64,000 bases of DNA, taken from IMG/VR virus record IMGVR_UViG_3300033049_000066, positions 186,001 through 250,000 of that record. One strand, given 5' to 3'. How positions within the stretch are numbered: the first letter of the stretch is position 1; each line of letters opens with the position of its first letter. The notes under the pieces were generated by a model, which worked only from the letters and a program-made list of their open reading frames with translations, had not been told where the DNA came from and did not search any database. Positions 1-64,000 of this stretch are shown one piece after another. Made by a program: the position numbers and the translations under genes.

Positions 1-19
1 TTTAAAGTTGGAGAACGAC

Positions 20-268
20 ATGAGAGCTTATACTGTTACAACAAAAGAGACTGATGAAGATATTACTGACACAACAGTCGTTGGATTAACTTCGAGCAGA
101 AAAACTGCGATAAATGCCTGCGAAACTATACTTGCAAAAGTAGATGGTCCGGAGATTATAAAATGGCAGTGTAAAGATAAACATAACGGATATGCTGTTA
201 AAGGTGGTACGGTTGTATCGTACAGCATGTTTTTTGTTAATCAAATAGAAATGACTGAAGAAGTCTAA
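20..268 (+). CDS. hypothetical protein
   Basis: ORF; ATG at 20 preceded by GGAG. Confidence 0.6.
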   Translation: MRAYTVTTKETDEDITDTTVVGLTSSRKTAINACETILAKVDGPEIIKWQCKDKHNGYAVKGGTVVSYSMFFVNQIEMTEEV

Positions 269-294
269 TCGCAACAGGACGCCAAGAGGGCACA

Positions 295-1377
295 ATGAAA
301 GATTTATATACGAACTTATTAGCATTATCCGACAATGATGATACTCCATTTTATCATTCAGATCAAGTGCTATCAAATAATGAATTCTATCGAATTTTCA
401 GTTATCATTTTACTGATCGTGAATCTTGGCTGCTACCGAGTGCGTTGGAATCTCGCGGAATTATGTTCGAAACTACTGCAGATGGTGAGTTCATTCGCAT
501 CGCGTCACGCCCAATGCACAAGTTTTTCAATCACAATAGTCGGACTTTGCAAGGCGAGGTTGATTTCATCAACTACGGTACGCCAGCTTACGTCATGCAC
601 AAGGCGGATGGTTCGCTGATTAGCTCGTACTTAAACGCTAATGGGGAGATTTTATTAAAGTCCAAGACTAGCATCGGGTCGGACTATGCGCAGCTCGCGT
701 TGAAACTTTTGTTTGCTGACACGGCGATGTACGATTTTGTGAAGTGGTGTGAGGCGGATGGCTACACGGTGAATATGGAGTTGGTGTCGCCGGATCCGAA
801 ATTTCGAATTGTGCTACACTACCCGGAACCGCGGCTGATTGTGCTAAATGTGCGACAGCGTGAGAGTGGTGGGTACATGGATCCAAGGAGCATCCCTAAG
901 GAATTTTTCACAGGGTCGGCTGACGTCGGCGCTTTGCTCGAGCTTGACACGGTTACGAATTTGGAAGGCTACGTTGTGCTGGATGACAAGGGCAACTGGT
1001 GGAAGGAAAAAGCGGACTGGTACCTCGAGCGGCATCGTGCTAAGGATTTTGTAAACCAGCCTCTCGCTTTCGTCCAGCTGGTGTTGAAGGATGAGGCGGA
1101 TGATATTTTTACGTTGCTCGCGGATCAACCAGAGGTCTTGGCGGAGATGCAGGCGTTACAGCACAGTGTCATTACGGTCGCGAATGGGTATGTAAACACG
1201 GTGACAAAGTACTGGCAGGAAAACAAAGATTTATCACGCAAGGATTACGCAATCAAAGGTAAGGAAAATTTAGACTGGATGGAGTTCATGCTTGCGATGA
1301 AGTACTACTCAGGCACTGAGCCCGACTGGAATGAGTGCCTGCTAAAACAACTTAAGAAAATTAACTGGGATATTTAA
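295..1377 (+). CDS. rnl1: RNA ligase 1 (T4 gp63/Rnl1-like)
   Basis: Nucleotidyltransferase motif I HKADGSLI, RIASRPMHKFFN, MELVSP and EGYVV motifs typical of T4 Rnl1. Confidence 0.9.
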   Translation: MKDLYTNLLALSDNDDTPFYHSDQVLSNNEFYRIFSYHFTDRESWLLPSALESRGIMFETTADGEFIRIASRPMHKFFNHNSRTLQGEVDFINYGTPAYVMHKADGSLISSYLNANGEILLKSKTSIGSDYAQLALKLLFADTAMYDFVKWCEADGYTVNMELVSPDPKFRIVLHYPEPRLIVLNVRQRESGGYMDPRSIPKEFFTGSADVGALLELDTVTNLEGYVVLDDKGNWWKEKADWYLERHRAKDFVNQPLAFVQLVLKDEADDIFTLLADQPEVLAEMQALQHSVITVANGYVNTVTKYWQENKDLSRKDYAIKGKENLDWMEFMLAMKYYSGTEPDWNECLLKQLKKINWDI

Positions 1378-1383
1378 GAAATT

Positions 1384-2169
1384 ATGAAAATTCATTTAAC
1401 TAGCGACATGCACATCGAGATGGGGCAGTGGCAAAAACCAACAGTGAAGTCTGATGTCGTCATTGCCGCGGGCGATATTGGGCTCGTTAGCAATCTGCCC
1501 TTATTGAAGAAATACTTCGATGATCTTAGAAAAACTACAGATCATATAATCTACGTGTTAGGAAATCACGAATTTTACAATTATGATTATCCAGCGGTGA
1601 TTGACGAGGCTGCGGATTTTGCGAAGGAAGAAGGCATACATTTCTTAGAGGAAAGTATCGGCACCGATAACTTGGTGCTGGATGGCGTTACCTTCTGGGG
1701 TAGCACATTGTGGACGGACCTTAAAGGTGGGGATCGTGACGTCATGCGGCGTGTTGGGTACGGAATGAATGATTTCCGCATTATCACCAATTCTACGAAA
1801 GGTGACGGTTTTCCATTTACCGCCCATGATTCAATTCTTATCAACGAGCGTACGCGCGAGAAAATCAACTGGGATGCTGATGTTGTGATTACGCACCATC
1901 ACCCGTTGCTGCGGTTGCATAAGAATTTTCCGATGAGCGACATTACCTACGGATTTTGTAACACTGGGCTCGAGGATAAGATCCGAGATTCAGATGTAAA
2001 ACTTTTTGTATTTGGTCATACGCATGATTCGACTGATGAAGATCTTGACGGCACACGAGTGGTTAGTAACCAGCAAGGTTATCCTCGTCGTGATTGGCAT
2101 ACTGGTGAAATAACTTATGAGAATGCTGGATTTAACCCTGGATTAATAATCGAAGTTGATCCAAAATAG
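1384..2169 (+). CDS. calcineurin-like metallophosphoesterase
   Basis: SDMH, AGDIG, GNHEFY and GHTH metal-binding motifs. Confidence 0.9.
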   Translation: MKIHLTSDMHIEMGQWQKPTVKSDVVIAAGDIGLVSNLPLLKKYFDDLRKTTDHIIYVLGNHEFYNYDYPAVIDEAADFAKEEGIHFLEESIGTDNLVLDGVTFWGSTLWTDLKGGDRDVMRRVGYGMNDFRIITNSTKGDGFPFTAHDSILINERTREKINWDADVVITHHHPLLRLHKNFPMSDITYGFCNTGLEDKIRDSDVKLFVFGHTHDSTDEDLDGTRVVSNQQGYPRRDWHTGEITYENAGFNPGLIIEVDPK

Positions 2170-2201
2170 AGGTTGACTGCTATCCTGTAAGCTGTTATAA
2201 T
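2163..2201 (+). promoter_or_regulatory. early sigma70-type promoter
   Basis: AAAATAGAGG-TTGACT(2173-2178), 17 nt, TATAAT(2196-2201). Confidence 0.85.
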
Positions 2202-2231
2202 TACGTTGTAAAATAATATTTGGATGAGAAA

Positions 2232-3095
2232 ATGCAAGAAATAATCATAACTGTTGGACTTCCAGCAAGTGGCAAGACAATGTGGACAAACGAGTGGATT
2301 GATACTCACCCCGAGTACGTGAATGTGAATCGTGATGACATCCGGCTTGCGCTGCAGGGGCGGAAACGCTACAATAAATTTTCTAAGTGGCGTGAGAACG
2401 CTGTATCTGCGATTGCGCTAGAGACTGTACACATCGCGCTTAGATATGGAAAATCTGTGATTCTGTCAGACACGAATCTGAACCCCGGCAGGAACGCCAA
2501 CTGGAAGAAGTTTGCGAAGAGTGAAGGGGTCGGGTATCGCGAAGAATTATTTACAGACGTTCATCTTGGCGTCTGCCTCGATCGTGACGCTCGGCGTGAA
2601 TTTCCTGTGGGGCAGCGTGTCATCACTGGCATGTTCGAGAGAGGCCGTGGCGTTTGGTTCCCAGAGATTCCAGTGTACGATAACATGCTCCCGGACTGTT
2701 ACCTGTGTGACATCGACGGTACAATAGCACAGATGAACGGTCGTGGTCCGTATGAATGGATGAAGGTTGATACTGACCTGCCCAAGAAAAATATAATATC
2801 CGTCGTGAATGCCCTCGCTCTGCACTCACAGATAATTATGCTTAGCGGTCGTGACGGTAGCTGCAAGGATCTCTCGGTGGCGTGGATGCAGGATAATGGC
2901 GTTAATTATCATGATTTTTTCATACGCCCAGCAGGCGATTCTCGCAAGGATACCCTGATTAAGGAAGAAATATACAATCAACATATCAAAGGTAAGTATA
3001 ATGTACTCGGTGTGTTTGACGATCGTGACCAAGTTGTACACATGTGGAGACACCTGGGGCTAGATGTCTTCCAAGTAAATTATGGAGCATTTTAA
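2232..3095 (+). CDS. pseT: polynucleotide 5'-kinase / 3'-phosphatase (Pnkp)
   Basis: P-loop GLPASGKT, NRDDIR, HAD motif DIDGTIA, SGR, RKD and FDDR; start taken at ATG 2232. Confidence 0.93.
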   Translation: MQEIIITVGLPASGKTMWTNEWIDTHPEYVNVNRDDIRLALQGRKRYNKFSKWRENAVSAIALETVHIALRYGKSVILSDTNLNPGRNANWKKFAKSEGVGYREELFTDVHLGVCLDRDARREFPVGQRVITGMFERGRGVWFPEIPVYDNMLPDCYLCDIDGTIAQMNGRGPYEWMKVDTDLPKKNIISVVNALALHSQIIMLSGRDGSCKDLSVAWMQDNGVNYHDFFIRPAGDSRKDTLIKEEIYNQHIKGKYNVLGVFDDRDQVVHMWRHLGLDVFQVNYGAF

Positions 3096-3096
3096 T

Positions 3097-3477
3097 ATGG
3101 CATATAGCGAAAACGTGTTGGATCACTACAATAATCCAAGAAATGTAGGCAACATGGACGATGCTGATGATGTTGGCACCGGGATGGTAGGTGCGCCAGC
3201 TTGCGGAGATGTGATGCGATTACAGATAAGAGTCGATCATGGCATCATTAAGGACGCGGTTTTTAAGACATACGGATGCGGCAGTGCTATTGCGTCCAGT
3301 TCTTTGCTAACTGAGCTAGTAAAAGGCAAGACGTTGGGTGAGGCCGGGCAAATCAAAAATACCGATTTAGCGGACGAACTCGCTTTGCCCCCGGTAAAAA
3401 TACATTGTTCGGTACTAGCGGAAGATGCTATCAAAGCTGCTATCACTGATTATCAAAGTAAACACCCGGAGGAATAA
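3097..3477 (+). CDS. iscU: Fe-S cluster assembly scaffold IscU
   Basis: MAYSENVLDHYNNPRNVG, GAPACGDVM, KTYGCGSAIAS, LPPVKIHC; all three conserved Cys present. Confidence 0.95.
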   Translation: MAYSENVLDHYNNPRNVGNMDDADDVGTGMVGAPACGDVMRLQIRVDHGIIKDAVFKTYGCGSAIASSSLLTELVKGKTLGEAGQIKNTDLADELALPPVKIHCSVLAEDAIKAAITDYQSKHPEE

Positions 3478-3695
3478 TGCGCGAGACACTTGAAGTAATC
3501 GGATTTTGCGCGATAATTATCGCAATCGTAGGCGTTGTTCTGCTAGTTGCGTCGACGCCATTCGCCCTTTTAGGATGGGCCGTGGCGATGTTCATCGGAA
3601 TGTTTGTCGCCATCACTGTAACGTATTTTCAATGTGTTGGCATCGGTATCATTACTGGAATTATAATTAATTTAACAAGGTTAACATTACCATGA
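3477..3695 (+). CDS. small membrane protein
   Basis: 72 aa, almost entirely hydrophobic; overlaps the flanking stop and start codons. Confidence 0.65.
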   Translation: MRETLEVIGFCAIIIAIVGVVLLVASTPFALLGWAVAMFIGMFVAITVTYFQCVGIGIITGIIINLTRLTLP

Positions 3696-4642
3696 AATTT
3701 AAAAAGTTCAATGATATTGAAAATCACTACCGTGAAAAATACATTGCAATTCTAAAAGAGCACGGGTTTGATAAAAATGTTCGCTGGATCGCGCATGAGA
3801 AGATTCATGGCGCGAACTTCTCATTTCTGTGTGACGGTAGGGACATTGAGATTTCATCACGTAATAATATCGTGGATGGTAAGTTCTATCATTGCCAGGC
3901 TGTAGTCGACAGATACAGTACAGGAATTTTAAATTTAAAAAGATGCGAGTACCCCAACGCTGAACAGATTCAGGTGTACGGGGAATTGTTTGGGCCTGGA
4001 ATACAGTCCGGGATTGACTACGGCCCTGAGAAAGAATTTATGGCCTTTGACCTTGTAGTTGATGGGAAGGCGGTCGCCTACGAAGTTGCCAAGGCACAGA
4101 TTGAAGGCTATGGTCTCAAGTACGTTCCGACGCTCCGTGAGTTCAAGTCACTTAGTGATGGACTAGCTCTCTCGAGCATTTTCATTTCGTCGGTCGCGGA
4201 GGCTCTGTACGGTGCTGAAAATATCTGCCAGTACCGGTTGGGCGATAACGATGCCGAAGGTTTTGTTCTCAAGCCGCTAGGCGAGCCCTTGTACTTAAAC
4301 AATGGCAGTCGGGTCATGATAAAAAGTAAGGCACCGAAATTCGCCGAGAAGAAACAACGGAAGCCCAGAGAGGAAGGTGTAGAAAATTCCTTCATTCCAA
4401 TTGTTTCCCAGTATGTAACCCATAACCGGCTTGCTGCTGTGCTCAGCAAGGAAGGCGAGCTTGGACCAAAGGATTTTGGCCGAGTTATAAGACTGATGGC
4501 AGACGACGTTTTAAAAGATATGATAAAAGACGAGGACCTCCCTGCTGACTGGAAGAAACAAGACGAATTTAAACCCGTCGGTAAGGCCGTCAGTCAAGTC
4601 GTTTCAGCTTTTCTTAAAGAACATTTGTTGCCAAAGCTATAA
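3692..4642 (+). CDS. rnl2: RNA ligase 2 (T4 Rnl2-like)
   Basis: Motif I HEKIHGANFS, YGELFG, FMAFDL, EGFVLK, IKSK..KFAE, plus C-terminal domain YVTHNRL. Confidence 0.9.
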   Translation: MKFKKFNDIENHYREKYIAILKEHGFDKNVRWIAHEKIHGANFSFLCDGRDIEISSRNNIVDGKFYHCQAVVDRYSTGILNLKRCEYPNAEQIQVYGELFGPGIQSGIDYGPEKEFMAFDLVVDGKAVAYEVAKAQIEGYGLKYVPTLREFKSLSDGLALSSIFISSVAEALYGAENICQYRLGDNDAEGFVLKPLGEPLYLNNGSRVMIKSKAPKFAEKKQRKPREEGVENSFIPIVSQYVTHNRLAAVLSKEGELGPKDFGRVIRLMADDVLKDMIKDEDLPADWKKQDEFKPVGKAVSQVVSAFLKEHLLPKL

Positions 4643-4645
4643 ATA
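4638..4645 (+). promoter_or_regulatory. T4-type late promoter TATAAATA
   Basis: Exact T4 late consensus upstream of AGGAG and ATG 4664. Confidence 0.65.
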
Positions 4646-4663
4646 TATATTTAGGAGCGACAA

Positions 4664-4984
4664 ATGCACAACATAAAAATTGAGGTTGATAAGTCAATTG
4701 ACTTATCTGGCGCGAGCAAGCGTGGCACTCTCACTACAACGTTTAATAAACTAGTAGAAAGATTTGGTCCGCCAACAAAAACTGGCACTGGAGACACATT
4801 CAACGAGTGGGCAATACAATTTCAAGTGCCGGATGAGGATGATTTTGATTATGTAATTGCTAGCATCTATGATTATCACGAAGAATCAAATCCCGCAGAA
4901 AATCCGTCACGTATCGTTACCTTCATGATTGGTGGGTTCGGATTTGAAGCTTCCTATCAAGTACATCACGTCGTGGCAAGTTAG
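4664..4984 (+). CDS. hypothetical protein
   Basis: ORF with strong AGGAG Shine-Dalgarno. Confidence 0.7.
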   Translation: MHNIKIEVDKSIDLSGASKRGTLTTTFNKLVERFGPPTKTGTGDTFNEWAIQFQVPDEDDFDYVIASIYDYHEESNPAENPSRIVTFMIGGFGFEASYQVHHVVAS

Positions 4985-5024
4985 TGCAGGTATTCATCTT
5001 AATAACCAAAATCTCATTCATTTG

Positions 5025-5032
5025 CATAAATA
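5025..5032 (+). promoter_or_regulatory. late promoter CATAAATA
   Basis: TAAATA core in AT-rich spacer upstream of 5066. Confidence 0.55.
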
Positions 5033-5065
5033 CCTATATTAATATAATATAATATAGGAACAACG

Positions 5066-5431
5066 ATGGCAATTGTAGATAAAAAATTAGATAAATTAGA
5101 TGAGCGACTCCGAGATATTGAGAGCTCTCTCGCTACCCTGTCGTCAGAGATTACTATCATTACAAAAAACTTAAAAGAAAACATGACTCGCGACCAGTCG
5201 GATGTCCTCGGTCGGATTGGCGGTTTGCGAGTTGATATGAAGGATAATGATTTAACACTAACAAATGATCTTAAATCACTTGAGGAAAAGGTAGGCAAGT
5301 TATACGTGTCACACGGGTGTGACCAACATCGTATTAAATTTAATGAAAAATTCCTTTGGGTTTTTCTCACTGGCATCGCGTCAGCTGGGTTCTTTTTACT
5401 ACAGAATTTTCTTAAATCTGGAGGATCGTAA
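5066..5431 (+). CDS. coiled-coil protein with C-terminal transmembrane helix (holin-like)
   Basis: Heptad-like N-terminus, C-terminal FLWVFLTGIASAGFFLL; holin role is inference only. Confidence 0.5.
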   Translation: MAIVDKKLDKLDERLRDIESSLATLSSEITIITKNLKENMTRDQSDVLGRIGGLRVDMKDNDLTLTNDLKSLEEKVGKLYVSHGCDQHRIKFNEKFLWVFLTGIASAGFFLLQNFLKSGGS

Positions 5432-5432
5432 A

Positions 5433-5804
5433 ATGGAAACATTCGCACCGTACATTACAGCAATTACCGCAGCAGTTGTAATAATGGCATTATTATGGAT
5501 CGGCAAACAAACGAAAAGAATAGACTCTGTACATTTTCTCTTTGGGTCTGGAATAATGCTTTATGTAATATATCATTTTTATGCAGTTAGTACCGGTGAT
5601 ATATTCACCCCAACATACATCATAATTAGCAACCTCTTTATCGCGTCAGTCGCACTTGCAAATGCATATTATAGTACATGCGTCTCAGTTAAGAACATAG
5701 TAACAATTAGATCTTGTCGAAGAAAAGTCAACACGCACAAACTTGTTGGCGAACGCCGAGCCAAACATTCGCATACATTGTTTTCAGAAAGTCTCAAACA
5801 GTAA
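5433..5804 (+). CDS. membrane protein (about 3 TM) with basic C-terminus
   Basis: GGAGG SD before ATG 5433; three hydrophobic segments. Confidence 0.6.
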   Translation: METFAPYITAITAAVVIMALLWIGKQTKRIDSVHFLFGSGIMLYVIYHFYAVSTGDIFTPTYIIISNLFIASVALANAYYSTCVSVKNIVTIRSCRRKVNTHKLVGERRAKHSHTLFSESLKQ

Positions 5805-5808
5805 CGAT

Positions 5809-6231
5809 ATGAAACCATTTATATACAATGCAATTATCGATCGGGTCGTTGACGGCGATACAGTAGACGTAGACATTGATTTAGGGTTTGGCATCTGGAT
5901 GAAGAAGCAGCGTATCCGATTGTTAGGTGTTGATACACCTGAATGTAGGACACGTGATGATCTTGAAAAACAATTTGGTCTTCTTGCAAAATCAATTGTT
6001 GAAGCATTTTGCCCAGTTGGTGAAAAAATACTAATTGAAACTAAATTAGACGAAAAAGGAAAATTTGGGCGAATTCTCGGTAATCTTTGGGTGGCTGATA
6101 ATGCTGTCAATTTAAACGAATTCTTAATAACTGAACGCTACGCTGTAGCCTACTCTGGGCAAAGCAAAGATGAGGTCATCGCAGCACATCTCGCAAACTA
6201 CGTATATCTCACCGAAAACGGTAAAATATAG
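5809..6231 (+). CDS. thermonuclease (SNase-like)
   Basis: RVVDGDT, IRLLGVDTPE, KFGRILG motifs. Confidence 0.9.
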   Translation: MKPFIYNAIIDRVVDGDTVDVDIDLGFGIWMKKQRIRLLGVDTPECRTRDDLEKQFGLLAKSIVEAFCPVGEKILIETKLDEKGKFGRILGNLWVADNAVNLNEFLITERYAVAYSGQSKDEVIAAHLANYVYLTENGKI

Positions 6232-6232
6232 G

Positions 6233-6261
6233 TTGACATTGCACTGCTAGTACTGTATACT
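6233..6261 (+). promoter_or_regulatory. early promoter
   Basis: AGG-TTGACA, 17 nt, TATACT. Confidence 0.8.
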
Positions 6262-6302
6262 AGTTCTATTAAATTAATAGTTCTATTAACCAGGAATATA
6301 GC

Positions 6303-6935
6303 ATGAAAGTAAAAATCGGAAAATATTCAATGTACTTAGGCCCCTATCAGGTGGTTGATTGGTTTAAGCCCATCTTTGGCGAAGACCGGATAGACAAATT
6401 CACCGACGGTGAATTCTTTGAGAAATGGTCGGAGAAATCAATGCCATTCTTTACTTGGCTTGATTCCAAGAAACATCGTAAAATTGAAATTAAAATCGAC
6501 AAATTTGACACCTGGGGCATGGACCATACGTTGGGCTTGATCGTCTTACCTATGCTCAAGCAGCTACAAGCGACCAAGCACGGTAGTGGTATGGTCGCCA
6601 ACGAAGACGTGCCTGAAGAATTACGCAGTACCAGTCTCAATCAGCACCAGGATCTTGACGATGATGATTTGCTACACGCTCGATGGGAGTGGGCCCTGGC
6701 AGAAATGATCTGGGCTTTTGAACAGATCGTAGACGATAACAACGAAGATCAGTTTCACACTGGGATTTCCGACCTTCAGTTCGTTGATCTAAATGACGGT
6801 AGCGGAATGAGCGAGATCGTTGCTGGGCCAAAAGACACTCATGTATTTCACAAAAAAGAATCAAAAGCGCATCACAAGCGCATCAATAATGGATTACTGC
6901 TTTTCGGCAAATATTTTAGAGACCTATGGGATTAA
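6303..6935 (+). CDS. hypothetical phage protein
   Basis: 210-aa ORF with AGGA SD; no motif I can assign. Confidence 0.8.
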   Translation: MKVKIGKYSMYLGPYQVVDWFKPIFGEDRIDKFTDGEFFEKWSEKSMPFFTWLDSKKHRKIEIKIDKFDTWGMDHTLGLIVLPMLKQLQATKHGSGMVANEDVPEELRSTSLNQHQDLDDDDLLHARWEWALAEMIWAFEQIVDDNNEDQFHTGISDLQFVDLNDGSGMSEIVAGPKDTHVFHKKESKAHHKRINNGLLLFGKYFRDLWD

Positions 6936-6937
6936 CT

Positions 6938-7153
6938 ATGGAAAATCAAACAACAGAGATAATAATTTGCGGTGCCTGCAACGGGGATGGAACCAAACAA
7001 AACCAAGAAATTGATGATTATCACAGATGTGAATACACCTACTGGACTACCGTTTGCGAATCCTGCAATGGCAGTGGTCGACTGTTAAAAACCATTACTG
7101 TTACAACAGCCGCATATTCTGATTCAACAACCGGTGACCTCATTGAGGAATAA
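6938..7153 (+). CDS. small protein with DnaJ-type CxxCxGxG zinc finger
   Basis: CGACNGDG and CESCNGSG. Confidence 0.7.
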   Translation: MENQTTEIIICGACNGDGTKQNQEIDDYHRCEYTYWTTVCESCNGSGRLLKTITVTTAAYSDSTTGDLIEE

Positions 7154-7175
7154 CTTCAAAACGGTAAAATTTAGG

Positions 7176-7204
7176 TTGACCTCTATAGCTAACTATCGTA
7201 TAAT
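7176..7204 (+). promoter_or_regulatory. early promoter
   Basis: AGG-TTGACC, 17 nt, TATAAT. Confidence 0.85.
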
Positions 7205-7238
7205 AGTTACATAAATTAATAAACAGGCGTAAGAAATA

Positions 7239-7523
7239 ATGATAGTTCGAATTACAAATCGTGGCAATCAGCATTACGGATATTATGGGGTTGTGTACGA
7301 AATGTCAACTTCACACAAAAAACATATGATTTTGCTAATAGCCGATGAAGAAGGCAGACCGTGTATAACAAATGGAAGTGCAGGCACAAATGAGTTTGAA
7401 TTGGATACTTGGTTTGCTCCAAATGGTGTGCCGCATTTTATATCGCGATTAGAAAAATTAGCCCAGGATGGGCACAAATTCCAAACAATCCAGCAATTAT
7501 TAAACGAGGATGACACGCAATGA
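7239..7523 (+). CDS. hypothetical protein
   Basis: ORF directly after early promoter. Confidence 0.65.
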   Translation: MIVRITNRGNQHYGYYGVVYEMSTSHKKHMILLIADEEGRPCITNGSAGTNEFELDTWFAPNGVPHFISRLEKLAQDGHKFQTIQQLLNEDDTQ

Positions 7524-7732
7524 ATATTCTATATAAAATTTTTGATGGTGAAACAAATTCTAATGGTGACAAGCGGGTTAGTCGAGCTGCGGTTATCGGT
7601 TTGCTAGTTCCGTCGGTAATATTAATGGCGGTTCTGTTAGTTATAGTTGCTGCGGCGGTTGCGTGTATTTCACCACTTCTGCTAATACGAAATTTCAAAT
7701 CAAAGAGAAATCTCACTCGGTATCAGCATTAA
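7520..7732 (+). CDS. small membrane protein
   Basis: Long hydrophobic stretch; ATGA overlap with upstream gene. Confidence 0.6.
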   Translation: MNILYKIFDGETNSNGDKRVSRAAVIGLLVPSVILMAVLLVIVAAAVACISPLLLIRNFKSKRNLTRYQH

Positions 7733-7759
7733 TAAACTTAATAACTCAACGGAGACATC

Positions 7760-7978
7760 ATGGCTATTACAAAAATCGGTCTTGAAGAAGTAGACAAAGC
7801 ACTGCTTGAGGCTAAAAAAGGCCTTGCGCTGGCTGAAAATCAGCTTAAAAAGGCACAGCGAAAAGTGGTCCGGCTCGAGAAATGTAGCAAGTGCTCACAC
7901 GAGAATCTCGAAAATATCGACACTCACATATATGCCCAAGCGCAATGTAACGATTGCGGCTTCATCTGGACAGACTAA
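7760..7978 (+). CDS. small coiled-coil / zinc-ribbon protein
   Basis: GGAG SD; CSKC and CNDC. Confidence 0.65.
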   Translation: MAITKIGLEEVDKALLEAKKGLALAENQLKKAQRKVVRLEKCSKCSHENLENIDTHIYAQAQCNDCGFIWTD

Positions 7979-8235
7979 TGCAGACTGATCAAAAGTACAG
8001 TCACATTAAAATCTGCCCAATAACTGGCGATCAACTCACTGAGGATGATGTATATCGTACCAACGGCGTTTGTCCGCAATGCGGCGATGCTAGCCAGTTT
8101 GTAACTCACTACACAAAAATCGTCGGGCGGTGGAGAAGACCATCGCTATTTGAACGAATCGTACAGAAAAAAGAATTAAAATTTTTCCGCAAAAGTGAGG
8201 AGGATGGCGTATGGCAAAAACTACAGCAAACTTAA
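7978..8235 (+). CDS. small zinc-finger-like protein
   Basis: CPITG and CPQCG; TAATG overlap. Confidence 0.6.
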   Translation: MQTDQKYSHIKICPITGDQLTEDDVYRTNGVCPQCGDASQFVTHYTKIVGRWRRPSLFERIVQKKELKFFRKSEEDGVWQKLQQT

Positions 8236-8435
8236 GATACCAAGTAATTTTATCTGAAGAAATGACCCAGAAGTGGGAGTTTAATTTTGAGATTTTTATA
8301 CCTTCAATAGCCGACGCGCTGTCGGGTTTTTGGTTAAATGCGGCTCAAGAATTCACACGTGGTGAGGATTGCGTGATTTGGGTCGCGCCTGCGCAGATTA
8401 TGTTTGTTAAGAAAATTAAAAATGACAAAAATTGA
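8211..8435 (+). CDS. hypothetical protein
   Basis: GAGGAGGA SD upstream of ATG. Confidence 0.6.
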   Translation: MAKTTANLRYQVILSEEMTQKWEFNFEIFIPSIADALSGFWLNAAQEFTRGEDCVIWVAPAQIMFVKKIKNDKN

Positions 8436-8694
8436 ACTAATGCAGCAGAGAAAATCGCGGCGCGAAATCTTGAAAATTCAGCTCAGAAAATGTAATCACT
8501 TTCAGCAAGTCCTGTTCGTGCGTATGTATGGGCCGGCAGAACAGCGTACTGACAAATTCATGTACGATCCAGATATGCTCGCAAAGTACCATCTTAGCGA
8601 AATTATAGACAAAATGCCAAGCGAGCAATTACCACACGCCATCGTGCAAGTTGCGCGAACTATCGAGAAAAATGATGCCAAAAAGAACAACTAG
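8422..8694 (+). CDS. hypothetical protein
   Basis: Fills the tightly packed gene array. Confidence 0.55.
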   Translation: MTKIELMQQRKSRREILKIQLRKCNHFQQVLFVRMYGPAEQRTDKFMYDPDMLAKYHLSEIIDKMPSEQLPHAIVQVARTIEKNDAKKNN

Positions 8695-8695
8695 A

Positions 8696-8878
8696 ATGGT
8701 AAACGAATGCCAATGTAAAAATTGTGGGATCATACACCTACTTGGGCAAACTTTTAACGGTCGACGCTGCTGTAATCGGCCAAATCCGGTAATATTCGGC
8801 ATGCGGGAGATAGTCGAGTATAGACAAACTCATGAAGAAGAACAGGCAGAAGTTCTCGATAAAATGATGCGGAAATAG
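8696..8878 (+). CDS. small Cys-rich hypothetical protein
   Basis: CQCKNCG and RCCN; start uncertain (8672 or 8696). Confidence 0.45.
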   Translation: MVNECQCKNCGIIHLLGQTFNGRRCCNRPNPVIFGMREIVEYRQTHEEEQAEVLDKMMRK

Positions 8879-8882
8879 GATT

Positions 8883-9122
8883 ATGCCAAGCTGGAACGAT
8901 AATTCAAACATTGCGACCGATTTCGTCAGAAAGGTTAAATTTAAATTTGATACTGACCAAGGCCCAGGCGATGTTACATTAATGATAAACAGAGGTATTA
9001 CTATTGAGTTCGCAAAGAAACAACTGCTAACAGTGTTCGGTAGTCATTACAATACAATCAGCATTTCCGGATACGAAATTCTCGATTATATTGCTGAGAA
9101 TGACGATGATCGTACACACTAA
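8883..9122 (+). CDS. hypothetical protein
   Basis: AGGA SD. Confidence 0.6.
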   Translation: MPSWNDNSNIATDFVRKVKFKFDTDQGPGDVTLMINRGITIEFAKKQLLTVFGSHYNTISISGYEILDYIAENDDDRTH

Positions 9123-9293
9123 AGGCACTGGCACACTAACCGCGCAAAACTCGGCATTTAAAATTCAATTGATTTCTCTTTATAAAACAATAACTTAGCA
9201 CACCACATAAAATATTAACCGTAACGATTTCAATGACTTATAAAAATCCTAGTGAAAAGATGGCAGAAATGGCACGATATTTAAAATTAGAGG

Positions 9294-9322
9294 TTGACAT
9301 CTTGGGCTACTTGTCATATAAT
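9294..9322 (+). promoter_or_regulatory. early promoter
   Basis: TAGAGG-TTGACA, 17 nt, TATAAT. Confidence 0.9.
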
Positions 9323-9351
9323 GTATATAACAGTTAGATAACGAGCAAAGG
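9306..9351 (+). repeat. 46-nt direct repeat, copy 1 (identical to 17805-17850)
   Basis: GCTACTTGTCATATAATGTATATAACAGTTAGATAACGAGCAAAGG. Confidence 0.9.
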
Positions 9352-9359
9352 TAAATACC

Positions 9360-9641
9360 ATGGCTAGAAAGACGTTTAGTATAGAAAGATTCAAATCACT
9401 AGTTAATAATCAGATTCGTAATATGAATGATGCAGATATTGCGGGGCGCGAAGCATTAATCCTTACGATTGAAACAGTATTAATGGAAAGTGACAATTAT
9501 CACGGGTTCCAGTACTTAAATGCTGATGGTATGAAACATTCACGGTTTGGTACAACCGTTGGTATTAACCCGCATGAACCGCATGACAGCTGGGAAGTGA
9601 AGTTTAAGAACGCAGACCGTACTAGAGTAAGATTCCTTTAA
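9360..9641 (+). CDS. hypothetical early protein
   Basis: ORF immediately behind promoter and AAGG SD. Confidence 0.7.
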   Translation: MARKTFSIERFKSLVNNQIRNMNDADIAGREALILTIETVLMESDNYHGFQYLNADGMKHSRFGTTVGINPHEPHDSWEVKFKNADRTRVRFL

Positions 9642-9658
9642 AATAAGTGAAATAGAGG

Positions 9659-9687
9659 TTGACCTTTGGTGTTATATGTCATATAAT
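9659..9687 (+). promoter_or_regulatory. early promoter
   Basis: TAGAGG-TTGACC, 17 nt, TATAAT. Confidence 0.85.
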
Positions 9688-9742
9688 GTATATAACAGTT
9701 AGGAAACAAGCAAAATTAATTTTAAAAAATGTATATTATAGG

Positions 9743-9771
9743 TAGACTTTTAGATTTACCTGTCGTATAAT
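9743..9771 (+). promoter_or_regulatory. second tandem early promoter
   Basis: AGG-TAGACT, 17 nt, TATAAT. Confidence 0.7.
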
Positions 9772-9817
9772 TAGTACACTTAACAGTAACAATTTATTTA
9801 ATAACCGGAGTAGGAAT

Positions 9818-10957
9818 ATGTCAGAACATCGCCAATTAACAGCCAAAGAAGTACGTAATTCAATCATGCGCTGTTTCGCAGTTAAACGTCCAGCATTTAT
9901 TTGGGGTCCACCAGGTATTGGCAAGTCAGAATTAGTTGAAGGTATTTGTACCGAATTAGGTGGCGCTATGTATGATTTGCGTCTGGGCCAAATGGAACCA
10001 ACCGACATTCGTGGTATTCCTTTTTATAACAAAGATGCCGGTATCATGGATTGGGCACAGCCTGTTGATTTACCACAAGGTGAACAATTAGTTATTGACG
10101 CATTGCTTGATAACGTTGGTGAGCACGATGAAACCACTAAAATTAAAGATATGCCGGTTGTAGTGTTGTTTCTTGATGAAATGAACAGTGCTCCACCATC
10201 GGTGCTTGCGGCTGCTTATCAGCTTATCTTAAATCGTCGTATTGGTAAGTACAAACTTCCTGAAAACGTCGTTATTTTAGCTGCTGGTAATCGCGAAAGT
10301 GACAAAGGCGTTACATTCCGTATGCCAACTCCGTTAGCTAACCGTTTTGTCCACTTTGAAATGAAAGTTTCATTCGACGATTGGTTTGAATGGGCAGTTA
10401 AAAATAACATGCACAAGGATGTTGTTGGTTATTTGAACTTTGCCAAGCAAGATCTGTATGATTTTGACGCTAAAAGCTCAAGTCGCGCATTCGCAACACC
10501 ACGCTCTTGGGCATTCGTAAGCGATTTAATCGCAGATGACAGCTTAGATACTCGCACTGTCACTGACTTAGTCGCTGGTACTGTAGGTGAAGGCTTAGCT
10601 GTGAAGTTTGTTGCGCATCGTAAGGTTGCTAGCAAAATGCCTAACCCGAGCGAAATCCTCGAAGGTAAGGTTAAAAAGTTAGAAGTACAGGAAATCTCAG
10701 CAATGTACTCGCTGGTGGTATCTATGTGCTACGAGCTGAAAGCAGCTATCGACAATGGGGTAAAAGACAATGAATTCCACGCCATGGCAGATAACTTCTT
10801 CCGCTTTATGATGGATAACTTCGAAACTGAGCTGGTGGTTATGGGTGCTCGAGTGGCACTTACCACTTATAACTTGCCGATGTTACCTACTAAGCTTAAG
10901 AACTTTGACGAGTTCCACGAGCGTTACGGAAAGTACATCATTAACGCTAGCGACTAA
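9818..10957 (+). CDS. MoxR-like AAA+ ATPase
   Basis: Walker A GPPGIGKS, Walker B LFLDEMN, AAGNR sensor, PLANRF, ATPRSW. Confidence 0.9.
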   Translation: MSEHRQLTAKEVRNSIMRCFAVKRPAFIWGPPGIGKSELVEGICTELGGAMYDLRLGQMEPTDIRGIPFYNKDAGIMDWAQPVDLPQGEQLVIDALLDNVGEHDETTKIKDMPVVVLFLDEMNSAPPSVLAAAYQLILNRRIGKYKLPENVVILAAGNRESDKGVTFRMPTPLANRFVHFEMKVSFDDWFEWAVKNNMHKDVVGYLNFAKQDLYDFDAKSSSRAFATPRSWAFVSDLIADDSLDTRTVTDLVAGTVGEGLAVKFVAHRKVASKMPNPSEILEGKVKKLEVQEISAMYSLVVSMCYELKAAIDNGVKDNEFHAMADNFFRFMMDNFETELVVMGARVALTTYNLPMLPTKLKNFDEFHERYGKYIINASD

Positions 10958-10974
10958 CCGCTAGCCTCAACAAC

Positions 10975-10998
10975 GAAAGCCGGGGAAACCCGGCTTTC
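10975..10998 (+). terminator. strong hairpin, probable intrinsic terminator
   Basis: GAAAGCCGGG-GAAA-CCCGGCTTTC, perfect 10-bp stem after the ATPase stop. Confidence 0.7.
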
Positions 10999-11031
10999 CA
11001 AGTGGAAATTCTTCAACTTACAAGGTGCAAA

Positions 11032-11370
11032 ATGAACAGAGAAGAAACATTTTGGGGATCATATGATGGTCGTGAAATCCTTGTCAAGGACCTCAAAGTA
11101 CGTCACCTTGTTAATATCTTAAATCACATCATAAAATCAAATAAAACAGACCCTACATCGTACTCATTTGCTGTATTTCAGCTAATTGAGGCGGAGGCTG
11201 CTTTAAGAATAATAGGCGGATTTGCTGAAAATAGGGCAATTCCTAGGAAATTACCCAATGGTACGTATGTTCTTACCAACCAAACCACAGCGGAAAAAGC
11301 AATTGAAGACGCTAAAACCGCAACCCATAACCAAAAATTAGCTGAGAAATACGCGAAAATGTTAAATTAG
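11032..11370 (+). CDS. hypothetical protein
   Basis: AAGG SD before ATG 11032. Confidence 0.6.
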   Translation: MNREETFWGSYDGREILVKDLKVRHLVNILNHIIKSNKTDPTSYSFAVFQLIEAEAALRIIGGFAENRAIPRKLPNGTYVLTNQTTAEKAIEDAKTATHNQKLAEKYAKMLN

Positions 11371-11373
11371 AGG

Positions 11374-11402
11374 TTGACCTCTAAGGCTAAATGTCGTATA
11401 AT
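11374..11402 (+). promoter_or_regulatory. early promoter
   Basis: TAGAGG-TTGACC, 17 nt, TATAAT. Confidence 0.9.
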
Positions 11403-11434
11403 AGTTATATAAGTTAATAAACAGGAACAAAATT

Positions 11435-12721
11435 ATGTCAGATCATACTACAGCAAGCAAAGACACAAAAAAAGCACACGGTGACCTATTAGGTCCTACG
11501 GACCCGGCGGTTGATTATGATGCGCGGGAAAAGCTTATTGGCGCTCGTGTGTCGTTGCTGCTAAAACAGGCATTTTTCGGCAACCTAGCTACACGATTAA
11601 AGCTCGTAAATGCTGATGAATGGCTTCCTACGTTAGCCACAGATGGTCGGCACTTTTACTATAACTCACGCTTCGTAAATATGTTGGACCAAAAAGAGAT
11701 GGAATTTGGCTTTGGTCATGAGGTTCTACATTGTGTATATGATCACTTTGGCCGTCGTGATAATCGTGATCCCCAGCTTTGGAACATTGCTAACGACTAT
11801 TGTGTGAATACTGATTTAGTCGATCACAATATTGGTCGCAAAATTACAACTATTGAAATTTTATATGATCGCAAATACAAGGGCATGCCATCTGAGGAAG
11901 TTTACGACCTCCTGAAGGAAAATGCTGAGTACATCGACATGGATGATCTCCTTGACAAAATGTTAGACGAGCATCTCGATGGTGAGGGTGATGGCGAGGG
12001 TGATGGTGATGGTAAGGAAGGTGAGGGCAAAGGTCGTCCGAAGATCACGAAAGCCATGCGCGACGAAATCCGAGATGAATTTAAGGAAGCTGTAATCAAC
12101 GCCGCAAGCAACGAGCCAAATGCAGGCAATATCCCCGGCAATGTTAAAAAAATGCTAAAGGAACTCACCGAGCCGCAGATGGACTGGCGTGAACTGCTTA
12201 ACTTAAATCTTACATCAGCAATTAAAGATGATTATACTTGGATGCGCCCTTCACGCCGAAGCTGGCACATGGATGCAATTATGCCGGGCATGAACCCAGG
12301 TGAGGCTATCGACATTGCTGTTGCTATTGACACATCTGGTTCAATTAGCCATAATATGCTCCGCGACTTCCTTAGTGAAGTGCAAGGTTGTATGGAATCA
12401 TTTACCGCTTACAAGATACATTTATTCTGTTTTGATACTGCTATTCATAATCCAGTACAATTCAATAGTGATAACATCATTACACTCGAAGAGTACGAAA
12501 TGGGTGGCTTTGGTGGTACTGATTTTGAACCAATTTTTGAATACATGAAAGAACATGAAATTGAGCCCGAGCGCCTAATATGTTTTACAGACGGCTATCC
12601 GTTTGGTAGCTGGGGTGATGAGGATTATGTAGATACGCTTTGGGTTATACACGGTAGCACCAGCATTGTTGCACCATTTGGCACCACAGCTTATTATGAC
12701 GAACATAAGAACGATAAGTAA
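11435..12721 (+). CDS. HExxH metallopeptidase-like + vWA protein (DUF2201-type MoxR partner)
   Basis: GHEVLHCVYDH; acidic Gly-rich linker GEGDGEGDGDG; MIDAS-like DTSGS, GGT and TDGY. Confidence 0.88.
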   Translation: MSDHTTASKDTKKAHGDLLGPTDPAVDYDAREKLIGARVSLLLKQAFFGNLATRLKLVNADEWLPTLATDGRHFYYNSRFVNMLDQKEMEFGFGHEVLHCVYDHFGRRDNRDPQLWNIANDYCVNTDLVDHNIGRKITTIEILYDRKYKGMPSEEVYDLLKENAEYIDMDDLLDKMLDEHLDGEGDGEGDGDGKEGEGKGRPKITKAMRDEIRDEFKEAVINAASNEPNAGNIPGNVKKMLKELTEPQMDWRELLNLNLTSAIKDDYTWMRPSRRSWHMDAIMPGMNPGEAIDIAVAIDTSGSISHNMLRDFLSEVQGCMESFTAYKIHLFCFDTAIHNPVQFNSDNIITLEEYEMGGFGGTDFEPIFEYMKEHEIEPERLICFTDGYPFGSWGDEDYVDTLWVIHGSTSIVAPFGTTAYYDEHKNDK

Positions 12722-12844
12722 CCAATGGAAACCTGGACTCAACTTTTTAAACACCTGATCCGCGCGTACCTAGGTCCGAGAAATCGGCAGGGCGCAGGCG
12801 GAAGGATTACAGAATGCTAAGCGGATGGTCCGCGGAGATTTTTC

Positions 12845-13042
12845 ATGAGTAATATCACAGTGCGAACGGATGGCATAATTAATAATCGACTGTCAGATGA
12901 TGAATTTATCGCGATCGTAGAGCAGATCTTCGGCAAGGACTACACGTTGGACGAGTACATTAATATGTACAATGATGCGAAGCGGGCGAAATTCGGCGGT
13001 ATCTCTGTACACCGTGAAAATGAGATTGAAAGACACGCATGA
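12845..13042 (+). CDS. hypothetical protein
   Basis: GGAG SD; ATGA overlap with next gene. Confidence 0.55.
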   Translation: MSNITVRTDGIINNRLSDDEFIAIVEQIFGKDYTLDEYINMYNDAKRAKFGGISVHRENEIERHA

Positions 13043-13314
13043 ACAGTAAGGAAAAAGATTCAATGCGGAGTCGGCGGATCCTTTGGCCGTGTAACGATGG
13101 TACCGCAAATGTATTTGAGTTGCCGGGCAATGACATGGTATTTAAAAAGATACTGCGAGAGTGGCTTGCTACGCACAGCACCGGTAGATTTTATCTTGGG
13201 CACAATGTTTTATGTTTATACAGTCGCAAGGACGCGACCGCATTCAAGATGTTTGACGTTATTGCAAAGTGTAAGGTCGAATATGAACTAAAGAAAATAA
13301 GTGTTCCGTCATGA
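13039..13314 (+). CDS. small paralogue 1 (W..GRF..D..F family)
   Basis: EWLATHSTGRFY..KDATAFKM. Confidence 0.65.
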   Translation: MNSKEKDSMRSRRILWPCNDGTANVFELPGNDMVFKKILREWLATHSTGRFYLGHNVLCLYSRKDATAFKMFDVIAKCKVEYELKKISVPS

Positions 13315-13547
13315 TTTCAGGGGCTTTAACAAAAAGTGTGGAATTTCGGATTGCCGGGCGACGACTGTGGATAACAAACCAGTATAATATGAAATTAATT
13401 ACGATTCAAAGGCGGTATTCTCGCACTGAGATATTGACATGGCTAGACAAGTATACAACAGGTCGGTTTTCCCTTAGCAGCACTCAAATTGCATTTGAAA
13501 ACGAAGCAGATGAACTTATATTTAAACTAGGATTTGACAATGTTTAG
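13311..13547 (+). CDS. small paralogue 2
   Basis: TWLDKYTTGRFS..FENEADELIFKL. Confidence 0.65.
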   Translation: MISGALTKSVEFRIAGRRLWITNQYNMKLITIQRRYSRTEILTWLDKYTTGRFSLSSTQIAFENEADELIFKLGFDNV

Positions 13548-13773
13548 GCCACTTTCTTGCAAGGTTGAAGATGAGATCGCCCGTAGATGGCTAGTTGACC
13601 CCATTGAGGACGGGCAGGATTATCCAGTACGAATTCCAGATAATATGACCCGCGCGGAGGTCGTTGCAAAAATTCACAAATTTACAACCGGTCGGTTTTA
13701 TACCGAGGGCAATATCATACAGTTTGCCAAAGAGCAAGATTGCGTCATATTTAAATTGTGCGCAGGCACATAA
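13534..13773 (+). CDS. small paralogue 3
   Basis: KFTTGRFY..FAKEQDCVIFKL. Confidence 0.65.
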   Translation: MTMFRPLSCKVEDEIARRWLVDPIEDGQDYPVRIPDNMTRAEVVAKIHKFTTGRFYTEGNIIQFAKEQDCVIFKLCAGT

Positions 13774-13776
13774 GAT

Positions 13777-14010
13777 ATGCGAACATACGATTTCGAAGAT
13801 TTTAGTTCCAACTGTATCCAGGTGAGATTTACCTACCCAGTAGACATGATAGCCTCACTAGATGCGATGAATGGAACTACAACTGATAAGAGAAAAGACA
13901 TCGAGCTGTGGCTTGCTGAGAACTGTAACGGATTGTATCTCGTCATGTTTACGGTGGTAATTTTCGAGGAAGATGCTGATGCGATTATATTTAATTTAAA
14001 ATACGGGTAG
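13777..14010 (+). CDS. small paralogue 4
   Basis: LWLAENCNGLY..FEEDADAIIFNLKYG. Confidence 0.65.
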   Translation: MRTYDFEDFSSNCIQVRFTYPVDMIASLDAMNGTTTDKRKDIELWLAENCNGLYLVMFTVVIFEEDADAIIFNLKYG

Positions 14011-14015
14011 GCATT

Positions 14016-14282
14016 ATGAATGTAAAAGACATCAATCCAATGGACTGGCACAATACAAAGCAACTAAATTTTATTCCAGCACACTTCACGCAATTCACTT
14101 TTAATCACAATGAGGAGCGCCTAAGAGTCTTAGCATGGGCTGAGCAAAATATCGCTGGGCGATTTGCCATTGAGGCCATTGTCGACTCTAATAAAACGAT
14201 GCACTGGCTAGTGGATTTTAAATATCGTATCGGGTTTGAGAATCCTGCGGATGCTACAATGTACGCGATGTTTTTTAAATAA
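14016..14282 (+). CDS. small paralogue 5
   Basis: AWAEQNIAGRFA..FENPADATMYAMFF. Confidence 0.65.
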   Translation: MNVKDINPMDWHNTKQLNFIPAHFTQFTFNHNEERLRVLAWAEQNIAGRFAIEAIVDSNKTMHWLVDFKYRIGFENPADATMYAMFFK

Positions 14283-14357
14283 AACGGTTATTGAAATTCT
14301 GCGGTGAGCTGTGCAGTGGTTAAATACTGTAACATTTACATACAGAGGAATTAATAA

Positions 14358-14738
14358 ATGACTAAAAAAACAGACGAAGTAATTGCCGAAGTAGTTGACG
14401 AAACTCCTAAAGTTTCTAATGCTGCGCCCGCAGGTGTACCATCACTTTCAATACAGGATCTCGAAAATCTGCGCAATATCATTGATGTCGCGTCCAAGCG
14501 TGGCGTATTTAAGACAGAAGAATTTACAATTGTTGGCGATGCCTACGCTAAATTAGCCGCTTTTATCACGGCCATTAAACCAGCACCAGCGGCACAAGCA
14601 GAAGCGCCAGCAGCACCAGCAGAAGCTGCGCCTACGCCGCCGCCTGGAAGAACAATAAAAGAGGGTGAGCAGCCACCAATCGCACCGGCCGCGCCTGTTA
14701 TGAATACACCAATCGCACCAGCTGCGAACGCGGAATAA
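14358..14738 (+). CDS. hypothetical protein with Pro/Ala-rich tail
   Basis: GAGGA SD; TAAATA at 14321-14326 upstream. Confidence 0.75.
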   Translation: MTKKTDEVIAEVVDETPKVSNAAPAGVPSLSIQDLENLRNIIDVASKRGVFKTEEFTIVGDAYAKLAAFITAIKPAPAAQAEAPAAPAEAAPTPPPGRTIKEGEQPPIAPAAPVMNTPIAPAANAE

Positions 14739-14750
14739 GGAGATACAATT

Positions 14751-15380
14751 ATGGCATTTATGAAACATATCGGCAAGCATGGTGATCGCAGTGTCGCGAT
14801 CATGTTCCGCACGGTCCCGGACGAAACTCACATGGCCCTGGTAATTTACCCGGATACACTAAAACGTGAAATACACGACGCGGTGATGAAAGTTATAGAA
14901 AGTGAGACCGCACAGAGTGAGAATTCTCTCGCAGACGTGATGGGCAGAAGTTTGATGCCGGATGGTCGCCCCATGTTGCAATCGTTGCACGTTGAGGGCA
15001 AGTTAAAAAAAGTACAAACGAATCAGATTGTCATCACTCCCAACGCCTCGTCGCACGTACGCTTAGACGAGCTGAACAAAATCTTTGATGGCATGGAAGC
15101 TGGTGGTGACGCCGCTAAAAAGCTCGCAGAGGTTGACGCGAACGCTGGGCTCGTGGATCCGGCAGAGGCAAAACGCAATGCCGTGACGATCGAAGCGGCT
15201 GGTGATGGCGCACTGGATGATGGTGAGCTCGGCTCGGATATGTTGGACCAGTCCAAGCGGATGGCCGCTGAGGGCGCTTCGTTGGTCGCTGAGAGTAAGA
15301 ATCTTGAAAAAGAAGCTTACAAGCTAAATCCAAAATTGAAGCCAAAGCGTGTCGCAAAGAAAAAAGCAGCCAGTAAATAA
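14751..15380 (+). CDS. hypothetical protein with basic C-terminus
   Basis: AAGGAG SD; 209-aa ORF. Confidence 0.8.
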   Translation: MAFMKHIGKHGDRSVAIMFRTVPDETHMALVIYPDTLKREIHDAVMKVIESETAQSENSLADVMGRSLMPDGRPMLQSLHVEGKLKKVQTNQIVITPNASSHVRLDELNKIFDGMEAGGDAAKKLAEVDANAGLVDPAEAKRNAVTIEAAGDGALDDGELGSDMLDQSKRMAAEGASLVAESKNLEKEAYKLNPKLKPKRVAKKKAASK

Positions 15381-15389
15381 TCCTGGCTG

Positions 15390-15716
15390 ATGAAATCTGA
15401 ACTGAGTGACAAAGAAAGATTAGACGGGTGGGAAACATTAATTAATTCGATTGAGAAGACAGATATTCCGATGGAATTTATTCGTAATATCAGTATAATG
15501 TTTCACGCCCCGGTTGAGAATGACAATGAACAAGATATCAACATTCAACAGTTTCGAAAAGACGGTTTTGACGATAATGGGCTTGAAGAGATTGTAGCCG
15601 AGGTTTTTAAAGAGCACGACAATAATATTAAAGCCGTACATTTTTATTTAGACGTTGAGCATGTTGCGAACGAAGTGCAAGCGCAAACTAACCAATTACT
15701 AAGAGGATTACGATGA
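15390..15716 (+). CDS. acidic hypothetical protein
   Basis: ORF overlapping the DHFR start (ATGA). Confidence 0.7.
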   Translation: MKSELSDKERLDGWETLINSIEKTDIPMEFIRNISIMFHAPVENDNEQDINIQQFRKDGFDDNGLEEIVAEVFKEHDNNIKAVHFYLDVEHVANEVQAQTNQLLRGLR

Positions 15717-16174
15717 AATTAATATTAGCATGTGAGAGAAATGGTGGTATCGGGCACCGAAGCTCGATGCCGTGGCCCAAGCAAGACAAAGACCTAGCAA
15801 GATTTAAAGAACTTACACTTGGTACAACAATTCTGATGGGACGTGGGACCTGGGAAGCAAAAGGCATGCCTAAGCCGTTGCCCGATAGAAAAAACATCGT
15901 TGCCAGTAGTACCGACCTTGATTTGCCAACAGGTGTCGAGCAAATTAAAAATCTAAGTGGTGTGGATCTTTCGCACGTTGACTGGTGCATTGGTGGCGCG
16001 ATCCTTGTAAAATTACTATGGGATCAATTCACAGAAATACACCTAACCCGCATCTTTGGCGAATACGAATGTGATACAAAAATAAATCTCGAGCTTCTTG
16101 AGCGAGATTTTTATAGTTTGCGATCACAACTGTCACTAACACATACCTATGAAATTTGGCGGCGGCGAGATTGA
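15713..16174 (+). CDS. folA: dihydrofolate reductase
   Basis: GGIG..MPW, DLARFKELT, ILMGRGTW, PLPDRKNIV, IGGA. Confidence 0.92.
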   Translation: MKLILACERNGGIGHRSSMPWPKQDKDLARFKELTLGTTILMGRGTWEAKGMPKPLPDRKNIVASSTDLDLPTGVEQIKNLSGVDLSHVDWCIGGAILVKLLWDQFTEIHLTRIFGEYECDTKINLELLERDFYSLRSQLSLTHTYEIWRRRD

Positions 16175-16680
16175 AAGTAACCGAGGTTGAGTCCGTTCAA
16201 AAAAGTATCATTCCTCTTGACAAGATTGATATAAATAGTGGCCGTAAAATAGGAATAGTTGACAATTTCGACCTTGTAAAAAGTGAACTTAGTGATTCAA
16301 CAGTGTACTTTTTAATTGATGGTGAAAATATAATTGGAGCCGTTATTACTAAAATAGTAGAAACTCCAAGGCTTGAGACATACTTGCAAACGGTTCGTGT
16401 ATATATAACGCAAGAGCATCGTGGAAAAAATCTAGCAATTAAAATGTATTATTATATCAAGCATTTTGAAGATATGAATTTAATGAGCGACATTCAGCAG
16501 ACATCGGAAGGTGAAAAATTATGGCAAGCATTAGACTCAAAATTTGATGTAGGCGTAATGGACACTAATACTGGTGAGGTTGTCTCTAGTAATATAAAAG
16601 ATGCCTACAAAAAAGATTCACTAGTTTTAGTTACAGAAACTAAATTCAATTCACTAATCCGAGACAACCTGAAATTTTAG
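16171..16680 (+). CDS. GNAT-like acetyltransferase-fold protein
   Basis: VRVYITQEHRGKNLA resembles GNAT motif A; probable TTG start overlapping the DHFR stop. Confidence 0.55.
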   Translation: MKVTEVESVQKSIIPLDKIDINSGRKIGIVDNFDLVKSELSDSTVYFLIDGENIIGAVITKIVETPRLETYLQTVRVYITQEHRGKNLAIKMYYYIKHFEDMNLMSDIQQTSEGEKLWQALDSKFDVGVMDTNTGEVVSSNIKDAYKKDSLVLVTETKFNSLIRDNLKF

Positions 16681-16687
16681 AGGCAAT

Positions 16688-17578
16688 ATGAAACAATATT
16701 TACAAGATCTTAAAAATATCATCGAGCACGGACAAGAGCGGATCAACAGGACCGGCACTGACACTGTGCAACTCTTCGGCATGCAGACTCGGTATGATCT
16801 ACAGGCTGGTTTTCCCGCGCTGACTACAAAAAGATTGGCGTGGAAATCCGTCGTATCTGAATTGTTGTGGTTCCTTGAGGGCAGTGGAGATGAGCGGCGC
16901 CTGTGTGAAATTCTACACGGCAGTACTAGCGCTGAGAAAAAAACTATTTGGACCGCAAATGCCGAGGCTGGGTATTGGAAACATAAGGCAAAATTTACTG
17001 GTGATCTCGGGCGAGTGTACGGGGTGCAATGGCGGCACTGGCAATCGTTTGACAGCCTCACTCCTGATCACGAAGGTGGGCTCATGTCGGGTCGGATCAC
17101 AGAAGTTGATCAAATCGCGAATTTGGTGAGAAACATTAAGAATGATCCATTTGGTCGGAGGCATTTGCTCACAGCATGGAATCCCGGCGAACTCGACAAC
17201 ATGGCGCTACCTCCGTGTCACTTGCTGGCGCAATTCAACGTCACAGCGGATGGTAATCTTGATTGCCAAATGTACCAGCGTAGTGCAGATTTCCCCCTTG
17301 GTGTTCCCTTCAATATCGCCTCGTACGCGCTGCTTACGCACATGTTGGCGCAGGTTTGCGGGCTCGGGGTGGGCGATTTTGTACACGTTGTCGGGGATGC
17401 GCACATCTATAAGAATCAGATTAGCACCGCAGAAGAACAGATTTTGCGTGAGCCGCTAGAATTACCAGAGCTTTGGTTGAACCCTGATATTACAGATATT
17501 GATGATTTTAGCACAGCTGACATAAAATTACTCAATTATCGGCATCATCCTAAGCTGAATTACCCATTCTCTGTATAA
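16688..17578 (+). CDS. thyA: thymidylate synthase
   Basis: RTGT, ELLWFL, GRVYGVQWR, ALPPCH, YQRSAD..LGVPFNIASY, GDAHIY. Confidence 0.97.
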   Translation: MKQYLQDLKNIIEHGQERINRTGTDTVQLFGMQTRYDLQAGFPALTTKRLAWKSVVSELLWFLEGSGDERRLCEILHGSTSAEKKTIWTANAEAGYWKHKAKFTGDLGRVYGVQWRHWQSFDSLTPDHEGGLMSGRITEVDQIANLVRNIKNDPFGRRHLLTAWNPGELDNMALPPCHLLAQFNVTADGNLDCQMYQRSADFPLGVPFNIASYALLTHMLAQVCGLGVGDFVHVVGDAHIYKNQISTAEEQILREPLELPELWLNPDITDIDDFSTADIKLLNYRHHPKLNYPFSV

Positions 17579-17604
17579 TTTAATAATTCCCTGTGTAGCA
17601 TTCG

Positions 17605-17645
17605 TGCCTTTGTAAGTCTTTGATTTATAAGGGCATTTTTGTTTT
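17605..17645 (+). terminator. intrinsic terminator after thyA
   Basis: 12-bp stem (17605-17616 with 17624-17635, three G-U pairs) followed by TTTTTGTTTTT. Confidence 0.7.
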
Positions 17646-17792
17646 TGCTAGGTGAGGATATAATGCGCTAAGTCTATGAAAAGGTTAAGAATACTGGTTC
17701 TTAGCGGCGTTTTTAAACGACATTCACGTATCAGTACCAGCAAATCATAGTAAAAGAACCCTAAAATAATTACAAATAACCGCAAATAGAGG

Positions 17793-17821
17793 TTGACCTT
17801 TGGCGCTACTTGTCATATAAT
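17793..17821 (+). promoter_or_regulatory. early promoter
   Basis: TAGAGG-TTGACC, 17 nt, TATAAT. Confidence 0.9.
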
Positions 17822-17850
17822 GTATATAACAGTTAGATAACGAGCAAAGG
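17805..17850 (+). repeat. 46-nt direct repeat, copy 2
   Basis: Identical to 9306-9351. Confidence 0.9.
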
Positions 17851-17856
17851 AAGATT

Positions 17857-18102
17857 ATGTCAAAAGAACAAGGTATCGTAGTCGCATCAAGCGCACAGAT
17901 TCACACCGCACTGCGGGCTGAACTGCGCCAGCTGCATGGCACCGGTATAGCTAGAAACTTCGACAGTCTTGCCCATGCCATGGACGAGATGAACATGTGG
18001 AATTATGCGTTTAACCAAGCAAAGGTTGTAGCACAACTTCACGCTTTTTCTTGTCGGGATAGCGCGATAATTCATAAATACACGTTCGGAGATACAAAAT
18101 AA
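17857..18102 (+). CDS. hypothetical early protein
   Basis: First ORF after promoter, AAGG SD. Confidence 0.65.
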   Translation: MSKEQGIVVASSAQIHTALRAELRQLHGTGIARNFDSLAHAMDEMNMWNYAFNQAKVVAQLHAFSCRDSAIIHKYTFGDTK

Positions 18103-18482
18103 TGACGCACCAAACACAAGAAGATCCAATAATTAAATTGATTGATCACGAACTAGGCAAGCTAAATACAATCCTTGAGCTAAAGACACAGTCGATGGAT
18201 TTTGCTGCGGATGCTCAGGCTCGGCACAGAGAGGCGGTGCTTTCGTATTATTACATAACTTTCAAAGATCTTGTACATGGCCCTAGTGGGCTAGCGAGGC
18301 TAAAGAAGGAATTTAGCGACAAGCAGTTTCGCAAAGAAGTGTATAAGTGGGCACTAATGTTGATGCGAGAGGCTCATATAAAATTACTGCTCGCAAAAAA
18401 CATCAATCCATCAGTTTCTGGGTCAAGGCAGGCGCAGAGCGATATTGCAGTTGCTATTATCAACGCTTTTAAAAAATTATGA
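18102..18482 (+). CDS. hypothetical protein
   Basis: TAATG overlap, GGAG SD. Confidence 0.65.
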   Translation: MTHQTQEDPIIKLIDHELGKLNTILELKTQSMDFAADAQARHREAVLSYYYITFKDLVHGPSGLARLKKEFSDKQFRKEVYKWALMLMREAHIKLLLAKNINPSVSGSRQAQSDIAVAIINAFKKL

Positions 18483-18877
18483 AACCTACGAAAACACAGA
18501 ACGCAGAAATTGTACAAAAAGCACGAGATGCCTTACAGGAGCTCGAACTTGAATATATCATGATACAGCTTAAGGGCACCGAGTGTGATGTTGCTGGCCT
18601 GCCTGCGAATTTTACGGAATTACAATCAATTATATTCAAGAAGCGTGTGGCGGAAATGATCGGCGTACTGAGTTCGTTGCTGAGCAGAGATGAGTCGTAT
18701 ATTACAAAGAAGCGGCTTGCTGCTGTGAGACAAAAATACTTTGTTCTCTATAACAAAAATGTCTCAGCTGGAAGAGCATATAAACATTTTAATGAAAAAC
18801 ACGCCGGGTTTATGGCTGGGCGATTTCTGCTATTTATATTCGACCGTCACGTGTCCGCAGATGATTTTAAGTGTTAG
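18479..18877 (+). CDS. hypothetical protein
   Basis: ATGA overlap. Confidence 0.6.
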   Translation: MKPTKTQNAEIVQKARDALQELELEYIMIQLKGTECDVAGLPANFTELQSIIFKKRVAEMIGVLSSLLSRDESYITKKRLAAVRQKYFVLYNKNVSAGRAYKHFNEKHAGFMAGRFLLFIFDRHVSADDFKC

Positions 18878-19052
18878 ATTGCTTGCAGTCGCTTAGCTCG
18901 AGGCCGCTTAAAATATTAGTCATAGCATCAATCAATGATTTTGTCAGATCACCTTAAATTTAAGATGATAATAAAATGCTTGATCTAAGTGTTTGTAACT
19001 TTTAGCAAGTAACAATAGTATTTAACGTTTCTTGCGGTGATGGGTAATTTTT

Positions 19053-19080
19053 CTGCTCAAAAATAGGGCTTTTGGAGCAG
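19053..19080. terminator. hairpin at the convergence of early (+) and tail (-) transcription
   Basis: CTGCTCAAAA ... TTTTGGAGCAG stem with one bulge; orientation unclear. Confidence 0.4.
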
Positions 19081-19096
19081 ATTTTAGTTCACTAAA

Positions 19097-20764
19097 TTAT
19101 TTTATGTAGCCCTTGACTGTGACGTTTGTGATTGGCGCAACGACGGTCGCTGTTGACTTGTATCCGTAGATTTCAATTTCTCCCGAGCCGTTACATTCCA
19201 CTAGCACCGAACCGGAGCGTACTGATGATTCGCTTGTGCCTGCGGACGCTGTATGCCCTACTTCTGTAACAACCCACTTCGTATCCGCATCTCCCACGAG
19301 CCCTGGTTTTCTTGCGTAGGATGCTACTACCGCGCCACTTGTATCAAAGATGCCGGTTGCATAACCTGACACGAACGCGAATCTTGCGTCTGCGTCGACT
19401 AGGACGGTCGTCCAAGCACCGTTTAATACGGCCTGCACGGTCACGCCGTATGTGGTTGGATCGTCAAACGCTACTACTATGCCATCTACATAATCTTTAC
19501 GTGTGAGGTCATCAATGGCAACAGGGGCTGCAGCAGATGCTGCTACGTTGCCTGCGACTGATACGCCTGTTGCTGTTGTTGCCAGCGTTTGGACGCCGCC
19601 AAAGTATAGAAGGGCTTCCTGCGATGCTCCGCCAAAGCTAGCAGAAATTACACCAGCGGCTTCAATGTCGACTGTTGTGCTTGCTGCTGCTGCGGTAATA
19701 GTTATATCAGCGCCGTTGTTAGTTATTAACAGATCACCATCATTATTGAGTATTGTTGAAGTACCGGCTAAGTGATACATTTGGAGATCGCTGCCGTCAC
19801 CAAAGATAACCTTATCGTTGTCACCAAACGTTAAATTTCCAGAGATGGCGCCGCCAGTACTAGAAACTTTCGTATCAGTGTACGCCATGTTCGCAACATC
19901 TGTACTGGTCAGGGGTGTGTCTACTCTTGCTCTCGCAGACGCACCATCAAGCGTAATAACATCTGTTACTACACCGCCATCATTTACTCGTAGTATTAAA
20001 TCAGTGTCGGATACTAGCGATTCTATATAACTTGTTGTGCCAGTGATACTAATTTGTAAATCACTATCAGCACCTATAATTAAACCTGCGTCATTCAATA
20101 CGCCAAGTGATCCGCTAGTGGTATCGTTCGTATCACTGCGTAAAAATTGTGTGCTATCGAGACTATCAAGTAACTCTGAATTTGTTGCGGTGCCTGCAAA
20201 TACTACATTAGCAATGTCTGTGCTTAAATTATAGCCCGGGTATATTGTCGCAAAGCCGGTTAGTGCCGGGCTTGGCGTAAATGCCGGGTCGGCACTAATT
20301 ATACTCACTAGTGTTCCATCAACGTACTGCTGAGTTACAGTGTGATTGCTTGTTCCATCGCTCAAAACGACTACAGTAGTAGCAACACCGACGAAGCTTG
20401 TGCCGTTGTGTATATTTAATTGCCCAAGGGTAGTATTAAACCACATGTCACCAGTAACGGGGGCTGTTGGTTCAATTGCTTGGGCATCCACGACGCCCAA
20501 TGTTTTAAATAGTGTGCTGTTGAAAACTTTGATTAATCCATTGGATTTATCGTACCATAGCTGACCAGTAAGTGTGCTAAGTGCGCTTGGGGCTACTGTA
20601 TTGGCGCCGTTTTCAAGCAAACGCATATAATTTTCGTTTAAAATCTCGCCCCAGCCTGTAGGGACGTCCCTGCCAACGAGCGTCATGCTGCTGGTGGTGT
20701 TGGTGGTTCCGTCTGCTAAATTAGCAAACAAGGTGCCGTCTGTTAAATTTATTGAATATGGCAT
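19097..20764 (-). CDS. tail fibre / receptor-binding-like protein
   Basis: N-terminal Y.INLT.G..GR..GWGE..NENY.RLLEN domain shared with 21284-22675; beta-rich Thr/Gly/Ala body. Confidence 0.75.
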   Translation of the reverse strand: MPYSINLTDGTLFANLADGTTNTTSSMTLVGRDVPTGWGEILNENYMRLLENGANTVAPSALSTLTGQLWYDKSNGLIKVFNSTLFKTLGVVDAQAIEPTAPVTGDMWFNTTLGQLNIHNGTSFVGVATTVVVLSDGTSNHTVTQQYVDGTLVSIISADPAFTPSPALTGFATIYPGYNLSTDIANVVFAGTATNSELLDSLDSTQFLRSDTNDTTSGSLGVLNDAGLIIGADSDLQISITGTTSYIESLVSDTDLILRVNDGGVVTDVITLDGASARARVDTPLTSTDVANMAYTDTKVSSTGGAISGNLTFGDNDKVIFGDGSDLQMYHLAGTSTILNNDGDLLITNNGADITITAAAASTTVDIEAAGVISASFGGASQEALLYFGGVQTLATTATGVSVAGNVAASAAAPVAIDDLTRKDYVDGIVVAFDDPTTYGVTVQAVLNGAWTTVLVDADARFAFVSGYATGIFDTSGAVVASYARKPGLVGDADTKWVVTEVGHTASAGTSESSVRSGSVLVECNGSGEIEIYGYKSTATVVAPITNVTVKGYIK

Positions 20765-20772
20765 TGTATCTC

Positions 20773-21276
20773 CTAGTAACTTATCACAATTGCGTCAAGC
20801 TCTGCTTCGGTGGTTGCTGCGTTAACTTCTGCCAGGAGTGTATCGCGTGTGACATCCTTAGCGAGGTAATCTGCGCCAAGTGTAAGCAGCACTGTTTTCG
20901 CATCAGCTAAGCTGAGTGGCTGGGTTGCGCCGGTGGAATCTTTAAAATTTACACCTGGTTGTTCCGCTAATACTGACAGGTCATATCCTGTTTTATATTT
21001 TGTCCCGGCAAAATATCCGCCGTTCCAGTCAACTCCCAGCACGGTTAGTGGCGCTGATGTTGCTACAAGAAACGCCTGTTCAACTTCGGACGACTTTTGC
21101 TCTTTGATCTCACTAAAGGTCGGCGGTGTTGGTTCAGCGTCGGGTGCTTCATCGGGCCGAGGCCGTAATGTAACATTGTTATTCTGCTCAGTAATTGCGA
21201 TAATTCCGGGTAATTCTGCGTCTTCAAAAACCCATGAATTATCGTTCTGGTCTAGATAAAATTTCATATTTTTCAT
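20773..21276 (-). CDS. tail fibre assembly protein (DUF4376-like)
   Basis: KEQK..EV, W.D.....L...D, and C-terminal AEVNAATTEAELDAI pattern; lies between two fibre genes. Confidence 0.6.
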   Translation of the reverse strand: MKNMKFYLDQNDNSWVFEDAELPGIIAITEQNNNVTLRPRPDEAPDAEPTPPTFSEIKEQKSSEVEQAFLVATSAPLTVLGVDWNGGYFAGTKYKTGYDLSVLAEQPGVNFKDSTGATQPLSLADAKTVLLTLGADYLAKDVTRDTLLAEVNAATTEAELDAIVISY

Positions 21277-21283
21277 ATTTTTC

Positions 21284-22675
21284 CTATGCTATTCGCTTCC
21301 ATATTTCAACGGTTTCATATAACGGCCTATTTTCAAATGCGACTCCTGAACCCTGCGTCGAAATAACTGTGGGGGTGTTGAAGGAAGTTAACGTATTTCT
21401 AAAGCTAGTGAACCTTGAGTTATTATCGTTTGCTCCGGTTGTAGCGCCTGAGTCGTATGCTTCTATGTAAAGATGTCTATGCGATCCGCCACCATGATTA
21501 TGCGCTGGCATATTGGCGATTGCCAATGTTGTGCTATTTGTTCCGCCCGTAATACCGTTACCTGACGGTGATGACATTAAAAACCGATTTGCTCCTAGCT
21601 GTGTCCACGTTCCGGGTATGGTACCGTTTGGATCCGGTCCAGTAAAGTAACTTCCGACCGCAAATAAATTCCCAAGAACTTGGTTTACAACAAAATCTTC
21701 AAGATAAGCTTGTAATGCGGTATCTTTTGTATCAACGTAACTCATATTCGCAATGTCGGTAGTTGCTGCTGGGGTGTCAACTCGTGCTCTAGCAGTGGCA
21801 CCGTCAATGGTTATAACGTCAGTTGGTACGCCACCATCGTTAACTCGAAGAATTAAATCGCCATTGGATTCAACGTTCCTTAGCACGGCATCTGTACCGC
21901 CTTCAATTAATAGTTGAGCAGTGCTATTAACACCAAATGTTATACCCGAGTCATTTAGTACACCAAGTGAGCCGGTAGTGGAATCATTTGCGGTGGCACT
22001 TAAAAATCCGTCTGTGTCAATTCCGTCAAATAACACTGAGTTAGTCGATGTTCCTTCAAATTTTGGGATACCGCTTCCTAGCAATGTTGATAATTGATAT
22101 CCTGGTTTTATGGTCGAGAAGCCTGCGATTGCAACAGCTGGTGTAAATTCTGCGTCCTTACTTGTTATCCCAACCAATTCATCATTCACCCAATGCTTAA
22201 CCACGACGTGATCAATCGTTACTGTATCTGTAATTGTAACTACTTCAGGTCCTGATTGGCCGTGCCCTTGTGGAGAAAGTGGGCCAGCTAAAATAAATGC
22301 GCCATCTACGCCAAGTGTGCCTTTGTAAACTTTTAATTGTTCTGTGTTACCATCAAGCCATAGATCGCCGGCAACTGGCGCGACTGGTTCAGTTACTGAT
22401 GCTTCAGCACCACTAACTGATTTAAATTCAGCGCCGCTATAAACTTTTAATACCCCAGTTCCTGAATCAAACCATAGCTGGCCAGTTAGTGCAGATCCAG
22501 TAAATGTGTCGTCAGCACTATTTTCAAGTAAGTGAACAAAGTTTTCAGCTGTTAATTCGCCGTAGCCGGTAAAGTTTCTACCAATAAGCGTCAACGCATT
22601 GCTTGTGTTATTTGCTTCGCCATCGTTAACTTGGGCAAAGATGGCGCCGCTTGTTAAGTTTATTGTATATGCCAT
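21284..22675 (-). CDS. baseplate-attached short tail fibre-like protein
   Basis: Paralogous N-terminus; C-terminal TLAIANMPAHNH..ENRPLY..WKR as in gp10/gp12-type tips. Confidence 0.75.
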   Translation of the reverse strand: MAYTINLTSGAIFAQVNDGEANNTSNALTLIGRNFTGYGELTAENFVHLLENSADDTFTGSALTGQLWFDSGTGVLKVYSGAEFKSVSGAEASVTEPVAPVAGDLWLDGNTEQLKVYKGTLGVDGAFILAGPLSPQGHGQSGPEVVTITDTVTIDHVVVKHWVNDELVGITSKDAEFTPAVAIAGFSTIKPGYQLSTLLGSGIPKFEGTSTNSVLFDGIDTDGFLSATANDSTTGSLGVLNDSGITFGVNSTAQLLIEGGTDAVLRNVESNGDLILRVNDGGVPTDVITIDGATARARVDTPAATTDIANMSYVDTKDTALQAYLEDFVVNQVLGNLFAVGSYFTGPDPNGTIPGTWTQLGANRFLMSSPSGNGITGGTNSTTLAIANMPAHNHGGGSHRHLYIEAYDSGATTGANDNNSRFTSFRNTLTSFNTPTVISTQGSGVAFENRPLYETVEIWKRIA

Positions 22676-23277
22676 TATGTAGTACTCAGGTTAGTGAGCG
22701 TCTGAATTCTAACAGTATAATCTATTTGTATCTGCCTGTTCAGCGCCTTTTGTATTGGGTGAAAAACTACATGTGTAATTAATTTTAAATCATTCGCACT
22801 TCCATACCAGCTTTTTAAAGCTAATTCGTCAAATACGTAATCACTATCGAGCTGGGTGCTATTATCAAATGCTTGCTGACCGCTGGGCTCGCCGTAATCA
22901 AGTAAACAACTAACTAATATGTCGGTGTAAACTTTGCCCGATGTGTGAATTACTGTTAAATTGTTTTTTGTAGCATCAGTGTTGAACGTTGAATTGTCGT
23001 CAACTACTTTTGAATATGTTTCATTGTATAAATCGGCATTCTGACTTGTTGAGTTGGCCGGCAAATACGTAATTACACCTGTTGGGTCAACACTGGTTCC
23101 GCCGTTCCCGAATGACATTTGGTAAATTTGACCAAATTCTTTGTTTGCCAATGATTGAGCTAATGCCTCACTAAAATTTTCGTAATGTATTGCATTGAAT
23201 TTGTCTTCAAGAACTTCACCAGTAACTGGATCAAATATTTTAATATGTCCTGTTATTTTTAAATTAGCTGTTGACAT
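22675..23277 (-). CDS. virion structural protein (unknown function)
   Basis: 200-aa ORF inside the tail operon. Confidence 0.75.
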   Translation of the reverse strand: MSTANLKITGHIKIFDPVTGEVLEDKFNAIHYENFSEALAQSLANKEFGQIYQMSFGNGGTSVDPTGVITYLPANSTSQNADLYNETYSKVVDDNSTFNTDATKNNLTVIHTSGKVYTDILVSCLLDYGEPSGQQAFDNSTQLDSDYVFDELALKSWYGSANDLKLITHVVFHPIQKALNRQIQIDYTVRIQTLTNLSTT

Positions 23278-23332
23278 TAGTTTCTCTCTTATTTACTAGT
23301 ACTTCGCCAGATTCTGGATCAAATATTTTAAT
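23226..23332. repeat. 19-nt exact direct repeat
   Basis: CTGGATCAAATATTTTAAT at 23226-23244 and 23314-23332. Confidence 0.9.
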
Positions 23333-23395
23333 GTGTTCATCAATTAATATCGTTCCTGCGTCGTTGGGCGTATCCTTATTTTCTTCTTCACTCAT
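23264..23395 (-). CDS. 43-aa mini-ORF duplicating the N-terminus of the downstream gene (not in ORF track)
   Basis: My translation: MSEEENKDTPNDAGTILIDEHIKIFDPESGEVLVNKRETNVNS; TAAATA 6 nt upstream. Confidence 0.6.
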   Translation of the reverse strand: MSEEENKDTPNDAGTILIDEHIKIFDPESGEVLVNKRETNVNS

Positions 23396-23419
23396 AATTA
23401 CTATTTACCTATTTAAAAT

Positions 23420-26400
23420 CTATGGTTTTATAAACAGTGCTGGCACTGTTGATTGATCTTGTAACGGTACTCCATTACTTGCTGTGATTGCGCCAGAAGC
23501 ATACCATATTTGATCGTAATTCCATGGCACTCGTCCTTTAAGACTGACGTCACCTACAATATCGCCTGCTAGGTGCGCAGTGGCGCCTGTTCCCGCTGTT
23601 CCGCGGCGCAAACCACTAACTGTGTTAGCTAACAAATCTTGCTCGCGGTACGTAATTCTCTCTCCGTTAATTATTATTATGCCGAATTTTGCTGCTGTTA
23701 AATCCGGTGTACCAAGTACACTCGCGTCTGCTACATAGATAATGTCGTCCGACAGTGACAAATCTTGTGTAAGGTACGTTGAGGTTGTAGATGCCATCTT
23801 GTACATGCCGACGGTGTCTCGCATGTCTTTAAATAATCTGAAGGTTGATCCTGCTGTGATCACGTTTTCTGTAATTGACGTTACTACCACCACATCAGTT
23901 ACTGAAATTGTCGGACCGGCAATAACAAGTTGATTATCATTTATAATACTAAAACCGGTGCCTGGGTGTATACGGTTGCCGTTTAGTGTAACCCATAATC
24001 GATCTTGCGCAATAATAATGTCACGGTCTAACGTGAATACGTTCACAGATGCGTTGGCTCCAATGACAAAGTCGAAGTCTTCAGTGTCGAAGCTTGCTGA
24101 GTCAAACGCATTTAGTTCTTCAACGGATGCTATAGTTGGCCCCTGATACACTTGCGTTAAAATGTCCAGCTCCCGGAGGTCGCGGAAGGTGGTTACTGCA
24201 ATCTGATCACTTCCGGTGTACGTGTTGGTGAACAGAATTTCTGTACCACTGTACCAGTATTCGGATGATGTTCTTACGTACACTTCAACGGTATCGCCTG
24301 CGGCTGGCGCAGTGCCTAGGATCACATATCGATCTACACCAAGTGGACCGGTGACATAATCAATGCCGGATGCTAGCAACGTATCGTTAACGTAAACATC
24401 AACTTCGTTGTCTGCTACTGCGTCGCCGCTGTACCCGCCATTCAGTGGGTATAGGAAATTCGTAGTTACACCGTCGGCAGTGGTCCGGGCGGCGCTAGGA
24501 GGACGTAATCGTGACCCGTTAACCTCAACAATAGCGTTATGACGAGACTTACCTGTTACTGAAGTTCCTGGGTCTACTGTTAGGTCACCTGTCCACAGTT
24601 CAACAAGTGGATAGCTTTCTTCAAAGCCACCAGTTGATATCCCAAAGATCGTCACTGTGATGAAATCTGTTGGGCTTGGCGCTGCTGACAACGTAAGAGT
24701 TGACGTTTGATCATCAACTGCTGTTATAGTGACACCAGCATCTTCGACGCCGTTAACAAAGACAAGTGCTTTATTGATTTCAGTGCTGCGCACGTCTACT
24801 GTGAACGCATTTGCAGTGGTATCGCTGCCTCGTAGTGAATTTCTGTATAATTGATTTCCGCCACCTACTTCGTACACAATTATTTTAATATCGTCACCAG
24901 CGGTAATACCGCTAATTATATCAATTTCTTGATCGGCCCAGTCAACTGTGAAATCGAGTGTTTCGTACAGTGTAAGTCCGGTTGTTATATTTGCTACTAT
25001 CACAGTTATCGGGTGAGGTACTGCGTCAGCAAAGGAGAATGATTCTGTGCTTGCGTTCACTGTGTAGGAAAAGCTACTCAGCGCGAAAGCGTGACCATCA
25101 GTAAGATAATCCGAGCCGGGACGAGCGAACACTTTGATGTCAAGTGTATCGTAGATGGCTCCCGGTACCAGCTCTTCCGGCGCGTGAGAATGAAATTCGT
25201 CTACAAAGGCTCCGCCATCTACGTTGATATCTTCAGGCCGGGTTCCGAGATAGGTATCAAGGAATTGACTTTCGTATATTGTGTCAAGCTCTGACTCAGT
25301 TACGCTAAATGTGTCTCCGTCAACTTGGACTCCGGGGAACGAAATACCATTGAACAGAAGTGATAAATCTAGTCCTGGACGATTAACATCCGAAACATAA
25401 AATCCAGTGGTTCTGTCAATGCCGCTAAGTGTTTCGAGTTCAATTTCTACGTACTTAGTTGAAAGGAATGTTGTTGTATCCTCAAATGTAATCATATTAT
25501 AAACTTTATTATTATATCTTACAAAATTTCTTGACTCGCTGTTATTGTTTTCATTTACTATGACTCCGTCAAGTTCGTACCAGCTTGCGATACCTTCTTT
25601 AAGGTACTTTATTTCTATTGCATCTAATCCGTAAGCTGAGTCAGCTGTAATGCTGTGTATGCTACTAATAGCAGAGATGCTATCAACATCCGCCGTTAGC
25701 ACTATTGAATCAGCAGTAAAAATATCCGAGGCTGCGGTTCCTGCTACGATCTCGGTGGATCCATCTGCTGTAAGAATGATAGTATCAGCTGTTGGCGTAA
25801 CGTACGATCTTGTACCATCTTCGGATGTGATATAAGCTACTTCCTCAAACTTAGTCGGATCAAATACTGTGTTATCATCGGTGTCAGTGTACAGGGTGGT
25901 TACTCTAAACAACTTAGGCAATTCAATCACCGAGCCAGTTGGTTCTGGATTCGCGTTAGATATTGACGCGGTTGCTGTAAATGTTGTACCAGCATTGCTA
26001 CTTGTTGCGCCGGCTGCTAAGAAATTTGTGTTTCCTGGGGCAGCGATTTTGTACTCTGCTCCGATGATTAATTCTAGTAGCTGTGGATCAACTGCTGTGG
26101 GGTCGTACTGCACAATGTCTTTTGGTCCGCTATATTTAAATACTAAATTGCGTGTGCTCGTAACGGTGTTTTCTTCGTATTGCGCAACTTTAGACACGTA
26201 CTCATATCTATCATATTTTGCAGTAACTTTGAATGTTCTTACGAGTGCGTTCTCCATGATTGCGGTCGCTGCGGCGTCAACGCCTGTGCTGCCCGTGAAC
26301 GAAATTGTCGGCGGTGTTAAGTAGCCGCTGCCGGGGGTGACCACTACAATCTCACTAATTATACCACCTGGTCCGAGAAGTGCGGTCATAACTGCTGGCG

Positions 26401-29400
26401 ATGTGCTTGCGCCGGTTACTACAACCTCTGGCGCAATTGTGTAGCCGGTTCCTGGATTTGTAACCACTACACTTTTAACGGTTAATTTGTAATTATCGTA
26501 CCATTCACTCCAGGGTGGTGTCTGCCACACTATGTCGTCAGCTGGTTTATTGCTCGGATCGCTTACTAGTACCGCGCCGTCATCTAAAATTGGGCTAATG
26601 TACTGGTCAAACTCGGTACTAAATGTCGACGGACAATCAAAGTCAGTGACAGTACCAGCAATTAGATCAAACCCATCATAACTTAACGAAAAGTCTTTAA
26701 TCTTAGTATGATACGGCTTTGCTTCGCCTAAGTACTGAGTTAAATAATCTTGGTTATCTTTCTGATATACCGCGTACTGTGATAATGAACGTACTTTTTG
26801 TGTTACGTCAATTAAGCTTGTTTTAATTAACCAATCGACATTTGGTTGTTCACCGAGTACATAGTTAAAGATAGATAACATTGTGCGACTACGGTCGGTC
26901 GCTAAATCACTAATTAATAACTCTTCATTAATTGATCGAATAACGTTACGTAATTCAGTTACTGGAGTTGAAATAGTTGTCCATAGTCTCTCATCAAGTT
27001 GAATTGTACCATTTTCCAGCGCCGTTCTAACCCATGCACCGTCGATATATTGATATAGTTCCCAGCTGCCAACACTATTAAACGTTACTTTCGCAACAGC
27101 ATTATTTTCAATTATGCCTAAGGTTGCTAGCTCAGTGAATTCAGTTACTACAAAATCTATTCTCGAAAATGGATCGAATCCTTCTTTGTACCAGTTCACA
27201 GTAGACCAGTATTGCGTAGTGTCGTATTCTTGAACGTCGATTTGCAGTAGTGTCTCAAATGTCAGCGACGCTGTAACTTCGTAAATTGCCCATCTTCCGG
27301 AATTGTTATCATCTGTAGTAACAAGATATTTAAACCCTGTGCCAACTGCTGTGAAATCTTGAAATGATAATTCTGTGGTGGACGCGACTTGTAAGTCCCA
27401 CGCTCCAGTCGATGCGGTCGGTATTGCCTCTTCGCTCTCAAGCATCGGGTATGCTCGTGATTCAGTTATTGTGTTGCTAGCAAGAATGCCATTTACTTTT
27501 TTCAAGTAACTTGCTATTGCGGCGTATCTATCAATAAACATTGTTTGGCGAGGACGGAACTCAACACCGTATCTCTCAGCGGATGTTAACCCGGTGGCCG
27601 GAACAATGTTTCCATCGGTGTCGATGCCTACTAAGCTATCTTGTAATTTCTTATACAATCCGTCGGATAAAAAATCGTTTGGATGATTTTCGCGGAATAA
27701 GTCGTACTCCACAAACACATTATTCTCATTTTTGATCTTAGAATACTCAATGTGGATGATTGTATCTGTGTTATTAATTATATCCTTGCAGTTATAAATT
27801 CCGATTAAATTCGGTGCGACAAATGCCAAGAACGATATGCCGGAACTCTTAGGGGCTTCGATGTACGAAGCTACAGCAGCGGCGCTCAATGTCTTCTCGG
27901 AGTTCACGCTAATTGTCTCAACGTTGCGGACCCAGTAGTAATACACGTTCTGCAATAGACCTGAGCGGTCTATTGTTGATACTGTAACATATTTGTCTTC
28001 TGCTAAAATTGTACCGGTACCGGCATAGTTCGCCGGTAGTGCGGTACTCTCAGTCCACTGATAAATATCTACAGTGCTGCCAGTGAATGTTCTGCCCCAC
28101 ACTTTGCTAGTCTGATGTGCTGTACCTGTTGTGTAGTCTCGGAAGCGTACATTTTTTATATCCCACCACATTTTTCCAACTTGGTCTGCGCTCCATAATA
28201 AACCAGCACTTGCGTTATCATAAACAGTTGGGTCATACGGCGTAATAAAATCAATATTCTGACTTGCTGCTCCTAATATCTTGCCGTTCAGCGGGTCGAT
28301 ATAATCCAGATCGCGAATCACTGACAGTGAATCATTGTTGTACATATATACCGCATTAATTAAGGTAACGTCAACTTGATCGTTTTGTGTATTGGATGCG
28401 ATCCAACTAAGCGTATTTGCTGTATTGTTGAATATAACAACACGACCAATATTCGGCCGCCCGCCGCTTGCTAGTACATCATCTTCATCAGCTGTTGTAA
28501 ATGTTTGATCTGCAGTGACACCGCTGGTTGTCGCAGTGTTTAAATCGTAATTCATTGCCGAGACAACTAGTACGCCATCTATTAAACTAACTGCGCTGCC
28601 AAAGGCATCGCCTGTGTACATATCAGTGTCTAATATTTCTTGTCCGAGCAGTAGCATGTCGGACGTTATATCGCTTCCGGACATTAAATCATACGTATAA
28701 ACTACACCAGTATTCCCAGACGCATCAGTTGTAATAAGTCCGTTGTCTGCTGTAGATGATGTTGTGTCGGCAGAGGTCGAAATGTTATCGCCAATTCCAT
28801 CCGGAGTACCTACTGCTAACTGATCTAATGATAAATCAAGTGCTAACGAATTACCAAAGTGCTGTGCGACAGTGGTTGTAACCGGACTTGTTATTGTTTG
28901 CGCTATCGCGTACGGAGTAAATCCTAATGTTACTAACGAAATATTTGCACCAGCTAAAATATCTAATCTGTTTGGATTCAATCGTACAATTTTATTTGTT
29001 AGTTGGATCGTCAATAATCCATTAGCTTCGCTTGCGTCAATGTTTGGTATTGCGGCGGCATTAATTGCGTCAGCTACTAACAACGATGTTCCTTCGAATG
29101 GCAATGCTACATCAACATTGTTAATGCGAATTGTGCTGTTGGCTGGAATTAACGGATTTGCCACGGTGCTAGTTAGTGTTCCGTATGTTCGTGATTTGTT
29201 TTCAAAGCGTGATACTGTGCCTTGTCCGCTTAGATCTCCGTCGGCACCGACATACAATGAACATTTTGTCTTACAAATTGCTAGTGAATTTGTTGCTGAC
29301 ATGCCCGGCACGGCCAAGTCTTGAATTAGCTTGAACTCCGCTATGTCAACTTCTAAGGAGTCACCAGCTTCGGCTGTTCCAGTGACTATCGTCACTACAT

Positions 29401-32400
29401 TACCAGCAATCGTAAACTCACTCGCATCTAGTGCTACACCGTTATTTAACACGGTGCCAAGGGGAGTGCGCAAGGTAGTGTAAGCTAGTGTGCTTGCGTC
29501 TGTGATAACAAAGCGTTCTACGACCCGGTTAATTATGAATGCTTTTTCAATTGCTGGTGCCGCAATGACAATGTGACGTGCGTCTGTTGATACGTCAATT
29601 GCCGCACCAAAGTCATCACCACTTGTAAATGCTACACCGTTGTTCGCAGTGTTGTAGTCAATTGTTGATACAAAAACAAATGTACCAGATACATTCTGAT
29701 ATGTGTGAACTTCGTTGTTTAGTGGTTCGCCGACAAACAGCCATTCTTCATCCTTACTCATCGCAATACTGGCGCCGAAGCTATCTTCAACGTCTACAGT
29801 ATAGTTAGGACTAACTAAGGTTTGTGTTTGTGTAATAGTGTTTAATGTCGCGTCTCGATTAATAATTTCAACGGAACCAGGTGCCGGTACGGCGTTTGCT
29901 AAGACTAGGCTATCAGCAGTCGGCAATGTCGCATCTGCGGTGGCGCCTGCGGTGGTGCCGGTGGCTGCGATCGCACCCCAAGTCTCAATTAGTGTTACAG
30001 CTGATCCATATTGTAGAACTGGTAGCGAACTGCTTGGCAAAAGTGTTTGTACAAAGGTATAGACATCGTTCGCTTTACTATATAAATGCACGACACCAGA
30101 GTCGCTAGCTGGATCACCAACTAGCATACCGCTATCATTGTACCCCTGGGCAACGCTGTAGCCGAATCTTGTGCTAGTATCTTTTGGGTTAATTTCCGAG
30201 TCGGCTAGTGTAAATGGCGACGTTTTCTTGTACACCGCTGTCTTACTGTTATCATTGTTAACCCAGACTGTATCGGTTGCGGAAAGATTACTGTCAAAAA
30301 TTGTACCGACTATACTACTAGGTACTTCAACTCTTGCTGAGATAAATTCTAACAGTGTGCCGGTTTGATCCAGTACGCACGTTTGATTGTTTGCAAGTGC
30401 GCCTTTGATTACAACCTCAAGTACATCCGGTACGCTTAATACTTTATAGGTGCCTGTGGCCTGTGCATCGGTGTTAGATACATTAATAGTTGTGTCCAAT
30501 AGTAAGTTATGTGGGATATCTGTAACTAGTGTCAAGGTACCATCTAAGTTGTCTTCAATTGTAACAATTACCGCGTCGATTTTTGTTGCGTGGTACACAT
30601 TCCAGTCGACTTCCGTATCTTTTGCTACCCATATTATGGATCCGTCGACTACGGTGACAGTCGAATCTATCTCTGAGATTTCAAACACCGCTATGTCAAC
30701 ATCATCATCTTGGACGAAGCCTGCGGTTGGCAGTGCTGTGTCGTAGTTTGTTTCGTTAAGTGTTGTAAAGACCGATGTGCTAAGGTGCTTTACACTCTGC
30801 TTGTAAATGTCGTCTAAGTTAATTAGCATGTCACTTTTAGACGTGCTATTTGTTACGTCAACAATTTCGACAAGACTCGGGTTGCTAGTAAGTTGCTGGT
30901 CGTCTAATTGTAAATCAATATATGCCCGTGTGCTAGTAGCACCGTACTCGGCGCGTTTGATTGCCCAGTTTTCAAATATTGAATAGTCAACCGTTTCATT
31001 GTTTAACGTGACATCTTTAAATAAAGTTAAGCTCTTTGGGGTACCTTTTGTTTCGATTAAATTACTATAAATGTTTACTTGACTAATATCATCTAAGTCT
31101 AACGCAAGTAAATAATCACGAGATCGGAATCCGGTAAGCCCGTACGCCATTAAGTCGATGTCGGTTTCTAAATTTGCGGTCTTGTTGTTGTAGTATTCTA
31201 ACATCTGATCGGACTTAGTCGCTAAGTTAGGCAATAAACCTTTGTTAATGCTATCGTAATCTGTTTTAATCCATTGACTAAAATCAAATGTGTTTGAGGG
31301 TTGAACTTTTTCAGTTGCGCTCCAGTAAGCATTTTTGAAATTAACAATATCGCCTTTGTTATAAGAGCTAACAGGTGCCCATGCTTTAACGTTATCTTCG
31401 TTAATTAAGAATCCCTGCGCGTCAACCTGGCCGTTCCATTCAAATGTTGTAAATCCTGACAGATTTACACGCTGCTGTCGGATTCCGGTAACCGGGTCGT
31501 AAATTAAGTCGTTAAATATGCTAATGTTATCAAGTACTAATAAGTGTTCAAAGCTAGTTAAATTAAATTTTAAGTAACTAATAATGTTATTGTCGACCAT
31601 TCTAATTTTAAAGTTATTATCGATGCGGTCAACGACGTAGTCACTTATGTCAAGTGGTTCTCTATTTTGATTTTGCGGTTGCTCTGTTAATTCTAAATTA
31701 TTTAAATCGTCGACAATGTGCAGGGCACGTTCAAACTCAATTTCGGTTGCTGACGGGTTGAGGTTAATAATACTGTCAATTGCCCAGCCTTGATCCGACC
31801 AGTATATAAATTCTTGTACCATCTCACCCCAGTTAACGACTTGCGTTGCTTCAACGGTGTTAAATTGTAAACCAGCACGGGTTAAATATTCACCGTAGCT
31901 TATTAAGAATTCACTAACTCCTTGTTTACTAGAAAATACCTGACTGTAAGGCACTAGCTCAAACGCATCAGTGAATTCCAGTGGCACTGCCACCGTGGTT
32001 GCATTGCTGCCGGCGCCGACGCTTATAGCTTTATACTTACCGGTACTAACGGCCGTTTGTATTCGGAAGTACGGATCAGTCGTGCTGTTGCCAGTTACTG
32101 AATACCCACCGTCAACTCTCTGCACAATAACAGATGAATATATAATTTCATCTTGTGGCTGATTCTTATATAATAATAAAGTAAAGCTTTCATCCGGCAG
32201 AAGTAAACTGCTACTAGTACTATCCGGGCTACTCTTATCTGTAAAGATTTTTAAGTTATTTTTATCAGTGAACGATGCCATGTGGTGACATAAGTTCACG
32301 TCTAAATTTGACAGGCTAGTTGCTAATGCCGCTTCGCTGTTGTAGCCGTGATATCTGTTGTAGTCAAGGATCCAATTTATATAGCTGTGCTTCACCTGCG

Positions 32401-35400
32401 ATTCGCTGCTGAGCTCAATTGTTCTCGTGTCAAGGCGCAGACGCTCGTCGTACAAGTACTGCTGAACGGTCGGGCTGAATGCGTAGCGATCTCTGTCGGC
32501 CATTAAGGCAAAGAACTGTGCTGGCTTCGTAAGTGCGTATAGTCTCTGCACTGCGAATGGCCATGCGCTTGATTTTCTCCATGCAGATTCTGCTGGCGCG
32601 TTGTCACCAATTGTCCAAGAACGTTTGAAGTCATTTGAGGTAGAGGTGCTAACCACTGACGTTAGCGGCATCACTAAATTACCGGCTGAATCAACTGGCA
32701 AAATTGACGTTAGCCCTGGACGAACATATCTTGTATCGACACGCTCATTGCCGGGCTCTTTAATTAGACCGGCTTCCATGTCATCCCATAATACTAAGTT
32801 GCCACTAGTGTATGGCGCTGTGCCGTAACTAGTATTCCACCAATCTGGACGCTTTGTCAATCCGACCATTTCCCAAGGGCGAATATGTGGGGAATCTGTG
32901 TCGTAAAAGTAATTGTAGATTCCGCGCCAGTTTGCTTGCTGGAATTTTTCGCCTGTGATTTTGTTAGTGGCGGTGCTGTAGTTCCACGTTTTTTCATCGG
33001 TGGCATTATATTCTTGAGACTTATAATCAATTCTATTCCAGCCCAGCCACGATAATACGCTTGTAGCAGTTATCTGTGTTACTTCATCGATTGTGTATTC
33101 TGTCTGACGGAACACCCCTGGCACGATGTCAGCAGGTTCAATTGGCAGTGTCTCAGTTACCTTTAAATTGTTGTAGATTCGATTTTCAAATTCTAATAGT
33201 ACGTCGTCCCGGAGGTCGCCGTGGGCTACGGTGATGCTGCCGTCGTGTCCTTGGATAACATCAACTGGAGTAACATAAGTATCATCTGTGAATTTTAACG
33301 GTACAAATTTTGGATACATACCAAGTTTTGTTGGCGTGCTTGGCACTGCTGTGCCTAGTGTACTGCTGTATTCATTTACTGTGATAATGTCACCTGTTGG
33401 CGGTATTACCGCCAACGTAATACGAGGACCATCGGTTGCTACGGTGTAGTCTACGTCCTTGGTCAATAACACATTGTTGTGATATACCATCAACGCCTTT
33501 GTGTTTGCTGTAGTGAAATCGTATGTGTTCAGTGTCGTGACGGTCTGTGTACTAATTGCCGTTATTACATGTGCAGTTGATTCGTAATCTAGCCCTGATG
33601 GCAGCATATCCGACCAATAAAAAGCACTTGCGGTAGTCTTTCCGGTGTTTATTTCTTTAATTGCTGCGTCAAGAATTTGGGGTACAGTCATTGTACCTAG
33701 CTCGTTTTCCTCAACCCAATTAATTATTCGATTCTTAAATTTCTCGTACTGTTTAGCCGCAAACTCAATTGAGTTAAAGAAGTTATATTCTTTATTCCGC
33801 AAGAACATTGCGGTCAGTGCCAGCGGTGATGATTGCTGTACTATAAGTGTTCCGTACTTGCTTATTTCTCCAAGGTCTCGTAGATTGTTAGCGCCGTTTA
33901 CTGGACCGACTAAGTCAAATATGTTCTCGGATAATCTGTTATAGTGATTGCGTATAGTACCAAGTGTAAGCAAGGATGTATTCTCATTGAACATATTGCT
34001 TTCTAAATTTGCAGGTATTTCGTAGTAACCAGTTTCACTAATTTCATCGCTGATCACCCTAATGTTTAGTTCAGTTCCGATTTCCGTCTGGGTGCCAAAG
34101 GTAATAACATTGCTAGTAATCGTATAATTCTCTGGGGTTACAAATGCCCCAGTAGCTGAGATTTTTACGGATGGCACTGATAAACTTGCGGATGGAGTGA
34201 TATCTAATGTAATCGGATCTCCGGTGTAAACGGTGTCAAACACCTGAGCCTGATGCGTTGATTCAGCTGATGTTACCCAGCCTGTGTTATTTGTAAACTC
34301 TGTATACGAACTATATTTCCTCACGAATCCGATCGTAATAGATGTGTCCGGCACCAGCACTGTGTCTACAGTGTATTCAAATGTGTCAGTGTACAAATTG
34401 TTTTCAAATACTATGTCGCCAAGATTATCAATGTTCAAATATTGTAATGAGAACCCGAGTATTGTGTCAATTGCGCCGGTGCCCGGCGCATAACTAAATA
34501 TTTTGCTGCCTGCGAACGTTGTATCGTTGTAGATCAATTCATCCGATAATGAATATCCAGCAATGTCAAATATATCAAATAGTGGGGGTTGATTAACTCC
34601 AGTTTTTGCTTGTGACACAACCCACGTTTCGCCGTCAAACGCATACACCGTTCCTTGACGCTCCGTACCTTTAGCAATAATGATTATATCATTAACATCG
34701 CTTGTACCATCAACTATTGGCACTAAATTTATTCGCAGTGTGTTATCGTTGTTGATATCTATAAGTTCAACTTCGTATATTACGTTACGTACTGTTGGAT
34801 CGAGGTCGCCGGCAAAAATAACTCTGCTGCCATTACCTAATTTGTATCCATCTATAAACGCTTCAGGATCACCAGTTGAGGAAGTTGGACTTTCGTATAT
34901 CGCGCCGTTGACTGTTGACAATGCGTCTGTATTATCAAAATCAATAACATGAACGGTATGCTTGCCAATAATGCCGTAATTAAATAGTCTCAAATCTGCG
35001 TCAAATTCAATAATTGGACGCTTTGCTCGTTGAACATTGTCAAGTTCAAGTGTGACGGAGTTGTAATTTGCTGTTGCTACTAAGACGTCAAAGTGAAACC
35101 ATCGGTTGCTACGCGACCAGGCATTTTTGTCTCGGCTGCTGCGGTTGATGGTAAGGTAGTCTTGATCGGCGGGGGTGCTAGAAGTCGCAGCCCATTCCGA
35201 GGAATCCCACGGATTAATGTCCCATGGTTCAGGTTCGCCAACCGCATACGGCTCAGGTACAATCAAATCGCTAACTAGCACTAATTTTATTGCTGTACCT
35301 ACGCCTTCGACGTAGTATTCGTTATCTGCGAATTCCACAGGAAGTACATCTCCGGTAAACCGAACTTTTAGTCCGTTTGTAAAGACTACACCGTTCGGGC

Positions 35401-36637
35401 TCGTGTACGTTTTTCTACCAATGATGTTTGTTACGTTGATACTTGCTTCACTAGTTAAATCAATTATGTTTATAGTACCAAATAAATTCGGGTCTGACGC
35501 GTCTTGATAATACAATGTGTCAAGGGAGGCGGTTTCTGTCGGCACTCTCTCAAAGTGCTCGTCTGCGTCTTTGTAAAATACTACGTTTGCGTACTGTGTA
35601 CCGTACAAAATTGTAAATTGTTCACCTACGTTAATTAGCTGTAGTGGCACTAACCTTACGTAATCTGTACCTGCTACATCCTCGATATCGATTCTGTAGA
35701 CTTGGTATCTCTCTGCGTCGGTGACTACTGGGTTGCCGTCGTTCACCCACCCTAGGTTGTCGTCGCGCAAGAAAATTATTGTCTTGCTCTCTAGGTCTGT
35801 TTGTATCGGGAAAGTTGATTGGACGGTTGCTAGGGTCAGGTCGGCGATGGAATCCATGCGCTCGTCGGTCGCGATGTCCACGGTCCCAATGTCTGTGAAA
35901 TTATGAAAGGCAATCTGCGCATCGGCTGCTGGCACTACAAAATTTATTGTTCCGTCGTCGTCGCCGTTATTCGTCACGCCGAGAATTTCTCGAGAACTAA
36001 TGTTGCTTGCCCACGGTACTGTACCGTCGGTGCCTGGGTGTGTTTGAATCCAGAAATCTTGCCCCGCTTGCGACACGTTGAAATTATATGTTCCGCCACG
36101 TAAAAGTGTAAGTACAGGATTTGTTTGTGGCAGCCCTTCAATCGAAATTGAATCTGCGTTGGGCGTTACGTTGAAATCATCAGAGAGTAAAACATTGATG
36201 GCACTAACGTTGACGCTGTTGGGGCCTGCTGGTAACCAAAAATACTGACTGTAATTCACGATCTTATCAAATTCAATATAAGGTGACCAGCTATAAGCCT
36301 CTGAGCTAAATAATCGATCGTGATTGTCTACGTTTGCCCCAGCAGTTTTAAGTCCGTCTATTAGACCTATGTATGTAAGCGCGTCAGTGACATTGCCATT
36401 AACGTCGTTAAATATAACACCTGGTTCAAGTTGATAATTTGTACGGGTAACAGTTGGTTCATCTATGTACCCATCAGTTGGCGATTTACTCGGCGCATTA
36501 GTGCGACCGATATAACCTTGTGTTTGTTTTAGCTTTGGTTCTTGAATTAATTGATCAAGCGTTGAGTTTAAAAACTTTTTAGTTGTTGATGTTTGGAAAA
36601 TCTCTGGTAGGAAATCTACACTGCGAATTCTTGCCAT
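23420..36637 (-). CDS. giant (4405 aa) baseplate wedge / tail-associated structural protein
   Basis: Uninterrupted ORF directly after the gp6-like gene; internal propeller-like FG.S.A repeats; gp7-like position is inference. Confidence 0.8.
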   Translation of the reverse strand: MARIRSVDFLPEIFQTSTTKKFLNSTLDQLIQEPKLKQTQGYIGRTNAPSKSPTDGYIDEPTVTRTNYQLEPGVIFNDVNGNVTDALTYIGLIDGLKTAGANVDNHDRLFSSEAYSWSPYIEFDKIVNYSQYFWLPAGPNSVNVSAINVLLSDDFNVTPNADSISIEGLPQTNPVLTLLRGGTYNFNVSQAGQDFWIQTHPGTDGTVPWASNISSREILGVTNNGDDDGTINFVVPAADAQIAFHNFTDIGTVDIATDERMDSIADLTLATVQSTFPIQTDLESKTIIFLRDDNLGWVNDGNPVVTDAERYQVYRIDIEDVAGTDYVRLVPLQLINVGEQFTILYGTQYANVVFYKDADEHFERVPTETASLDTLYYQDASDPNLFGTINIIDLTSEASINVTNIIGRKTYTSPNGVVFTNGLKVRFTGDVLPVEFADNEYYVEGVGTAIKLVLVSDLIVPEPYAVGEPEPWDINPWDSSEWAATSSTPADQDYLTINRSSRDKNAWSRSNRWFHFDVLVATANYNSVTLELDNVQRAKRPIIEFDADLRLFNYGIIGKHTVHVIDFDNTDALSTVNGAIYESPTSSTGDPEAFIDGYKLGNGSRVIFAGDLDPTVRNVIYEVELIDINNDNTLRINLVPIVDGTSDVNDIIIIAKGTERQGTVYAFDGETWVVSQAKTGVNQPPLFDIFDIAGYSLSDELIYNDTTFAGSKIFSYAPGTGAIDTILGFSLQYLNIDNLGDIVFENNLYTDTFEYTVDTVLVPDTSITIGFVRKYSSYTEFTNNTGWVTSAESTHQAQVFDTVYTGDPITLDITPSASLSVPSVKISATGAFVTPENYTITSNVITFGTQTEIGTELNIRVISDEISETGYYEIPANLESNMFNENTSLLTLGTIRNHYNRLSENIFDLVGPVNGANNLRDLGEISKYGTLIVQQSSPLALTAMFLRNKEYNFFNSIEFAAKQYEKFKNRIINWVEENELGTMTVPQILDAAIKEINTGKTTASAFYWSDMLPSGLDYESTAHVITAISTQTVTTLNTYDFTTANTKALMVYHNNVLLTKDVDYTVATDGPRITLAVIPPTGDIITVNEYSSTLGTAVPSTPTKLGMYPKFVPLKFTDDTYVTPVDVIQGHDGSITVAHGDLRDDVLLEFENRIYNNLKVTETLPIEPADIVPGVFRQTEYTIDEVTQITATSVLSWLGWNRIDYKSQEYNATDEKTWNYSTATNKITGEKFQQANWRGIYNYFYDTDSPHIRPWEMVGLTKRPDWWNTSYGTAPYTSGNLVLWDDMEAGLIKEPGNERVDTRYVRPGLTSILPVDSAGNLVMPLTSVVSTSTSNDFKRSWTIGDNAPAESAWRKSSAWPFAVQRLYALTKPAQFFALMADRDRYAFSPTVQQYLYDERLRLDTRTIELSSESQVKHSYINWILDYNRYHGYNSEAALATSLSNLDVNLCHHMASFTDKNNLKIFTDKSSPDSTSSSLLLPDESFTLLLYKNQPQDEIIYSSVIVQRVDGGYSVTGNSTTDPYFRIQTAVSTGKYKAISVGAGSNATTVAVPLEFTDAFELVPYSQVFSSKQGVSEFLISYGEYLTRAGLQFNTVEATQVVNWGEMVQEFIYWSDQGWAIDSIINLNPSATEIEFERALHIVDDLNNLELTEQPQNQNREPLDISDYVVDRIDNNFKIRMVDNNIISYLKFNLTSFEHLLVLDNISIFNDLIYDPVTGIRQQRVNLSGFTTFEWNGQVDAQGFLINEDNVKAWAPVSSYNKGDIVNFKNAYWSATEKVQPSNTFDFSQWIKTDYDSINKGLLPNLATKSDQMLEYYNNKTANLETDIDLMAYGLTGFRSRDYLLALDLDDISQVNIYSNLIETKGTPKSLTLFKDVTLNNETVDYSIFENWAIKRAEYGATSTRAYIDLQLDDQQLTSNPSLVEIVDVTNSTSKSDMLINLDDIYKQSVKHLSTSVFTTLNETNYDTALPTAGFVQDDDVDIAVFEISEIDSTVTVVDGSIIWVAKDTEVDWNVYHATKIDAVIVTIEDNLDGTLTLVTDIPHNLLLDTTINVSNTDAQATGTYKVLSVPDVLEVVIKGALANNQTCVLDQTGTLLEFISARVEVPSSIVGTIFDSNLSATDTVWVNNDNSKTAVYKKTSPFTLADSEINPKDTSTRFGYSVAQGYNDSGMLVGDPASDSGVVHLYSKANDVYTFVQTLLPSSSLPVLQYGSAVTLIETWGAIAATGTTAGATADATLPTADSLVLANAVPAPGSVEIINRDATLNTITQTQTLVSPNYTVDVEDSFGASIAMSKDEEWLFVGEPLNNEVHTYQNVSGTFVFVSTIDYNTANNGVAFTSGDDFGAAIDVSTDARHIVIAAPAIEKAFIINRVVERFVITDASTLAYTTLRTPLGTVLNNGVALDASEFTIAGNVVTIVTGTAEAGDSLEVDIAEFKLIQDLAVPGMSATNSLAICKTKCSLYVGADGDLSGQGTVSRFENKSRTYGTLTSTVANPLIPANSTIRINNVDVALPFEGTSLLVADAINAAAIPNIDASEANGLLTIQLTNKIVRLNPNRLDILAGANISLVTLGFTPYAIAQTITSPVTTTVAQHFGNSLALDLSLDQLAVGTPDGIGDNISTSADTTSSTADNGLITTDASGNTGVVYTYDLMSGSDITSDMLLLGQEILDTDMYTGDAFGSAVSLIDGVLVVSAMNYDLNTATTSGVTADQTFTTADEDDVLASGGRPNIGRVVIFNNTANTLSWIASNTQNDQVDVTLINAVYMYNNDSLSVIRDLDYIDPLNGKILGAASQNIDFITPYDPTVYDNASAGLLWSADQVGKMWWDIKNVRFRDYTTGTAHQTSKVWGRTFTGSTVDIYQWTESTALPANYAGTGTILAEDKYVTVSTIDRSGLLQNVYYYWVRNVETISVNSEKTLSAAAVASYIEAPKSSGISFLAFVAPNLIGIYNCKDIINNTDTIIHIEYSKIKNENNVFVEYDLFRENHPNDFLSDGLYKKLQDSLVGIDTDGNIVPATGLTSAERYGVEFRPRQTMFIDRYAAIASYLKKVNGILASNTITESRAYPMLESEEAIPTASTGAWDLQVASTTELSFQDFTAVGTGFKYLVTTDDNNSGRWAIYEVTASLTFETLLQIDVQEYDTTQYWSTVNWYKEGFDPFSRIDFVVTEFTELATLGIIENNAVAKVTFNSVGSWELYQYIDGAWVRTALENGTIQLDERLWTTISTPVTELRNVIRSINEELLISDLATDRSRTMLSIFNYVLGEQPNVDWLIKTSLIDVTQKVRSLSQYAVYQKDNQDYLTQYLGEAKPYHTKIKDFSLSYDGFDLIAGTVTDFDCPSTFSTEFDQYISPILDDGAVLVSDPSNKPADDIVWQTPPWSEWYDNYKLTVKSVVVTNPGTGYTIAPEVVVTGASTSPAVMTALLGPGGIISEIVVVTPGSGYLTPPTISFTGSTGVDAAATAIMENALVRTFKVTAKYDRYEYVSKVAQYEENTVTSTRNLVFKYSGPKDIVQYDPTAVDPQLLELIIGAEYKIAAPGNTNFLAAGATSSNAGTTFTATASISNANPEPTGSVIELPKLFRVTTLYTDTDDNTVFDPTKFEEVAYITSEDGTRSYVTPTADTIILTADGSTEIVAGTAASDIFTADSIVLTADVDSISAISSIHSITADSAYGLDAIEIKYLKEGIASWYELDGVIVNENNNSESRNFVRYNNKVYNMITFEDTTTFLSTKYVEIELETLSGIDRTTGFYVSDVNRPGLDLSLLFNGISFPGVQVDGDTFSVTESELDTIYESQFLDTYLGTRPEDINVDGGAFVDEFHSHAPEELVPGAIYDTLDIKVFARPGSDYLTDGHAFALSSFSYTVNASTESFSFADAVPHPITVIVANITTGLTLYETLDFTVDWADQEIDIISGITAGDDIKIIVYEVGGGNQLYRNSLRGSDTTANAFTVDVRSTEINKALVFVNGVEDAGVTITAVDDQTSTLTLSAAPSPTDFITVTIFGISTGGFEESYPLVELWTGDLTVDPGTSVTGKSRHNAIVEVNGSRLRPPSAARTTADGVTTNFLYPLNGGYSGDAVADNEVDVYVNDTLLASGIDYVTGPLGVDRYVILGTAPAAGDTVEVYVRTSSEYWYSGTEILFTNTYTGSDQIAVTTFRDLRELDILTQVYQGPTIASVEELNAFDSASFDTEDFDFVIGANASVNVFTLDRDIIIAQDRLWVTLNGNRIHPGTGFSIINDNQLVIAGPTISVTDVVVVTSITENVITAGSTFRLFKDMRDTVGMYKMASTTSTYLTQDLSLSDDIIYVADASVLGTPDLTAAKFGIIIINGERITYREQDLLANTVSGLRRGTAGTGATAHLAGDIVGDVSLKGRVPWNYDQIWYASGAITASNGVPLQDQSTVPALFIKP

Positions 36638-39600
36638 TTACACTGCCCCGTTTTGTATGTTGCTTGCTGTCAGCGCATCAATTATTGATACGTCATCAAC
36701 TGTTGCTGCACTTGTAAAAATCTCATATGGTGCAGATCTAACTTCATATAAGCTACCGAACTGCTCAGTGGCAGTCTTCGGTACGATCACTATTGACGCA
36801 ATAATATCACCTAGCTCGGAATGTACAAACGCTGCTAGCTCGGAGAAATAAAATGTGTCTCCGAAGTCCCATATATCAATGTCAAAATATTTATTAATGG
36901 ATGAGATCACCTTGCTTTTTATTTCGCTGTCGCTTGTAACCACGTTGTTCAGCTTCACTACTTTGATGAAAGATTGTAAGTTTGTGTTGGCCTTTGCTCC
37001 GAAGAGTGGCTTAAATCTAACGCTGTTTAACACGATGTTATCACTTGTCATCTTGCTTTCGTTTAAAGATTGATATAGCACTGTTAGCTCGTCTGTCGTT
37101 GGCACTGCTGGTTCTGCTACAGTATTCGTAACGTCTTGAATGTACTGTAAGAACGCTTCATGATAACTTGATGTTACAACATACAAATCAATGATATTTG
37201 TTATGCTAGGATTGATGCGCCTGGTCTCTGGGCTATTGTGTCTGTACTGGAAATTTAGTTGGTCGCGGCCAATTTCTACGCTGAAGTCTGTGCGCTCGGC
37301 TATATTCGTTACGTTGTTAATAAAAGTTAATTCAAAGAATTTATTATCTGTCGTCGCATAAAATAATTGCCCGGTTGGGTATTCAGTCTTAACTAAATCA
37401 ATAGCTGCTTCAGTTGCGTACTCGTCATTGATATTAGTTGACAAAAAAGGCAGCTGGCGTTCTAAGCCATCAAAGTCGGTTGTTGTCTGGAAGTAAACAT
37501 GTTTGCCAGTATACGCTCCCGCTTCGTTTACTAATGTTCTAAAAAAGTCTGGATCATCGGCTATGCCATCGTTATCGCCGTCAGTAAAGCTAACTTCTAC
37601 AACGTAATCATTGACGTACCCGTCGGACTGTACACTTTGATCGATAATATCCATAACAACGTCAGTTGATAATGGTTCACTAGAGTCCGGTTTACTATTC
37701 GTCTTTAAAACGTTAATGAAATCGTTAACAATAAGGCCGGTACGTGGGTCAAAGATTCGTCTCGAGTTGTCAAAGAAGAAGCGTGTTTCAAGTATGCTTG
37801 AAAAATAGTAATGTAGCGATTTTGACGATACTGTATAAATTTGTGATGATGCTTCAAATTTAAGAAGCCATGTATCTAGTCCCAAGTCAGCTTCGTCTAT
37901 AATTGACCATATGCCAGTGAACTGATCAAAGCCGACGCCAAAGTCACGATATAATTCTACTAGGGCTAGCATCTCTTGAGTAATTTCTGCTGGTAGGTCG
38001 GAACTAAACACCGGGATAATCTCCGATGCGATTGATTCTGACGGTACAAAATTGTTCAGTTTGACTGGGCCAACTGTTCCAGGACTAGCTGCGGTTATAG
38101 AGCCATTTGCCGTACCTTCTAACTCTACGTCGGTTATTGTAGCCCATATTATTAATTTGTCGCCAACTGCTGTTAGTTCTGCACCAAGTACTAATCTATT
38201 TGATGCGCTAAAATGCCAGCCAACCGGCGGTACAAACTTAATAAGAGCTTGTGGTGCGAAATATTGCCTGTCATCAGTTGTGTAATCCGGGCCAATGGGT
38301 CTTGCGTTACCTGATCCGTCTTTAAAATAGCCCGATGTGCTGTTTGTTGCGGTGGTAAGTTGAGTCCATTGTAGTTCGCCAGATGACGTTGAAACTGACA
38401 CTCTTGTAAAATTCTCGTAGTAGTACTGGGTCATACTCCGTGCAGCAAGGACCGGCTCTACTTGATTTCTAAATACCGAATTAATATCATTTGTGTCATT
38501 AAACGTAAAGTTAAATGTTTCCACTGTAGCATCGCTATGGACTAGGCCATCACTAGCAAATGCGTTGATGCTCGAGTACTTGCCGGTCGGGTCAACTAAA
38601 TCTAAGTAGCGGCTGGCGCCTATGTTGGTTCTGTTGATGGCCTTGCTTTTTGTAATGCTGCTGAACGCCGTGTACGGAAAATTATTATAATCTTCGCCGT
38701 TGACCATTCTGTTCTGCGTGTAGAAACGTGCCGGCGCTCTGCGTTTTATATCTGCGATGCGCTCTGGGCCCTTGGCGTTTGATACTGGTTGTGTGAGACC
38801 TATCGTCAGCGTCAATGTTTCAGCTCTGCCGGTTTTGCTCGTGTACCCGATGGTCACGTCTACATTCTGTATTTCTTCTGGGTTGATGACATATTCTTGA
38901 CCGTTGCTTTCACGGATGAAAGCGCGGAAGGTACCTACTGGTATTTCACTAAATACGCCATCACCGAAGTTGAACGAAATGCGGTCATCGGCCCGACTTG
39001 TTTCACTATAAAATTTTCTTTGATCTGCTGCTATCTGTGTATTGTTCGCGGCGTAAATATTGCCTACGCCTGTCCATACGTCGTTAAATGCGCCAGATTC
39101 TGTGTCGGCACGGAACAACCACACATCATCGTTATTTACTCCTGCTCTATCAATATCAATTGTCCGGTTCGCAATTCTCTCAGTTAGCGTAAAATCCTGA
39201 GTTTGTAATATCCCCTGCTTGAAGTAAAAGAAGTATCCGGTATTTACACTAGCAAATCCTTGATTGTCATTTCTGTATAGCAAGTTGAACTGGCCATCTG
39301 CACTTGGTGCTGGTTCATAGATTGTGTTTGTTCCAAGCGATGTACCATTGACTATTTCAAAGTCCATAGAGCTCCCGTCTACGGTCGCGGTAAATGGGAC
39401 TACTGGTAAGAAGCCTGAGGCCATGTTAATTTCGTATTCGTCAGTTTGTATCCCGACAATCGTATTTGTGTTTCCTGGTTGGCCGATTTTTTGGCTGTCG
39501 ATTAAGGCCGCATTTAGTATAGATGTAAGCTGCTCCTGCCAATCGTCGTTTGTTCTGTCATTCCATCGTACTGTAATATTGCTAAGGTTATTTCTATTGT

Positions 39601-39994
39601 AATCAGTAATATTTTCTGTGGTTGTAGCGGCGAGGACTTTTAAGAACCCACGTGCGGTTTCATTCCGCTTTGGCGTGTAGCCAACTAATGTGGCCAGGTT
39701 ATTGACACTATCGGTTCGTTCAGCTGTGTCTAAGAAGTTTTCACGTGTATTTAAATCGCTGCGGAAGGCTAGGCCTTGCCCCATAAATGCCATTAGGTCC
39801 AGCATCGCAATGTACTCTGAACTTTCAGTAAAATCGTTAAAGGTCTCTGGGTGATGCTGGCGTAAATAATCTACGAAGGTTTTGCGAATTGTTTCAAAAT
39901 TGTAACTTTGCAGATCGGCTTCGGCGTATGTTTTGTAGATACGCTTCCAATCTTCAGTTCCGAATATCGCAGTTTGTCGTGTCGTCTTGGCCAT
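36638..39994 (-). CDS. gp6: baseplate wedge subunit (gp6-like)
   Basis: NDFTESSEYIAMLDLMAF, NTRENFLDTA, and IKRRAPARFYTQNRMVNGEDY (gp6 Q.R.V...DY motif). Confidence 0.85.
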   Translation of the reverse strand: MAKTTRQTAIFGTEDWKRIYKTYAEADLQSYNFETIRKTFVDYLRQHHPETFNDFTESSEYIAMLDLMAFMGQGLAFRSDLNTRENFLDTAERTDSVNNLATLVGYTPKRNETARGFLKVLAATTTENITDYNRNNLSNITVRWNDRTNDDWQEQLTSILNAALIDSQKIGQPGNTNTIVGIQTDEYEINMASGFLPVVPFTATVDGSSMDFEIVNGTSLGTNTIYEPAPSADGQFNLLYRNDNQGFASVNTGYFFYFKQGILQTQDFTLTERIANRTIDIDRAGVNNDDVWLFRADTESGAFNDVWTGVGNIYAANNTQIAADQRKFYSETSRADDRISFNFGDGVFSEIPVGTFRAFIRESNGQEYVINPEEIQNVDVTIGYTSKTGRAETLTLTIGLTQPVSNAKGPERIADIKRRAPARFYTQNRMVNGEDYNNFPYTAFSSITKSKAINRTNIGASRYLDLVDPTGKYSSINAFASDGLVHSDATVETFNFTFNDTNDINSVFRNQVEPVLAARSMTQYYYENFTRVSVSTSSGELQWTQLTTATNSTSGYFKDGSGNARPIGPDYTTDDRQYFAPQALIKFVPPVGWHFSASNRLVLGAELTAVGDKLIIWATITDVELEGTANGSITAASPGTVGPVKLNNFVPSESIASEIIPVFSSDLPAEITQEMLALVELYRDFGVGFDQFTGIWSIIDEADLGLDTWLLKFEASSQIYTVSSKSLHYYFSSILETRFFFDNSRRIFDPRTGLIVNDFINVLKTNSKPDSSEPLSTDVVMDIIDQSVQSDGYVNDYVVEVSFTDGDNDGIADDPDFFRTLVNEAGAYTGKHVYFQTTTDFDGLERQLPFLSTNINDEYATEAAIDLVKTEYPTGQLFYATTDNKFFELTFINNVTNIAERTDFSVEIGRDQLNFQYRHNSPETRRINPSITNIIDLYVVTSSYHEAFLQYIQDVTNTVAEPAVPTTDELTVLYQSLNESKMTSDNIVLNSVRFKPLFGAKANTNLQSFIKVVKLNNVVTSDSEIKSKVISSINKYFDIDIWDFGDTFYFSELAAFVHSELGDIIASIVIVPKTATEQFGSLYEVRSAPYEIFTSAATVDDVSIIDALTASNIQNGAV

Positions 39995-40019
39995 ATTATA
40001 ATTCTCTTAGTGTTGCGAG

Positions 40020-40027
40020 TATTTATG
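40020..40027 (-). promoter_or_regulatory. late promoter CATAAATA
   Basis: On - strand about 25 nt upstream of the gp6-like ATG. Confidence 0.7.
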
Positions 40028-40051
40028 GAGACCTATAAACGGCGCAGTTTA

Positions 40052-40426
40052 TTAGAGAATGCTTGCTGTTTGTTCTTGCTGTAGAAATGTGATGTAAAAC
40101 TCTTCCGTATCAAAGTCTGGCTCAAAGCTACAAGAAATATGAATGCGAGTGGTATTAACCGCTGTTGTTATCAACACATCATGTAACGTAATACGTTGAT
40201 CAAGTGCTATTGTCCGACGTACTTCATTCTCGATGTTAGTTGATGTAGTTGTGTCACTTGGATCAAATAAATAATCCCAGATTTTAGTACCAACTTCAGG
40301 GCGGCCCGGCAATGTGCCAGCACGTATTAAAAACGCATTAAGTAAATCTCGCTTAATTAAATCGTTGTCGGTTAGCGTAAATTTCTTGTCTCGCCCTATT
40401 GTGCTAAATCCTATAAAATTCGCCAT
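40052..40426 (-). CDS. gp25: gp25-like baseplate wedge protein
   Basis: IKRDLLN.F..R.G....P..GT.IWDYLFDP. Confidence 0.85.
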   Translation of the reverse strand: MANFIGFSTIGRDKKFTLTDNDLIKRDLLNAFLIRAGTLPGRPEVGTKIWDYLFDPSDTTTSTNIENEVRRTIALDQRITLHDVLITTAVNTTRIHISCSFEPDFDTEEFYITFLQQEQTASIL

Positions 40427-41274
40427 TATAATTCTCCTGTTGGAATTGTAGGTAATCCCGTTGATGGTGTGGGTGTTGTCCCTGAAGATGCTGCGTCGGC
40501 TGCCGACTGTATTTTTGAACTTCCAACAATTGAATCTGCACCTGCATGAGTGCTTTCTTGGTCAATAGTGTCAACTGCCTGCTCTGGTTCGCTAATGCTA
40601 AGACCAGCAAACCCTTTTATTTTCCCTAGTATGTCCATTCCTTTAATTGTCGCAACTAGCGCGCCAAGAGCAGCTATCGCGCCCAAGGAATCCATTGCGA
40701 CTCCAAGTACATTGCCTACTCCATCAAAAACGCCACTGAGCTTGGCTGAGATGTCCGCCAATCCAAATTTTGCTGCTAGTCCTGCAAGGAACGATAGTTC
40801 TTCATCAGTTTCGTTTCCGGTGATGATTCCGATCGTTACCATCTCTACCATTTTTTTTGTAATTACTGTATTAATTATCTCTTGCTGTATTCTTTCGTTA
40901 CCTAGTAAGTCAGCCACTTTATTAACACCATCTTTTCCAGTAAACACCGACGGGTCACTAAGCATAGCTAAGTACTCGGTTGTGCTAACAAGACACGGTA
41001 GACCAGTAACTGGATCGTATTCTGATGGCACCATTGCTGAATTTACCGTCGCCGCTATACAATTTTTAATTACACCAGCAACTTGCAAATCAGATAAAAA
41101 TAATCCATAACGACCCAGCCCCTTGATTGATACAACACCTGCGTCTTGGTCCATTGCCCTGGATAGCCCGGCTAGTATCCCAGACGTTTGGTCAACTGAT
41201 AATCCGGCGACGCCAACAATTGAACCGATGGCTTGTTCGTCAACTATATCTGTTATATCAATTACGCAAGGCAT
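40426..41274 (-). CDS. hypothetical baseplate-region protein
   Basis: 282-aa ORF translationally coupled between gp5-like and gp25-like genes. Confidence 0.7.
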   Translation of the reverse strand: MPCVIDITDIVDEQAIGSIVGVAGLSVDQTSGILAGLSRAMDQDAGVVSIKGLGRYGLFLSDLQVAGVIKNCIAATVNSAMVPSEYDPVTGLPCLVSTTEYLAMLSDPSVFTGKDGVNKVADLLGNERIQQEIINTVITKKMVEMVTIGIITGNETDEELSFLAGLAAKFGLADISAKLSGVFDGVGNVLGVAMDSLGAIAALGALVATIKGMDILGKIKGFAGLSISEPEQAVDTIDQESTHAGADSIVGSSKIQSAADAASSGTTPTPSTGLPTIPTGEL

Positions 41275-42716
41275 TATGATTTGTCAAACGGTTTAACGTT
41301 TGATATTCCTTTGTTATGGCCATCCCATGGTTCATGCGTCGGCGCCCTAGAAACAATACTTCTGAATTTTCCTGAAACTAGCTTAAATCCCTCAGTGTCG
41401 TTTGTGGTAGAATCCGGGAATTCAACTTGGGCTAGTGGGGCTGGTGCCGATACTGAACCTGCGCCGCCGTCGTTCAAGCCAATTGTTGCTGCTTTAATTT
41501 CTGTGTGTCCGCCCGCTTTCATAGATGATGAGCCGCCTGCTTCGATTGTAAGTGTACCATCGCTTTTTATGCCGACGTTGCCTCCATAAAAGATTGCGCC
41601 CTTATTGCCGGTCATGCTAAGTGACTCAACTGCTTCTATTGTAGTATTTTTTGCGCCGTGTATATTTACATTCTCAAGTGCCGACATATTTATGTTTTTA
41701 TCTGCGTGAAAATTGATGTCGCCACCGCTTCGCATGTTGATGCTGTTTGCTGCGTACATATCAATCGTACCTTCCGCTCCCAGTTCCCACCATGTGTTCC
41801 CGTTTGCGTGGATCACGTATATTGCCTTGCCGTCGTCTGACATAGAAATCTGATGACCGGTTGAGGTCCGTAAACGTATCAAGTTGTTGACCCCATCAAC
41901 GCTACCGTCATCCATAACAAACGTATGGCCGCCGCGCCTGCCTGTGATTGTATTATCTGCGCCGGCCTCAAGCTCTGCTTTCGCATCTGCATCAAACAGT
42001 CCTGCGGCGTAGATCGGACGCCCTGGCGTGCTTATACCGTAGACATAGCTCGGGCTTTCTCTCTGCGCACTTGACGTAATCGGGCCACGCACCGTATCTG
42101 AGATGATTCCTTGAATCCACATTTGACTAGCTAATACAGAATGCATTGGTTTGTCTATGTCGCCAAATTTGCTGTCTTTCATTGACACTTCTCGCTTGTC
42201 CATTTCGATTACAGGCAGTCGAGGTGCGTGGGCTGTTTTATCTTGCTGTGCTGTATTGTCGGGGTCGTAGTGTATATTCGCCGAAGCTCCGATAGCGGGG
42301 ATCATGTGGTTTAGCTGTGGCTCGGGGATGAAGCCTATGTAGTAGCACTTATCGCGCTCGCCGTTGGAGAAAACCACCAGTACCTTGCCACCCGGGTCGG
42401 GTACGTTCGCCCACATTCCGTAAGAGTGACCGTTCGCTTCTTCAAAGGCCGGGGCTGCTGCGTCGTTTATTGTGCCATGCGGTGTGATCCCGTAGTAAGG
42501 TGAAAGATAGCGGGCTGTAATCCATGATGATGGTTCGTGCTTAATATTTTCGTCACCAAACGCTCGTATCCACACCTCGAGTCTACCACTATGTGTAGGG
42601 TCAACAGTCGCCATGATCTCGGCTTCGAACGGACCTGAGAAGCCCGCAGTACCGCCGCGATCTTGTCGGTAATTTTTGTCTGGTTTCCAGCCGTCTATGT
42701 AATCTTCTTGTGCCAT
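41274..42716 (-). CDS. gp5: baseplate hub / central spike (gp5/VgrG-like)
   Basis: DPTHSGRLEV OB-fold, GHTFVMDDG, IRLRTSTGH, beta-helix-like C-terminus, HEPW. Confidence 0.8.
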   Translation of the reverse strand: MAQEDYIDGWKPDKNYRQDRGGTAGFSGPFEAEIMATVDPTHSGRLEVWIRAFGDENIKHEPSSWITARYLSPYYGITPHGTINDAAAPAFEEANGHSYGMWANVPDPGGKVLVVFSNGERDKCYYIGFIPEPQLNHMIPAIGASANIHYDPDNTAQQDKTAHAPRLPVIEMDKREVSMKDSKFGDIDKPMHSVLASQMWIQGIISDTVRGPITSSAQRESPSYVYGISTPGRPIYAAGLFDADAKAELEAGADNTITGRRGGHTFVMDDGSVDGVNNLIRLRTSTGHQISMSDDGKAIYVIHANGNTWWELGAEGTIDMYAANSINMRSGGDINFHADKNINMSALENVNIHGAKNTTIEAVESLSMTGNKGAIFYGGNVGIKSDGTLTIEAGGSSSMKAGGHTEIKAATIGLNDGGAGSVSAPAPLAQVEFPDSTTNDTEGFKLVSGKFRSIVSRAPTHEPWDGHNKGISNVKPFDKS

Positions 42717-42725
42717 GTTATGCCT

Positions 42726-44888
42726 TTATTTCCGTAAATTATTTAATATAGGATCGTGACTTTCACGAGCTGCCGGGCCACTGAGCTGAGGACTTGTAGA
42801 TTCTACTAAGTTGTTAGTCGGTCCGTTGAGTGTAGCCGCGATATCCGGTGCAGCCAGCTTCGGAATATTTTCCCCTTGCGCGAAATTCGGCATCCTGCCA
42901 GTTATTTTGGGATTGCTAACTTTTCCTTTTACTTTTGAATTACCTGGGTTAATCGCCCCACTAACGCCTGTTGGTTTTTCTCGTACAGGAGCCGTAGTTG
43001 GGGCTTCGCCTATAAAGCACGCCTCAGGTAAGAATACTAATGTGCCTTTAAGTTGCTGGGTAAATTTTCCCTTTTCAAACTGTGAGATGATTGTATTCGC
43101 TCTGTACACGAATGCGTACTGTGACACTCCGCCTAGCTCGGCGCCGTCAAGTCGCTTGCCGACATTCTTCTGTGTGACATCAGCTAATCCTGTGTCGAGG
43201 TCGTAGTCTACGACTGTATTGAAGTTCACGGTAAAGAATACCTCTGCTCTATCAAAATTAATAGAGCCGTCATCTAGTACCGGGTCACTTGGGGTAGTAT
43301 TAGCAGCATAAAACAATTCACTCTGAGCTAACCAATCTGGGTCGCCAACAATATCTATTTCGCAATTTGCAATGTCTTGCGGCGCGTACAATATGCTCGC
43401 CGCGTTTGCTGCTTGTTCTGTCTCTTTGTTCTCACTGCCTTGATCTGATTCGGTTGAGTTTGCTCGGTAGGATCTCTGTGCGTTATAATTCGTTTGCTGT
43501 TTTGGGGCGGCCTCAGGGTTTTCCTTGTGCTTGTCAGTAAACGTAGTATAATAAAAAGTCTTGTAATCTTGCTTAAAATTTAGGACTTCTGTATTCTTAC
43601 CTGTAAACCAGTAATCATATTCTTTATGGATTTTAAAACAGCTTGATGGATTAAAATCACTTGTATCAACAGTTGCGACGTCGTACACAGACACTACGTA
43701 CGTAATCTTATACGACCATCGTTGACGCGTTTTATCAAAATTTAAAACTTCTATCCGGGGACGTATCTTAAACCATTTTAGCAAATTTAAATTTGATTGT
43801 TTGAATATTGTAGATCCATCTTTGTTTGCGTCATTGGTTTTCTTGTATTGATTCGCAATGTACGAACTAGATCGTATAGCTAAATCAATAAATTTTACAA
43901 TTTTCATACCTGCGTTTGTCGCGTAGGTTTGAACTGTCTTGACTGCCTGAGCTGATCCGTTTGACATAAGGGCGAGGTCAGACGATTTCGCTTGACCAAG
44001 GGTTCCGGACCGTTGTATAATTGGTGTGCCGGGTGCGAATGCTATTGCGTTGGCTATTTCAGGCGGCATTTCAATCGCATACCTATCAGCGTACTCGTAA
44101 TTCTTATTTTTAGCTAATGTCGCTTGCTGCCTGTTGAGTGCTTGCATTAATCCTTGAGTTACAACACCATTGACGTTCTTAGACGTTTCTCCATTGAGCA
44201 AATCAGTTAATGTATTACCTTGAAGGGCAAGATTGAACGGAATTGTACCGTGGACTTGTCCAAGGCCGACTTGAGTCTGTGGAGCAACACACTCACACGC
44301 ATAAACTACTTTTGAACTCTCAACGCTGAACTGTATTTGACGAATCATAAATGGAATCCACTTTTCAGTGTACGCATCTCTGTCAGTTGTATCTACAAAG
44401 TTTGCGTTTCGTACTTGATTTCCTTTTTCGTCGTAACCGTAAAATCGCACCACCATCAAATACATCTGATTCACAGGATTGAAATCTGTGTAACCTATAT
44501 TTGCGGCGTAAGCTGACGAAGCGCGGTACAAGCGGTCCATGAATGTCAAACCCATTGGCTCAGTTACTGTAAATTTTATTTCAAATGTGTTCTGCGGCCC
44601 ACCTGTGCTTGTGCCGGCAATAAAACTCGAGAACTGTATGTCGTCTAGGTAGAAATCCTGTGTGAAGAATTTGTTCCGGATGGCTCCAAAATTGCCAGTT
44701 GTTGCTGTGCCTGCGTCAGAGCTTGCGCCACCGCTCTGTATTAACAATTCCATCCCGGTGACATCTTTTGCCTTAGTGGCAATCATATTTGCGTAGTGCT
44801 TAGGCGATTGCATATATATTGAGATGCCGTACGTCATGGTGCTAAAGGCACGGAACGGGTTTGGGATTGGCTTATTTAGTTCTGCCAT
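42726..44888 (-). CDS. baseplate hub protein (gp27-like position)
   Basis: 720-aa ORF between gp53-like and gp5-like genes; IVGDPDW motif. Confidence 0.6.
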   Translation of the reverse strand: MAELNKPIPNPFRAFSTMTYGISIYMQSPKHYANMIATKAKDVTGMELLIQSGGASSDAGTATTGNFGAIRNKFFTQDFYLDDIQFSSFIAGTSTGGPQNTFEIKFTVTEPMGLTFMDRLYRASSAYAANIGYTDFNPVNQMYLMVVRFYGYDEKGNQVRNANFVDTTDRDAYTEKWIPFMIRQIQFSVESSKVVYACECVAPQTQVGLGQVHGTIPFNLALQGNTLTDLLNGETSKNVNGVVTQGLMQALNRQQATLAKNKNYEYADRYAIEMPPEIANAIAFAPGTPIIQRSGTLGQAKSSDLALMSNGSAQAVKTVQTYATNAGMKIVKFIDLAIRSSSYIANQYKKTNDANKDGSTIFKQSNLNLLKWFKIRPRIEVLNFDKTRQRWSYKITYVVSVYDVATVDTSDFNPSSCFKIHKEYDYWFTGKNTEVLNFKQDYKTFYYTTFTDKHKENPEAAPKQQTNYNAQRSYRANSTESDQGSENKETEQAANAASILYAPQDIANCEIDIVGDPDWLAQSELFYAANTTPSDPVLDDGSINFDRAEVFFTVNFNTVVDYDLDTGLADVTQKNVGKRLDGAELGGVSQYAFVYRANTIISQFEKGKFTQQLKGTLVFLPEACFIGEAPTTAPVREKPTGVSGAINPGNSKVKGKVSNPKITGRMPNFAQGENIPKLAAPDIAATLNGPTNNLVESTSPQLSGPAARESHDPILNNLRK

Positions 44889-45190
44889 TAGAATCCCAAA
44901 TTATCCCGGAGTGTATCAATTGTAGGTACGTAAATTTCTGTGCCGACGCTAAAATCTAGCATGGGATTTTTTAGCGTATTTGGATTGCGCTGGGCGAACA
45001 CCCACCACAGTTCAGAATCTTCGTACAAGTCGTACGCTAGTAAATCTGGGCGGAGGTGATACGTCTGTGTTAGTGTAACTTTAACATCACTGGATAATTT
45101 CGGTAATGGTCGATTTACCATTAAATCTAAATAGTAATCGTTAATTTGTGTTAGTGCGTATAAGCTCTTTTTTGAATACTGTGCTGCCAT
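44888..45190 (-). CDS. gp53-like / LysM-type baseplate wedge protein
   Basis: RPDLLAYDLY...LWWVFA..N; start taken at ATG 45190 overlapping the upstream TAA. Confidence 0.8.
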   Translation of the reverse strand: MAAQYSKKSLYALTQINDYYLDLMVNRPLPKLSSDVKVTLTQTYHLRPDLLAYDLYEDSELWWVFAQRNPNTLKNPMLDFSVGTEIYVPTIDTLRDNLGF

Positions 45191-46203
45191 TACCAAAATC
45201 CTTTCTTGAGAAGTGTACCATTTGCGTATTCCTCTAAGCTAAATTCTTTACTAACTTGATCTCGCGTTTGAATTGGGATCATTGTAAAATTAATAGTAAT
45301 CTTAGTAGGCACATAAGTGGCTTTTGTGTATACATCACTGTATTTAATTTTTCTTGCGGCCTCGGCTCCTTTTTTCTTCCGGGTGCCGCCAGTAGTTAGG
45401 CCAAGTCCACGCATTCTATCCACGTTGCTAGTGCTCGAGGCTTTCAGCTCTATCTCAGTTGGATCTGTCCCAGGCGTTTCCCCACACGGAATATAATCTA
45501 CATCGGTTGGCAAATTGTAATTCATCATTGTTATTGCGCAAGGGTGATTGTTAAATTGATATTCGCCAAGGCCGGTTAAGAATACAACCGGTGGCGGCAT
45601 TCCTCGGTTCACTGAATCTTTTCCGTAAAACATCTTCGTTGCTGATCTTAAAAAATGTAAGGTTGCTAACATATAATTTGCTTCGTTTACGTCGTTTGCA
45701 GTAAATGTTGCTGTTATAATTAAATTCTGTGTGACACTGCCTGTATAAAAGTATCCTCGGTAGTTGCTGTGAGTTAAATCGTAATTTTCGTAGTTAGCAT
45801 TGTACTGCACTGCGATCTCAGGCGTGTACGGAAATATGATCCCATCGGTTGTTTGAAGTGGCGCAAGGATTCCAGGATTGTCGGCGTTGTACAGGTACTT
45901 ACTGTCGGGTCCGAGGTGCAAACGTACACGCCAGTCTGCTTCTTTGATAGCAAGTCTCTGAGCTTCTGCTTTGCGTTCTTCTTGAATCGCAAATTCTTCT
46001 CTTGATAATTCACCTGAGATATCAAGATCCGTTATTCCAGCTATATCTACATCCGCTGTGTCAGTATCGTCTTCAAGAAAGTCTACAGCTTCAAGAAAGT
46101 CTGCGTCATCTGGCTCTGCGTCGAAATCAGCCTTACTAACTGGCACTCCGTCTATTAAATAGATTATGTTAAAATCATTATCAAGTTCAGTTGTCTTTGC
46201 CAT
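45190..46203 (-). CDS. baseplate / tail-tube junction-like protein
   Basis: IFPYTP and PPP..FL.G.G motifs; start moved to ATG 46203 behind a late promoter. Confidence 0.65.
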   Translation of the reverse strand: MAKTTELDNDFNIIYLIDGVPVSKADFDAEPDDADFLEAVDFLEDDTDTADVDIAGITDLDISGELSREEFAIQEERKAEAQRLAIKEADWRVRLHLGPDSKYLYNADNPGILAPLQTTDGIIFPYTPEIAVQYNANYENYDLTHSNYRGYFYTGSVTQNLIITATFTANDVNEANYMLATLHFLRSATKMFYGKDSVNRGMPPPVVFLTGLGEYQFNNHPCAITMMNYNLPTDVDYIPCGETPGTDPTEIELKASSTSNVDRMRGLGLTTGGTRKKKGAEAARKIKYSDVYTKATYVPTKITINFTMIPIQTRDQVSKEFSLEEYANGTLLKKGFW

Positions 46204-46225
46204 AGTATATCCTTTTATATTCATA

Positions 46226-46233
46226 TATTTATG
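46226..46233 (-). promoter_or_regulatory. late promoter CATAAATA heading the baseplate operon
   Basis: On - strand 22 nt upstream of ATG 46203. Confidence 0.7.
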
Positions 46234-46266
46234 GTGAGTCGTTATAACCCAATATAATAAAAGAGG

Positions 46267-46295
46267 TTGACATGTGAGTACATAGGTGCTATAAT
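46267..46295 (+). promoter_or_regulatory. early promoter of the late sigma factor
   Basis: AGAGG-TTGACA, 17 nt, TATAAT. Confidence 0.88.
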
Positions 46296-46324
46296 TAAAG
46301 CTCATTAAGCTAAAGAGGAGAATT

Positions 46325-48295
46325 ATGGCTAAACGGAAAAAGAATTATTTAAATAACAAGGATATGCTCAAGGAAATTCACCTTAGCAAAATATCATATT
46401 GTGCGTTTACTGACAAGGTAGAGGACAATCAACAAGATTTCATCGTGGAAAGTGCTGACGCGATCTTCGGTACGCAGAATGTAGAGGTTAAGAAAGAAAC
46501 CGAAACCTCAGCTGCGGTTTTTGAAGACATCCCGGTAATACAGCTTGCGAGAAAAGCTAGGGCAGCGAGACTTACAAAATTAGAAATTCCAACTGCGGTA
46601 GAAGATATAGTTGACACAGATATTGTATTTCGTGTAATGACGAACGAACACATTCCACGAGTCCCCAAGAAAAAATCCAAGGCACTACTAGCAAAAGAAG
46701 CAAAGCAAGCGAAATCCGACGCGATTTTTGACGAGCTTATGGATGGCGACGAGGATGGCGACGCTCCTACACCCACCGGGCCTGAGGTTATCTTGATCCC
46801 AATGCGTGTAAATTTTCCACCGTTTTTCCATTACCGGTTGACGGATGAACCGGGTGAACTAAAACTTGTCGGCAAATCCCACTGGCGTGGTGACTTAGAA
46901 ACAGGCAGTTTCAACAAGACCAAGGGGCAAACTACAAACAATCTTGCTATGATGTACATCAAGCTCTGTGAGCGGTACGGCACTAGAGGCAATTGGAGAG
47001 GGTATTGTGTAGATCAGGCCACAGAGGCTCTCACAGACCGTGGGTGGTTATTTGAAAATGAGATTACCGAAAATGATAAAATTTTATCATATAATGGCTC
47101 GACTATGGTTTGGTCTAACATTAATTCTATGTTTCGGGATAATTACAGTGGATTAATGCATAAACTTACATCTCGTAGCATCGATTCACTAATCACACCA
47201 AGTCATAAAATTGTAACCGATAAGGGGTTACTAAAGATTGAATATCTCAAAGAATCAGACCGGGTCGTTGTAATGGGTGATGCTGTGCCTACGGAGTTTG
47301 AGAAAACATACACAGATCAACTAGTTGAATTAGCTGGATGGATCATAACAGAAGGTAATTATCAACCCAAAAAGAAAATTGTTACGATTTATCAAAACGA
47401 AGGTTCTTATGCCGACCGCATACGTAAATGTTTACATAACTTAAATTACTCGTTTTCTGAACGCAAATCTTCGAAATCCGAGAATATTTCATTTGCTATT
47501 AAGAGGAAGTACTGGGATGAAATCACAAATCTATTACCTAACAAAAATCTAACTATGGATTTTATTTTAAAACTTACGTATAATCAACGTGAATTATTAG
47601 TTAAAACAATGGTGGATGGTGATGGACACAGACACGGATTATTAATGCGATATACTCAGAAAAATAAAGAACACATGGATCATTTTCAAACGTTATGTGC
47701 GCTAATTGGGTTAAAATCAAATGTTCATTATGTCGAGAATAAAATGTCATTCGGTAAGCCGGTTAACTATTATGTAACAAATGTGTTTTCAAAACGAGGA
47801 AACTACACACGTGGATCGGCTATCGACATGCACGGTGGGAAAGACAATGGGAGTAGACACGTCGGCAAGGGGAAATTTTTCCACCCCAACAAGCCCACGG
47901 TGCAGTACGATGGTACGGTATGGTGCCCGGAGACTGACTACGGTTGCTTCTTAGCTAGGCGTAACGGAAAAGTATATTTGACCGGAAATACGTACAACGA
48001 TGAAATGCAGGGGCAGGCTTTACTCCAGCTTTCGCAAATTGGACTTCAGTTCAATGAGCTAAAATCGCAGAATCCATTTGCGTACTACACTGCCGCGGTC
48101 ACGAACAGTTTTACCCGGGTCTTAAACATTGAGAAAAAGATGCAAAATATCCGAGACGATATCCTCGAGTCAAATGGGCTCACTCCTAGCTGGACAAGGC
48201 AATACGCGAATGATGCGAAAAAGATGCCCCAGTATGATTACAATCTAAATGATCCCAGGAAGAAAAAGGCCAAAGAAGAGGAACCTAAAACTTAG
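46325..48295 (+). CDS. gp55: gp55-like late-transcription sigma factor (intein-containing)
   Basis: KKNYLNNKD, NWRGY/TYNDEM, NPFAYYT..NSF.R....EKK once the intein is removed (about 328-aa extein). Confidence 0.85.
   Translation: MAKRKKNYLNNKDMLKEIHLSKISYCAFTDKVEDNQQDFIVESADAIFGTQNVEVKKETETSAAVFEDIPVIQLARKARAARLTKLEIPTAVEDIVDTDIVFRVMTNEHIPRVPKKKSKALLAKEAKQAKSDAIFDELMDGDEDGDAPTPTGPEVILIPMRVNFPPFFHYRLTDEPGELKLVGKSHWRGDLETGSFNKTKGQTTNNLAMMYIKLCERYGTRGNWRGYCVDQATEALTDRGWLFENEITENDKILSYNGSTMVWSNINSMFRDNYSGLMHKLTSRSIDSLITPSHKIVTDKGLLKIEYLKESDRVVVMGDAVPTEFEKTYTDQLVELAGWIITEGNYQPKKKIVTIYQNEGSYADRIRKCLHNLNYSFSERKSSKSENISFAIKRKYWDEITNLLPNKNLTMDFILKLTYNQRELLVKTMVDGDGHRHGLLMRYTQKNKEHMDHFQTLCALIGLKSNVHYVENKMSFGKPVNYYVTNVFSKRGNYTRGSAIDMHGGKDNGSRHVGKGKFFHPNKPTVQYDGTVWCPETDYGCFLARRNGKVYLTGNTYNDEMQGQALLQLSQIGLQFNELKSQNPFAYYTAAVTNSFTRVLNIEKKMQNIRDDILESNGLTPSWTRQYANDAKKMPQYDYNLNDPRKKKAKEEEPKT
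47006..47989 (+). mobile_element. class-1 intein with LAGLIDADG endonuclease (328 aa)
   Basis: Cys1 (CVDQATEALT), TPSH block B, LAGWIITEG and LVKTMVDGDG, VWCPET, terminal TGN, +1 Thr. Confidence 0.92.
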
Positions 48296-48304
48296 CCCGA
48301 CGGA

Positions 48305-48361
48305 TATACTCTAAACATTTGCGATTGTTGTTGTTTTATCGTATAATATGTTTAGCGTATA
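48305..48361 (+). promoter_or_regulatory. promoter (TTGCGA 48319-48324, 17 nt, TATAAT 48342-48347) enclosed by a 14-bp inverted repeat
   Basis: TATACTCTAAACAT / ATGTTTAGCGTATA, one mismatch. Confidence 0.7.
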
Positions 48362-48431
48362 TTCACCAGCATGGAATAGATCCTAGCAACCGGCAGAGTT
48401 GTAGATGTACGTAAATGACGGATAATAATAA

Positions 48432-49445
48432 ATGAGTCAACTGTTTAAGAAGGCAATGATCTTCACTGATATACATTTTGGGCTAAAAAGTAATAGTCAG
48501 CAGCATAACAAAGATTGTGAAGACTTTGTGCAATGGGCAATAAAAACCGGCAAGGAGCATGGCTGCGAGACTGGCATGTTCTTGGGAGATTGGCATCATC
48601 ATAGATCATCAATTAATTTGCAAACTCTAAACTACAGTTTACGAAGTCTGGAACGGTTAAATGATGAGTTTGATAATTTCTACTTTATTCCTGGCAATCA
48701 TGATTTGTACTACCGCGACAAGCGTGATATACACGGCATTGAGTGGGCTAAACATCTTCCAAATATAACAATTTGCAATGATTGGTTTCATCAAGATAAT
48801 GTATCAATTGTTCCGTGGTTGGTCGGCGACGATTACAAAAAATTAATAAAAATAAAAGCCAAGTACATGTTCGGCCACTTCGAGCTTCCGCACTTTAAAA
48901 TGAATGCGTTAGTTGAGATGCCGGATACTGGCACTGTGAAAAGTTCGCAGTTAGCAAATGTCGAAAAGGTCTTTAGTGGGCATTTTCACATGAGGCAGGT
49001 TCGTGGCAATGTCACGTACATCGGCAATTGTTTCCCGCACAATTTTTCGGATGCTGGGGATGACCAGCGTGGGGTGATGATTCTCGAGTGGGATAAGGAA
49101 CCGAAATTTTTTGCCTGGCCTGATCAACCCCTATACAAGGTCGTGAATTTAAGTACGCTCCTTGACGATGCGGATTCTATTCTCGGACCGAATATGCACG
49201 TGAAGGTCAATCTCGACATTGACGTCAGCTATGAAGAAGCAAATTTCATCAAGGAAACTTTCGTCGAGAAATATAAACTGCGTGAAATTAGTTTGATTCC
49301 TTTGAAGGAACAAGAATTTGAAGACGATAATAATCAGGCTGTCTCGTTTAACAGTGTTGATACTATCATACACGAACAAATCGCCGCAATCGAAAGTGAG
49401 TTTTATAAAACTGGATTGCTAATGGAAATATATAACAACCTTTGA
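48432..49445 (+). CDS. gp47: recombination endonuclease subunit (gp47/Mre11/SbcD-like)
   Basis: FTDIHFG, FLGDWHH, PGNHD, GHFE, SGHFH. Confidence 0.93.
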   Translation: MSQLFKKAMIFTDIHFGLKSNSQQHNKDCEDFVQWAIKTGKEHGCETGMFLGDWHHHRSSINLQTLNYSLRSLERLNDEFDNFYFIPGNHDLYYRDKRDIHGIEWAKHLPNITICNDWFHQDNVSIVPWLVGDDYKKLIKIKAKYMFGHFELPHFKMNALVEMPDTGTVKSSQLANVEKVFSGHFHMRQVRGNVTYIGNCFPHNFSDAGDDQRGVMILEWDKEPKFFAWPDQPLYKVVNLSTLLDDADSILGPNMHVKVNLDIDVSYEEANFIKETFVEKYKLREISLIPLKEQEFEDDNNQAVSFNSVDTIIHEQIAAIESEFYKTGLLMEIYNNL

Positions 49446-49452
49446 GAAAACT

Positions 49453-50250
49453 ATGAACGAAAAAACAATACATTTTATCGCTGGTTTACCACGTGCAGGT
49501 AGTACGCTACTCTGTAACATTTTAAATCAAAATCCAAGATTTCATGCTACAAGCACCTCGGGCATTTTAGACATTGTACTCGCTATACGCAACCAATGGG
49601 AAAATGTTAACGAATTCCAAGCAACTCCAAATAAGCTCGGAAAAGACGCAGTAATGAAACCAATTTTACAAAATTACTATTCAACAGTCGAGAGGCCGGT
49701 TGTATTTGACAAGTCGAGAGGATGGCCCGGGTATTTAGAACTTGCTGAACATTGTCTAGGCACAAAAGTCAAGATGATTGTCCCGGTTCGTAGAGTCGTA
49801 GATATTCTCGCTTCGTTTGAAAAATTAACAAGAAACAATTCACGGACTTGGCAAATGCCGCAAGAGAAATCACACTTCTTTGAGATGCAGACGCTCGCTG
49901 GTAGGGCAGATGTTTGGATGAGAAACGATCAGCCTGTGGGCATTGCCTACAATCGCGTAAGAGATGCGATAGACAGGGGCTTTGGCGAACAACTACATTT
50001 TGTGGAATTTGAAAATTTAACCGCGCATCCTGAGGCTACAATGGCTGCTTTGTACGAGTTTCTCGGTGAGGTGTATTTTGCGCATGATTTTTTAAATGTT
50101 GAGCAAAGCACAAATGAGAACGATGACGTCCATGGTATCCCTGGACTCCACACGATCCGACAGGTAGTGAAGCCGTTTGACGTAGATGCTAAGAAAATCA
50201 TCGGAGCGGATGCTTACAAGAAATACGAAAATGCGGAATTTTGGAGATAG
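49453..50250 (+). CDS. PAPS-dependent sulfotransferase
   Basis: FIAGLPRAGSTLL 5'-PSB loop, FDKSR, VR...DILAS, VEFENL...PE..M..LYEFLG. Confidence 0.85.
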   Translation: MNEKTIHFIAGLPRAGSTLLCNILNQNPRFHATSTSGILDIVLAIRNQWENVNEFQATPNKLGKDAVMKPILQNYYSTVERPVVFDKSRGWPGYLELAEHCLGTKVKMIVPVRRVVDILASFEKLTRNNSRTWQMPQEKSHFFEMQTLAGRADVWMRNDQPVGIAYNRVRDAIDRGFGEQLHFVEFENLTAHPEATMAALYEFLGEVYFAHDFLNVEQSTNENDDVHGIPGLHTIRQVVKPFDVDAKKIIGADAYKKYENAEFWR

Positions 50251-50254
50251 ATAA

Positions 50255-53218
50255 TTGATTAAAATTAAAAGTTTGGTTGTAAAAAACTTTATGAGTATCG
50301 GAAACGCAAGTCAAGCCGTGGACTTTGACCGTGATGACTTGACCCTCGTTCTTGGGGAGAATCTTGATCTTGGGAGCAATGGTGCGAGAAATGGTACCGG
50401 GAAGGCGCAACCGTTGTACTCAAAAATAAAAACACCCGGTGGCTGGGCTACAATGGGCGATATGGTCGTTGGGCAAGCCATCACCACACCTACCGGGGGC
50501 AGTGCTGAGGTCAGTGGCGTTTTCCCACAGGGTGAGGTAGAAACATACAGAATTCATTTTTCTGATGGTAGGCAAACAGATGCTTGCAAAGACCATCTGT
50601 GGAAAGTTTACTCGCACTCGTTTAAAGATAAATGGCAGGTTCTAACTACTGCTGAGTTAATTTCGCATACAGAAAAATATAAAAATCATAAAAATAAATC
50701 TACGTACTACAAATATGTTCCGTTGATTATCCCAGAAAATATTGCAGACATTAAGTTGCCATTTGATCCATATTTCCTTGGCGCGATGCTCGGAGACGGT
50801 GGCATGACCGTACACGGTATCGGGTTTACAACTGCTGATGACGAAATGTTTGAAAATATGAAACAGGTTCTGCCAGAAAATTATCAGATAACAAAAAATC
50901 ATTATGATGACTACGGATATTCATTAAAATTTATTAATCGAAAAAAGTACAGCACATTACGACTAGGATTATCTGCGCTGAAGTTATACGGAACGAAATC
51001 AGCAACGAAATTTATTCCAGAAATATATAAAAATGCCTCCATTAATCAAAAAATAGAACTTATACAAGGGATAGTAGACACCGACGGTTATGTCGCAAAG
51101 AAAAACGGGTCACTTTCTATTACAACCGTCAGCAAGCAAATGGCGGATGATATTCAAGAAATAATACAGTCTATTGGCGGGATCGCTAAAATAAAAATTA
51201 AAACGAACTGTGGGTATAAAAAAGACGGCATATTTATACCATGTCAGGACGCCTACACCGTTTGCATCACATACCATACTCCAAAACTTTTAGCTCGACT
51301 TAGCCGGAAAAAAGATCTCTTACCGGGTGAGAATTATCAGTACAAAAATAGAAAATTAAGAATCGATCATATAGAATATATTGGTAAGATTGAATCCCAA
51401 TGTATTATGGTCGAACACTCAGATCACTTATACATTACAGACAATTATATTGTTACACATAATACGACGTTGATAAACGCTCTGAGCTATGGGCTGTACG
51501 GCAGTGCGCTTTCTGAGATTCGCGTGAACAATCTTGTCAACAAAACTAACAGAAAAAATATGCTCGTGTCGGTTGAGTTCAGCATCGACGAGGCGCAGTA
51601 CAGAATTGAAAGGGGCAGATCTCCAAATGTGCTGAAATTTTACAAAAATGATCTTGAGCAGAAGGATGAGGATGGTGCGCAGGGCGAGAACAGGGAAACG
51701 CAAAAAGAGATAAATGATCTACTGGGGCTGAGTCACGCGATGTTCAAACACGCTGTCGCGCTAAACACCTACACCACCCCGTTTCTGTCTCTCAAGAATG
51801 CTGACCAGAAAGATATTATCGAGGAGCTTCTCGGAATCACTGTCCTTACCGAGAAGGCCGAGGCACTGAAAGCGGTCAACAAGATCACAAAGGATGGGGT
51901 CAAGGAAGAAGAATTCCGGCTTGAGACTATCATGAAGGCGAATCTGCGAATTGACGAACAGATTGAGGGGTTGAAGCGCCGGCAGCGGATGTGGCAGATC
52001 TCCCACAATAACACAGTAGATGGTTATACTTCAAAGATTGAAAAATTGATGGTGGTCGACATCGAAGACGAGATTGCTAAGCATAACCGCAATGCGAAAA
52101 TCCGGGTTGATACTGACAAGAAAAACACCAAGGGCAAAGCAGCAGTTGACAAATTTAACGCTGAACTAAAAATTCAAAAGGATCGTGAGATTGCCGCCAT
52201 TGACAAATTCAACTCTGCTGTGCTAGAATGTAATCGGTGGATCAAACAAATTGAAAATGATACAAAGGCCCAGGAGCGTCGGTCGCAAGCGTTACAAAGA
52301 GATATTGATTTACTAGAAGATCACAAGTGCCACGCCTGCGGGCAGGATCTCCATGATGAGACACAGGAAGCAAATATTGCGGCTAAGAAAACAGAATTAA
52401 CAGAATGTGCAATGCAGATTCTATCTAATCAAACGCAGGATACAGAGCAGAAACTAAAACTTGCGGACCTTGGCTCACCGCCGGTAACAAAAGAAGCTAA
52501 GAAAGCCAAAACGTTCAAAGAAGAGCAGTACAAGGGCAACCTCACTTTTTACAAAACCATCGACGAGGCTCACGGACACAAGAGCTCGCTCGCTACGCTC
52601 ACATCGCAGCTTGAAACCGCTGTAGACACTGCTGATCCGTACGTTGAACAAGTAGACGAAATGGTTGCTAGTGGGCTAGTTGAGGTCTCTTACGAATCTT
52701 TAAATCAGCTTGTCGAGCTACAAGAGCATCAGGCATTTCTACTAAAACTTTTAACGAGCAAAGATAGTTTCATTCGCAAGAAAATCATTGAGCAAAATTT
52801 AGCGTACTTGAATGGGCGGCTTACATATTACCTCACTGAAATCGGGCTTCCGCATCGTGTGCGGTTCATGTCGGATCTTAGCGTTGAGATTACAGACTTG
52901 GGCAGAGACCTGGACTTTGACAATTTGTCACGGGGTGAGAGGACTAGGCTGATTTTGTCTCTGTCTTGGGCGTTTAGGGATGTCTGGGAAAGTCTGTACA
53001 GCCACATCAACTTACTTTTTGTAGACGAGCTTGTCGACAATGGACTTGACACAAATGGCGTCGAAGCCGCTATTAAAATTATGAAAAGTATGGCGAGGGA
53101 GCGTGGGAAAAGTGTTTGGCTGGTCTCGCACAGAGAAGAATTAATTAGCCGCGTGAATAACACAATGAAAGTGATTAAGAGCGGTGGCTACACTGAATAC
53201 AGTAGCGAATTAGAATAG
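50255..53218 (+). CDS. gp46: recombination ATPase (gp46/Rad50/SbcC-like, intein-containing)
   Basis: KNFMSIG, Walker A NGTGK/TT split by the intein, CHAC zinc hook, LSRGE, LFVDE, LVSH. Confidence 0.95.
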   Translation: MIKIKSLVVKNFMSIGNASQAVDFDRDDLTLVLGENLDLGSNGARNGTGKAQPLYSKIKTPGGWATMGDMVVGQAITTPTGGSAEVSGVFPQGEVETYRIHFSDGRQTDACKDHLWKVYSHSFKDKWQVLTTAELISHTEKYKNHKNKSTYYKYVPLIIPENIADIKLPFDPYFLGAMLGDGGMTVHGIGFTTADDEMFENMKQVLPENYQITKNHYDDYGYSLKFINRKKYSTLRLGLSALKLYGTKSATKFIPEIYKNASINQKIELIQGIVDTDGYVAKKNGSLSITTVSKQMADDIQEIIQSIGGIAKIKIKTNCGYKKDGIFIPCQDAYTVCITYHTPKLLARLSRKKDLLPGENYQYKNRKLRIDHIEYIGKIESQCIMVEHSDHLYITDNYIVTHNTTLINALSYGLYGSALSEIRVNNLVNKTNRKNMLVSVEFSIDEAQYRIERGRSPNVLKFYKNDLEQKDEDGAQGENRETQKEINDLLGLSHAMFKHAVALNTYTTPFLSLKNADQKDIIEELLGITVLTEKAEALKAVNKITKDGVKEEEFRLETIMKANLRIDEQIEGLKRRQRMWQISHNNTVDGYTSKIEKLMVVDIEDEIAKHNRNAKIRVDTDKKNTKGKAAVDKFNAELKIQKDREIAAIDKFNSAVLECNRWIKQIENDTKAQERRSQALQRDIDLLEDHKCHACGQDLHDETQEANIAAKKTELTECAMQILSNQTQDTEQKLKLADLGSPPVTKEAKKAKTFKEEQYKGNLTFYKTIDEAHGHKSSLATLTSQLETAVDTADPYVEQVDEMVASGLVEVSYESLNQLVELQEHQAFLLKLLTSKDSFIRKKIIEQNLAYLNGRLTYYLTEIGLPHRVRFMSDLSVEITDLGRDLDFDNLSRGERTRLILSLSWAFRDVWESLYSHINLLFVDELVDNGLDTNGVEAAIKIMKSMARERGKSVWLVSHREELISRVNNTMKVIKSGGYTEYSSELE
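50405..51463 (+). mobile_element. Ala-start class-3 intein with LAGLIDADG endonuclease (353 aa)
   Basis: Ala1 (AQPLYSKIKTPGGW), DHLW, SQCIMV, IVTHN then +1 Thr; FLGAMLGDG and IQGIVDTDG. Confidence 0.92.
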
Positions 53219-53749
53219 CTACTTATAATAAAAGTTAGTAGTACTAAACTCCTCGAAGAGTTTACTCAAACCTTTTGTTAATTTACGAGATTTGGGATAA
53301 GGTGGTACTTTCTTTTTAGGATATTTTGCTTTGAAAAGTTTGATCATTTTATTATAGGATGATTTTTTAACTTTTTGAGCTTTAGGAACCTCGGATGGAT
53401 GGATATAAACCTCCCCGTCTTCGGTATACGCACCGGCTTCTAAGTAGTCAGCTAAGTTGCGTAAAAATGTAGGAAGATCGGTCGGGTGTTTGGATTCATC
53501 GGCCCCATAATAACGTTTCCAATTATTCGTTATTTTTCCTTCAATGGCATTTGCCCGGAACTCAATCGCATTGCGAATTGTTCCTTTGTTAGGTGCGTAA
53601 GGCTCGGAATTTAGCTTATGTATATGATCTAACACGCATTTGTCGATAGGGATTTTAATCCCCAGTAATGGACAAACTTCGTTATTTTGTTTATGAAGTT
53701 TTTCTTTAAGGATCTTGATATCCTTGACTTTGAGCTCGACGTATTGCAT
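53219..53749 (-). CDS. endonuclease VII (gp49)-like His-Me nuclease
   Basis: LDHIH, G.IR...., NAIEG, FLRNLADYL..IHP match my recollection of T4 gp49; Zn cysteines mostly absent. Confidence 0.75.
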   Translation of the reverse strand: MQYVELKVKDIKILKEKLHKQNNEVCPLLGIKIPIDKCVLDHIHKLNSEPYAPNKGTIRNAIEFRANAIEGKITNNWKRYYGADESKHPTDLPTFLRNLADYLEAGAYTEDGEVYIHPSEVPKAQKVKKSSYNKMIKLFKAKYPKKKVPPYPKSRKLTKGLSKLFEEFSTTNFYYK

Positions 53750-53755
53750 TGTAAT

Positions 53756-53762
53756 TATTTAT
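53756..53762 (-). promoter_or_regulatory. late promoter ATAAATA, 6 nt before the endo VII ATG
   Basis: TAAATA core; no SD between it and the ATG. Confidence 0.55.
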
Positions 53763-53814
53763 TGTGTAAAACGAACACTAGAAAATTTTTAAGATGAGCG
53801 CAGCGGACTAAATA

Positions 53815-54560
53815 TCAAGCACGTGGTAGATGCATAGAAATGGCATGCTACTTCTAGGATTTTTATTATGGACATTTTGACTATACGTCGAAGAAGTAAA
53901 ACAGGTATAAGGTTGGTGGGCCGAGCGTAATTCCACCGTGCAAGTATTATGAAATGTACCGCTGCGCAAACGTCTTGCTGTTTAGGCGCCTCAAATTGAC
54001 TACCCGAAAGGATGCTTTAAAGTGACGCGCCCATGTGCGATCAACTTTCAATTGTTGTAAATAGTAAGGAAATATGAAAATAATTCCGAGGCAAATAATT
54101 GTAAATTGCGAGATAACAGATGTCCTGTTTGCGAACAGAAACATGGCTTGCGAATGCAACTTGTCTAGTGAGATGGATGCCATATTTGAATGGTGGAAGA
54201 CCAATCAAACACCCATCTGCACATAACATCAGCTAGGTATAAGGCGGTTATGTGCGCGTTGAGCACTGCATGTAATGAGGTGATAGCAAAACCTACCTTT
54301 CTTAGTTAAGCGATTAGTGGACTAAGTGTTGTATTATACCTAGCGAACGTTCCATGCGTTTTAGTCGTCGTCTTTGGCGGCGTGGCACCTTGGCTCACTC
54401 TCCAATTCGAACTCATTCGCTAACGCTCAATCATATGCATTACTTCTATTTTAATTTGTGTTTACTAATATGAGTGTTGAAGCGATAGCGACAACACGAA
54501 TAGATCTGCTTCAGATCTTCTATACTAAACTAATTGCTTAGAAACAAATGGAATGTCACG
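53815..54560 (+). ncRNA. candidate large structured RNA (unclassified)
   Basis: About 840 nt without a long ORF; many helices including 9-bp and 11-bp stems and a G-U-containing hairpin; boundaries are approximate. Confidence 0.45.
54074..54226 (+). CDS. possible 50-aa ORF inside the structured region
   Basis: AAGGA then ATG; MKIIPRQIIVNCEITDVLFANRNMACECNLSSEMDAIFEWWKTNQTPICT. Confidence 0.3.
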   Translation: MKIIPRQIIVNCEITDVLFANRNMACECNLSSEMDAIFEWWKTNQTPICT

Positions 54561-54591
54561 ACCACGACTTGCGTTAAAAAGTTTATATTTT

Positions 54592-54828
54592 CTAAAAAAA
54601 CGGAAGGCCGGATTTTTGCGTGGTTTCGAGATTATCCTCTGCGATCTTTGTAATTAGCTTTCGTTCTGCCGAACTTAAATTCATTGCGGTGTCGTACTGA
54701 ATACCCCCACGCATAGCCCATGCATGATGTAAGCATTCTTTTCGTATAGCGAGGGATTCTTTTTCTAGTTGATCAACGAACTTGGATATTTGCTCAGAGT
54801 TTAAGATTGTTAGCTTTGATCGAAAAAA
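54592..54828 (-). CDS. gp51-like baseplate hub assembly chaperone, probably expressed as a -1 frameshift extension
   Basis: W.MRGG..Y..AM.LS..ER motif; no good start codon of its own; frame reached by a -1 slip at 54822-54828. Confidence 0.7.
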   Translation of the reverse strand, partial: FFRSKLTILNSEQISKFVDQLEKESLAIRKECLHHAWAMRGGIQYDTAMNLSSAERKLITKIAEDNLETTQKSGLPFF

Positions 54829-55712
54829 GATGTCATGTCTAACGTAAAGTGCTGATCGTACGTATGATTGCAAACATGTGTATTTGGCTTAGTATCTTTG
54901 GCGCCTTCTTCATCATTATCTAGTACTTCATCTTTGATTAGCTCGGTACATTTAATTTTTAGAGGCTTAAGAATTTCTTTAGTCTTTTGTTCAATGACTG
55001 AGGCTTTGATCTTTTTGTACATAGAAGTTTCACAATTCTTTAAAAATTCTAATATATGTTCTTCTTTACTAACTGTACACTCTGGTGTTGTAATTGAGGC
55101 TATATTCTTCGCGAGCGTAGTGAGTGTGTACTCTGATACTTTTTTGAACGTGTCAGAGAGTAATTTAATTTGATCTTCTTCTTTTAGTGTAGAATCAACC
55201 AATAAGTGACTCAGCTTCTGCTCTTCAAACTGTAATTTATTGTTTTCGTTTAAATCTTTGTAAGTCATTGGCTTAAATGCGATAGTTAAATCACCTATAA
55301 CCATCACTTTACTGTAGTCAGTTGGTACAATTGAGTCAAGAACCACTCGTAAATCGACGTTGTACCCAGCAACATTAGCACAACTTGGGCATTTGGTTTC
55401 AATTTCCATATCATGGCCGAAGCTAGCGATTCTAATCGCGCACAGTACGGCGGTTAAGTCCGTTACCGGCATCGTCCAAGCATCTTTAATGGAAGGAATA
55501 CAGCTTTCTATAACCTGTACGACCGCTGATCCATTGAACAAAGCGTCCGGGGTTTTATACGTTATCTCGTCAATCGCCGTCATGGGTAAAACCGGCACTT
55601 CACCAGTCTCAGGTAGATCAAGTTTTCCATCACCGTAACCTTCACCCTTGCTTGGTAATGCTAAGTGAATAGAGGCGGTTCTAAAGTACTGCGATAAAGG
55701 ATTTTCGCTCAT
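54810..55712 (-). CDS. gp26-like baseplate hub / tail assembly chaperone
   Basis: LPS.G..Y, MTAIDEI..KTPDALFNG, CIPSI, AIRIASFG, CPSC. Confidence 0.8.
   Translation of the reverse strand: MSENPLSQYFRTASIHLALPSKGEGYGDGKLDLPETGEVPVLPMTAIDEITYKTPDALFNGSAVVQVIESCIPSIKDAWTMPVTDLTAVLCAIRIASFGHDMEIETKCPSCANVAGYNVDLRVVLDSIVPTDYSKVMVIGDLTIAFKPMTYKDLNENNKLQFEEQKLSHLLVDSTLKEEDQIKLLSDTFKKVSEYTLTTLAKNIASITTPECTVSKEEHILEFLKNCETSMYKKIKASVIEQKTKEILKPLKIKCTELIKDEVLDNDEEGAKDTKPNTHVCNHTYDQHFTLDMTSFFDQS
54822..54828 (-). promoter_or_regulatory. slippery heptamer U_UUU_UUC (-1 ribosomal frameshift)
   Basis: mRNA ...UCU UUU UUC GAU CAA AGC UAA, in the X_XXY_YYZ register. Confidence 0.6.
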
Positions 55713-55723
55713 TAAATTATTTC

Positions 55724-55749
55724 CATAAATAGTTAGTACGTCTATTTAC
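55724..55749. promoter_or_regulatory. opposed pair of late promoters
   Basis: CATAAATA (+, 55724-55731) and GTAAATA (-, 55743-55749). Confidence 0.65.
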
Positions 55750-55789
55750 CAAAGACATAAACGGCGTATAAAATAATGGATAACAGTTA

Positions 55790-57739
55790 ATGGCAGACGA
55801 AACGCAAGAAGAAATTGAACAACGAGAAAAGATGGTTGAGGTTTTGCTTGAGCAGATTCGCGCTGGTGAAAAAAGCATTGACGCAACATTAAAACGGTAC
55901 TTAGCGGAAACCAAAACCGGTAAGGCCATTAGCGAAACTCACACTGCAACTACGAAACTTACTAAAGGATTCACGAGCTCAGCACAAGCACTTGCAGGCA
56001 GTACCGGCAATCTCAACGATCTCTCGTCAGTCGTCAGCGGGACCATTGGAGCGATTACAGGATTGCTAGGATCCATTCCGCTAGTCGGGCCGGTCATTGA
56101 GAAATTTGGTGATGTTGCTGCCGAGACAATGACATTTGCGATGGGGCAAATTCAAGCAGGATTTTCATCGTTTCAAGAACTGTCAAAAGTAGGATTAATC
56201 GGCGCAAATGGCATCGACGGAATGTCACAGGCAATGCGAGACAGCAACATACCACTCGCGACCTTTTCAAAATTGCTAACCACTAGCTCACAGGACTTAG
56301 GGTTCTTGTCATCATCCGCACTAGCCGGCAGCAAGAAATTTAGCAAATCGTTAGCGATTATGTCCGACGATGCTGGCAAACCACTACGTAGATTAGGGTT
56401 AAGCGTTGAAGAGATAGGCGAAACAATCATTGACTTCCAGGTGATGCAACGACGTCAAGGAATCCTCGGGCAGTTGAGCCAAGACCAGATAAAGAAAGGT
56501 ACTGAAGAATACGCAAAAGAATTAGACTTAATCGCAAAATTAACTGGTAAGTCCAGAGCAGATGTACAGAAAGAACGCGAAGCAGCAATGAGTGATTCAC
56601 GCTTTCGTGCTTCAACAGCTGAGATGGATAATAAAACACGCCAGAAGCACATGGACGTATTAGCACTGATGACCGACCCAGCGCAGAAACGTGCGTACAT
56701 GGATAACGTCTCGGGCTTTACTAACACCGCAGCGGCCATACAGCAAGAAATCAATGGCATGGGCTCAACAATTCGGAAAGTAATTGATGATATCAACGGA
56801 GGGGGTAGCGCAAAAGATGCCTTCAATGCTATAATTTTACAGTCACGAGAAGTAACTAAAGTCGGCGGAATGCTCCACCAGATGGCAAAAGTCATGGAAT
56901 CTGATGGAAACCCGTTTGGTAGCTATGCTGATGCTGCCGACATGGGAGCAAGGGAATTAGTCACCACAGCTGATATTCTTAAGGCTCGCAATAAACTAAT
57001 GGATACCGAGGGAACAAAAACTGATAAGATAGTTACGTCAATGATGGAATTACAAGAATCCACCGCCGCATTAAATAATTTGTTCATCGGAACTGACGGA
57101 GCCATTGAGGTAATATCAATGTTTAGCAGCGTAATGCACAAGACAATCAAGTTCATTGAAGGCGAACTATTAGACAAGAGGAGTTTTACTGAAAAAACTG
57201 GCGAATGGTTCTCCGATTTCACTAGTGGGACCACAGTCGATAGCGTAATTAGTACAATGTCAAACCAGATAAATTCTGCCCTCGGCACTAATGATAGTCT
57301 AGGCAAGTATGTCGGCGGTAAAGTGCACGATGCGTTTGGTGACAAACCAAAATTTGCGAATGCGCCAGCCCGGGATTTCGAGTACGTTAACGGAGTTCCT
57401 GAATTCGCATCCCGCAGCCAAGGTGCCACCCCGTCTCCAATAACGCCGCAGGTAGCCCAAGTTGCCGCAGCAAGATCAACCCCACAAGTTGATCCAATTG
57501 CCCTTCAACGCAGAATCCTAGCAAAAGAAAAAGAACTCGACGCTGGACTGAGTAAATTTAGAATTAAAGCTGAATCCGATCTTTCAAAATCATTAAATGC
57601 GGATGAAAGAGCAGGCGGCCGAGAAATGATGTCAGAGCTAATGCAAATTCGTAACGAATTGAAGAAATTAAATAACACCGCAACGAAGCAAAATCAAGGC
57701 ATTGCAAATGTTGATAATTCGATTAAACGGGCCAGTTAA
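55790..57739 (+). CDS. tape-measure-like protein
   Basis: 649 aa, helical, Ala/Gly/Ser-rich; next to the hub chaperone genes and the portal. Confidence 0.6.
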   Translation: MADETQEEIEQREKMVEVLLEQIRAGEKSIDATLKRYLAETKTGKAISETHTATTKLTKGFTSSAQALAGSTGNLNDLSSVVSGTIGAITGLLGSIPLVGPVIEKFGDVAAETMTFAMGQIQAGFSSFQELSKVGLIGANGIDGMSQAMRDSNIPLATFSKLLTTSSQDLGFLSSSALAGSKKFSKSLAIMSDDAGKPLRRLGLSVEEIGETIIDFQVMQRRQGILGQLSQDQIKKGTEEYAKELDLIAKLTGKSRADVQKEREAAMSDSRFRASTAEMDNKTRQKHMDVLALMTDPAQKRAYMDNVSGFTNTAAAIQQEINGMGSTIRKVIDDINGGGSAKDAFNAIILQSREVTKVGGMLHQMAKVMESDGNPFGSYADAADMGARELVTTADILKARNKLMDTEGTKTDKIVTSMMELQESTAALNNLFIGTDGAIEVISMFSSVMHKTIKFIEGELLDKRSFTEKTGEWFSDFTSGTTVDSVISTMSNQINSALGTNDSLGKYVGGKVHDAFGDKPKFANAPARDFEYVNGVPEFASRSQGATPSPITPQVAQVAAARSTPQVDPIALQRRILAKEKELDAGLSKFRIKAESDLSKSLNADERAGGREMMSELMQIRNELKKLNNTATKQNQGIANVDNSIKRAS

Positions 57740-57762
57740 AAATACCAAAGATTGCATAACCC

Positions 57763-57770
57763 TATAAATA
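57763..57770 (+). promoter_or_regulatory. late promoter TATAAATA
   Basis: Exact T4 consensus upstream of the portal gene. Confidence 0.75.
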
Positions 57771-57788
57771 GTGTAAAGAGAATTAATT

Positions 57789-59513
57789 ATGGCAGATAAA
57801 AAGAATGCTGGTGGATGGAAGAAGTATTTTAAAGTAGCAGACACCTCAGGAACAATGAGTCCGATTAGTGGGCTTGGGAATATCAATGGGCAAGTTGGGT
57901 TTAAAAACTATCAGAGTAACTTACCAGAGGTGTACACCGGTCACCCTAATAGAATCGAACGTTACAATCAGTACGAAGCAATGGATATGGATAGCGAAGT
58001 TAACGCTTGCTTAGATATCATATCTGAATTTTCAACTCAAACAAACGAGCAGAACAATACCGCATTTGACTTCTTCTTTAATGAAACACCGACCGACAAC
58101 GAAATTAACATTATTACTCAGCAACTTAATCAATGGGTGAAACTGAACGAATTTGATAAACGCATTTTTAAAATATTTCGCAATACAATTAAGTACGGCG
58201 ATCAAGTTTTTATACGTGATCCAGAAACATTTAAATTATTTTGGGTTGAGACAAACAAAATTTCAAGAGTAATTGTAAACGAAAGTGATGGTAAAAAGCC
58301 CGAGCAATACATTGTTCAAGACATAAATCCAAATTTCGAAAACTTAACAGTCGCAGCAAAAACAACAACTGATTTTCAATCAGGTATGCCAAACCAAGGT
58401 TACACCGCGCCACAATCGTACACAATACCTGATCAACAAGGTGCGAGTACAGGTGGTCGTTTTTCAATGTCGCAGACAGAATCCGCTGTTGACGCAGAGC
58501 ATATTGTACACATCAGCCTTACAGAAGGGCTAGACTACAACTGGCCTTTTGGACAATCAATACTTGAGCAAATATACAAAGTTTACAAACAAAAAGAATT
58601 ACTTGAAGACGCTATTTTAATATATCGCATACAACGAGCACCGGAGCGCCGCATTTTTTATGTTGACACAGGCGATATGCCAGCACATTTAGCAATGGGA
58701 TTTGTTGAACGTATTAAGAACGAAATACACCAACGCAGAATACCAACACAGAGCGGTGGAGCAAACCAACTGGATGCGAGTTACAATCCAATTTCAATGA
58801 ATGAAGATTACTTTTTCCCGCAAACCGCTGATGGACGTGGCTCGAGAGTAGAGACATTACCCGGTGGACAGAATCTGTCTGAGATCGACGACCTACGTTA
58901 CTTCAACAACAAAATGGCACGTGGACTTCGAGTACCGTCAAGCTACCTACCAACTGGCCCAGATGACAGCCAAGGGACACTAAACGATGGACGCATGGGA
59001 ACGGCACTGATCCAAGAATTCCGCTTCAATCAGTACTGCGAGAGAATACAAAATACTATCATCACGAAGCTAAACACAGAATTCAAGATGTTTTTACACT
59101 GGAGAGGCTTCAACATTGATTCCAAAATCTTCGACTTAAAATTTAACAACCCGCAAAACTTTGCTAGCTACAGACAAACAGAGCTCGACGCCACGCGCCT
59201 TGGCAACTTCGGTGGTGTTACAGATATTCCTTACATGTCTAAGCGATTCGCCCTGAAACGCTACTTAGGGCTATCAGAAGCAGAGATGGTCGAGAACGAA
59301 AAAATGTGGCGCGAAGAAAATAACGTTCCAGATGAATCAGTTACTGGCGGCGCCGGTGATGACTTACGTGGTGTTGGTGTCACTCCTGGGGGAATGGACG
59401 CAGACTTGGGAGACCTAGATGATTTTGAAGGCGCCGACGAGCTTGACCTTGATCTCGACGGTGGCCCAGATGAAGCAGGTGCCGGAGCCGAGATAGATGT
59501 CGAAACGCCATAA
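57789..59513 (+). CDS. gp20: portal protein
   Basis: EDAILIYRIQRAPERRIFYVDTG, EDYFFP...GRG..VETLPGGQNL, LRVPSS. Confidence 0.96.
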   Translation: MADKKNAGGWKKYFKVADTSGTMSPISGLGNINGQVGFKNYQSNLPEVYTGHPNRIERYNQYEAMDMDSEVNACLDIISEFSTQTNEQNNTAFDFFFNETPTDNEINIITQQLNQWVKLNEFDKRIFKIFRNTIKYGDQVFIRDPETFKLFWVETNKISRVIVNESDGKKPEQYIVQDINPNFENLTVAAKTTTDFQSGMPNQGYTAPQSYTIPDQQGASTGGRFSMSQTESAVDAEHIVHISLTEGLDYNWPFGQSILEQIYKVYKQKELLEDAILIYRIQRAPERRIFYVDTGDMPAHLAMGFVERIKNEIHQRRIPTQSGGANQLDASYNPISMNEDYFFPQTADGRGSRVETLPGGQNLSEIDDLRYFNNKMARGLRVPSSYLPTGPDDSQGTLNDGRMGTALIQEFRFNQYCERIQNTIITKLNTEFKMFLHWRGFNIDSKIFDLKFNNPQNFASYRQTELDATRLGNFGGVTDIPYMSKRFALKRYLGLSEAEMVENEKMWREENNVPDESVTGGAGDDLRGVGVTPGGMDADLGDLDDFEGADELDLDLDGGPDEAGAGAEIDVETP

Positions 59514-59522
59514 ATAAATACT

Positions 59523-59762
59523 ATGAACATACAAGACGTTGTACTACTATTAGAACTTGATGCGCCAATCCCAGGCATGCAAGATGTTGGCGATGATCTC
59601 TCAACAAAATACGCAATGCGACAAACACGATTGACACTAAAACAGCTCAACAAGCTGCGGAAAATGAATGACATCCGTGAGTACGAAAAAGCCGCCAAAT
59701 TGAAGAACGTCCGAGCACAGTACGGAAACGCAGATGACGGTGACGGAATGGATTCTTTTTAA
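59523..59762 (+). CDS. small head-module protein
   Basis: LTLKQLNKLRKM..R.YE..QYG; CATAAATA at 59509-59516. Confidence 0.7.
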   Translation: MNIQDVVLLLELDAPIPGMQDVGDDLSTKYAMRQTRLTLKQLNKLRKMNDIREYEKAAKLKNVRAQYGNADDGDGMDSF

Positions 59763-59763
59763 A

Positions 59764-60102
59764 ATGAAATCGACTGAATTTATAACCGAATGGAAAAAGT
59801 ACGATAAAGTTGACCCACTTTTGTCACAAGCTAGAAAAATAGCAACAGGCGAAATTAATAAACTTAGTAAAGAATTTCGCCTTCGGCGCAGGTGGTCTGA
59901 ATGGACTGATGACAAGGTAGCTATCCAGTTTTGGCAACGTGACAATAATTATGACCCCAAGACTGTTACACTAACTCTAGAATACCAAAAATTATTAAGA
60001 AAGCTGTGTCGCCAGTTAATAAAGTCTCCGAATATTGCAAGCGCAAAGGTAACGCCAAACGCATTACACCGTCCCGACATTATAGTTACAGTTTCTTACT
60101 AG
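59764..60102 (+). CDS. hypothetical head-module protein with MKSTEFITE N-terminus
   Basis: Start taken at ATG 59764. Confidence 0.6.
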   Translation: MKSTEFITEWKKYDKVDPLLSQARKIATGEINKLSKEFRLRRRWSEWTDDKVAIQFWQRDNNYDPKTVTLTLEYQKLLRKLCRQLIKSPNIASAKVTPNALHRPDIIVTVSY

Positions 60103-60125
60103 CACCTAGCACTAACATTTAAAAC

Positions 60126-60180
60126 AAAAGGTAATTTCGGTAAAGAATTACCTTTTTCTACCTTTTTCTACCTTTTTTAC
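60126..60180 (+). terminator. 11-bp hairpin followed by TACCTTTTT repeats
   Basis: AAAAGGTAATT(60126-60136) / AATTACCTTTT(60146-60156), then two further TACCTTTTT copies. Confidence 0.55.
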
Positions 60181-60260
60181 CTATTAAACACCTACTTTTC
60201 TCTTTTCTCTATTAAATACACGCATAAAGAATATATATATACCCTTTAGGAGATTCTAAA

Positions 60261-61022
60261 ATGGATAAATTTGAACAACTTATAAAATACTCAAACAATG
60301 GTGAAGATGCGTTACTTAACGAACTTTTTCACGAAATTGTAGTTGAGAAATCTCGTGAAATATACGAGTCATTAATGGATAGCGAAAATGAAATGGGCGG
60401 CGATTCAGCTGACGAACTTCTTAACGATATCACATCTGATGAAAACGGTATGCGCGAAGACGACGATCTAAACATGGAACCAGAACTAGGTGCTGATGAC
60501 GAACTAAACATGGAACCCGAAGTAGATGCTGATGAATTTGGTGGAGAAGAAGGCGAAGCTGATCTTGAAGATCGAGTCGTTGACTTAGAAGACCAACTAG
60601 ATGCATTAATGGCTGAATTTGATTCTGTTATTGGTGGAGAAGAAGCTGAACTTGGTTCTGATGAACTTGGTGCAGAAGCAGGCGAAGAATTTGGTGCAGA
60701 AGCAGGCGAAAAATTTGGTGCTGAAGAAGAAAATATGGAAGGCCGTTTTAACGAAGCAGTGTCACTGACTAAAGTTACAACAGGAATTGCTAATTCAACT
60801 GAACCAGAAGGCACAAATAAGCGTTCTATCAATGCTGACAACAGCGGTAAGAAAGGTGCAGTTGCAAAACCACACCAGACTAACGGCGAAGAAGGCAATG
60901 TAGCAAACCCAACAGTTAAACCAGGCGACGGTACAACAGCGCCAAACGAAAGCAAAGTTAAAGAACCTAAGAAGAAGGGTGAAGACGGCGCAATCAACAA
61001 GAAAAGTTTAAGCGGTTCATAA
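60261..61022 (+). CDS. acidic prohead core protein
   Basis: Very acidic, internal repeats GAEAGE(E/K)F; lies between portal and protease; AGGAG SD. Confidence 0.7.
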   Translation: MDKFEQLIKYSNNGEDALLNELFHEIVVEKSREIYESLMDSENEMGGDSADELLNDITSDENGMREDDDLNMEPELGADDELNMEPEVDADEFGGEEGEADLEDRVVDLEDQLDALMAEFDSVIGGEEAELGSDELGAEAGEEFGAEAGEKFGAEEENMEGRFNEAVSLTKVTTGIANSTEPEGTNKRSINADNSGKKGAVAKPHQTNGEEGNVANPTVKPGDGTTAPNESKVKEPKKKGEDGAINKKSLSGS

Positions 61023-61031
61023 GGGCTTACG

Positions 61032-61664
61032 ATGAGTATCTTACAAGAATATTTAAATTATGACGCAGCTAATGTTGAGCTTCTCACTGAAGCCAACAGC
61101 AGCGGCGGCAAAGATTTATACATGAAGGGCATCTGCATTCAAGGCGATCAAAAAAACGCCAACCAACGCATTTACCCTGCAAGAGAAATCACAACAGCCG
61201 TTAAAACACTTAACGAACAAATCAACGGTGGCTATTCTGTCTTAGGCGAAATAGACCATCCGGAAGATTTAAAGATCAATTTAGACCGCGTGTCGCACAT
61301 GATTACAGAAATGTGGATGGAAGGCGCTAACGGTTACGGTAAGTTAAAGATACTTCCAACTCCGATGGGCAAAGTTATTGAAACAATGCTACAGTCAAAA
61401 GTTAAATTAGGCGTTTCGTCTAGGGGAAGTGGTAATGTTAACGAAGCCACAGGACACGTCAGTGAATTTGAAATAATCACTGTAGATATCGTAGCACAGC
61501 CATCTGCTCCGGAAGCGTATCCGACAGCTATATATGAAGGCATCATGAATATGAAAGGTGGCTTGAAGTTGTTAGGTATTGCAGAAGACGCTTGCGAGAA
61601 CAAACGTGTACAAAGATATTTGAAAGAAGGCGTAATTGCGTTAATTAAAGATTTAAAGATTTAA
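61032..61664 (+). CDS. gp21: prohead protease
   Basis: N.N.RIYP, LGEIDHP, RVSH, GVSSRGSG, DIVAQPSAP.AY. Confidence 0.96.
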   Translation: MSILQEYLNYDAANVELLTEANSSGGKDLYMKGICIQGDQKNANQRIYPAREITTAVKTLNEQINGGYSVLGEIDHPEDLKINLDRVSHMITEMWMEGANGYGKLKILPTPMGKVIETMLQSKVKLGVSSRGSGNVNEATGHVSEFEIITVDIVAQPSAPEAYPTAIYEGIMNMKGGLKLLGIAEDACENKRVQRYLKEGVIALIKDLKI

Positions 61665-62260
61665 TGACAGAAGCGTTTGTATATAAGTGGACACAAATAT
61701 CAACTAAGAAATGGTACATTGGGTCCAGAACAGCAAAAGGTTGTTCTATGCAAGATGGGTATATTTGCTCTAGTAGAATTGTTAAACCTTTAATTTTAGA
61801 AAATGCAGTTGAATGGAATAGAGAAATACTAGCAGTTGGCACACCAGATAATATGCGCCAGCTCGAAAGTAAAATGCTACAGCAGCTTGATGCAAAAAAT
61901 GATCCGATGAGTTTTAACGAATCAAACGCAGATGGCAAATTTAGTACCGCGGGGATTGAACCGTGGAACAAAGATAAGAAAACGGGGCACACGCCGTGGA
62001 ATAAAGGACTTGCTAAAGAGCTTCAGCCAGGATACGGATTGAAGCATACTAAAGAAAATAAAGAATTATTTAGTAAAAATCAGCAAGGAGCGAGTAATTC
62101 TATGTATGGTGCTACGCCGTGGAATAAAGGTAATACAGGTAAGAAGTGGTTTAACAACGGCTCAATTGAAAAAACTTTTATACCAGGTAACGAATTGGAA
62201 AGTTTTGTTGTAGGAAGATTGACAAAACCCAATATGAGATCGAAAGATCTTAAAATTTAG
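61664..62260 (+). mobile_element. free-standing GIY-YIG homing endonuclease with NUMOD3-like repeats
   Basis: FVYKW....KWYIGSR, GYICSS, FNES, repeated PWNK(G/D). Confidence 0.8.
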
Positions 62261-62271
62261 GAGACCACAAA

Positions 62272-63369
62272 ATGTTAGATGCAATCAAACAATTGCTTGA
62301 CAGTAACGTGATTAACGAAGATACCAGCTCAGAGATAATGGAAGCCTGGGATTCAAAGTTAACTGAGGCTCGCGACGAATTACGTATTGAGTTACGTGAA
62401 GAATTTGCGCAGCGTTACAATCACGACAAGACAGTGATGGTGAAAGCTCTTGATAAAATGATGACTGAAGGTTTAACAGCTGAAATTGCTGAATTTGTCG
62501 AGGAGAAATCTGCACTTGCAGAAGATCGCGTTAAGTTCAACAAGAAAATGGCTGAAAACGGTGCTAAGTTCAATAACTTCATGACAGCTAAATTAGCTGA
62601 AGAAATTAAAGAACTCCGTAAAGATCGTCAGATACAAACAGAAGGCCTAAAGAAAGTTGAAAATTTCGTTGCTGAGAAATTAGCAAAGGAAATTAACGAG
62701 TTTGCAACAGACAAACGTGACTTAGTGGAAACTAAAGTACGTCTTGTTGCTGAAGCTCGCACTCAACTAAACGCACTTAAGAAACGTTTCGTTACTGAAA
62801 GTGCTGCTAAGGTTAAGCAACATGTTTCATCAAGACTATCATCAGAGTTAACAGCATTACAAGAAGACATCAAAGCCGCTCGCGAGAATAGCTTTGGACG
62901 ACGCATTTTTGAAGCTTATTCAACTGAGTTCACATCAACTCATCTGAACGAGAACGCAGAAATACGTAAATTGAAAGATGCTTTAGAAGCTAAAGGAACA
63001 GAGTTAACAGAATCTGTAACTAGAGCTTCTAAGTTAAAAGCTCTCACTGAGAGTAAAACGAGAGAAATTCGTATGATTAAAGAAGGCAATCAGCGTGATG
63101 AGATGTTAACAGATTTGTTAGCACCACTGAACAAAGATAAGCGCGAAGTCATGCAAAATCTATTGGAAAGCGTTCAGACAGGTCGTTTGACGAATGCTTT
63201 TGAAAAATATCTACCAGCGGTACTTGCTAATAAAGCTAAAGACACTGCTCCTTCTAAGAAGCGAGTAGTTACCGAAAGCCGTAAAGCTGTAACTGGGGAT
63301 AAACGAGCTGCTAAAGTTGTAGTTGATAATAATATTATTGACATCAAGAAATTAGCTGGCTTAAAATAA
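62272..63369 (+). CDS. gp22: prohead scaffold protein
   Basis: Long Glu/Lys coiled coil between protease and capsid; AGGAG SD. Confidence 0.85.
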   Translation: MLDAIKQLLDSNVINEDTSSEIMEAWDSKLTEARDELRIELREEFAQRYNHDKTVMVKALDKMMTEGLTAEIAEFVEEKSALAEDRVKFNKKMAENGAKFNNFMTAKLAEEIKELRKDRQIQTEGLKKVENFVAEKLAKEINEFATDKRDLVETKVRLVAEARTQLNALKKRFVTESAAKVKQHVSSRLSSELTALQEDIKAARENSFGRRIFEAYSTEFTSTHLNENAEIRKLKDALEAKGTELTESVTRASKLKALTESKTREIRMIKEGNQRDEMLTDLLAPLNKDKREVMQNLLESVQTGRLTNAFEKYLPAVLANKAKDTAPSKKRVVTESRKAVTGDKRAAKVVVDNNIIDIKKLAGLK

Positions 63370-63390
63370 GTGTAAATAGGAGATATAAAA

Positions 63391-64000
63391 ATGTCACAAG
63401 CACTATTAGAAAACCGTTGGGGTGAGACCAAAGAAGCATTGCTTGAAGGTCTTGACGGAACGAAACGTTCATCAATGAGCGTTATCTTAGAAAATACCCG
63501 TAACCACTTAGCAGAATCTGCTTCAAGTGGCGCTACTGCCGCTGGTAACGTTGCAACATTAAACCGTGTTATTTTACCAGTTATTCGACGTGTTATGCCT
63601 ACCGTTATTGCTAACGAATTAGTAGGTGTTCAACCAATGAGTGGACCTGTTTCACAGATTCACACACTTCGCGTTCGTTACGGTGAAACATTAACTGACG
63701 GTTCTGCCGCAGCTACTAACGTTGCACCAGGTGATGAAGCTTTATCACCATTCAAAATTGCTCAGGCTTACTCAGCTGGTAATGGCGCAGCATCACAAGC
63801 TAACTATACAGCAGCAGCAACAGCTGGAATGGAAGGCACAGGTGGACGTTCAATAAGCGTACAGATCCTGAAGCAGGCAGTTGAAGCTAAAACTCGTAAG
63901 TTACAAGCACGTTGGACTTTCGAATCAGCACAAGACGCACAGTCTATGCATGGCATCGACGTAGAAGCAGAAATCATGGCAGCATTAGCGCAAGAAATTA
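63391..64000 (+). CDS. gp23: major capsid protein (5' part, runs off the window; not in ORF track)
   Basis: MSQALLENRW..., ILPVIRRVMPTVIANELVGVQPM.GP...TLR, EAKTRKLQARWT.E.AQD..S.HG.D.EAE. Confidence 0.97.
   Translation, partial: MSQALLENRWGETKEALLEGLDGTKRSSMSVILENTRNHLAESASSGATAAGNVATLNRVILPVIRRVMPTVIANELVGVQPMSGPVSQIHTLRVRYGETLTDGSAAATNVAPGDEALSPFKIAQAYSAGNGAASQANYTAAATAGMEGTGGRSISVQILKQAVEAKTRKLQARWTFESAQDAQSMHGIDVEAEIMAALAQEI

What the first reader, a model, noticed from the sequence alone, without database searches (positions are those of the whole stretch)
13039..14282. Tandem array of five divergent paralogues sharing W..GR(F/Y)..F...D..F(K)L
Seen: five consecutive 77-91-aa ORFs align at the C-terminus: WLATHSTGRFY..SRKDATAFKM / WLDKYTTGRFS..FENEADELIFKL / IHKFTTGRFY..FAKEQDCVIFKL / WLAENCNGLY..FEEDADAIIFNL / WAEQNIAGRFA..FENPADATMYAM. 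Their N-termini differ and no DNA-level identity is apparent. Inference: an old, expanded small alpha/beta domain family with a conserved core and variable specificity arm, such as a diversified anti-defence or RNA-binding family of unassigned function.
Basis: partly seen in the sequence, partly recalled or inferred. Interest (0 to 1): 0.62.

Follow-up and report, generated by a model that had tools for sequence, protein, structure and literature searches.

The report
Unannotated small-protein family array, marine jumbo phage
Five neighbouring small genes in an uncultivated marine jumbo phage are real, anciently duplicated members of a large, phage-only protein family that no database names; one is a conserved core gene, the other four belong to an add-on array that ranges from 1 to 13 family genes in all between related phages, and their function is untested.

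Summary
**Observation:** confirmed. The five ORFs (13039-14282, + strand) exist as described and are homologous well beyond chance:
- Shuffle z-scores reach 14.6.
- A profile built without any window sequence finds exactly these five among 2,773 genome ORFs (E 2e-12 to 3e-20; next best 1.4).
- Profile-profile comparison links the weakest member, p5, to the rest at 98.2% probability (E 4e-14).

**What it is:**
- The window is part of a 293-kb seawater-metagenome jumbo phage.
- The family has at least 633 representative clusters. Almost all are 55-100 aa and viral. None matches Pfam, PHROGs, NCBIfam or PADLOC.
- p5 is the orthologue of a single-copy core gene. In 37 of 37 distinct contig layouts it sits between a MoxR-ATPase/vWA-metallopeptidase pair and a g209-DHFR-ThyA block.
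- p1-p4 belong to old accessory subfamilies stacked upstream of p5. This happens only in the subclade nearest the window, where the copy number is 1, 1, 2, 4, 5, 7, 8 or 13.
- p1-p4 evolve much faster than their flanks (26-36% identity against 60-89%).

**Function:** unknown. The most likely role is non-enzymatic binding proteins with diversified surfaces, acting in host takeover or counter-defence. This is inference (confidence about 0.4). The family is new; the kind of locus is familiar.

The parts
9818..10957 (+). MoxR-like AAA+ ATPase. First gene of the conserved block. A sigma-70-like promoter match lies at 9659-9687.
   Evidence: Pfam AAA / bpMoxR / AAA_5 and phrog_1297 'ATPase', E 3.5e-96. 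Promoter match. 87% identical to the L001 orthologue.
11374..11402 (+). Sigma-70-like promoter match (TTGACC-17-TATAAT) upstream of DUF2201. Probable start of the transcription unit that holds the array.
   Evidence: The motif TTGAC[ACT]-N16-18-TATAAT occurs 52 times in the genome against about 1 in shuffles, and follows gene orientation.
11435..12721 (+). DUF2201_N putative metallopeptidase fused to a DUF2201 vWA-like domain. Left border of the variable slot.
   Evidence: Pfam PF13203 E 2.9e-37 and PF09967 E 1.6e-19. Iyer et al. 2021 (PMC7824862) describe the MoxR/vWA-metallopeptidase pair as typical of group 2.2 jumbo phages.
12845..13042 (+). 65-aa ORF inside the slot that is NOT a family member. 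It has an orthologue in L001.
   Evidence: Shuffle z <= 0 against all five. 57% identical to L001 4118-4312. No family hit.
13039..13314 (+). p1, 91 aa, pI 9.4. Accessory subfamily with an extra C-terminal helical tail. Its stop overlaps the p2 start (ATGA).
   Evidence: Clade with L001_m1 and L009_5326 at 99/98 support. Orthologues P0010 and P0019 are 60-62% identical. pI.
13311..13547 (+). p2, 78 aa, pI 9.6. The member closest to the family consensus. Modelled.
   Evidence: AF2 pLDDT 86.8, pTM 0.75; H8-17 E28-31 H38-48 E53-55 E59-62 H65-74. E 2.8e-20 to the independent profile.
13534..13773 (+). p3, 79 aa, pI 5.7. Overlaps p2 by 14 nt, or 8 nt if the ATG at 13540 is the start. Orthology unresolved.
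13777..14010 (+). p4, 77 aa, pI 4.2. Accessory subfamily in which NCxG/HCEG replaces TTG(R).
   Evidence: Clade with L010_5181, L001_m6 and L009_6763 at 96/93 support. E 2e-12. pI.
14016..14282 (+). p5, 88 aa, pI 6.4. Orthologue of the conserved single-copy core gene. Has a long, hypervariable beta2-beta3 hairpin.
   Evidence: AF2 pLDDT 80.7; H8-13 E25-29 H32-45 E50-57 E67-74 H77-86. 57-67% identical to orthologues in L001, L009 and L010. Present in the same slot in 37 of 37 layouts. Hairpin length 18-30 residues.
14358..15716 (+). Three conserved genes of unknown function (g126 14358-14738, g209 14751-15380, g108 15390-15716). Right border of the slot.
   Evidence: phrog_13789 and phrog_15894, both of unknown function. 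g209 lies within 1.6 kb downstream of the p5-type gene in 37 of 37 layouts.
15713..17578 (+). DHFR (15713-16174), a 174-aa ORF, and thymidylate synthase (16688-17578). End of the unit.
   Evidence: Pfam DHFR_1 E 9e-24 and Thymidylat_synt E 7.6e-101.
17604..17636 (+). Intrinsic-terminator-like hairpin (15 pairs plus a T-run) after ThyA.

Best explanation
**Shown**
- The five ORFs are real, tightly packed genes. They lie between a sigma-70-like promoter match upstream of DUF2201 and a terminator-like hairpin after ThyA, so they are probably co-transcribed.
- They encode paralogues of a phage-restricted, un-annotated domain family of about 75-90 aa. The layout is α0-β1-α1-β2-β3-α2, a ferredoxin/RRM-like fold lacking the last strand.
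- p5 is the orthologue of a single-copy core gene of a clade of jumbo phages. It is always placed between the MoxR / vWA-metallopeptidase pair and the g209-DHFR-ThyA block.
- p1-p4 belong to old accessory subfamilies stacked between DUF2201 and p5. This occurs only in the subclade nearest the window. There the slot holds 1 to 13 family genes in collinear order, and the accessory copies diverge much faster than their neighbours.

**Inferred**
- The positions conserved across the family are hydrophobic or turn/cap residues (W, G, F, F, D-A, F-x-L). None looks like a catalytic or shared ligand-binding set.
- N-terminal arms, the β2-β3 hairpin and net charge vary freely (pI 4.2 to 9.6).
- The domain is therefore most likely a stable scaffold that acts by stoichiometric binding, with each subfamily binding a different partner.
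- For the fast-evolving, gain-and-loss-prone accessory copies (p1-p4), the most likely partners are host proteins. That would make them host-takeover or counter-defence inhibitors.
- For the slowly evolving, syntenically fixed p5, the most likely partner is a conserved phage or host component. It may belong to the neighbouring MoxR/vWA-peptidase module or the g126/g209/g108 genes.
For: **Paralogy:**

**Family size and viral restriction**
- 633 representative clusters at E <= 1e-3, nearly all 55-100 aa.
- The nearest Atlas clusters are 90-100% viral.
- No relative was found in bacterial or archaeal genomes by a pattern scan.

**No known family:**

**Fold:**

**Conserved positions are W44, G51, F62, D67, F53, L73 and R18:**

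**Charge spread:**

**Old duplications and collinear orthologous subfamilies:**

**Faster divergence of the accessory copies**
- p1-p4 are 26-36% identical to their counterparts.
- MoxR is 87%, DUF2201 86-89% (tblastn, blastp), DHFR 71%, g209 69% and p5 59%.

**Copy number:** 1, 1, 2, 4, 5, 7, 8 or 13 where DUF2201 is at least 73% identical to the window's, and 1 in all 29 more distant layouts.

**Arrays recur elsewhere**
- An unrelated contig, L011, carries at least 7 members in tandem.
- Two-domain fusions exist (P0103, P0105, P0147).

**Transcription-unit signals:**
Against: - There is no experimental or computational evidence for any binding partner.
- The host is unknown, and no RNA data exist for this phage.
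- Subfamilies are retained in collinear order across phages. That fits stable, specific housekeeping roles as well as it fits an arms race.
- In PA5oct the syntenic MoxR/DUF2201 region would fall in the block the authors call middle/late, not in their early cluster. This assumes locus-tag numbers equal gp numbers. It weakens an 'immediate-early anti-defence' reading.
- The predicted complex of p5 with DUF2201 gave no verdict. That result is not evidence either way.
- The low identity of p1-p4 to their counterparts could partly reflect wrong orthology assignment. p2 and p3 are unresolved in the tree.
Confidence: 0.4

Rival explanations
1. The proteins are cofactors or adaptors of the MoxR AAA+ / vWA-metallopeptidase machine. 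The p5-type protein would be an obligatory partner, for example a substrate adaptor or regulator in the virion-assembly chaperone role proposed by Iyer et al. The extra paralogues would add or change client specificity.
For: - The p5-type gene lies directly or closely downstream of DUF2201 in 37 of 37 layouts, over DUF2201 identities from 47% to 86%.
- In L016, L025, L026, L027, L003, L037, L048 and L049 it follows DUF2201 within about 50 nt.
- Strong conservation of the p5 N-terminus and core implies a conserved partner.
- Iyer et al. propose the MoxR-vWA pair as an assembly chaperone.
Against: - Family members also occur away from any MoxR/DUF2201 gene. Examples are PA5oct EST35_0274/0275 near ClpP and MazG, EST35_0247 near RNR and ThyA, and the L011 array near NUDIX and HD_4 genes.
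- Vibrio phage 2.275.O has the MoxR/DUF2201 pair but no detectable family member.
- Adjacency equally links p5 to g126 and g209.
- The complex prediction gave no verdict.
Confidence: 0.2
2. The proteins are RNA- or single-stranded-DNA-binding regulators built on an RRM/KH-like fold. They would act on phage or host transcripts post-transcriptionally, each paralogue with its own target.
For: - Many p1-p3-type members carry an Arg-rich N-terminal helix. R18 is at least 90% conserved in alignment A5.
- p1 and p2 are basic, with pI 9.4 and 9.6.
- From general knowledge, the β3-α2 motif (hydrophobic-x-F-E-x-x-x-D-A) resembles the same region of RRMs.
Against: - There is no β4.
- No RNP1/RNP2 or GXXG motif is present. 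Pfam RRM_1 touched only p4, at E 0.043, and at a non-equivalent region.
- p4 (pI 4.2) and p3 (pI 5.7) are acidic, and family pI runs from 4.7 to 9.7.
- Conserved aromatic residues alternate as expected for buried positions (inference).
Confidence: 0.15
3. The proteins are small-molecule 'sponges' or sensors of ACT-like type. Oligomers of the domain would sequester a nucleotide or metabolite, for example an immune signalling molecule.
For: - Two-domain fusions suggest that domains pair up.
- Neighbouring genes concern nucleotide metabolism.
Against: - No conserved polar pocket residues exist. The only conserved polar loop position (R/K/E after the Gly) varies in charge.
- Structural scores are at noise level.
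- Foldseek against the PDB, which holds solved phage sponge proteins, gave nothing.
Confidence: 0.06
4. The proteins are packaged, injected internal proteins, analogous to the T4 internal-protein locus, perhaps processed by the neighbouring metallopeptidase.
For: - The locus is hypervariable, made of small proteins, and sits next to a protease-like gene.
Against: - The shared part is the C-terminal fold, not an N-terminal targeting peptide. N-termini are the most variable part.
- None of the four PA5oct members carries the ESI-MS/MS virion note that neighbouring genes carry.
Confidence: 0.04
5. The ORFs are not real genes. The shared motif would be chance, or the trace of a decayed repeat.
For: - No RNA or protein evidence exists for this phage.
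- Shine-Dalgarno-like sequences are weak before some starts.
Against: - Orthologues with conserved reading frames occur in many independent metagenomes.
- There are 633 related clusters.
- AlphaFold models are confident.
- Profile E-values reach 1e-20.
Confidence: 0.01

Closest known systems
Hyperplastic loci of small polymorphic proteins in T4-type phages (the internal-protein IPI/IPII/IPIII locus). Recalled from general knowledge, not tested here.
   Same: A fixed genomic slot between conserved genes holds a variable number of small, fast-diverging proteins. At least one T4 member (IPI*) is a counter-defence protein.
   Different: T4 internal proteins share an N-terminal capsid-targeting peptide and are packaged. 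Here the shared part is the C-terminal fold, and the PA5oct members were not detected in virions. No sequence relation: the profile finds nothing in T4.
Tandem arrays of diversified immunity proteins against polymorphic toxins (SUKH/Imm families; Zhang, Iyer, Aravind; PMC3113570, PMC3482391, found).
   Same: Tandem arrays of paralogous small non-enzymatic proteins with a conserved fold and diversified surfaces. Copy number varies between close relatives.
   Different: No match to any Imm or SUKH Pfam model. No adjacent toxin gene. The genes lie in a lytic jumbo phage, not in a bacterial toxin locus.
Phage anti-defence gene islands (anti-CRISPR and other anti-defence loci). General knowledge.
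   Same: Clusters of small, unannotated, rapidly turning-over genes. No enzymatic signatures.
   Different: Such islands usually mix unrelated families, whereas this array is made of one family. No structural match to any solved anti-defence protein in the PDB. Nothing here shows inhibition of a defence system.
Ferredoxin-like small domains: RRM, type I KH, ACT, secretin N-domains.
   Same: A β-α-β-β-α core with two helices packed on one face of a three-stranded sheet. Superposition over about 50-58 residues at rmsd 1.5-2.5 A.
Lineage-specific expansions in jumbo phages, e.g. about 35 zinc-ribbon copies in Bacillus phage G (Iyer et al. 2021, PMC7824862).
   Same: Expansion of one small domain within a jumbo phage genome, with function inferred only from context.
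   Different: A different fold. Here the expansion is confined to one syntenic slot and is shared as collinear orthologous subfamilies across several phages. It is not a single-genome burst.

Membership tests
RRM (Pfam PF00076 / RRM-like fold) | Four-stranded sheet with topology β1-α1-β2-β3-α2-β4 | tested here: not met
   Both models end with α2 and have no β4. An extra N-terminal helix precedes β1.
RRM (Pfam PF00076 / RRM-like fold) | RNP1/RNP2 sequence motifs and a match to the Pfam profile | tested here: not met
   Only p4 touched RRM_1, at E 0.043 (13-14 bits against a cutoff of 20.7), and with its N-terminal residues 8-40 rather than the core. None of 142 members matched at E <= 0.01.
RRM (Pfam PF00076 / RRM-like fold) | Clear structural similarity to solved RRMs | tested here: inconclusive
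Type I KH domain | β-α-α-β-β-α topology with a GXXG loop between the two helices | tested here: not met
ACT domain | β-α-β-β-α-β fold, with ligand binding at the β1-α1 loop or dimer interface | tested here: inconclusive
Any curated protein family (Pfam-A, PHROGs v4, NCBIfam 20, PADLOC 2.0) | Profile match at or near the curated threshold | tested here: not met
   No hit for the five or for 142 diverse members.
Solved anti-defence proteins (anti-CRISPRs, Tad/Acb-type sponges, Ocr-like mimics, and others in the PDB) | Sequence or fold similarity to a solved member | tested here: not met
   Profile against PDB sequences: nothing. Foldseek against the PDB: no match with E < 1. The VIA wide lists contain no anti-defence protein. 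This does not exclude an anti-defence function.
Solved anti-defence proteins (anti-CRISPRs, Tad/Acb-type sponges, Ocr-like mimics, and others in the PDB) | Demonstrated inhibition of a defence system | not testable with these tools
   Needs experiments.
T4-type internal proteins | Shared N-terminal capsid-targeting sequence, and presence in virions | tested here: not met
   N-termini are the least conserved part. PA5oct members lack the ESI-MS/MS virion note. The profile finds nothing in T4.
Polymorphic-toxin immunity arrays (SUKH/Imm) | Match to Imm/SUKH profiles and adjacency to a toxin gene | tested here: not met
   No Pfam match. The neighbours are MoxR, DUF2201, DHFR and ThyA.
The new family itself (core motif W-x(5)-T-x-G-[RKE]-[FY] ... 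hydrophobic-x-F-x(4)-D-A-x(2)-F-x-L) | Significant match to a profile built from independent members | tested here: met
   All five ORFs score E 2e-12 to 2.8e-20, and the next genome ORF scores 1.4. hhalign between the subfamilies gives 98.2% probability.

The most novel reading that the evidence does not exclude
The p5-type protein is the substrate adaptor of the phage MoxR / vWA-metallopeptidase machine. The accessory paralogues stacked upstream of it would be interchangeable adaptors that retarget this ATP-driven protease/chaperone onto different host proteins, such as defence or stress-response factors. If so, the 1-to-13-copy array is a modular 'targeting library' for phage-directed remodelling or degradation of host proteins.
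Probability: 0.07. Interest if true: 0.8.

Novelty: new member of a known kind. Interest (0 to 1): 0.45.

Why it matters
- **Annotation gap.** The family is large (at least 633 clusters at 50% identity) and confined to phages. It is missing from Pfam, PHROGs, NCBIfam and the searched literature. Defining it would remove a recurrent block of 'hypothetical proteins' from marine and other jumbo-phage annotations.
- **A natural comparison.** One locus holds a slowly evolving single-copy core member next to fast-evolving accessory paralogues, with 1 to 13 family genes in the slot. That separates a housekeeping role from a probable host-interaction role on the same scaffold.
- **It can be tested.** Members exist in cultured Pseudomonas phages of the PA5oct group, so the question is experimentally tractable.
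- **Possible payoff.** If the accessory copies prove to be counter-defence or host-takeover binders, the family would supply many new inhibitors. If p5 works with the MoxR/vWA-peptidase, it would give the first functional handle on that hallmark module of group 2.2 jumbo phages.

Tried and rejected
1. **Pfam, PHROGs, NCBIfam, PADLOC.** Scans of the five ORFs and of 142 family members gave nothing usable.
2. **PDB by sequence and by Foldseek.** A profile search of PDB sequences gave only a chance β-lactamase match at E 1.1. Foldseek against the PDB gave nothing with E < 1.
3. **BFVD and ESM Atlas.** Only unnamed viral proteins came up.
4. **GenBank phages.**
   - blastn and tblastn with the array, p2, p5 and P0146 found no match.
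   - The PA5oct member finds only PA5oct-like phages.
5. **Predicted complex of DUF2201 with p5.** 'No answer', score 0.00, controls not run. This is not evidence for or against binding.
6. **Fusion partners as functional hints.**
   - P0147 and P0160 have no known domains.
   - P0153 (853 aa, TPR and repeats) is a repeat-driven false positive.
7. **Names from source databases.** None was useful. One JGI name, 'aromatic ring-cleaving dioxygenase', on an 82-aa protein is implausible.
8. **A motif I recalled from T4-like cyanophages and pelagiphages.** Not confirmed. The profile finds nothing in P-SSM2, HTVC008M, T4 or KVP40.
9. **Expression data.** Only three seawater-metagenome DNA runs from one study hold the sequence, and there is no RNA.
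10. **The search for related loci.** A single-protein scan of bacterial and archaeal genomes found no relative.
11. **Literature.** Searches for DUF2201 in phages and for arrays of small paralogues in jumbo phages found no description of this family.

No alternative genetic code was used. 
Full report
**1. The observation**

| ORF | Coordinates | Length |
|---|---|---|
| p1 | 13039-13314 | 91 aa |
| p2 | 13311-13547 | 78 aa |
| p3 | 13534-13773 | 79 aa |
| p4 | 13777-14010 | 77 aa |
| p5 | 14016-14282 | 88 aa |

- The genes are tightly packed. p1 and p2 share an ATGA overlap. p2 and p3 overlap by 14 nt. p3-p4 and p4-p5 are separated by 3 and 5 nt.
- A MAFFT alignment reproduces the shared C-terminal block: W...TGRF... 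hydrophobic-x-F-E...D-A..F-K-L.
- Smith-Waterman scores against 1,000 shuffles give z = 14.6 (p2-p3), 11.2 (p1-p3), 10.0 (p2-p4), 7.8 (p2-p5), 7.5 (p1-p2) and 4.5 (p1-p4).
- p5 is linked only through p2. The upstream 65-aa ORF (12845-13042) is unrelated.
Only short motif-coding remnants survive: 32 nt at 66-72% in three copies, and 24 nt at 88% between p2 and p3, spaced at the gene period of 229-240 nt.

**2. Independent confirmation of homology**

- A profile of the five finds no sixth member in the genome.
- A profile built from 137 metagenomic relatives, with the window's own rows removed, recovers exactly the five ORFs among 2,773 genome ORFs. E runs from 2.8e-20 to 2e-12, and the next ORF scores 1.4.
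- p5 was the weakest link. Profile-profile comparison of a 37-sequence p5-type alignment against a 46-sequence p1-p4-type alignment gives 98.2% probability and E = 4e-14. It aligns W..NTTGRF and IGFEN.ADA..F, with an insertion of about 15 residues in p5.

**3. Genome and neighbourhood**

- The window is bases 186001-250000 of a single 293,278-bp contig.
- The DNA is found only in seawater metagenome runs from one study.
- The only nucleotide similarity to cultured phages is weak and local: about 70-76% over 150-265 nt to PA5oct-like Pseudomonas jumbo phages, and 71% over 119 nt to Vibrio phage 2.275.O.
- Upstream of the array lie two genes:
  - A MoxR-like AAA+ ATPase (9818-10957).
  - A DUF2201_N metallopeptidase fused to a DUF2201 vWA-like domain (11435-12721).
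- Iyer et al. 2021 (PMC7824862) describe this pair as characteristic of group 2.2 jumbo phages. They propose it is a virion-assembly chaperone.
- Downstream lie three conserved genes of unknown function (g126, g209, g108), then DHFR and thymidylate synthase.
- A sigma-70-like motif (TTGAC[ACT]-N16-18-TATAAT) occurs 52 times in the genome against about 1 expected, and follows gene orientation. One copy sits just upstream of DUF2201 (11374-11402). The next on this strand is at 17793. A strong terminator-like hairpin follows ThyA (17604-17636).
- The array is therefore probably part of one DUF2201-to-ThyA transcription unit. This is inferred from motifs only.

**4. The family**

- A word-indexed search found 17 unnamed metagenomic relatives.
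- The exhaustive profile search found 633 representative clusters at E <= 1e-3, of which 34 are at E <= 1e-10. Nearly all are 55-100 aa.
- A few proteins carry two copies of the domain (P0103, P0105, P0147). One long hit, P0153, is a repeat artefact.
- None of 142 diverse members matches any Pfam-A or PHROG model. NCBIfam, PADLOC and PDB sequence profiles are also blank.
- The nearest ESM-Atlas clusters, by features and by shape, are unnamed and 90-100% viral.
- Among cultured phages:
  - The profile finds members in PA5oct (EST35_0274, 0275, 0247 and 0347, all 'hypothetical').
  - It finds four weak matches in Agrobacterium phage Atu_ph07.
  - It finds none in Vibrio phage 2.275.O, T4, KVP40, P-SSM2 or HTVC008M.
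- A pattern scan of bacterial and archaeal genomes found nothing. That scan has limited sensitivity.

**5. Structure**

| Model | pLDDT | pTM | Elements |
|---|---|---|---|
| p2 (20-row alignment) | 86.8 | 0.75 | H8-17, E28-31, H38-48, E53-55, E59-62, H65-74 |
| p5 (37-row alignment) | 80.7 | 0.65 | H8-13, E25-29, H32-45, E50-57, E67-74, H77-86 |

- The order of elements is the same in both. p5 has a longer β2-β3 hairpin.
- The core β-α-β-β-α is a ferredoxin/RRM-like fold without the final strand, preceded by an extra helix.
- Foldseek against the PDB finds nothing.
- Both models hit many of the same templates over equivalent residues: 5uyy_A, 5v0s_B, 3n89_B, 6exx_A, 4ct8_A, 1tua_A, 1v8c_A, 4pwu_A, 8co1_Q1 and 4e9j_A.
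- BFVD gives weak matches to uncharacterised phage proteins. Six are shared by the two models, including proteins of Atu_ph07 and PA5oct.
- A direct superposition of the five structures could not be run.

**6. Comparative genomics of the locus**

Eight syntenic metagenomic loci (L001, L003, L004, L009, L010, L014, L015, L016) and 42 IMG/VR loci were scanned with the family profile and with the flanking proteins.

- Of 46 loci that contain both DUF2201 and a member, 37 have distinct layouts.
- In 37 of 37 layouts, a p5-type gene lies downstream of DUF2201 with g209 within 1.6 kb after it.
- In 31 of 37 layouts it is the only member. The other ORFs in those slots are unrelated (best E 0.015).
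- Multi-copy arrays appear only where DUF2201 is at least 73% identical to the window's. Copy numbers there are 1, 1, 2, 4, 5 (this window), 7, 8 and 13. The p5-type gene is always last.
- L001 contains one member that the original gene caller missed (5215-5478).

The tree of 31 array members shows that the window's five copies are not monophyletic:

| Clade | Support |
|---|---|
| p1 with L001_m1 and L009_5326 | 99/98 |
| p4 with L010_5181, L001_m6 and L009_6763 | 96/93 |
| p5 with its orthologues | 83/66 |

- p2 and p3 are unresolved.
- One pair in L009 (3931 and 4312) is a recent duplicate, at 98/90.
- The order of subfamilies is collinear between arrays. The array is therefore an old set of distinct subfamilies with lineage-specific gains and losses.

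Identity between the window and L001, in % (one search gives similar values):

| Protein | Identity |
|---|---|
| MoxR | 87 |
| DUF2201 | 89 |
| DHFR | 71 |
| g209 | 69 |
| ThyA | 60 |
| g108 | 60 |
| p5 | 59 |
| p1 | 36 |
| p2 | 34 |
| p4 | 26 |

An unrelated contig, L011, has NUDIX, HD_4 and CoaE genes nearby and carries at least seven members in tandem. Arrays of this family are therefore not unique to this slot.

**7. What the sequence pattern says about mechanism**

- Positions conserved across the family are W44, G51, F53, F62, D67, F71 and L73 (p2 numbering). In the p1-p3 type there is also an Arg pair at the end of the first helix.
- These are core, turn or helix-cap residues. There is no constellation suggesting catalysis or a common ligand.
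- The N-terminal half of the p1-p4 type is almost free to vary.
- In the p5 type the N-terminus (INPMDWHNT..L..IP.HF) and the core are strongly conserved. The tip of the β2-β3 hairpin is hypervariable in sequence and length, at 18-30 residues.
- pI values are 9.4, 9.6, 5.7, 4.2 and 6.4 for p1-p5. The family's 10-90% range is 4.7-9.7.

My reading is inference. The domain is a stable scaffold that works by binding, with a different partner for each subfamily. p5 would have a conserved partner. p1-p4 would have fast-changing partners, most plausibly host proteins, which would make them host-takeover or counter-defence factors.

Points against:
- No partner is known.
- The collinear retention of subfamilies would also fit stable phage-internal roles.
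- In PA5oct the syntenic region appears to belong to the middle/late class rather than the early cluster, if locus tags equal gp numbers.
- PA5oct virion proteomics flags neighbouring genes but none of the four members. That argues against a packaged or injected role.

**8. Rivals**

- **Adaptors or cofactors of the MoxR/vWA-metallopeptidase machine.** Supported for p5 by invariant adjacency. Weakened because members occur elsewhere without that pair, and because Vibrio phage 2.275.O has the pair but no detectable member.
- **RRM/KH-like nucleic-acid binders.** Only generic fold resemblance and some basic members support this. The defining motifs and the fourth strand are absent.
- **ACT-like small-molecule sponges.** No conserved pocket.
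- **Packaged internal proteins.** See section 7.
- **Artefact.** Excluded by the comparative data.

A predicted complex of DUF2201 with p5 returned no verdict and is not used as evidence.

**9. Comparison with what is known, and novelty**

- The locus works like other hyperplastic slots of small polymorphic phage proteins, and like tandem arrays of diversified immunity proteins. It is a member of none of those families by any test available here.
- I found no description of this family in Pfam, PHROGs, NCBIfam, PADLOC, the PDB or the searched literature.
- I rate it a new family of a familiar kind.
- Interest is moderate. The family is large, phage-specific and testable in the PA5oct group. 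The contrast between core gene and accessory array at one locus is neat. But there is no functional evidence yet.

- Only genetic code 11 was used.
- No toxin, effector or animal/plant virus sequence was involved.

Noticed in passing
window 23420-36637 (- strand): A single 4,405-aa ORF with no Pfam match at E <= 1e-5. It is followed by a 1,118-aa ORF (36638-39994), also without a match. Both are probably giant structural or fibre-like proteins of the jumbo phage.
   Followed up: partly
window 50255-53218 (+ strand): A 987-aa ORF with a weak SMC_N/RecF-type ATPase match split around a LAGLIDADG_3 domain (residues 265-319). This suggests an intein or homing-endonuclease insertion in an SbcC/Rad50-like gene.
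   Followed up: no
whole genome G000; window sites 9659, 11374, 17793: The motif TTGAC[ACT]-N16-18-TATAAT occurs 52 times against about 1 expected, almost always on the coding strand of the local genes. The phage evidently relies on host sigma-70-type promoters, as reported for PA5oct.
   Followed up: partly
window 12845-13042: A 65-aa ORF inside the slot that is not a family member. It has a 57%-identical orthologue at the equivalent place in L001 (4118-4312). A weak hairpin with a T-run lies just upstream (12821-12833).
   Followed up: partly
L001 5215-5478: A family member (87 aa, E 4e-18) that the source's gene caller did not call. It fills a 243-nt 'gap' between two called genes.
   Followed up: yes
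L009 3883-7273: The largest array seen: 13 family members in 3.4 kb. It includes a recently duplicated pair (3931 and 4312) and three ORFs that were not called or were called differently.
   Followed up: partly
L011 4422-7762: An independent tandem array of at least 7 family members, including the two-domain protein P0103. The contig has a different gene context (NUDIX, HD_4, CoaE). The motif variant there has W in place of F/Y after the Gly.
   Followed up: partly
L010 7455-9251: Thymidylate synthase is called as 598 aa, about twice the normal length. tblastn matches only its C-terminal part (8613-9248). This suggests an insertion (intron, intein or homing endonuclease) or a fusion.
   Followed up: no
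window 14358-15716 and orthologues in all loci: Three conserved genes of unknown function (g126 with an Ala/Pro-rich tail, g209, g108) always accompany the p5-type gene and precede DHFR/ThyA. They match only PHROGs of unknown function (13789, 15894).
   Followed up: partly
L005 (Vibrio phage 2.275.O, MG592671.1 235443-247561): This phage has the MoxR / DUF2201 ... ThyA synteny but no detectable member of the family. The family is therefore not obligatory for the MoxR/vWA module, or it has diverged beyond detection there.
   Followed up: partly

What the first reader, a model, noticed from the sequence alone, without database searches (positions are those of the whole stretch)
47006..47989. Intein inside the late sigma factor (gp55-like)
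Seen: a 328-aa Cys1...Gly-Asn/Thr intein with LAGLIDADG motifs splits the conserved GY/TYxxEM motif. Established: most inteins sit in replication, recombination and nucleotide-metabolism proteins, and some splice conditionally. Inference: a sigma factor is an unusual host, and splicing would gate the whole early-to-late switch, a potential post-translational timer or stress sensor. The penultimate residue is Gly rather than the usual His.
Basis: partly seen in the sequence, partly recalled or inferred. Interest (0 to 1): 0.7.

Follow-up and report, generated by a model that had tools for sequence, protein, structure and literature searches.

The report
Mobile intein in phage late sigma
A marine jumbo phage's only late-transcription sigma factor (T4 gp55 type) is interrupted by a real, intact, mobile self-splicing intein from a large phage intein family; it looks like an ordinary selfish element, not a built-in timer, though sigma factors had not been reported as intein hosts in the papers I could search.

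Summary
Window 47006-47989 encodes a 328-aa intein with a LAGLIDADG homing endonuclease, inserted in frame in a gp55-type late sigma gene (46325-48295) between ...WRGY and TYNDEM.... The site matches T4 gp55 Y63|T64, just before helix H3, which binds the RNA polymerase clamp helices.

It is not a one-off. About 434 protein clusters (at 90% identity) of intein-bearing length matched. All 120 of the top hits that reach the N junction, plus cyanophages B3 and B23, carry a homologous intein at this exact site. About 1,600 clusters of intein-free length also matched.

- The window's four nearest extein relatives lack the intein.
- Presence flips at least 24 times on the extein tree.
- Intein and extein similarities are uncoupled.
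- Mini-inteins that have lost the endonuclease occupy the same site.

Together these are the marks of a homing element.

The penultimate Gly is a family hallmark (Cys1, block F Trp-Cys, Thr-Gly-Asn). In two tested inteins ending Gly-Asn, changing Gly to His slowed or abolished splicing.

Splicing is logically needed before late transcription. Nothing supports regulated splicing, although two invariant catalytic-site cysteines leave redox sensitivity possible.

Verdict: a new member (new host protein) of a known kind; moderate interest.

The parts
46325..48295 (+). Precursor gene: gp55-type late sigma factor with an in-frame intein (656 aa plus stop)
   Evidence: Single ORF. PHROG 12791 E 2.5e-69. 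It is the only gp55 homologue in the 293-kb record.
46325..47005 (+). N-extein, 227 aa, ends ...GNWRGY
   Evidence: PHROG 12791 profile positions 4-189. 75-78% identical to intein-free alleles.
47006..47989 (+). Intein, 328 aa, from Cys1 to Gly327-Asn328
   Evidence: GC 37.5% against 44% in the exteins.
47006..47047 (+). Splicing block A (CVDQATEALTDRGW); Cys1 is invariant in the family
47195..47212 (+). Splicing block B (TPSHKI): Thr64 (B:7), His67 (B:10), Lys68 (B:11), Ile69 (B:12)
   Evidence: T64, P65 and H67 are invariant and K68 is kept in at least 90% of sequences. Family-wide, B:11 is Lys or Arg in 89 of 100 representatives.
47324..47359 (+). First LAGLIDADG motif (VELAGWIITEGN); the acidic residue is Glu116
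   Evidence: Pfam PF14528. E116 is at least 90% conserved and G117 is invariant. The region superposes on I-DmoI at Z about 15 over residues 100-266.
47594..47629 (+). Second LAGLIDADG motif (LLVKTMVDGDGH); the acidic residue is Asp206
   Evidence: Pfam PF14528 best stretch, residues 199-248. D206 and G207 are at least 90% conserved.
47918..47935 (+). Splicing block F (VWCPET): Trp306-Cys307, with Cys at the position I assign as F:4
   Evidence: W306, C307 and P308 are invariant. W-C is kept in 100 of 100 divergent family representatives. Cys307 lies 21 residues before the terminal Asn, as in the class 3 MP-Be DnaB intein (C320 to N341; PMC2807308).
47969..47989 (+). Splicing block G (KVYLTGN): Thr326 (G:5), Gly327 (G:6), Asn328 (G:7)
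   Evidence: G-N in 120 of 121 aligned gp55 inteins and S-N in the other one. The AceL NrdHF class 3 intein has the same TGN ending.
47990..48295 (+). C-extein, 101 aa plus stop, starts Thr+1 (TYNDEMQG...)
   Evidence: PHROG 12791 positions 190-278 and PHROG 234. It aligns to T4 gp55 T64...E70-M71, the start of helix H3.

Best explanation
This is a mobile intein: a HINT splicing domain carrying a nested LAGLIDADG homing endonuclease. It has homed into the gene for the phage's gp55-type late sigma factor, in the linker just ahead of helix H3.

The gene is translated as a 656-aa precursor. The intein then most likely excises itself without regulation and joins Tyr227 to Thr556, giving a 328-aa sigma factor.

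Proposed chemistry (inferred):
- Cys1, possibly together with or replaced by the invariant block F Cys307, attacks the Tyr-Cys peptide bond.
- Thr+1 takes over the N-extein.
- Asn328 cyclises, helped by Lys68 (B:11) rather than by a penultimate His.

The endonuclease is inferred to cut intein-free gp55 alleles during co-infection, so that repair copies the intein in.

The element is best seen as a selfish passenger. It persists because it sits in an essential, conserved site and splices cleanly, not as a device that times late transcription.
For: Shown here:
- The insertion is exact, in frame, and lies between adjacent positions of the sigma profile.
- The high-confidence model has the intein-plus-endonuclease fold.
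- All splicing-block residues and both LAGLIDADG acidic residues are conserved across 75-121 homologues.
- 434 clusters of intein-bearing length and 1,633 clusters of intein-free length matched.
- Intein presence changes at least 24 times on a 239-sequence extein tree, against about 78 for shuffled labels. The window's four nearest extein relatives are intein-free.
- Intein and extein identities are almost uncorrelated (Spearman 0.12). Some pairs have 95% identical inteins in 59% identical exteins, and the reverse also occurs.
- A 43-44% identical intein sits at the same site in the Synechococcus phage B23 and B3 gp55 genes, whose exteins are only 24% identical to the window's.
- Mini-inteins of 144-180 aa and intermediates of 237-297 aa occupy the same site.
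- Intein GC is 37.5% (endonuclease part 32.6%) against 44% in the exteins.
- The record holds only one gp55 gene, so splicing is needed.

From papers:
- The Bethlehem gp51 intein has a penultimate Gly and splices well, and G316H slows it (PMC5050341). The homologous phosphoesterase intein of phage Gandalf20 aligns with the window's intein and shares the VWC and TGN motifs.
- The closest HINT structure is AceL NrdHF (6ZGQ; Z 18.1, rmsd 1.9 A over 139 aa). [quoted passage not shown]
Against: - No splicing or cleavage assay exists for this intein. Activity is inferred only from conservation and from relatives.
- Pfam's HINT models do not detect it, and sequence matches to solved inteins are weak.
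- Two invariant cysteines in the presumed active site (Cys1 and Cys307) could make splicing redox-sensitive, as in some mycobacterial DnaB inteins (PMC6195587 abstract).
- The extein tree is a FastTree built on the top 120 hits of each kind, so the count of changes is approximate.
- Being selfish does not exclude a secondary regulatory effect.
Confidence: 0.8

Rival explanations
1. Conditional splicing as a regulator. Splicing of the sigma precursor responds to redox state, metal, temperature or salt, so the intein gates or times the early-to-late switch and is kept for that benefit.
For: - The intein sits in the sigma-R2-like core, four residues before the conserved Glu that corresponds to T4 E70. 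T4 E70, D74 and E77 bind the beta' clamp helices. An unspliced precursor is therefore probably inactive.
- It is the only gp55 gene in the record.
- Cys1 and Cys307 are both invariant and, going by the geometry of class 3 inteins, should lie close together.
- Oxidation inhibits other Cys-dependent inteins (PMC7664689; PMC6195587 abstract).
Against: - The nearest relatives do without the intein, and presence is sporadic.
- The intein's history is uncoupled from its host gene's.
- The endonuclease active site is conserved, as expected of a homing element.
- The same intein family sits in dozens of unrelated host proteins with the same catalytic residues, so those residues are not an adaptation to sigma.
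- The closest characterised relative splices in minutes under many conditions.
Confidence: 0.1
2. A class 3 or hybrid mechanism. The invariant block F Cys307, not Cys1, makes the first thioester, as in class 3 inteins. This family would then be a Cys1-bearing branch of class 3, or a transitional form.
For: - Cys at the position aligned to F:4, Thr at G:5 and Thr/Ser at +1 are all class 3 hallmarks (PMC2807308) and are conserved here.
- Relatives of this intein in actinophage portal, terminase and polymerase genes carry the full Trp-Cys-Thr triplet together with Cys1 and Gly-Asn.
- The best-matching mini-intein structure is the class 3 AceL NrdHF intein. It has a Met-Cys-Thr triplet and the same TGN ending.
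Against: - Cys1 is invariant in all 120 aligned gp55 inteins that reach the N junction. Typical class 3 inteins have lost this nucleophile, so it is probably used here.
- B:12 is Ile in the window, not Trp.
- The Bethlehem gp51 intein was treated as class 1.
- I could not obtain a residue-level superposition, so the F:4 assignment rests on motif spacing alone.
Confidence: 0.3
3. A decayed, non-splicing intein. The sigma gene would then be dead or work only as a precursor, and the Gly in place of His would be a sign of decay.
For: - The canonical penultimate His and the usual F:4 Asp are missing.
- Pfam's intein splicing-domain models do not match.
Against: - The frame is intact.
- The Gly and every catalytic residue are kept in well over a hundred diverged copies.
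- This is the only sigma copy.
- Inteins with the same Gly-Asn ending are experimentally active.
Confidence: 0.03

Closest known systems
Mycobacteriophage Bethlehem gp51 (RDF / metallophosphoesterase) intein, Kelley et al. 2016 (PMC5050341)
   Same: The homologous phosphoesterase intein of phage Gandalf20 matches the window's intein (26-27% identity over the N-terminal half). It shares Cys1, TxxH, VWC in block F, the TGN ending with Ser/Thr at +1, and a LAGLIDADG endonuclease. The Bethlehem intein's penultimate Gly was shown to be functional, and changing it to His slowed splicing.
   Different: The host protein and insertion site differ, as does the phage group (actinophage against marine jumbo phage). 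The sequences are only distantly related.
AceL NrdHF class 3 split intein (PDB 6ZGQ; PMC7891396)
   Same: It is the closest HINT-domain structure (Z 18.1, rmsd 1.9 A over 139 aa). It shares the Thr-Gly-Asn ending, a basic residue at B:11 in place of the penultimate His, Cys at F:4, and a non-Trp hydrophobic residue at B:12.
   Different: AceL NrdHF is naturally split and carries no endonuclease. By its class 3 assignment it should lack an N-terminal nucleophile; I did not see its residue 1. It sits in a ribonucleotide reductase. The window's intein is contiguous, has Cys1, and carries a LAGLIDADG domain.
gp55 inteins of Synechococcus phages B23 and B3 (MN695335, MN695334; annotated only as hypothetical protein / T4-like gp55)
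   Same: Same insertion site (NY|C...TGN|SY), homologous intein (43-44% identity, full length), and the same gp55 / gp47 / gp46 neighbourhood.
   Different: The host is a short T4-type gp55 (164-aa exteins) in a cyanomyovirus (Kyanoviridae). Its exteins are only 24% identical to the window's.
Archaeal and yeast intein homing endonucleases (TliVMA, PI-PfuI, PI-SceI)
   Same: Same overall two-domain architecture: HINT plus LAGLIDADG (Z 19-24 over about 280-295 residues).
   Different: Sequence identity is only 13-19%. These are canonical class 1 inteins in ATPase or ribonucleotide reductase hosts; that their catalytic residues are standard is from my own knowledge and was not checked here.
T4 gp55 late sigma factor (PDB 7D7C / 7D7D; PMC7892883)
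   Same: A profile of the intein-free homologues matches T4 gp55 at E 3e-8. The conserved GY-T...EM region aligns with T4 G62-Y63-T64...E70-M71.
   Different: T4 gp55 has no intein. It also lacks the roughly 180-aa domain that the jumbo-phage type carries between H1 and H2.

Membership tests
Intein (HINT protein-splicing element) | In-frame insertion that interrupts a conserved host protein, with extein homology contiguous across the junction | tested here: met
   PHROG 12791 positions 4-189 | 190-278; intein-free homologues are uninterrupted at the site
Intein (HINT protein-splicing element) | Junction residues: Cys/Ser at position 1, C-terminal Asn, Cys/Ser/Thr at +1 | tested here: met
   Cys1, Asn328, Thr+1. 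All 120 aligned homologues that reach the N junction have Y|C...N|T/S.
Intein (HINT protein-splicing element) | Block B Thr-x-x-His | tested here: met
   T64-P-S-H67; T64, P65 and H67 are invariant
Intein (HINT protein-splicing element) | HINT fold | tested here: met
   Model pLDDT 96.7. Z 14-18 to mini-inteins and Z 22-24 to full inteins.
Intein (HINT protein-splicing element) | Demonstrated protein splicing | not testable with these tools
   Needs expression of the precursor
LAGLIDADG homing endonuclease (intein-nested, two-motif type) | Two LAGLIDADG motifs, each ending in an acidic residue followed by Gly, in an I-DmoI-like fold | tested here: met
   PF14528 above its cut-off. E116-G117 and D206-G207 are conserved. 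Z about 15 to I-DmoI over residues 100-266.
LAGLIDADG homing endonuclease (intein-nested, two-motif type) | Site-specific cleavage of the intein-free allele | not testable with these tools
   Indirect support only: sporadic distribution and uncoupled phylogenies
Class 1 (standard) intein | N-terminal Cys/Ser nucleophile | tested here: met
   Cys1 is invariant
Class 1 (standard) intein | Usual assisting residues: Asp at F:4 and a penultimate His (typical, not obligatory) | tested here: not met
   Cys307 and Gly327 stand there instead. Phage class 1 inteins without the His are documented.
Class 3 intein | No nucleophile at position 1 | tested here: not met
   Cys1 is present and invariant
Class 3 intein | Trp at B:12 | tested here: not met
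   Ile69 in the window. In 100 family representatives it is Phe in 53 and Trp in 38.
Class 3 intein | Cys at F:4 | tested here: inconclusive
   Cys307 is invariant and has class 3 spacing to the terminal Asn, but no residue-level structural superposition was available
Class 3 intein | Thr at G:5 and Ser/Thr at +1 | tested here: met
   Thr326 and Thr+1
T4 gp55-type late sigma factor (host protein) | Homology to the gp55 sigma-R2-like domain, including the H3 acidic residue that contacts the clamp helices | tested here: met
   PHROG 12791 and 234. PDB 7D7C gp55 at E 3e-8; the Glu of TYNDEM aligns with T4 E70.
T4 gp55-type late sigma factor (host protein) | T4-like neighbourhood (gp47 / gp46 downstream) | tested here: met
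   Metallophosphoesterase at 48432-49445 and SMC-like ATPase at 50255-53218. Same order in XbC2 and B23.
T4 gp55-type late sigma factor (host protein) | Recognition of late promoters; binding of the sliding clamp and a gp33-like co-activator | not tested
   I did not search for late promoters or for gp33 / gp45 homologues

The most novel reading that the evidence does not exclude
The gp55 intein family would be a mechanistic hybrid that needs both Cys1 and the block F Cys307. The two thiols would form a reversible disulfide under oxidative stress. In marine phages, including cyanophages, production of active late sigma factor, and so the commitment to virion production, would then be coupled to the redox state of the host.
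Probability: 0.08. Interest if true: 0.75.

Novelty: new member of a known kind. Interest (0 to 1): 0.4.

Why it matters
Inteins are catalogued mainly in replication, repair, nucleotide-metabolism and packaging proteins. Finding that a transcription initiation factor, the gp55 late sigma, is a frequent intein host in marine phages widens that list. The host set comprises hundreds of clusters, two cultured cyanophages, and every stage from full intein to mini-intein to empty site.

It also offers a clean natural system for two questions:
- how an intein family with Cys1, a block F Trp-Cys pair and a Thr-Gly-Asn ending actually splices (class 1, class 3 or both);
- whether an intein in a master regulator has any effect on the timing of infection.

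For annotation, it explains over-long 'hypothetical' gp55 genes in jumbo-phage and cyanophage genomes.

Tried and rejected
- Megablast of the gene against 50,697 phage records found nothing. The window's phage has no close cultured relative.
- Pfam finds no HINT or intein splicing family in the protein, only LAGLIDADG_3. Sequence and profile searches of the PDB gave only weak N-terminal matches to mini-inteins. The C-terminal blocks therefore had to be assigned from motif spacing and from family alignments.
I removed that row and re-ran it.
- Laying contigs of three seawater runs on 45200-49500 showed no joint that skips the intein. One run has a contig end at 47001, five bases before the intein, but the C-terminal junction is not broken, so this says nothing about co-existing intein-free variants.
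- The paper that tested WCT inteins beginning with Cys or Ser (PMC3133030) is not held.
- The T4 late-complex paper does not discuss Y63 or T64 directly.
- The own genome holds no second copy of this intein family and no second gp55 gene.
- I considered a group I intron or a free-standing endonuclease gene as the insert. I rejected both because the frame is continuous and the splicing blocks are present.

Full report
**What is there**

Window 46325-48295 (+) is a single open frame of 656 aa. Residues 228-555 (window 47006-47989) run from Cys to Gly-Asn and are followed by Thr.

The flanking parts match PHROG 12791, 'sigma factor for late transcription', at profile positions 4-189 and 190-278. 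The 328 residues are therefore inserted between two adjacent positions of the host family. The C-terminal part also matches PHROG 234, 'late sigma transcription factor'.

An intein-free homologue in Xanthomonas phage XbC2 reads ...NYRNY|TYLDEMM at this point.

**The insert is an intein with a homing endonuclease**

- Pfam finds LAGLIDADG_3 above its cut-off.
- An AlphaFold model built on 75 homologues has mean pLDDT 96.7 and pTM 0.92.
- The model matches crystal structures of endonuclease-bearing inteins (TliVMA, PI-PfuI, PI-SceI) at Foldseek E values down to 7e-16 and at Z 19-24 over 280-295 residues. Its middle part (residues 100-266) matches I-DmoI at Z about 15.
- Conserved positions across the family are those expected for an active element:
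  - Cys1 and block A;
  - Thr64-Pro-x-His67 in block B;
  - Glu116-Gly117 and Asp206-Gly207 at the ends of the two LAGLIDADG motifs;
  - Val-Trp-Cys-Pro in block F;
  - Leu-Thr-Gly-Asn in block G.

**The host and the site**

A profile of intein-free homologues matches T4 gp55 in the late-transcription complex (PDB 7D7C) at E 3e-8. The alignment places the insertion between T4 Tyr63 and Thr64.

In T4, helix H3 residues E70, D74 and E77 bind the beta' clamp helices. L54 and R57, in the preceding helix, line the pockets that recognise the promoter (PMC7892883).

A model of a 77-86% identical intein-free homologue puts the site in the loop (residues 217-227) two residues before the helix that carries the conserved Glu-Met.

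The intein therefore sits in the functional core, as inteins usually do. That the precursor is inactive is an inference from this position, not a result.

The record is a 293-kb viral contig from a seawater metagenome, estimated 83% complete. It holds only this one gp55 gene.

**It is not a one-off**

A search with the whole precursor found 434 clusters (at 90% identity) of comparable length. Of the 120 best hits, one is an N-terminally truncated copy of the window's own protein. The other 119 all carry the intein at the same place.

With the window and cyanophage B23 added, the junctions read as follows:

| Junction | Sequences |
|---|---|
| Y\|C...GN\|T | 116 |
| ...GN\|S | 4 |
| ...SN\|T | 1 |

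Cultured Synechococcus phages B23 and B3 have a 43-44% identical intein at the same site of their short T4-type gp55. There it is annotated only as 'hypothetical protein; T4-like gp55'.

In a library of 1.84 billion cluster representatives, the intein alone has 5,335 relatives at E up to 1e-3 and 167 at E up to 1e-30. At least 56 of the best 150 are gp55 hosts, of both the jumbo type and the T4 type.

**It behaves as a mobile element**

- A search with the N-extein found 1,633 clusters of intein-free length. The closest are 75-78% identical.
- On a tree of 239 extein sequences, intein presence changes at least 24 times, against about 78 for shuffled labels. The window's four nearest neighbours are intein-free.
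- Pairwise intein identity and extein identity are almost uncorrelated (Spearman 0.12 over 7,260 pairs). There are pairs such as 95% against 59%, and 59% against 98%.
- At the same site there are full inteins (about 310-358 aa), intermediates (237-297 aa) and mini-inteins without the endonuclease (144-180 aa).
- The intein is AT-richer than its host gene: GC 37.5%, and 32.6% in the endonuclease part, against 44% in the exteins.

These are the stages of the homing cycle: invasion, endonuclease decay, and loss. The tree is a FastTree built on the best-scoring hits only, so the count of changes is approximate.

**The penultimate Gly and the mechanism**

Gly-Asn is not a peculiarity of this copy. 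It is the rule in the gp55 inteins. It is also the rule in relatives inserted in other proteins: portal, terminase, DNA polymerase, PhoH, thymidylate synthase, metallophosphoesterase and many unnamed hosts.

Two inteins that end Gly-Asn have been tested:
- **Bethlehem gp51 intein.** It splices well with Gly, and the G316H change slows it (PMC5050341).
- **AceL NrdHF intein.** It ends Thr-Gly-Asn and G145H abolishes its activity. Arg69 at B:11 contacts the C-terminal scissile carbonyl in place of the missing His, and splicing finishes within minutes under many conditions (PMC7891396).

AceL NrdHF is also the best structural match among mini-inteins (Z 18.1, rmsd 1.9 A, against about 15 for the others). 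Here B:11 is Lys68; it is Lys or Arg in 89 of 100 family representatives.

The family combines the class 1 nucleophile Cys1 with three class 3 hallmarks (PMC2807308):
- Cys at the position I align to F:4. It is invariant, together with the preceding Trp, in 100 of 100 representatives.
- Thr at G:5.
- Thr or Ser at +1.

B:12 is Ile in the window. Elsewhere in the family it is Phe or Trp.

Several actinophage relatives have the complete Trp-Cys-Thr triplet together with Cys1. [quoted passage not shown] Whether Cys1, Cys307 or both start the reaction cannot be settled from sequence. Because both are invariant, I take both to matter.

**The regulatory idea**

Late transcription logically cannot start before some precursor has spliced.

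Nothing, however, suggests that splicing is conditional or that the intein is kept for that reason:
- Close relatives lack it.
- The same catalytic make-up occurs in many unrelated hosts.
- The nearest characterised relative is fast and robust.

One opening remains. Two active-site cysteines could make splicing sensitive to oxidants, as reported for mycobacterial DnaB inteins (PMC6195587 abstract; PMC7664689). I rate an adaptive sensor or timer at about 10%.

**Novelty**

Five full-text searches found no paper that describes an intein in gp55 or in any sigma factor. A jumbo-phage review mentions inteins only in other genes. InBase could not be queried.

The element itself belongs to a known kind and to a recognisable phage intein family. 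What is new is the host protein and how common this allele is in marine phages. I class it as a new member of a known kind, of moderate interest.

Noticed in passing
window 50255-53218 (+); intein about 50405-51463: The gp46 / Rad50-like ATPase two genes downstream carries a second, unrelated intein of 353 aa in its Walker A loop (...NGTGK|AQPLYS...IVTHN|TTLINAL). It starts with Ala and has DHLW in block B, a Cys 20 residues before the terminal Asn, and THN|T. That is the full class 3 Trp-Cys-Thr signature, together with a LAGLIDADG domain (PF14528 E 1.2e-10; Hom_end).
   Followed up: partly
outside the window: G000:C1 about 17.0-18.6 kb (locus L014): This looks like a 'fractured gene'. A ligase-like ORF ends ...IKWDG|CIAGDSTLIT... 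in an N-terminal intein half, followed by a stop. A separate ORF follows in another frame. Then comes a C-terminal intein half ending ...NCLIHN|SPAIVFG. The arrangement resembles a split intein with a free-standing endonuclease gene between the halves.
   Followed up: partly
window 46325-47005 (N-extein); model of homologue P0127: This jumbo-phage type of gp55 has about 180 extra residues between the first helix and the helix preceding the intein site, compared with the 185-aa T4 gp55. The model shows a strand-rich domain plus a disordered acidic stretch (pLDDT under 50 at residues 135-146). Its function is unknown.
   Followed up: no
window 49453-50250 (+): A 265-aa sulfotransferase-family gene (PF13469 E 3e-15) sits between the gp47-like and gp46-like recombination nuclease genes. 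In XbC2 these two genes are adjacent, and in B23 only a small hypothetical ORF lies between them.
   Followed up: no
window 47001-47242, run X2: In a second seawater sample the assembly breaks five bases before the intein start. The first 240 bases of the intein are uncovered and the next pieces have lower depth (5-9 against 16-21). This could reflect variants of the intein's N-terminal part, or simply assembly noise.
   Followed up: no
loci L004-L008 (actinophage and metagenomic phage portal, terminase and polymerase genes): Relatives of this intein combine Cys1 with the complete class 3 triplet (HRW in block B, VWCP in block F, TGN at the end). The family therefore straddles the class 1 / class 3 boundary.
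   Followed up: partly

What the first reader, a model, noticed from the sequence alone, without database searches (positions are those of the whole stretch)
50405..51463. Class-3 (Ala1, WCT-triad) intein in the Walker A of gp46/Rad50
Seen: the intein starts with Ala (no N-terminal nucleophile) right after the P-loop Lys (GTGK/T). It has Trp two residues after the block-B His (DHLW, 50600-50602), block-F Cys (51401-51403) and block-G Thr-His-Asn, plus two LAGLIDADG motifs. Established: the W-C-T triad defines class-3 inteins, which splice via a block-F Cys branched intermediate and were first described in phage DnaB-type proteins. Inference: a class-3 intein in an SbcC/Rad50 ATPase may be a little-described host/site combination. 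The locus thus carries two mechanistically different inteins within 4.5 kb.
Basis: partly seen in the sequence, partly recalled or inferred. Interest (0 to 1): 0.72.

Follow-up and report, generated by a model that had tools for sequence, protein, structure and literature searches.

The report
Class-3 intein in phage Rad50 P-loop
A 353-residue self-splicing, mobile protein insert (an intein of the rarer "class 3" type) interrupts the ATP-binding loop of the Rad50-like recombination ATPase of an uncultured marine jumbo phage. It is real and still spreading in nature, but it is a new member of a large known family, not a new kind of element.

Summary
Window 50405-51463 (+) is a 1059-bp, 353-aa insert in the gp46/SbcC/Rad50 gene (50255-53218), between the Walker A Lys and Thr (GTGK/TTL). 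A natural empty allele fixes both borders: a JGI contig 99.94% identical over 5 kb lacks exactly these 1059 bp. One seawater run holds both alleles.

The insert has Ala1, His64, Trp66, Cys333, Thr351-His352-Asn353 and Thr+1, plus two LAGLIDADG motifs with their Asp residues. It aligns end to end with the prototype class-3 intein of mycobacteriophage Bethlehem (E 3e-26). Its best mini-intein structure matches are the solved class-3 DnaB inteins. W, C and T are invariant in 80 relatives.

The family is very large (17,452 representative clusters) and mostly targets GK/T sites of P-loop NTPases. At least 35 further metagenomic gp46 clusters carry it at the same site. So do two cultured phages: Salicola SCTP-2 (unannotated) and Lactobacillus LfeInf (annotated "putative intein").

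The class-3 reading is well supported by sequence and homology, but the splicing chemistry is untested. Verdict: new member of a known kind, moderate interest.

The parts
50255..53218 (+). gp46/SbcC/Rad50-like ABC ATPase gene (987-aa precursor; 634-aa mature protein after splicing)
   Evidence: ORF and translation. The spliced form P0003 matches PHROG 77 'SbcC-like subunit' at E 2e-91. tblastn gives 45% identity to the PA5oct recombination endonuclease subunit. Signature LSRGE, Walker B LLFVDE and a CHAC zinc-hook motif are visible.
50381..50404 (+). N-extein half of Walker A (GARNGTGK); Lys-1 is the last residue before the intein
   Evidence: Relatives without the insert read GxxNGxGK-TT.
50405..51463 (+). 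Intein, 353 aa (Ala1 to Asn353), HINT splicing domain split by a LAGLIDADG endonuclease domain
   Evidence: Exact absence in L002 and in a contig of run X2. AF2 model with pLDDT 94.9. Foldseek matches to PI-SceI/TliVMA over the full length and to class-3 MchDnaB1/Msm DnaB for the HINT part. GC 37.7% against 45.1% in the exteins.
50585..50602 (+). Block B core C61-K-D-H64-L-W66 (B:7 Cys, B:10 His, B:12 Trp)
   Evidence: His and Trp are invariant in 80/80 relatives; Cys at B:7 occurs in 61/80.
50777..50803 (+). First LAGLIDADG motif (LGAMLGDGG, Asp131)
   Evidence: Asp in 77/80 relatives.
51062..51088 (+). Second LAGLIDADG motif (IQGIVDTDG, Asp227)
   Evidence: Asp in 79/80 relatives.
51401..51403 (+). 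Block F position 4 Cys333, the predicted class-3 initiating nucleophile
   Evidence: Aligned with Cys124 of MchDnaB1 and with the block F Cys of the Bethlehem intein. Invariant in 80/80 and 159/159 relatives.
51455..51463 (+). Block G Thr351-His352-Asn353 (G:5-G:7)
   Evidence: all invariant in 80 relatives.
51464..51466 (+). Thr+1: C-extein nucleophile and Walker A Thr
48432..49445 (+). gp47/SbcD/Mre11-like nuclease partner gene
   Evidence: PHROG 100 'SbcD-like subunit' at E 5e-60. A weak Metallophos hit.
47006..47989 (+). Second, unrelated intein (328 aa, Cys1 ... Thr-Gly-Asn / Thr+1) in the gp55-like late sigma factor gene 46325-48295
   Evidence: Homologues in E. coli jumbo phages lack the insert: two pieces cover query 4-626 within 771 nt. 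No significant similarity to the gp46 intein (E 0.18).

Best explanation
This is a full-length, mobile class-3 intein in the Walker A motif of the phage Rad50/SbcC (gp46) ATPase. The gene is translated as a 987-aa precursor with a split P-loop, so the precursor cannot act as an ATPase (inferred). Splicing is predicted to follow the class-3 route. Cys333 (block F:4), helped by His64 and packed by Trp66 and Thr351, attacks the Lys-1/Ala1 peptide bond. This forms a thioester branched intermediate on the intein. The N-extein then moves to the hydroxyl of Thr+1, Asn353 cyclises with help from His352, and an O-N shift restores GTGK-TTL. The product is identical to the natural intein-free protein (shown: P0003). 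At DNA level, the embedded two-motif LAGLIDADG endonuclease is predicted to cut the empty GGTACCGGGAAG|ACGACGTTGATA site in co-infecting phages. Repair from the filled allele then copies the intein in (homing). Shown: the exact borders, the presence/absence polymorphism, the patchy spread and the conservation. Inferred: the chemistry and the nuclease activity.
For: Borders and mobility:
- The empty allele is 99.94% identical and lacks exactly 1059 bp, with no flanking repeats.
- Run X2 holds the empty joint at word depth 16.3 and intein-internal contigs at depth 3-7. Run X1 holds only the filled allele, at depth 359.
- A second filled/empty pair lies within one 90% cluster (P0125/P0326 against P0323-P0327).

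Class-3 signature:
- Ala1, H64, W66, C333, T351-H352-N353 and Thr+1 are present.
- H, W, C, T, H and N are invariant in 80 relatives, while position 1 varies among A, S, D, G, F and E.
- Among 159 aligned copies (158 from the best 150 representatives plus the window's own), W is kept in 158, C in 159 and T in 157. Ala1 occurs in 122 and a preceding GK in 132.

Homology to proven class-3 inteins:
- BLASTP against the Bethlehem TerL ('MP-Be DnaB') intein gives E 3e-26 over the full length, with W, C and THN/T in register.
- phmmer against PDB hits MchDnaB1 (6rix/6riy) and Msm DnaBi1 (6bs8).
- In Foldseek the best mini-intein matches are these same class-3 structures, TM 0.77-0.81 by target length.
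- There is no significant similarity to two class-1 LAGLIDADG inteins.

Selection and spread:
- dN of the intein is 0.15 against 0.30 for the extein. Omega is roughly 0.05-0.12 in both the HINT and the endonuclease parts, but dS is saturated.
- The three filled alleles of the window's clade each nest among empty alleles, yet their inteins are each other's closest (78% identity).
- At least 6 gains or losses are needed on the extein tree.

Literature definitions: PMC5222942, PMC3196547, PMC5050341, PMC7664689.
Against: - No experiment: neither splicing, the block-F branched intermediate nor endonuclease cleavage has been shown for this intein or for any gp46 allele.
- The intein starts two residues earlier (Ala-Gln-Pro...) than MchDnaB1 in the alignment.
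- It has Cys at B:7 where class-3 inteins usually have Asp (PMC6195587), so details of N-junction activation may differ.
- Seven sister clusters carry Ser1, which could allow a class-1 first step in those alleles.
- I built no formal phylogeny with class-1 and class-2 outgroups.
Confidence: 0.87

Rival explanations
1. This is a class-2-type intein: with no N-terminal nucleophile, Thr+1 attacks the Lys-1/Ala1 peptide bond directly and Cys333 is only structural. The scoring scheme of the 2026 preprint, which knows only classes 1 and 2, would file it this way.
For: Ala1 and an intact block G His-Asn plus a +1 nucleophile fit that scheme.
Against: Class-2 inteins are reported only in KlbA proteins (PMC3196547). 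W-C-T is invariant in 80 relatives, and the intein is homologous to experimentally class-3 inteins. As general chemistry, a Thr hydroxyl is a poor nucleophile for direct attack on an amide.
Confidence: 0.03
2. This is a decaying or splicing-dead intein. The filled allele would be a gp46 null, carried because the function is dispensable or supplied in trans by co-infecting empty-allele phages or by host SbcCD.
For: Splicing is untested. In run X2 the filled allele is the minority. A class-3-like pseudo-intein is documented (PMC3196547).
Against: All catalytic residues are intact and invariant. Omega is well below 1 in both domains. In run X1 the filled allele is the only form seen, at word depth 359. 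The isolated phage Salicola SCTP-2 carries a filled allele. The documented pseudo-intein had lost the F:4 Cys and the B:10 His, which this one keeps.
Confidence: 0.06
3. This is a permanent Rad50-Hint-endonuclease fusion in which the intein-borne nuclease replaces Mre11, as the 2026 preprint suggests for such viral proteins.
For: That is the domain architecture as seen by domain-co-occurrence screens.
Against: An SbcD/Mre11 gene lies 0.8 kb upstream (48432-49445). An otherwise identical allele without the insert exists. The insert splits the Walker A motif and keeps every splicing residue.
Confidence: 0.01

Closest known systems
[quoted passage not shown] 2010; Kelley et al. 2016, PMC5050341)
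   Same: It is a full-length HINT plus two-motif LAGLIDADG intein in a phage P-loop ATPase with no N-terminal nucleophile. H-x-W, the block F Cys and THN/T lie in register, and the two are homologous end to end (E 3e-26, 23% identity). The Bethlehem intein was shown to splice and its nuclease to cut an intein-less allele.
   Different: The host protein is the terminase, not Rad50, and the insertion site is not the GK/T of Walker A. Its first residue is not Ala in the same register. B:7 is Ser there and Cys here.
MchDnaB1 and Msm DnaBi1 class-3 mini-inteins (PDB 6rix/6riy, 6bs8; PMC7664689, PMC6195587)
   Same: They are the best solved-structure matches for the splicing domain. They have Ala1, W-C-T and a Ser/Thr at +1, and their insertion site in DnaB is an ATP-binding P-loop.
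   Different: They are bacterial mini-inteins without an endonuclease. They have DxxH in block B, and their N-terminus is two residues shorter in the alignment.
Inteins of Lactobacillus phage LfeInf gp087 ('endonuclease', GenBank 'putative intein') and Salicola phage SCTP-2 gene 539 ('hypothetical protein')
   Same: They share the host family (SbcC/Rad50-like) and the site (GK / AQP... HN / S or T). They are homologous inteins (E 8e-37 and 4e-41).
   Different: Identity is only 28%. LfeInf has Phe-Cys-Ser in place of Trp-Cys-Thr. The GenBank intein feature of LfeInf starts 32 residues downstream of the GK/AQP junction read here. The SCTP-2 intein is not annotated.
PI-SceI / TliVMA / PI-PfuI (class-1 LAGLIDADG inteins with solved structures)
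   Same: The overall two-domain architecture is shared (TM 0.58-0.70 by query length).
   Different: They have Cys1 and class-1 chemistry, show no W-C-T and are 13-15% identical.

Membership tests
Class-3 inteins | HINT fold with splicing blocks A, B, F and G | tested here: met
   AF2 model with pLDDT 94.9. Foldseek matches to inteins, probability 1.00. phmmer hits to intein chains.
Class-3 inteins | No Ser/Thr/Cys nucleophile at intein position 1 | tested here: met
   Ala1. The junction is fixed by the empty allele.
Class-3 inteins | Trp at B:12, two residues after the B:10 His | tested here: met
   DHLW, W66. Aligned to the Trp of MchDnaB1 and of the Bethlehem intein. Present in 80/80 relatives.
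Class-3 inteins | Cys at F:4 | tested here: met
   C333. Aligned to the catalytic Cys of MchDnaB1 and to the block F Cys of the Bethlehem intein. Present in 159/159 aligned copies.
Class-3 inteins | Thr at G:5, with His G:6 and Asn G:7 | tested here: met
   T351-H352-N353.
Class-3 inteins | Ser or Thr (rarely Cys) at +1 | tested here: met
   Thr+1. Among relatives, T in 131, S in 27 and C in 1.
Class-3 inteins | Belongs to the single class-3 clade | tested here: inconclusive
   Significant full-length similarity to a proven class-3 intein, and none to two class-1 LAGLIDADG inteins. The nearest solved mini-inteins are class 3. No formal tree with class-1 and class-2 outgroups was built.
Class-3 inteins | Splicing starts at Cys F:4 through a block-F branched intermediate; mutating it blocks splicing and N-cleavage | not testable with these tools
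   This needs expression and mutagenesis.
Class-2 inteins | Direct attack by the +1 residue; known only in KlbA hosts; no W-C-T | tested here: not met
   W-C-T is present, +1 is Thr and the host is SbcC/Rad50. Definition from PMC3196547.
LAGLIDADG homing endonucleases (two-motif, intein-borne) | Two LAGLIDADG helices, each ending in an acidic residue followed by Gly; fold like PI-SceI or I-DmoI | tested here: met
   Pfam LAGLIDADG_3 and Hom_end above cut-off. Asp131 and Asp227 are conserved. Foldseek matches to PI-SceI and I-DmoI.
LAGLIDADG homing endonucleases (two-motif, intein-borne) | Cuts the intein-less allele and drives homing | not testable with these tools
   Indirect support only: co-existing filled and empty alleles, a patchy distribution, and an intein less diverged than the extein.
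SbcC/Rad50/T4 gp46 ABC ATPases (host protein) | Walker A, signature and Walker B motifs, coiled coil with a CxxC hook, and an SbcD/Mre11 partner gene nearby | tested here: met
   PHROG 77 at E 2e-91 and SbcD PHROG 100 at E 5e-60. AAA_23 and SMC_N in the empty alleles. Motifs are visible.

The most novel reading that the evidence does not exclude
Splicing of this intein may be conditional rather than constitutive. The unusual Cys at block B:7 (Cys61, present in 61 of 80 relatives) lies beside the N-terminal junction. It could form a reversible disulfide with the catalytic Cys333, as Cys48-Cys118 does in the Msm DnaBi1 class-3 intein. In that case the phage Mre11-Rad50 nuclease would be activated only under reducing conditions or at a set time in infection. 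Separately, the natural Ala1/Ser1 pairs that keep W-C-T at one orthologous site (for example P0126 and P0124) would allow a direct test of how class-1 and class-3 chemistry interconvert.
Probability: 0.1. Interest if true: 0.7.

Novelty: new member of a known kind. Interest (0 to 1): 0.36.

Why it matters
The finding adds the phage Rad50/SbcC recombination ATPase to the proteins that carry class-3 inteins. SbcC and SbcD are near-universal in jumbo phages (PMC7824862). The main intein surveys I read do not mention this host (PMC4760082, PMC5050341, the 2025 actinobacteriophage preprint).

It also shows that the 'Rad50-Hint fusions' noted in a 2026 preprint are ordinary mobile inteins of class-3 type. 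They are not Mre11 replacements and not class-2 inteins.

The practical value is a natural filled/empty allele pair with identical flanks, found in the same seawater study. This gives a ready substrate for splicing and homing assays and a way to follow an intein invasion in a wild phage population.

It does not change what is known about how inteins work.

Tried and rejected
- Megablast of the gene against 50,697 phage records found nothing. The phage has no close cultured relative; the nearest are PA5oct-like Pseudomonas jumbo phages at 45% protein identity.
- A search of the window's own 293-kb record found no second copy of this intein.
- I looked for the prototype intein in the Bethlehem DnaB-like gene (gp62, 273 aa), but that gene has no insert. 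The intein lies in gp11, next to the portal gene, now called TerL.
- The paper that widened the class-3 definition (PMC3133030) is not held. My recollection that it admits class-3 inteins with Ser1 is therefore unverified.
- dN/dS is only rough because dS is saturated.
- The counts of filled and empty alleles on the tree are biased, because one search used the intein-bearing query. Only the minimum of 6 changes and the local nesting should be trusted, not frequencies.
- Full-text searches for 'Rad50 intein', 'SbcC intein' and 'gp46 intein' found no paper.
- The structure tool returns no coordinates, so the Cys61-Cys333 distance could not be measured.
Full report
**What is in the sequence**

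The window comes from a 293-kb IMG/VR virus record, estimated 83% complete. It is a jumbo phage. Its SbcC-like protein is 45% identical to that of the Pseudomonas PA5oct group. It carries a T4-type portal gene and T4-type baseplate genes. Sequencing runs that hold it are seawater metagenomes.

ORF 50255-53218 (+) starts at a TTG. Homologues that begin M-I-K-I-K support this start. It encodes 987 aa. Residues 1-50 end in GARNGTGK and residues 404-987 begin TTLINAL.

The 353 residues between them begin AQPLYSKIKTPGGW. They contain DACKDHLW, two LAGLIDADG motifs and IESQCIMVEHSDHLYITDNYIVTHN.

**The borders are fixed by nature, not by motif reading**

The protein search returned a 634-aa protein (P0003) that equals the precursor minus residues 51-403. 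Its contig L002 (JGI sample 3300033048, 5028 bp) aligns to window 47155-50404 and 51464-53241 with two mismatches. Both mismatches lie far upstream, and the contig reads GGG AAG | ACG ACG at the joint.

- There are no direct repeats at the borders, so this is not a transposon-type insertion.
- The insert has 37.7% GC against 45.1% in the exteins.
- The filled allele also occurs in JGI sample 3300029226.
- In run X1, one contig at word depth 359 carries the filled allele.
- Run X2, from the same study, has a contig joining 50404 to 51464 (skipping 1059 bp) at depth 16.3. It also has four short contigs inside the intein at depth 3-7, one of which crosses the C-terminal border.

Both alleles therefore coexist, with identical flanks, in one natural population. 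A second filled/empty pair lies within a single 90% cluster of a different lineage.

**Host gene**

The spliced protein matches PHROG 77, 'SbcC-like subunit of palindrome specific endonuclease', at E 2e-91. ORF 48432-49445 matches the SbcD-like PHROG 100 at E 5e-60. Empty relatives carry the Pfam domains AAA_23 and SMC_N. The C-extein keeps the ABC signature, Walker B and a CxxC hook. A sulfotransferase gene lies between the two nuclease genes here. In a relative they abut.

**Class-3 test**

The literature defines class 3 as follows (PMC5222942, PMC3196547, PMC5050341, PMC7664689):
- no Ser/Thr/Cys at position 1;
- usually Ser or Thr at +1;
- a single clade;
- splicing that starts at Cys F:4 through a block-F branched intermediate.

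All the sequence features are met. They are in register with proven members:
- phmmer against PDB sequences hits the class-3 MchDnaB1 (6rix/6riy) and Msm DnaBi1 (6bs8) inteins. H-x-W, Cys and THN all align.
- BLASTP against the Bethlehem intein gives E 3e-26 over 368 columns, again with all key residues aligned. This is the prototype on which the class was defined, and it was later shown to splice and to cut its empty allele.
- Two class-1 LAGLIDADG inteins show no significant similarity: the window's own gp55 intein and the Bethlehem RDF intein.

An AlphaFold2 model built on an 80-sequence alignment is confident, with pLDDT 94.9 and pTM 0.92. Foldseek matches it over the full length to PI-SceI, TliVMA and PI-PfuI. 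For the splicing domain alone, the best matches are the class-3 structures, with TM 0.77-0.81 by target length.

In the 80-sequence alignment His64, Trp66, Cys333, Thr351, His352 and Asn353 are invariant, while position 1 varies.

I did not build a formal tree with class-1 and class-2 outgroups, so clade membership is supported but not proven. The chemistry cannot be tested here.

**How common it is**

The intein belongs to a very large family. The exhaustive search found 17,452 representative proteins at E<=1e-3 and 4,683 at E<=1e-30. I aligned 159 copies: 158 from the best 150 representatives plus the window's own intein. Of these:
- 132 follow Gly-Lys;
- 122 start with Ala;
- 158 keep Trp, 159 keep Cys and 157 keep Thr.

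Hosts of the nearest relatives outside gp46 (45-53% identity) are ClpB/ClpX-type AAA+ proteins, an AAA_5 protein, PhoH and an SF2 helicase. In cultured phages the nearest relatives sit in SF2/Snf2 helicases and terminases of jumbo phages. The family is thus a guild of class-3 inteins that target Walker A GK/T sites. Kelley et al. call this the 'classic' P-loop site, and the 2025 actinobacteriophage survey discusses nucleotide-binding sites as a route for extein switching.

Within gp46/SbcC itself, 35 further protein clusters carry the intein at the same site. Of the 34 for which I read the first residue, 28 start with Ala and 6 with Ser. All 35 keep W-C-T.

Among 50,697 deposited phage genomes, only three records hold a filled allele:
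- Salicola phage SCTP-2 gene 539, annotated 'hypothetical protein', lies beside a 'T4gp47 homologue'.
- Lactobacillus phage LfeInf_087 is present as two records. Its 'putative intein' feature starts 32 residues downstream of the junction I read, and its intein has Phe-Cys-Ser instead of Trp-Cys-Thr.

A July 2026 preprint lists viral 'Rad50-like ATPase fusions with Hint domains', LfeInf included. It scores them only as class 1 or class 2 and suggests that the intein nuclease replaces Mre11. The present locus argues against that reading. SbcD is present, the insert is precisely absent in a sister allele, and the signature is class 3.

The large bacterial and archaeal survey and the mycobacteriophage survey do not mention Rad50 or SbcC. 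Phrase searches found nothing either.

**Evolution**

The window's nearest filled relatives (P0020, P0022) share 78% intein identity with it but only 64-65% extein identity. The closest exteins (71-74% identical) are empty.

On an extein-only tree of 179 proteins, the three filled alleles of the window's clade each nest separately among 25 empty ones. Starred branches force at least six gains or losses overall. The sample is enriched for filled alleles, so frequencies mean nothing.

At DNA level, intein dN is 0.15 against 0.30 for the extein. Omega is about 0.05-0.12 in both the splicing and the endonuclease parts, with saturated dS. Both activities therefore appear to be maintained, and the intein is younger than the split between its hosts. 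This is what homing between diverged phages predicts.

**Verdict**

The class-3 interpretation is supported by signature, homology, fold and conservation, but the mechanism is untested. The host protein is a little-described one for inteins, though not unprecedented, and the site is the classic one. This is a new member of a known kind.

The extra value lies in the natural filled/empty pair and the within-sample polymorphism. Two details deserve a bench test: Cys at B:7 next to the catalytic Cys333, and the Ser1 sister alleles that keep W-C-T.

Noticed in passing
window 47006-47989 (in ORF 46325-48295): A second, unrelated 328-aa LAGLIDADG intein lies in a gp55-like late sigma factor. It has Cys1, TPSH in block B, no Trp at B:12, a penultimate Gly (Thr-Gly-Asn) and Thr+1. 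Its C-terminal blocks resemble the Bethlehem RDF class-1 intein. Homologues in E. coli jumbo phages lack the insert, while Synechococcus phages B3 and B23 appear to carry a related one.
   Followed up: partly
window 49453-50250: A sulfotransferase gene (Pfam Sulfotransfer_3, E 3e-15) sits between the SbcD and SbcC genes. In the relative L009 the two nuclease genes abut, so it looks like a lineage-specific insertion.
   Followed up: partly
window 50585-50587 (intein Cys61, block B:7): Block B reads CxxH rather than the TxxH of class-1 inteins or the DxxH of mycobacterial class-3 inteins. Cys is present here in 61 of 80 relatives. It is a possible disulfide partner of the catalytic Cys333.
   Followed up: partly
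proteins P0124, P0138, P0143-P0146, P0156 (metagenomic gp46 alleles): These inteins at the same gp46 site start with Ser instead of Ala but keep Trp-Cys-Thr. The Ala/Ser change has happened in at least two intein sublineages (for example P0126 against P0124).
   Followed up: partly
L004:1390-4383 (Lactobacillus phage LfeInf_087): The same-site intein has Phe-Cys-Ser instead of Trp-Cys-Thr. The GenBank 'putative intein' feature begins 32 residues after the GK/AQP junction, so the deposited borders look wrong.
   Followed up: no
L003:1354-4119 (Salicola phage SCTP-2 gene 539): This gene is annotated 'hypothetical protein'. It is a gp46/SbcC homologue with an unannotated class-3-type intein at the Walker A GK/T site.
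   Followed up: partly
window 23420-36637 (-): A single 4405-aa ORF, followed by a 1118-aa ORF (36638-39994), lies among virion structural genes. I did not examine it.
   Followed up: no
window 53219-53749 (-); L010:3694-4911: An endonuclease VII/HNH-like gene lies directly downstream of gp46 in the window. In the relative L010 a SegE-like GIY-YIG homing endonuclease gene lies downstream of its filled gp46. The neighbourhood seems to collect mobile nucleases.
   Followed up: no
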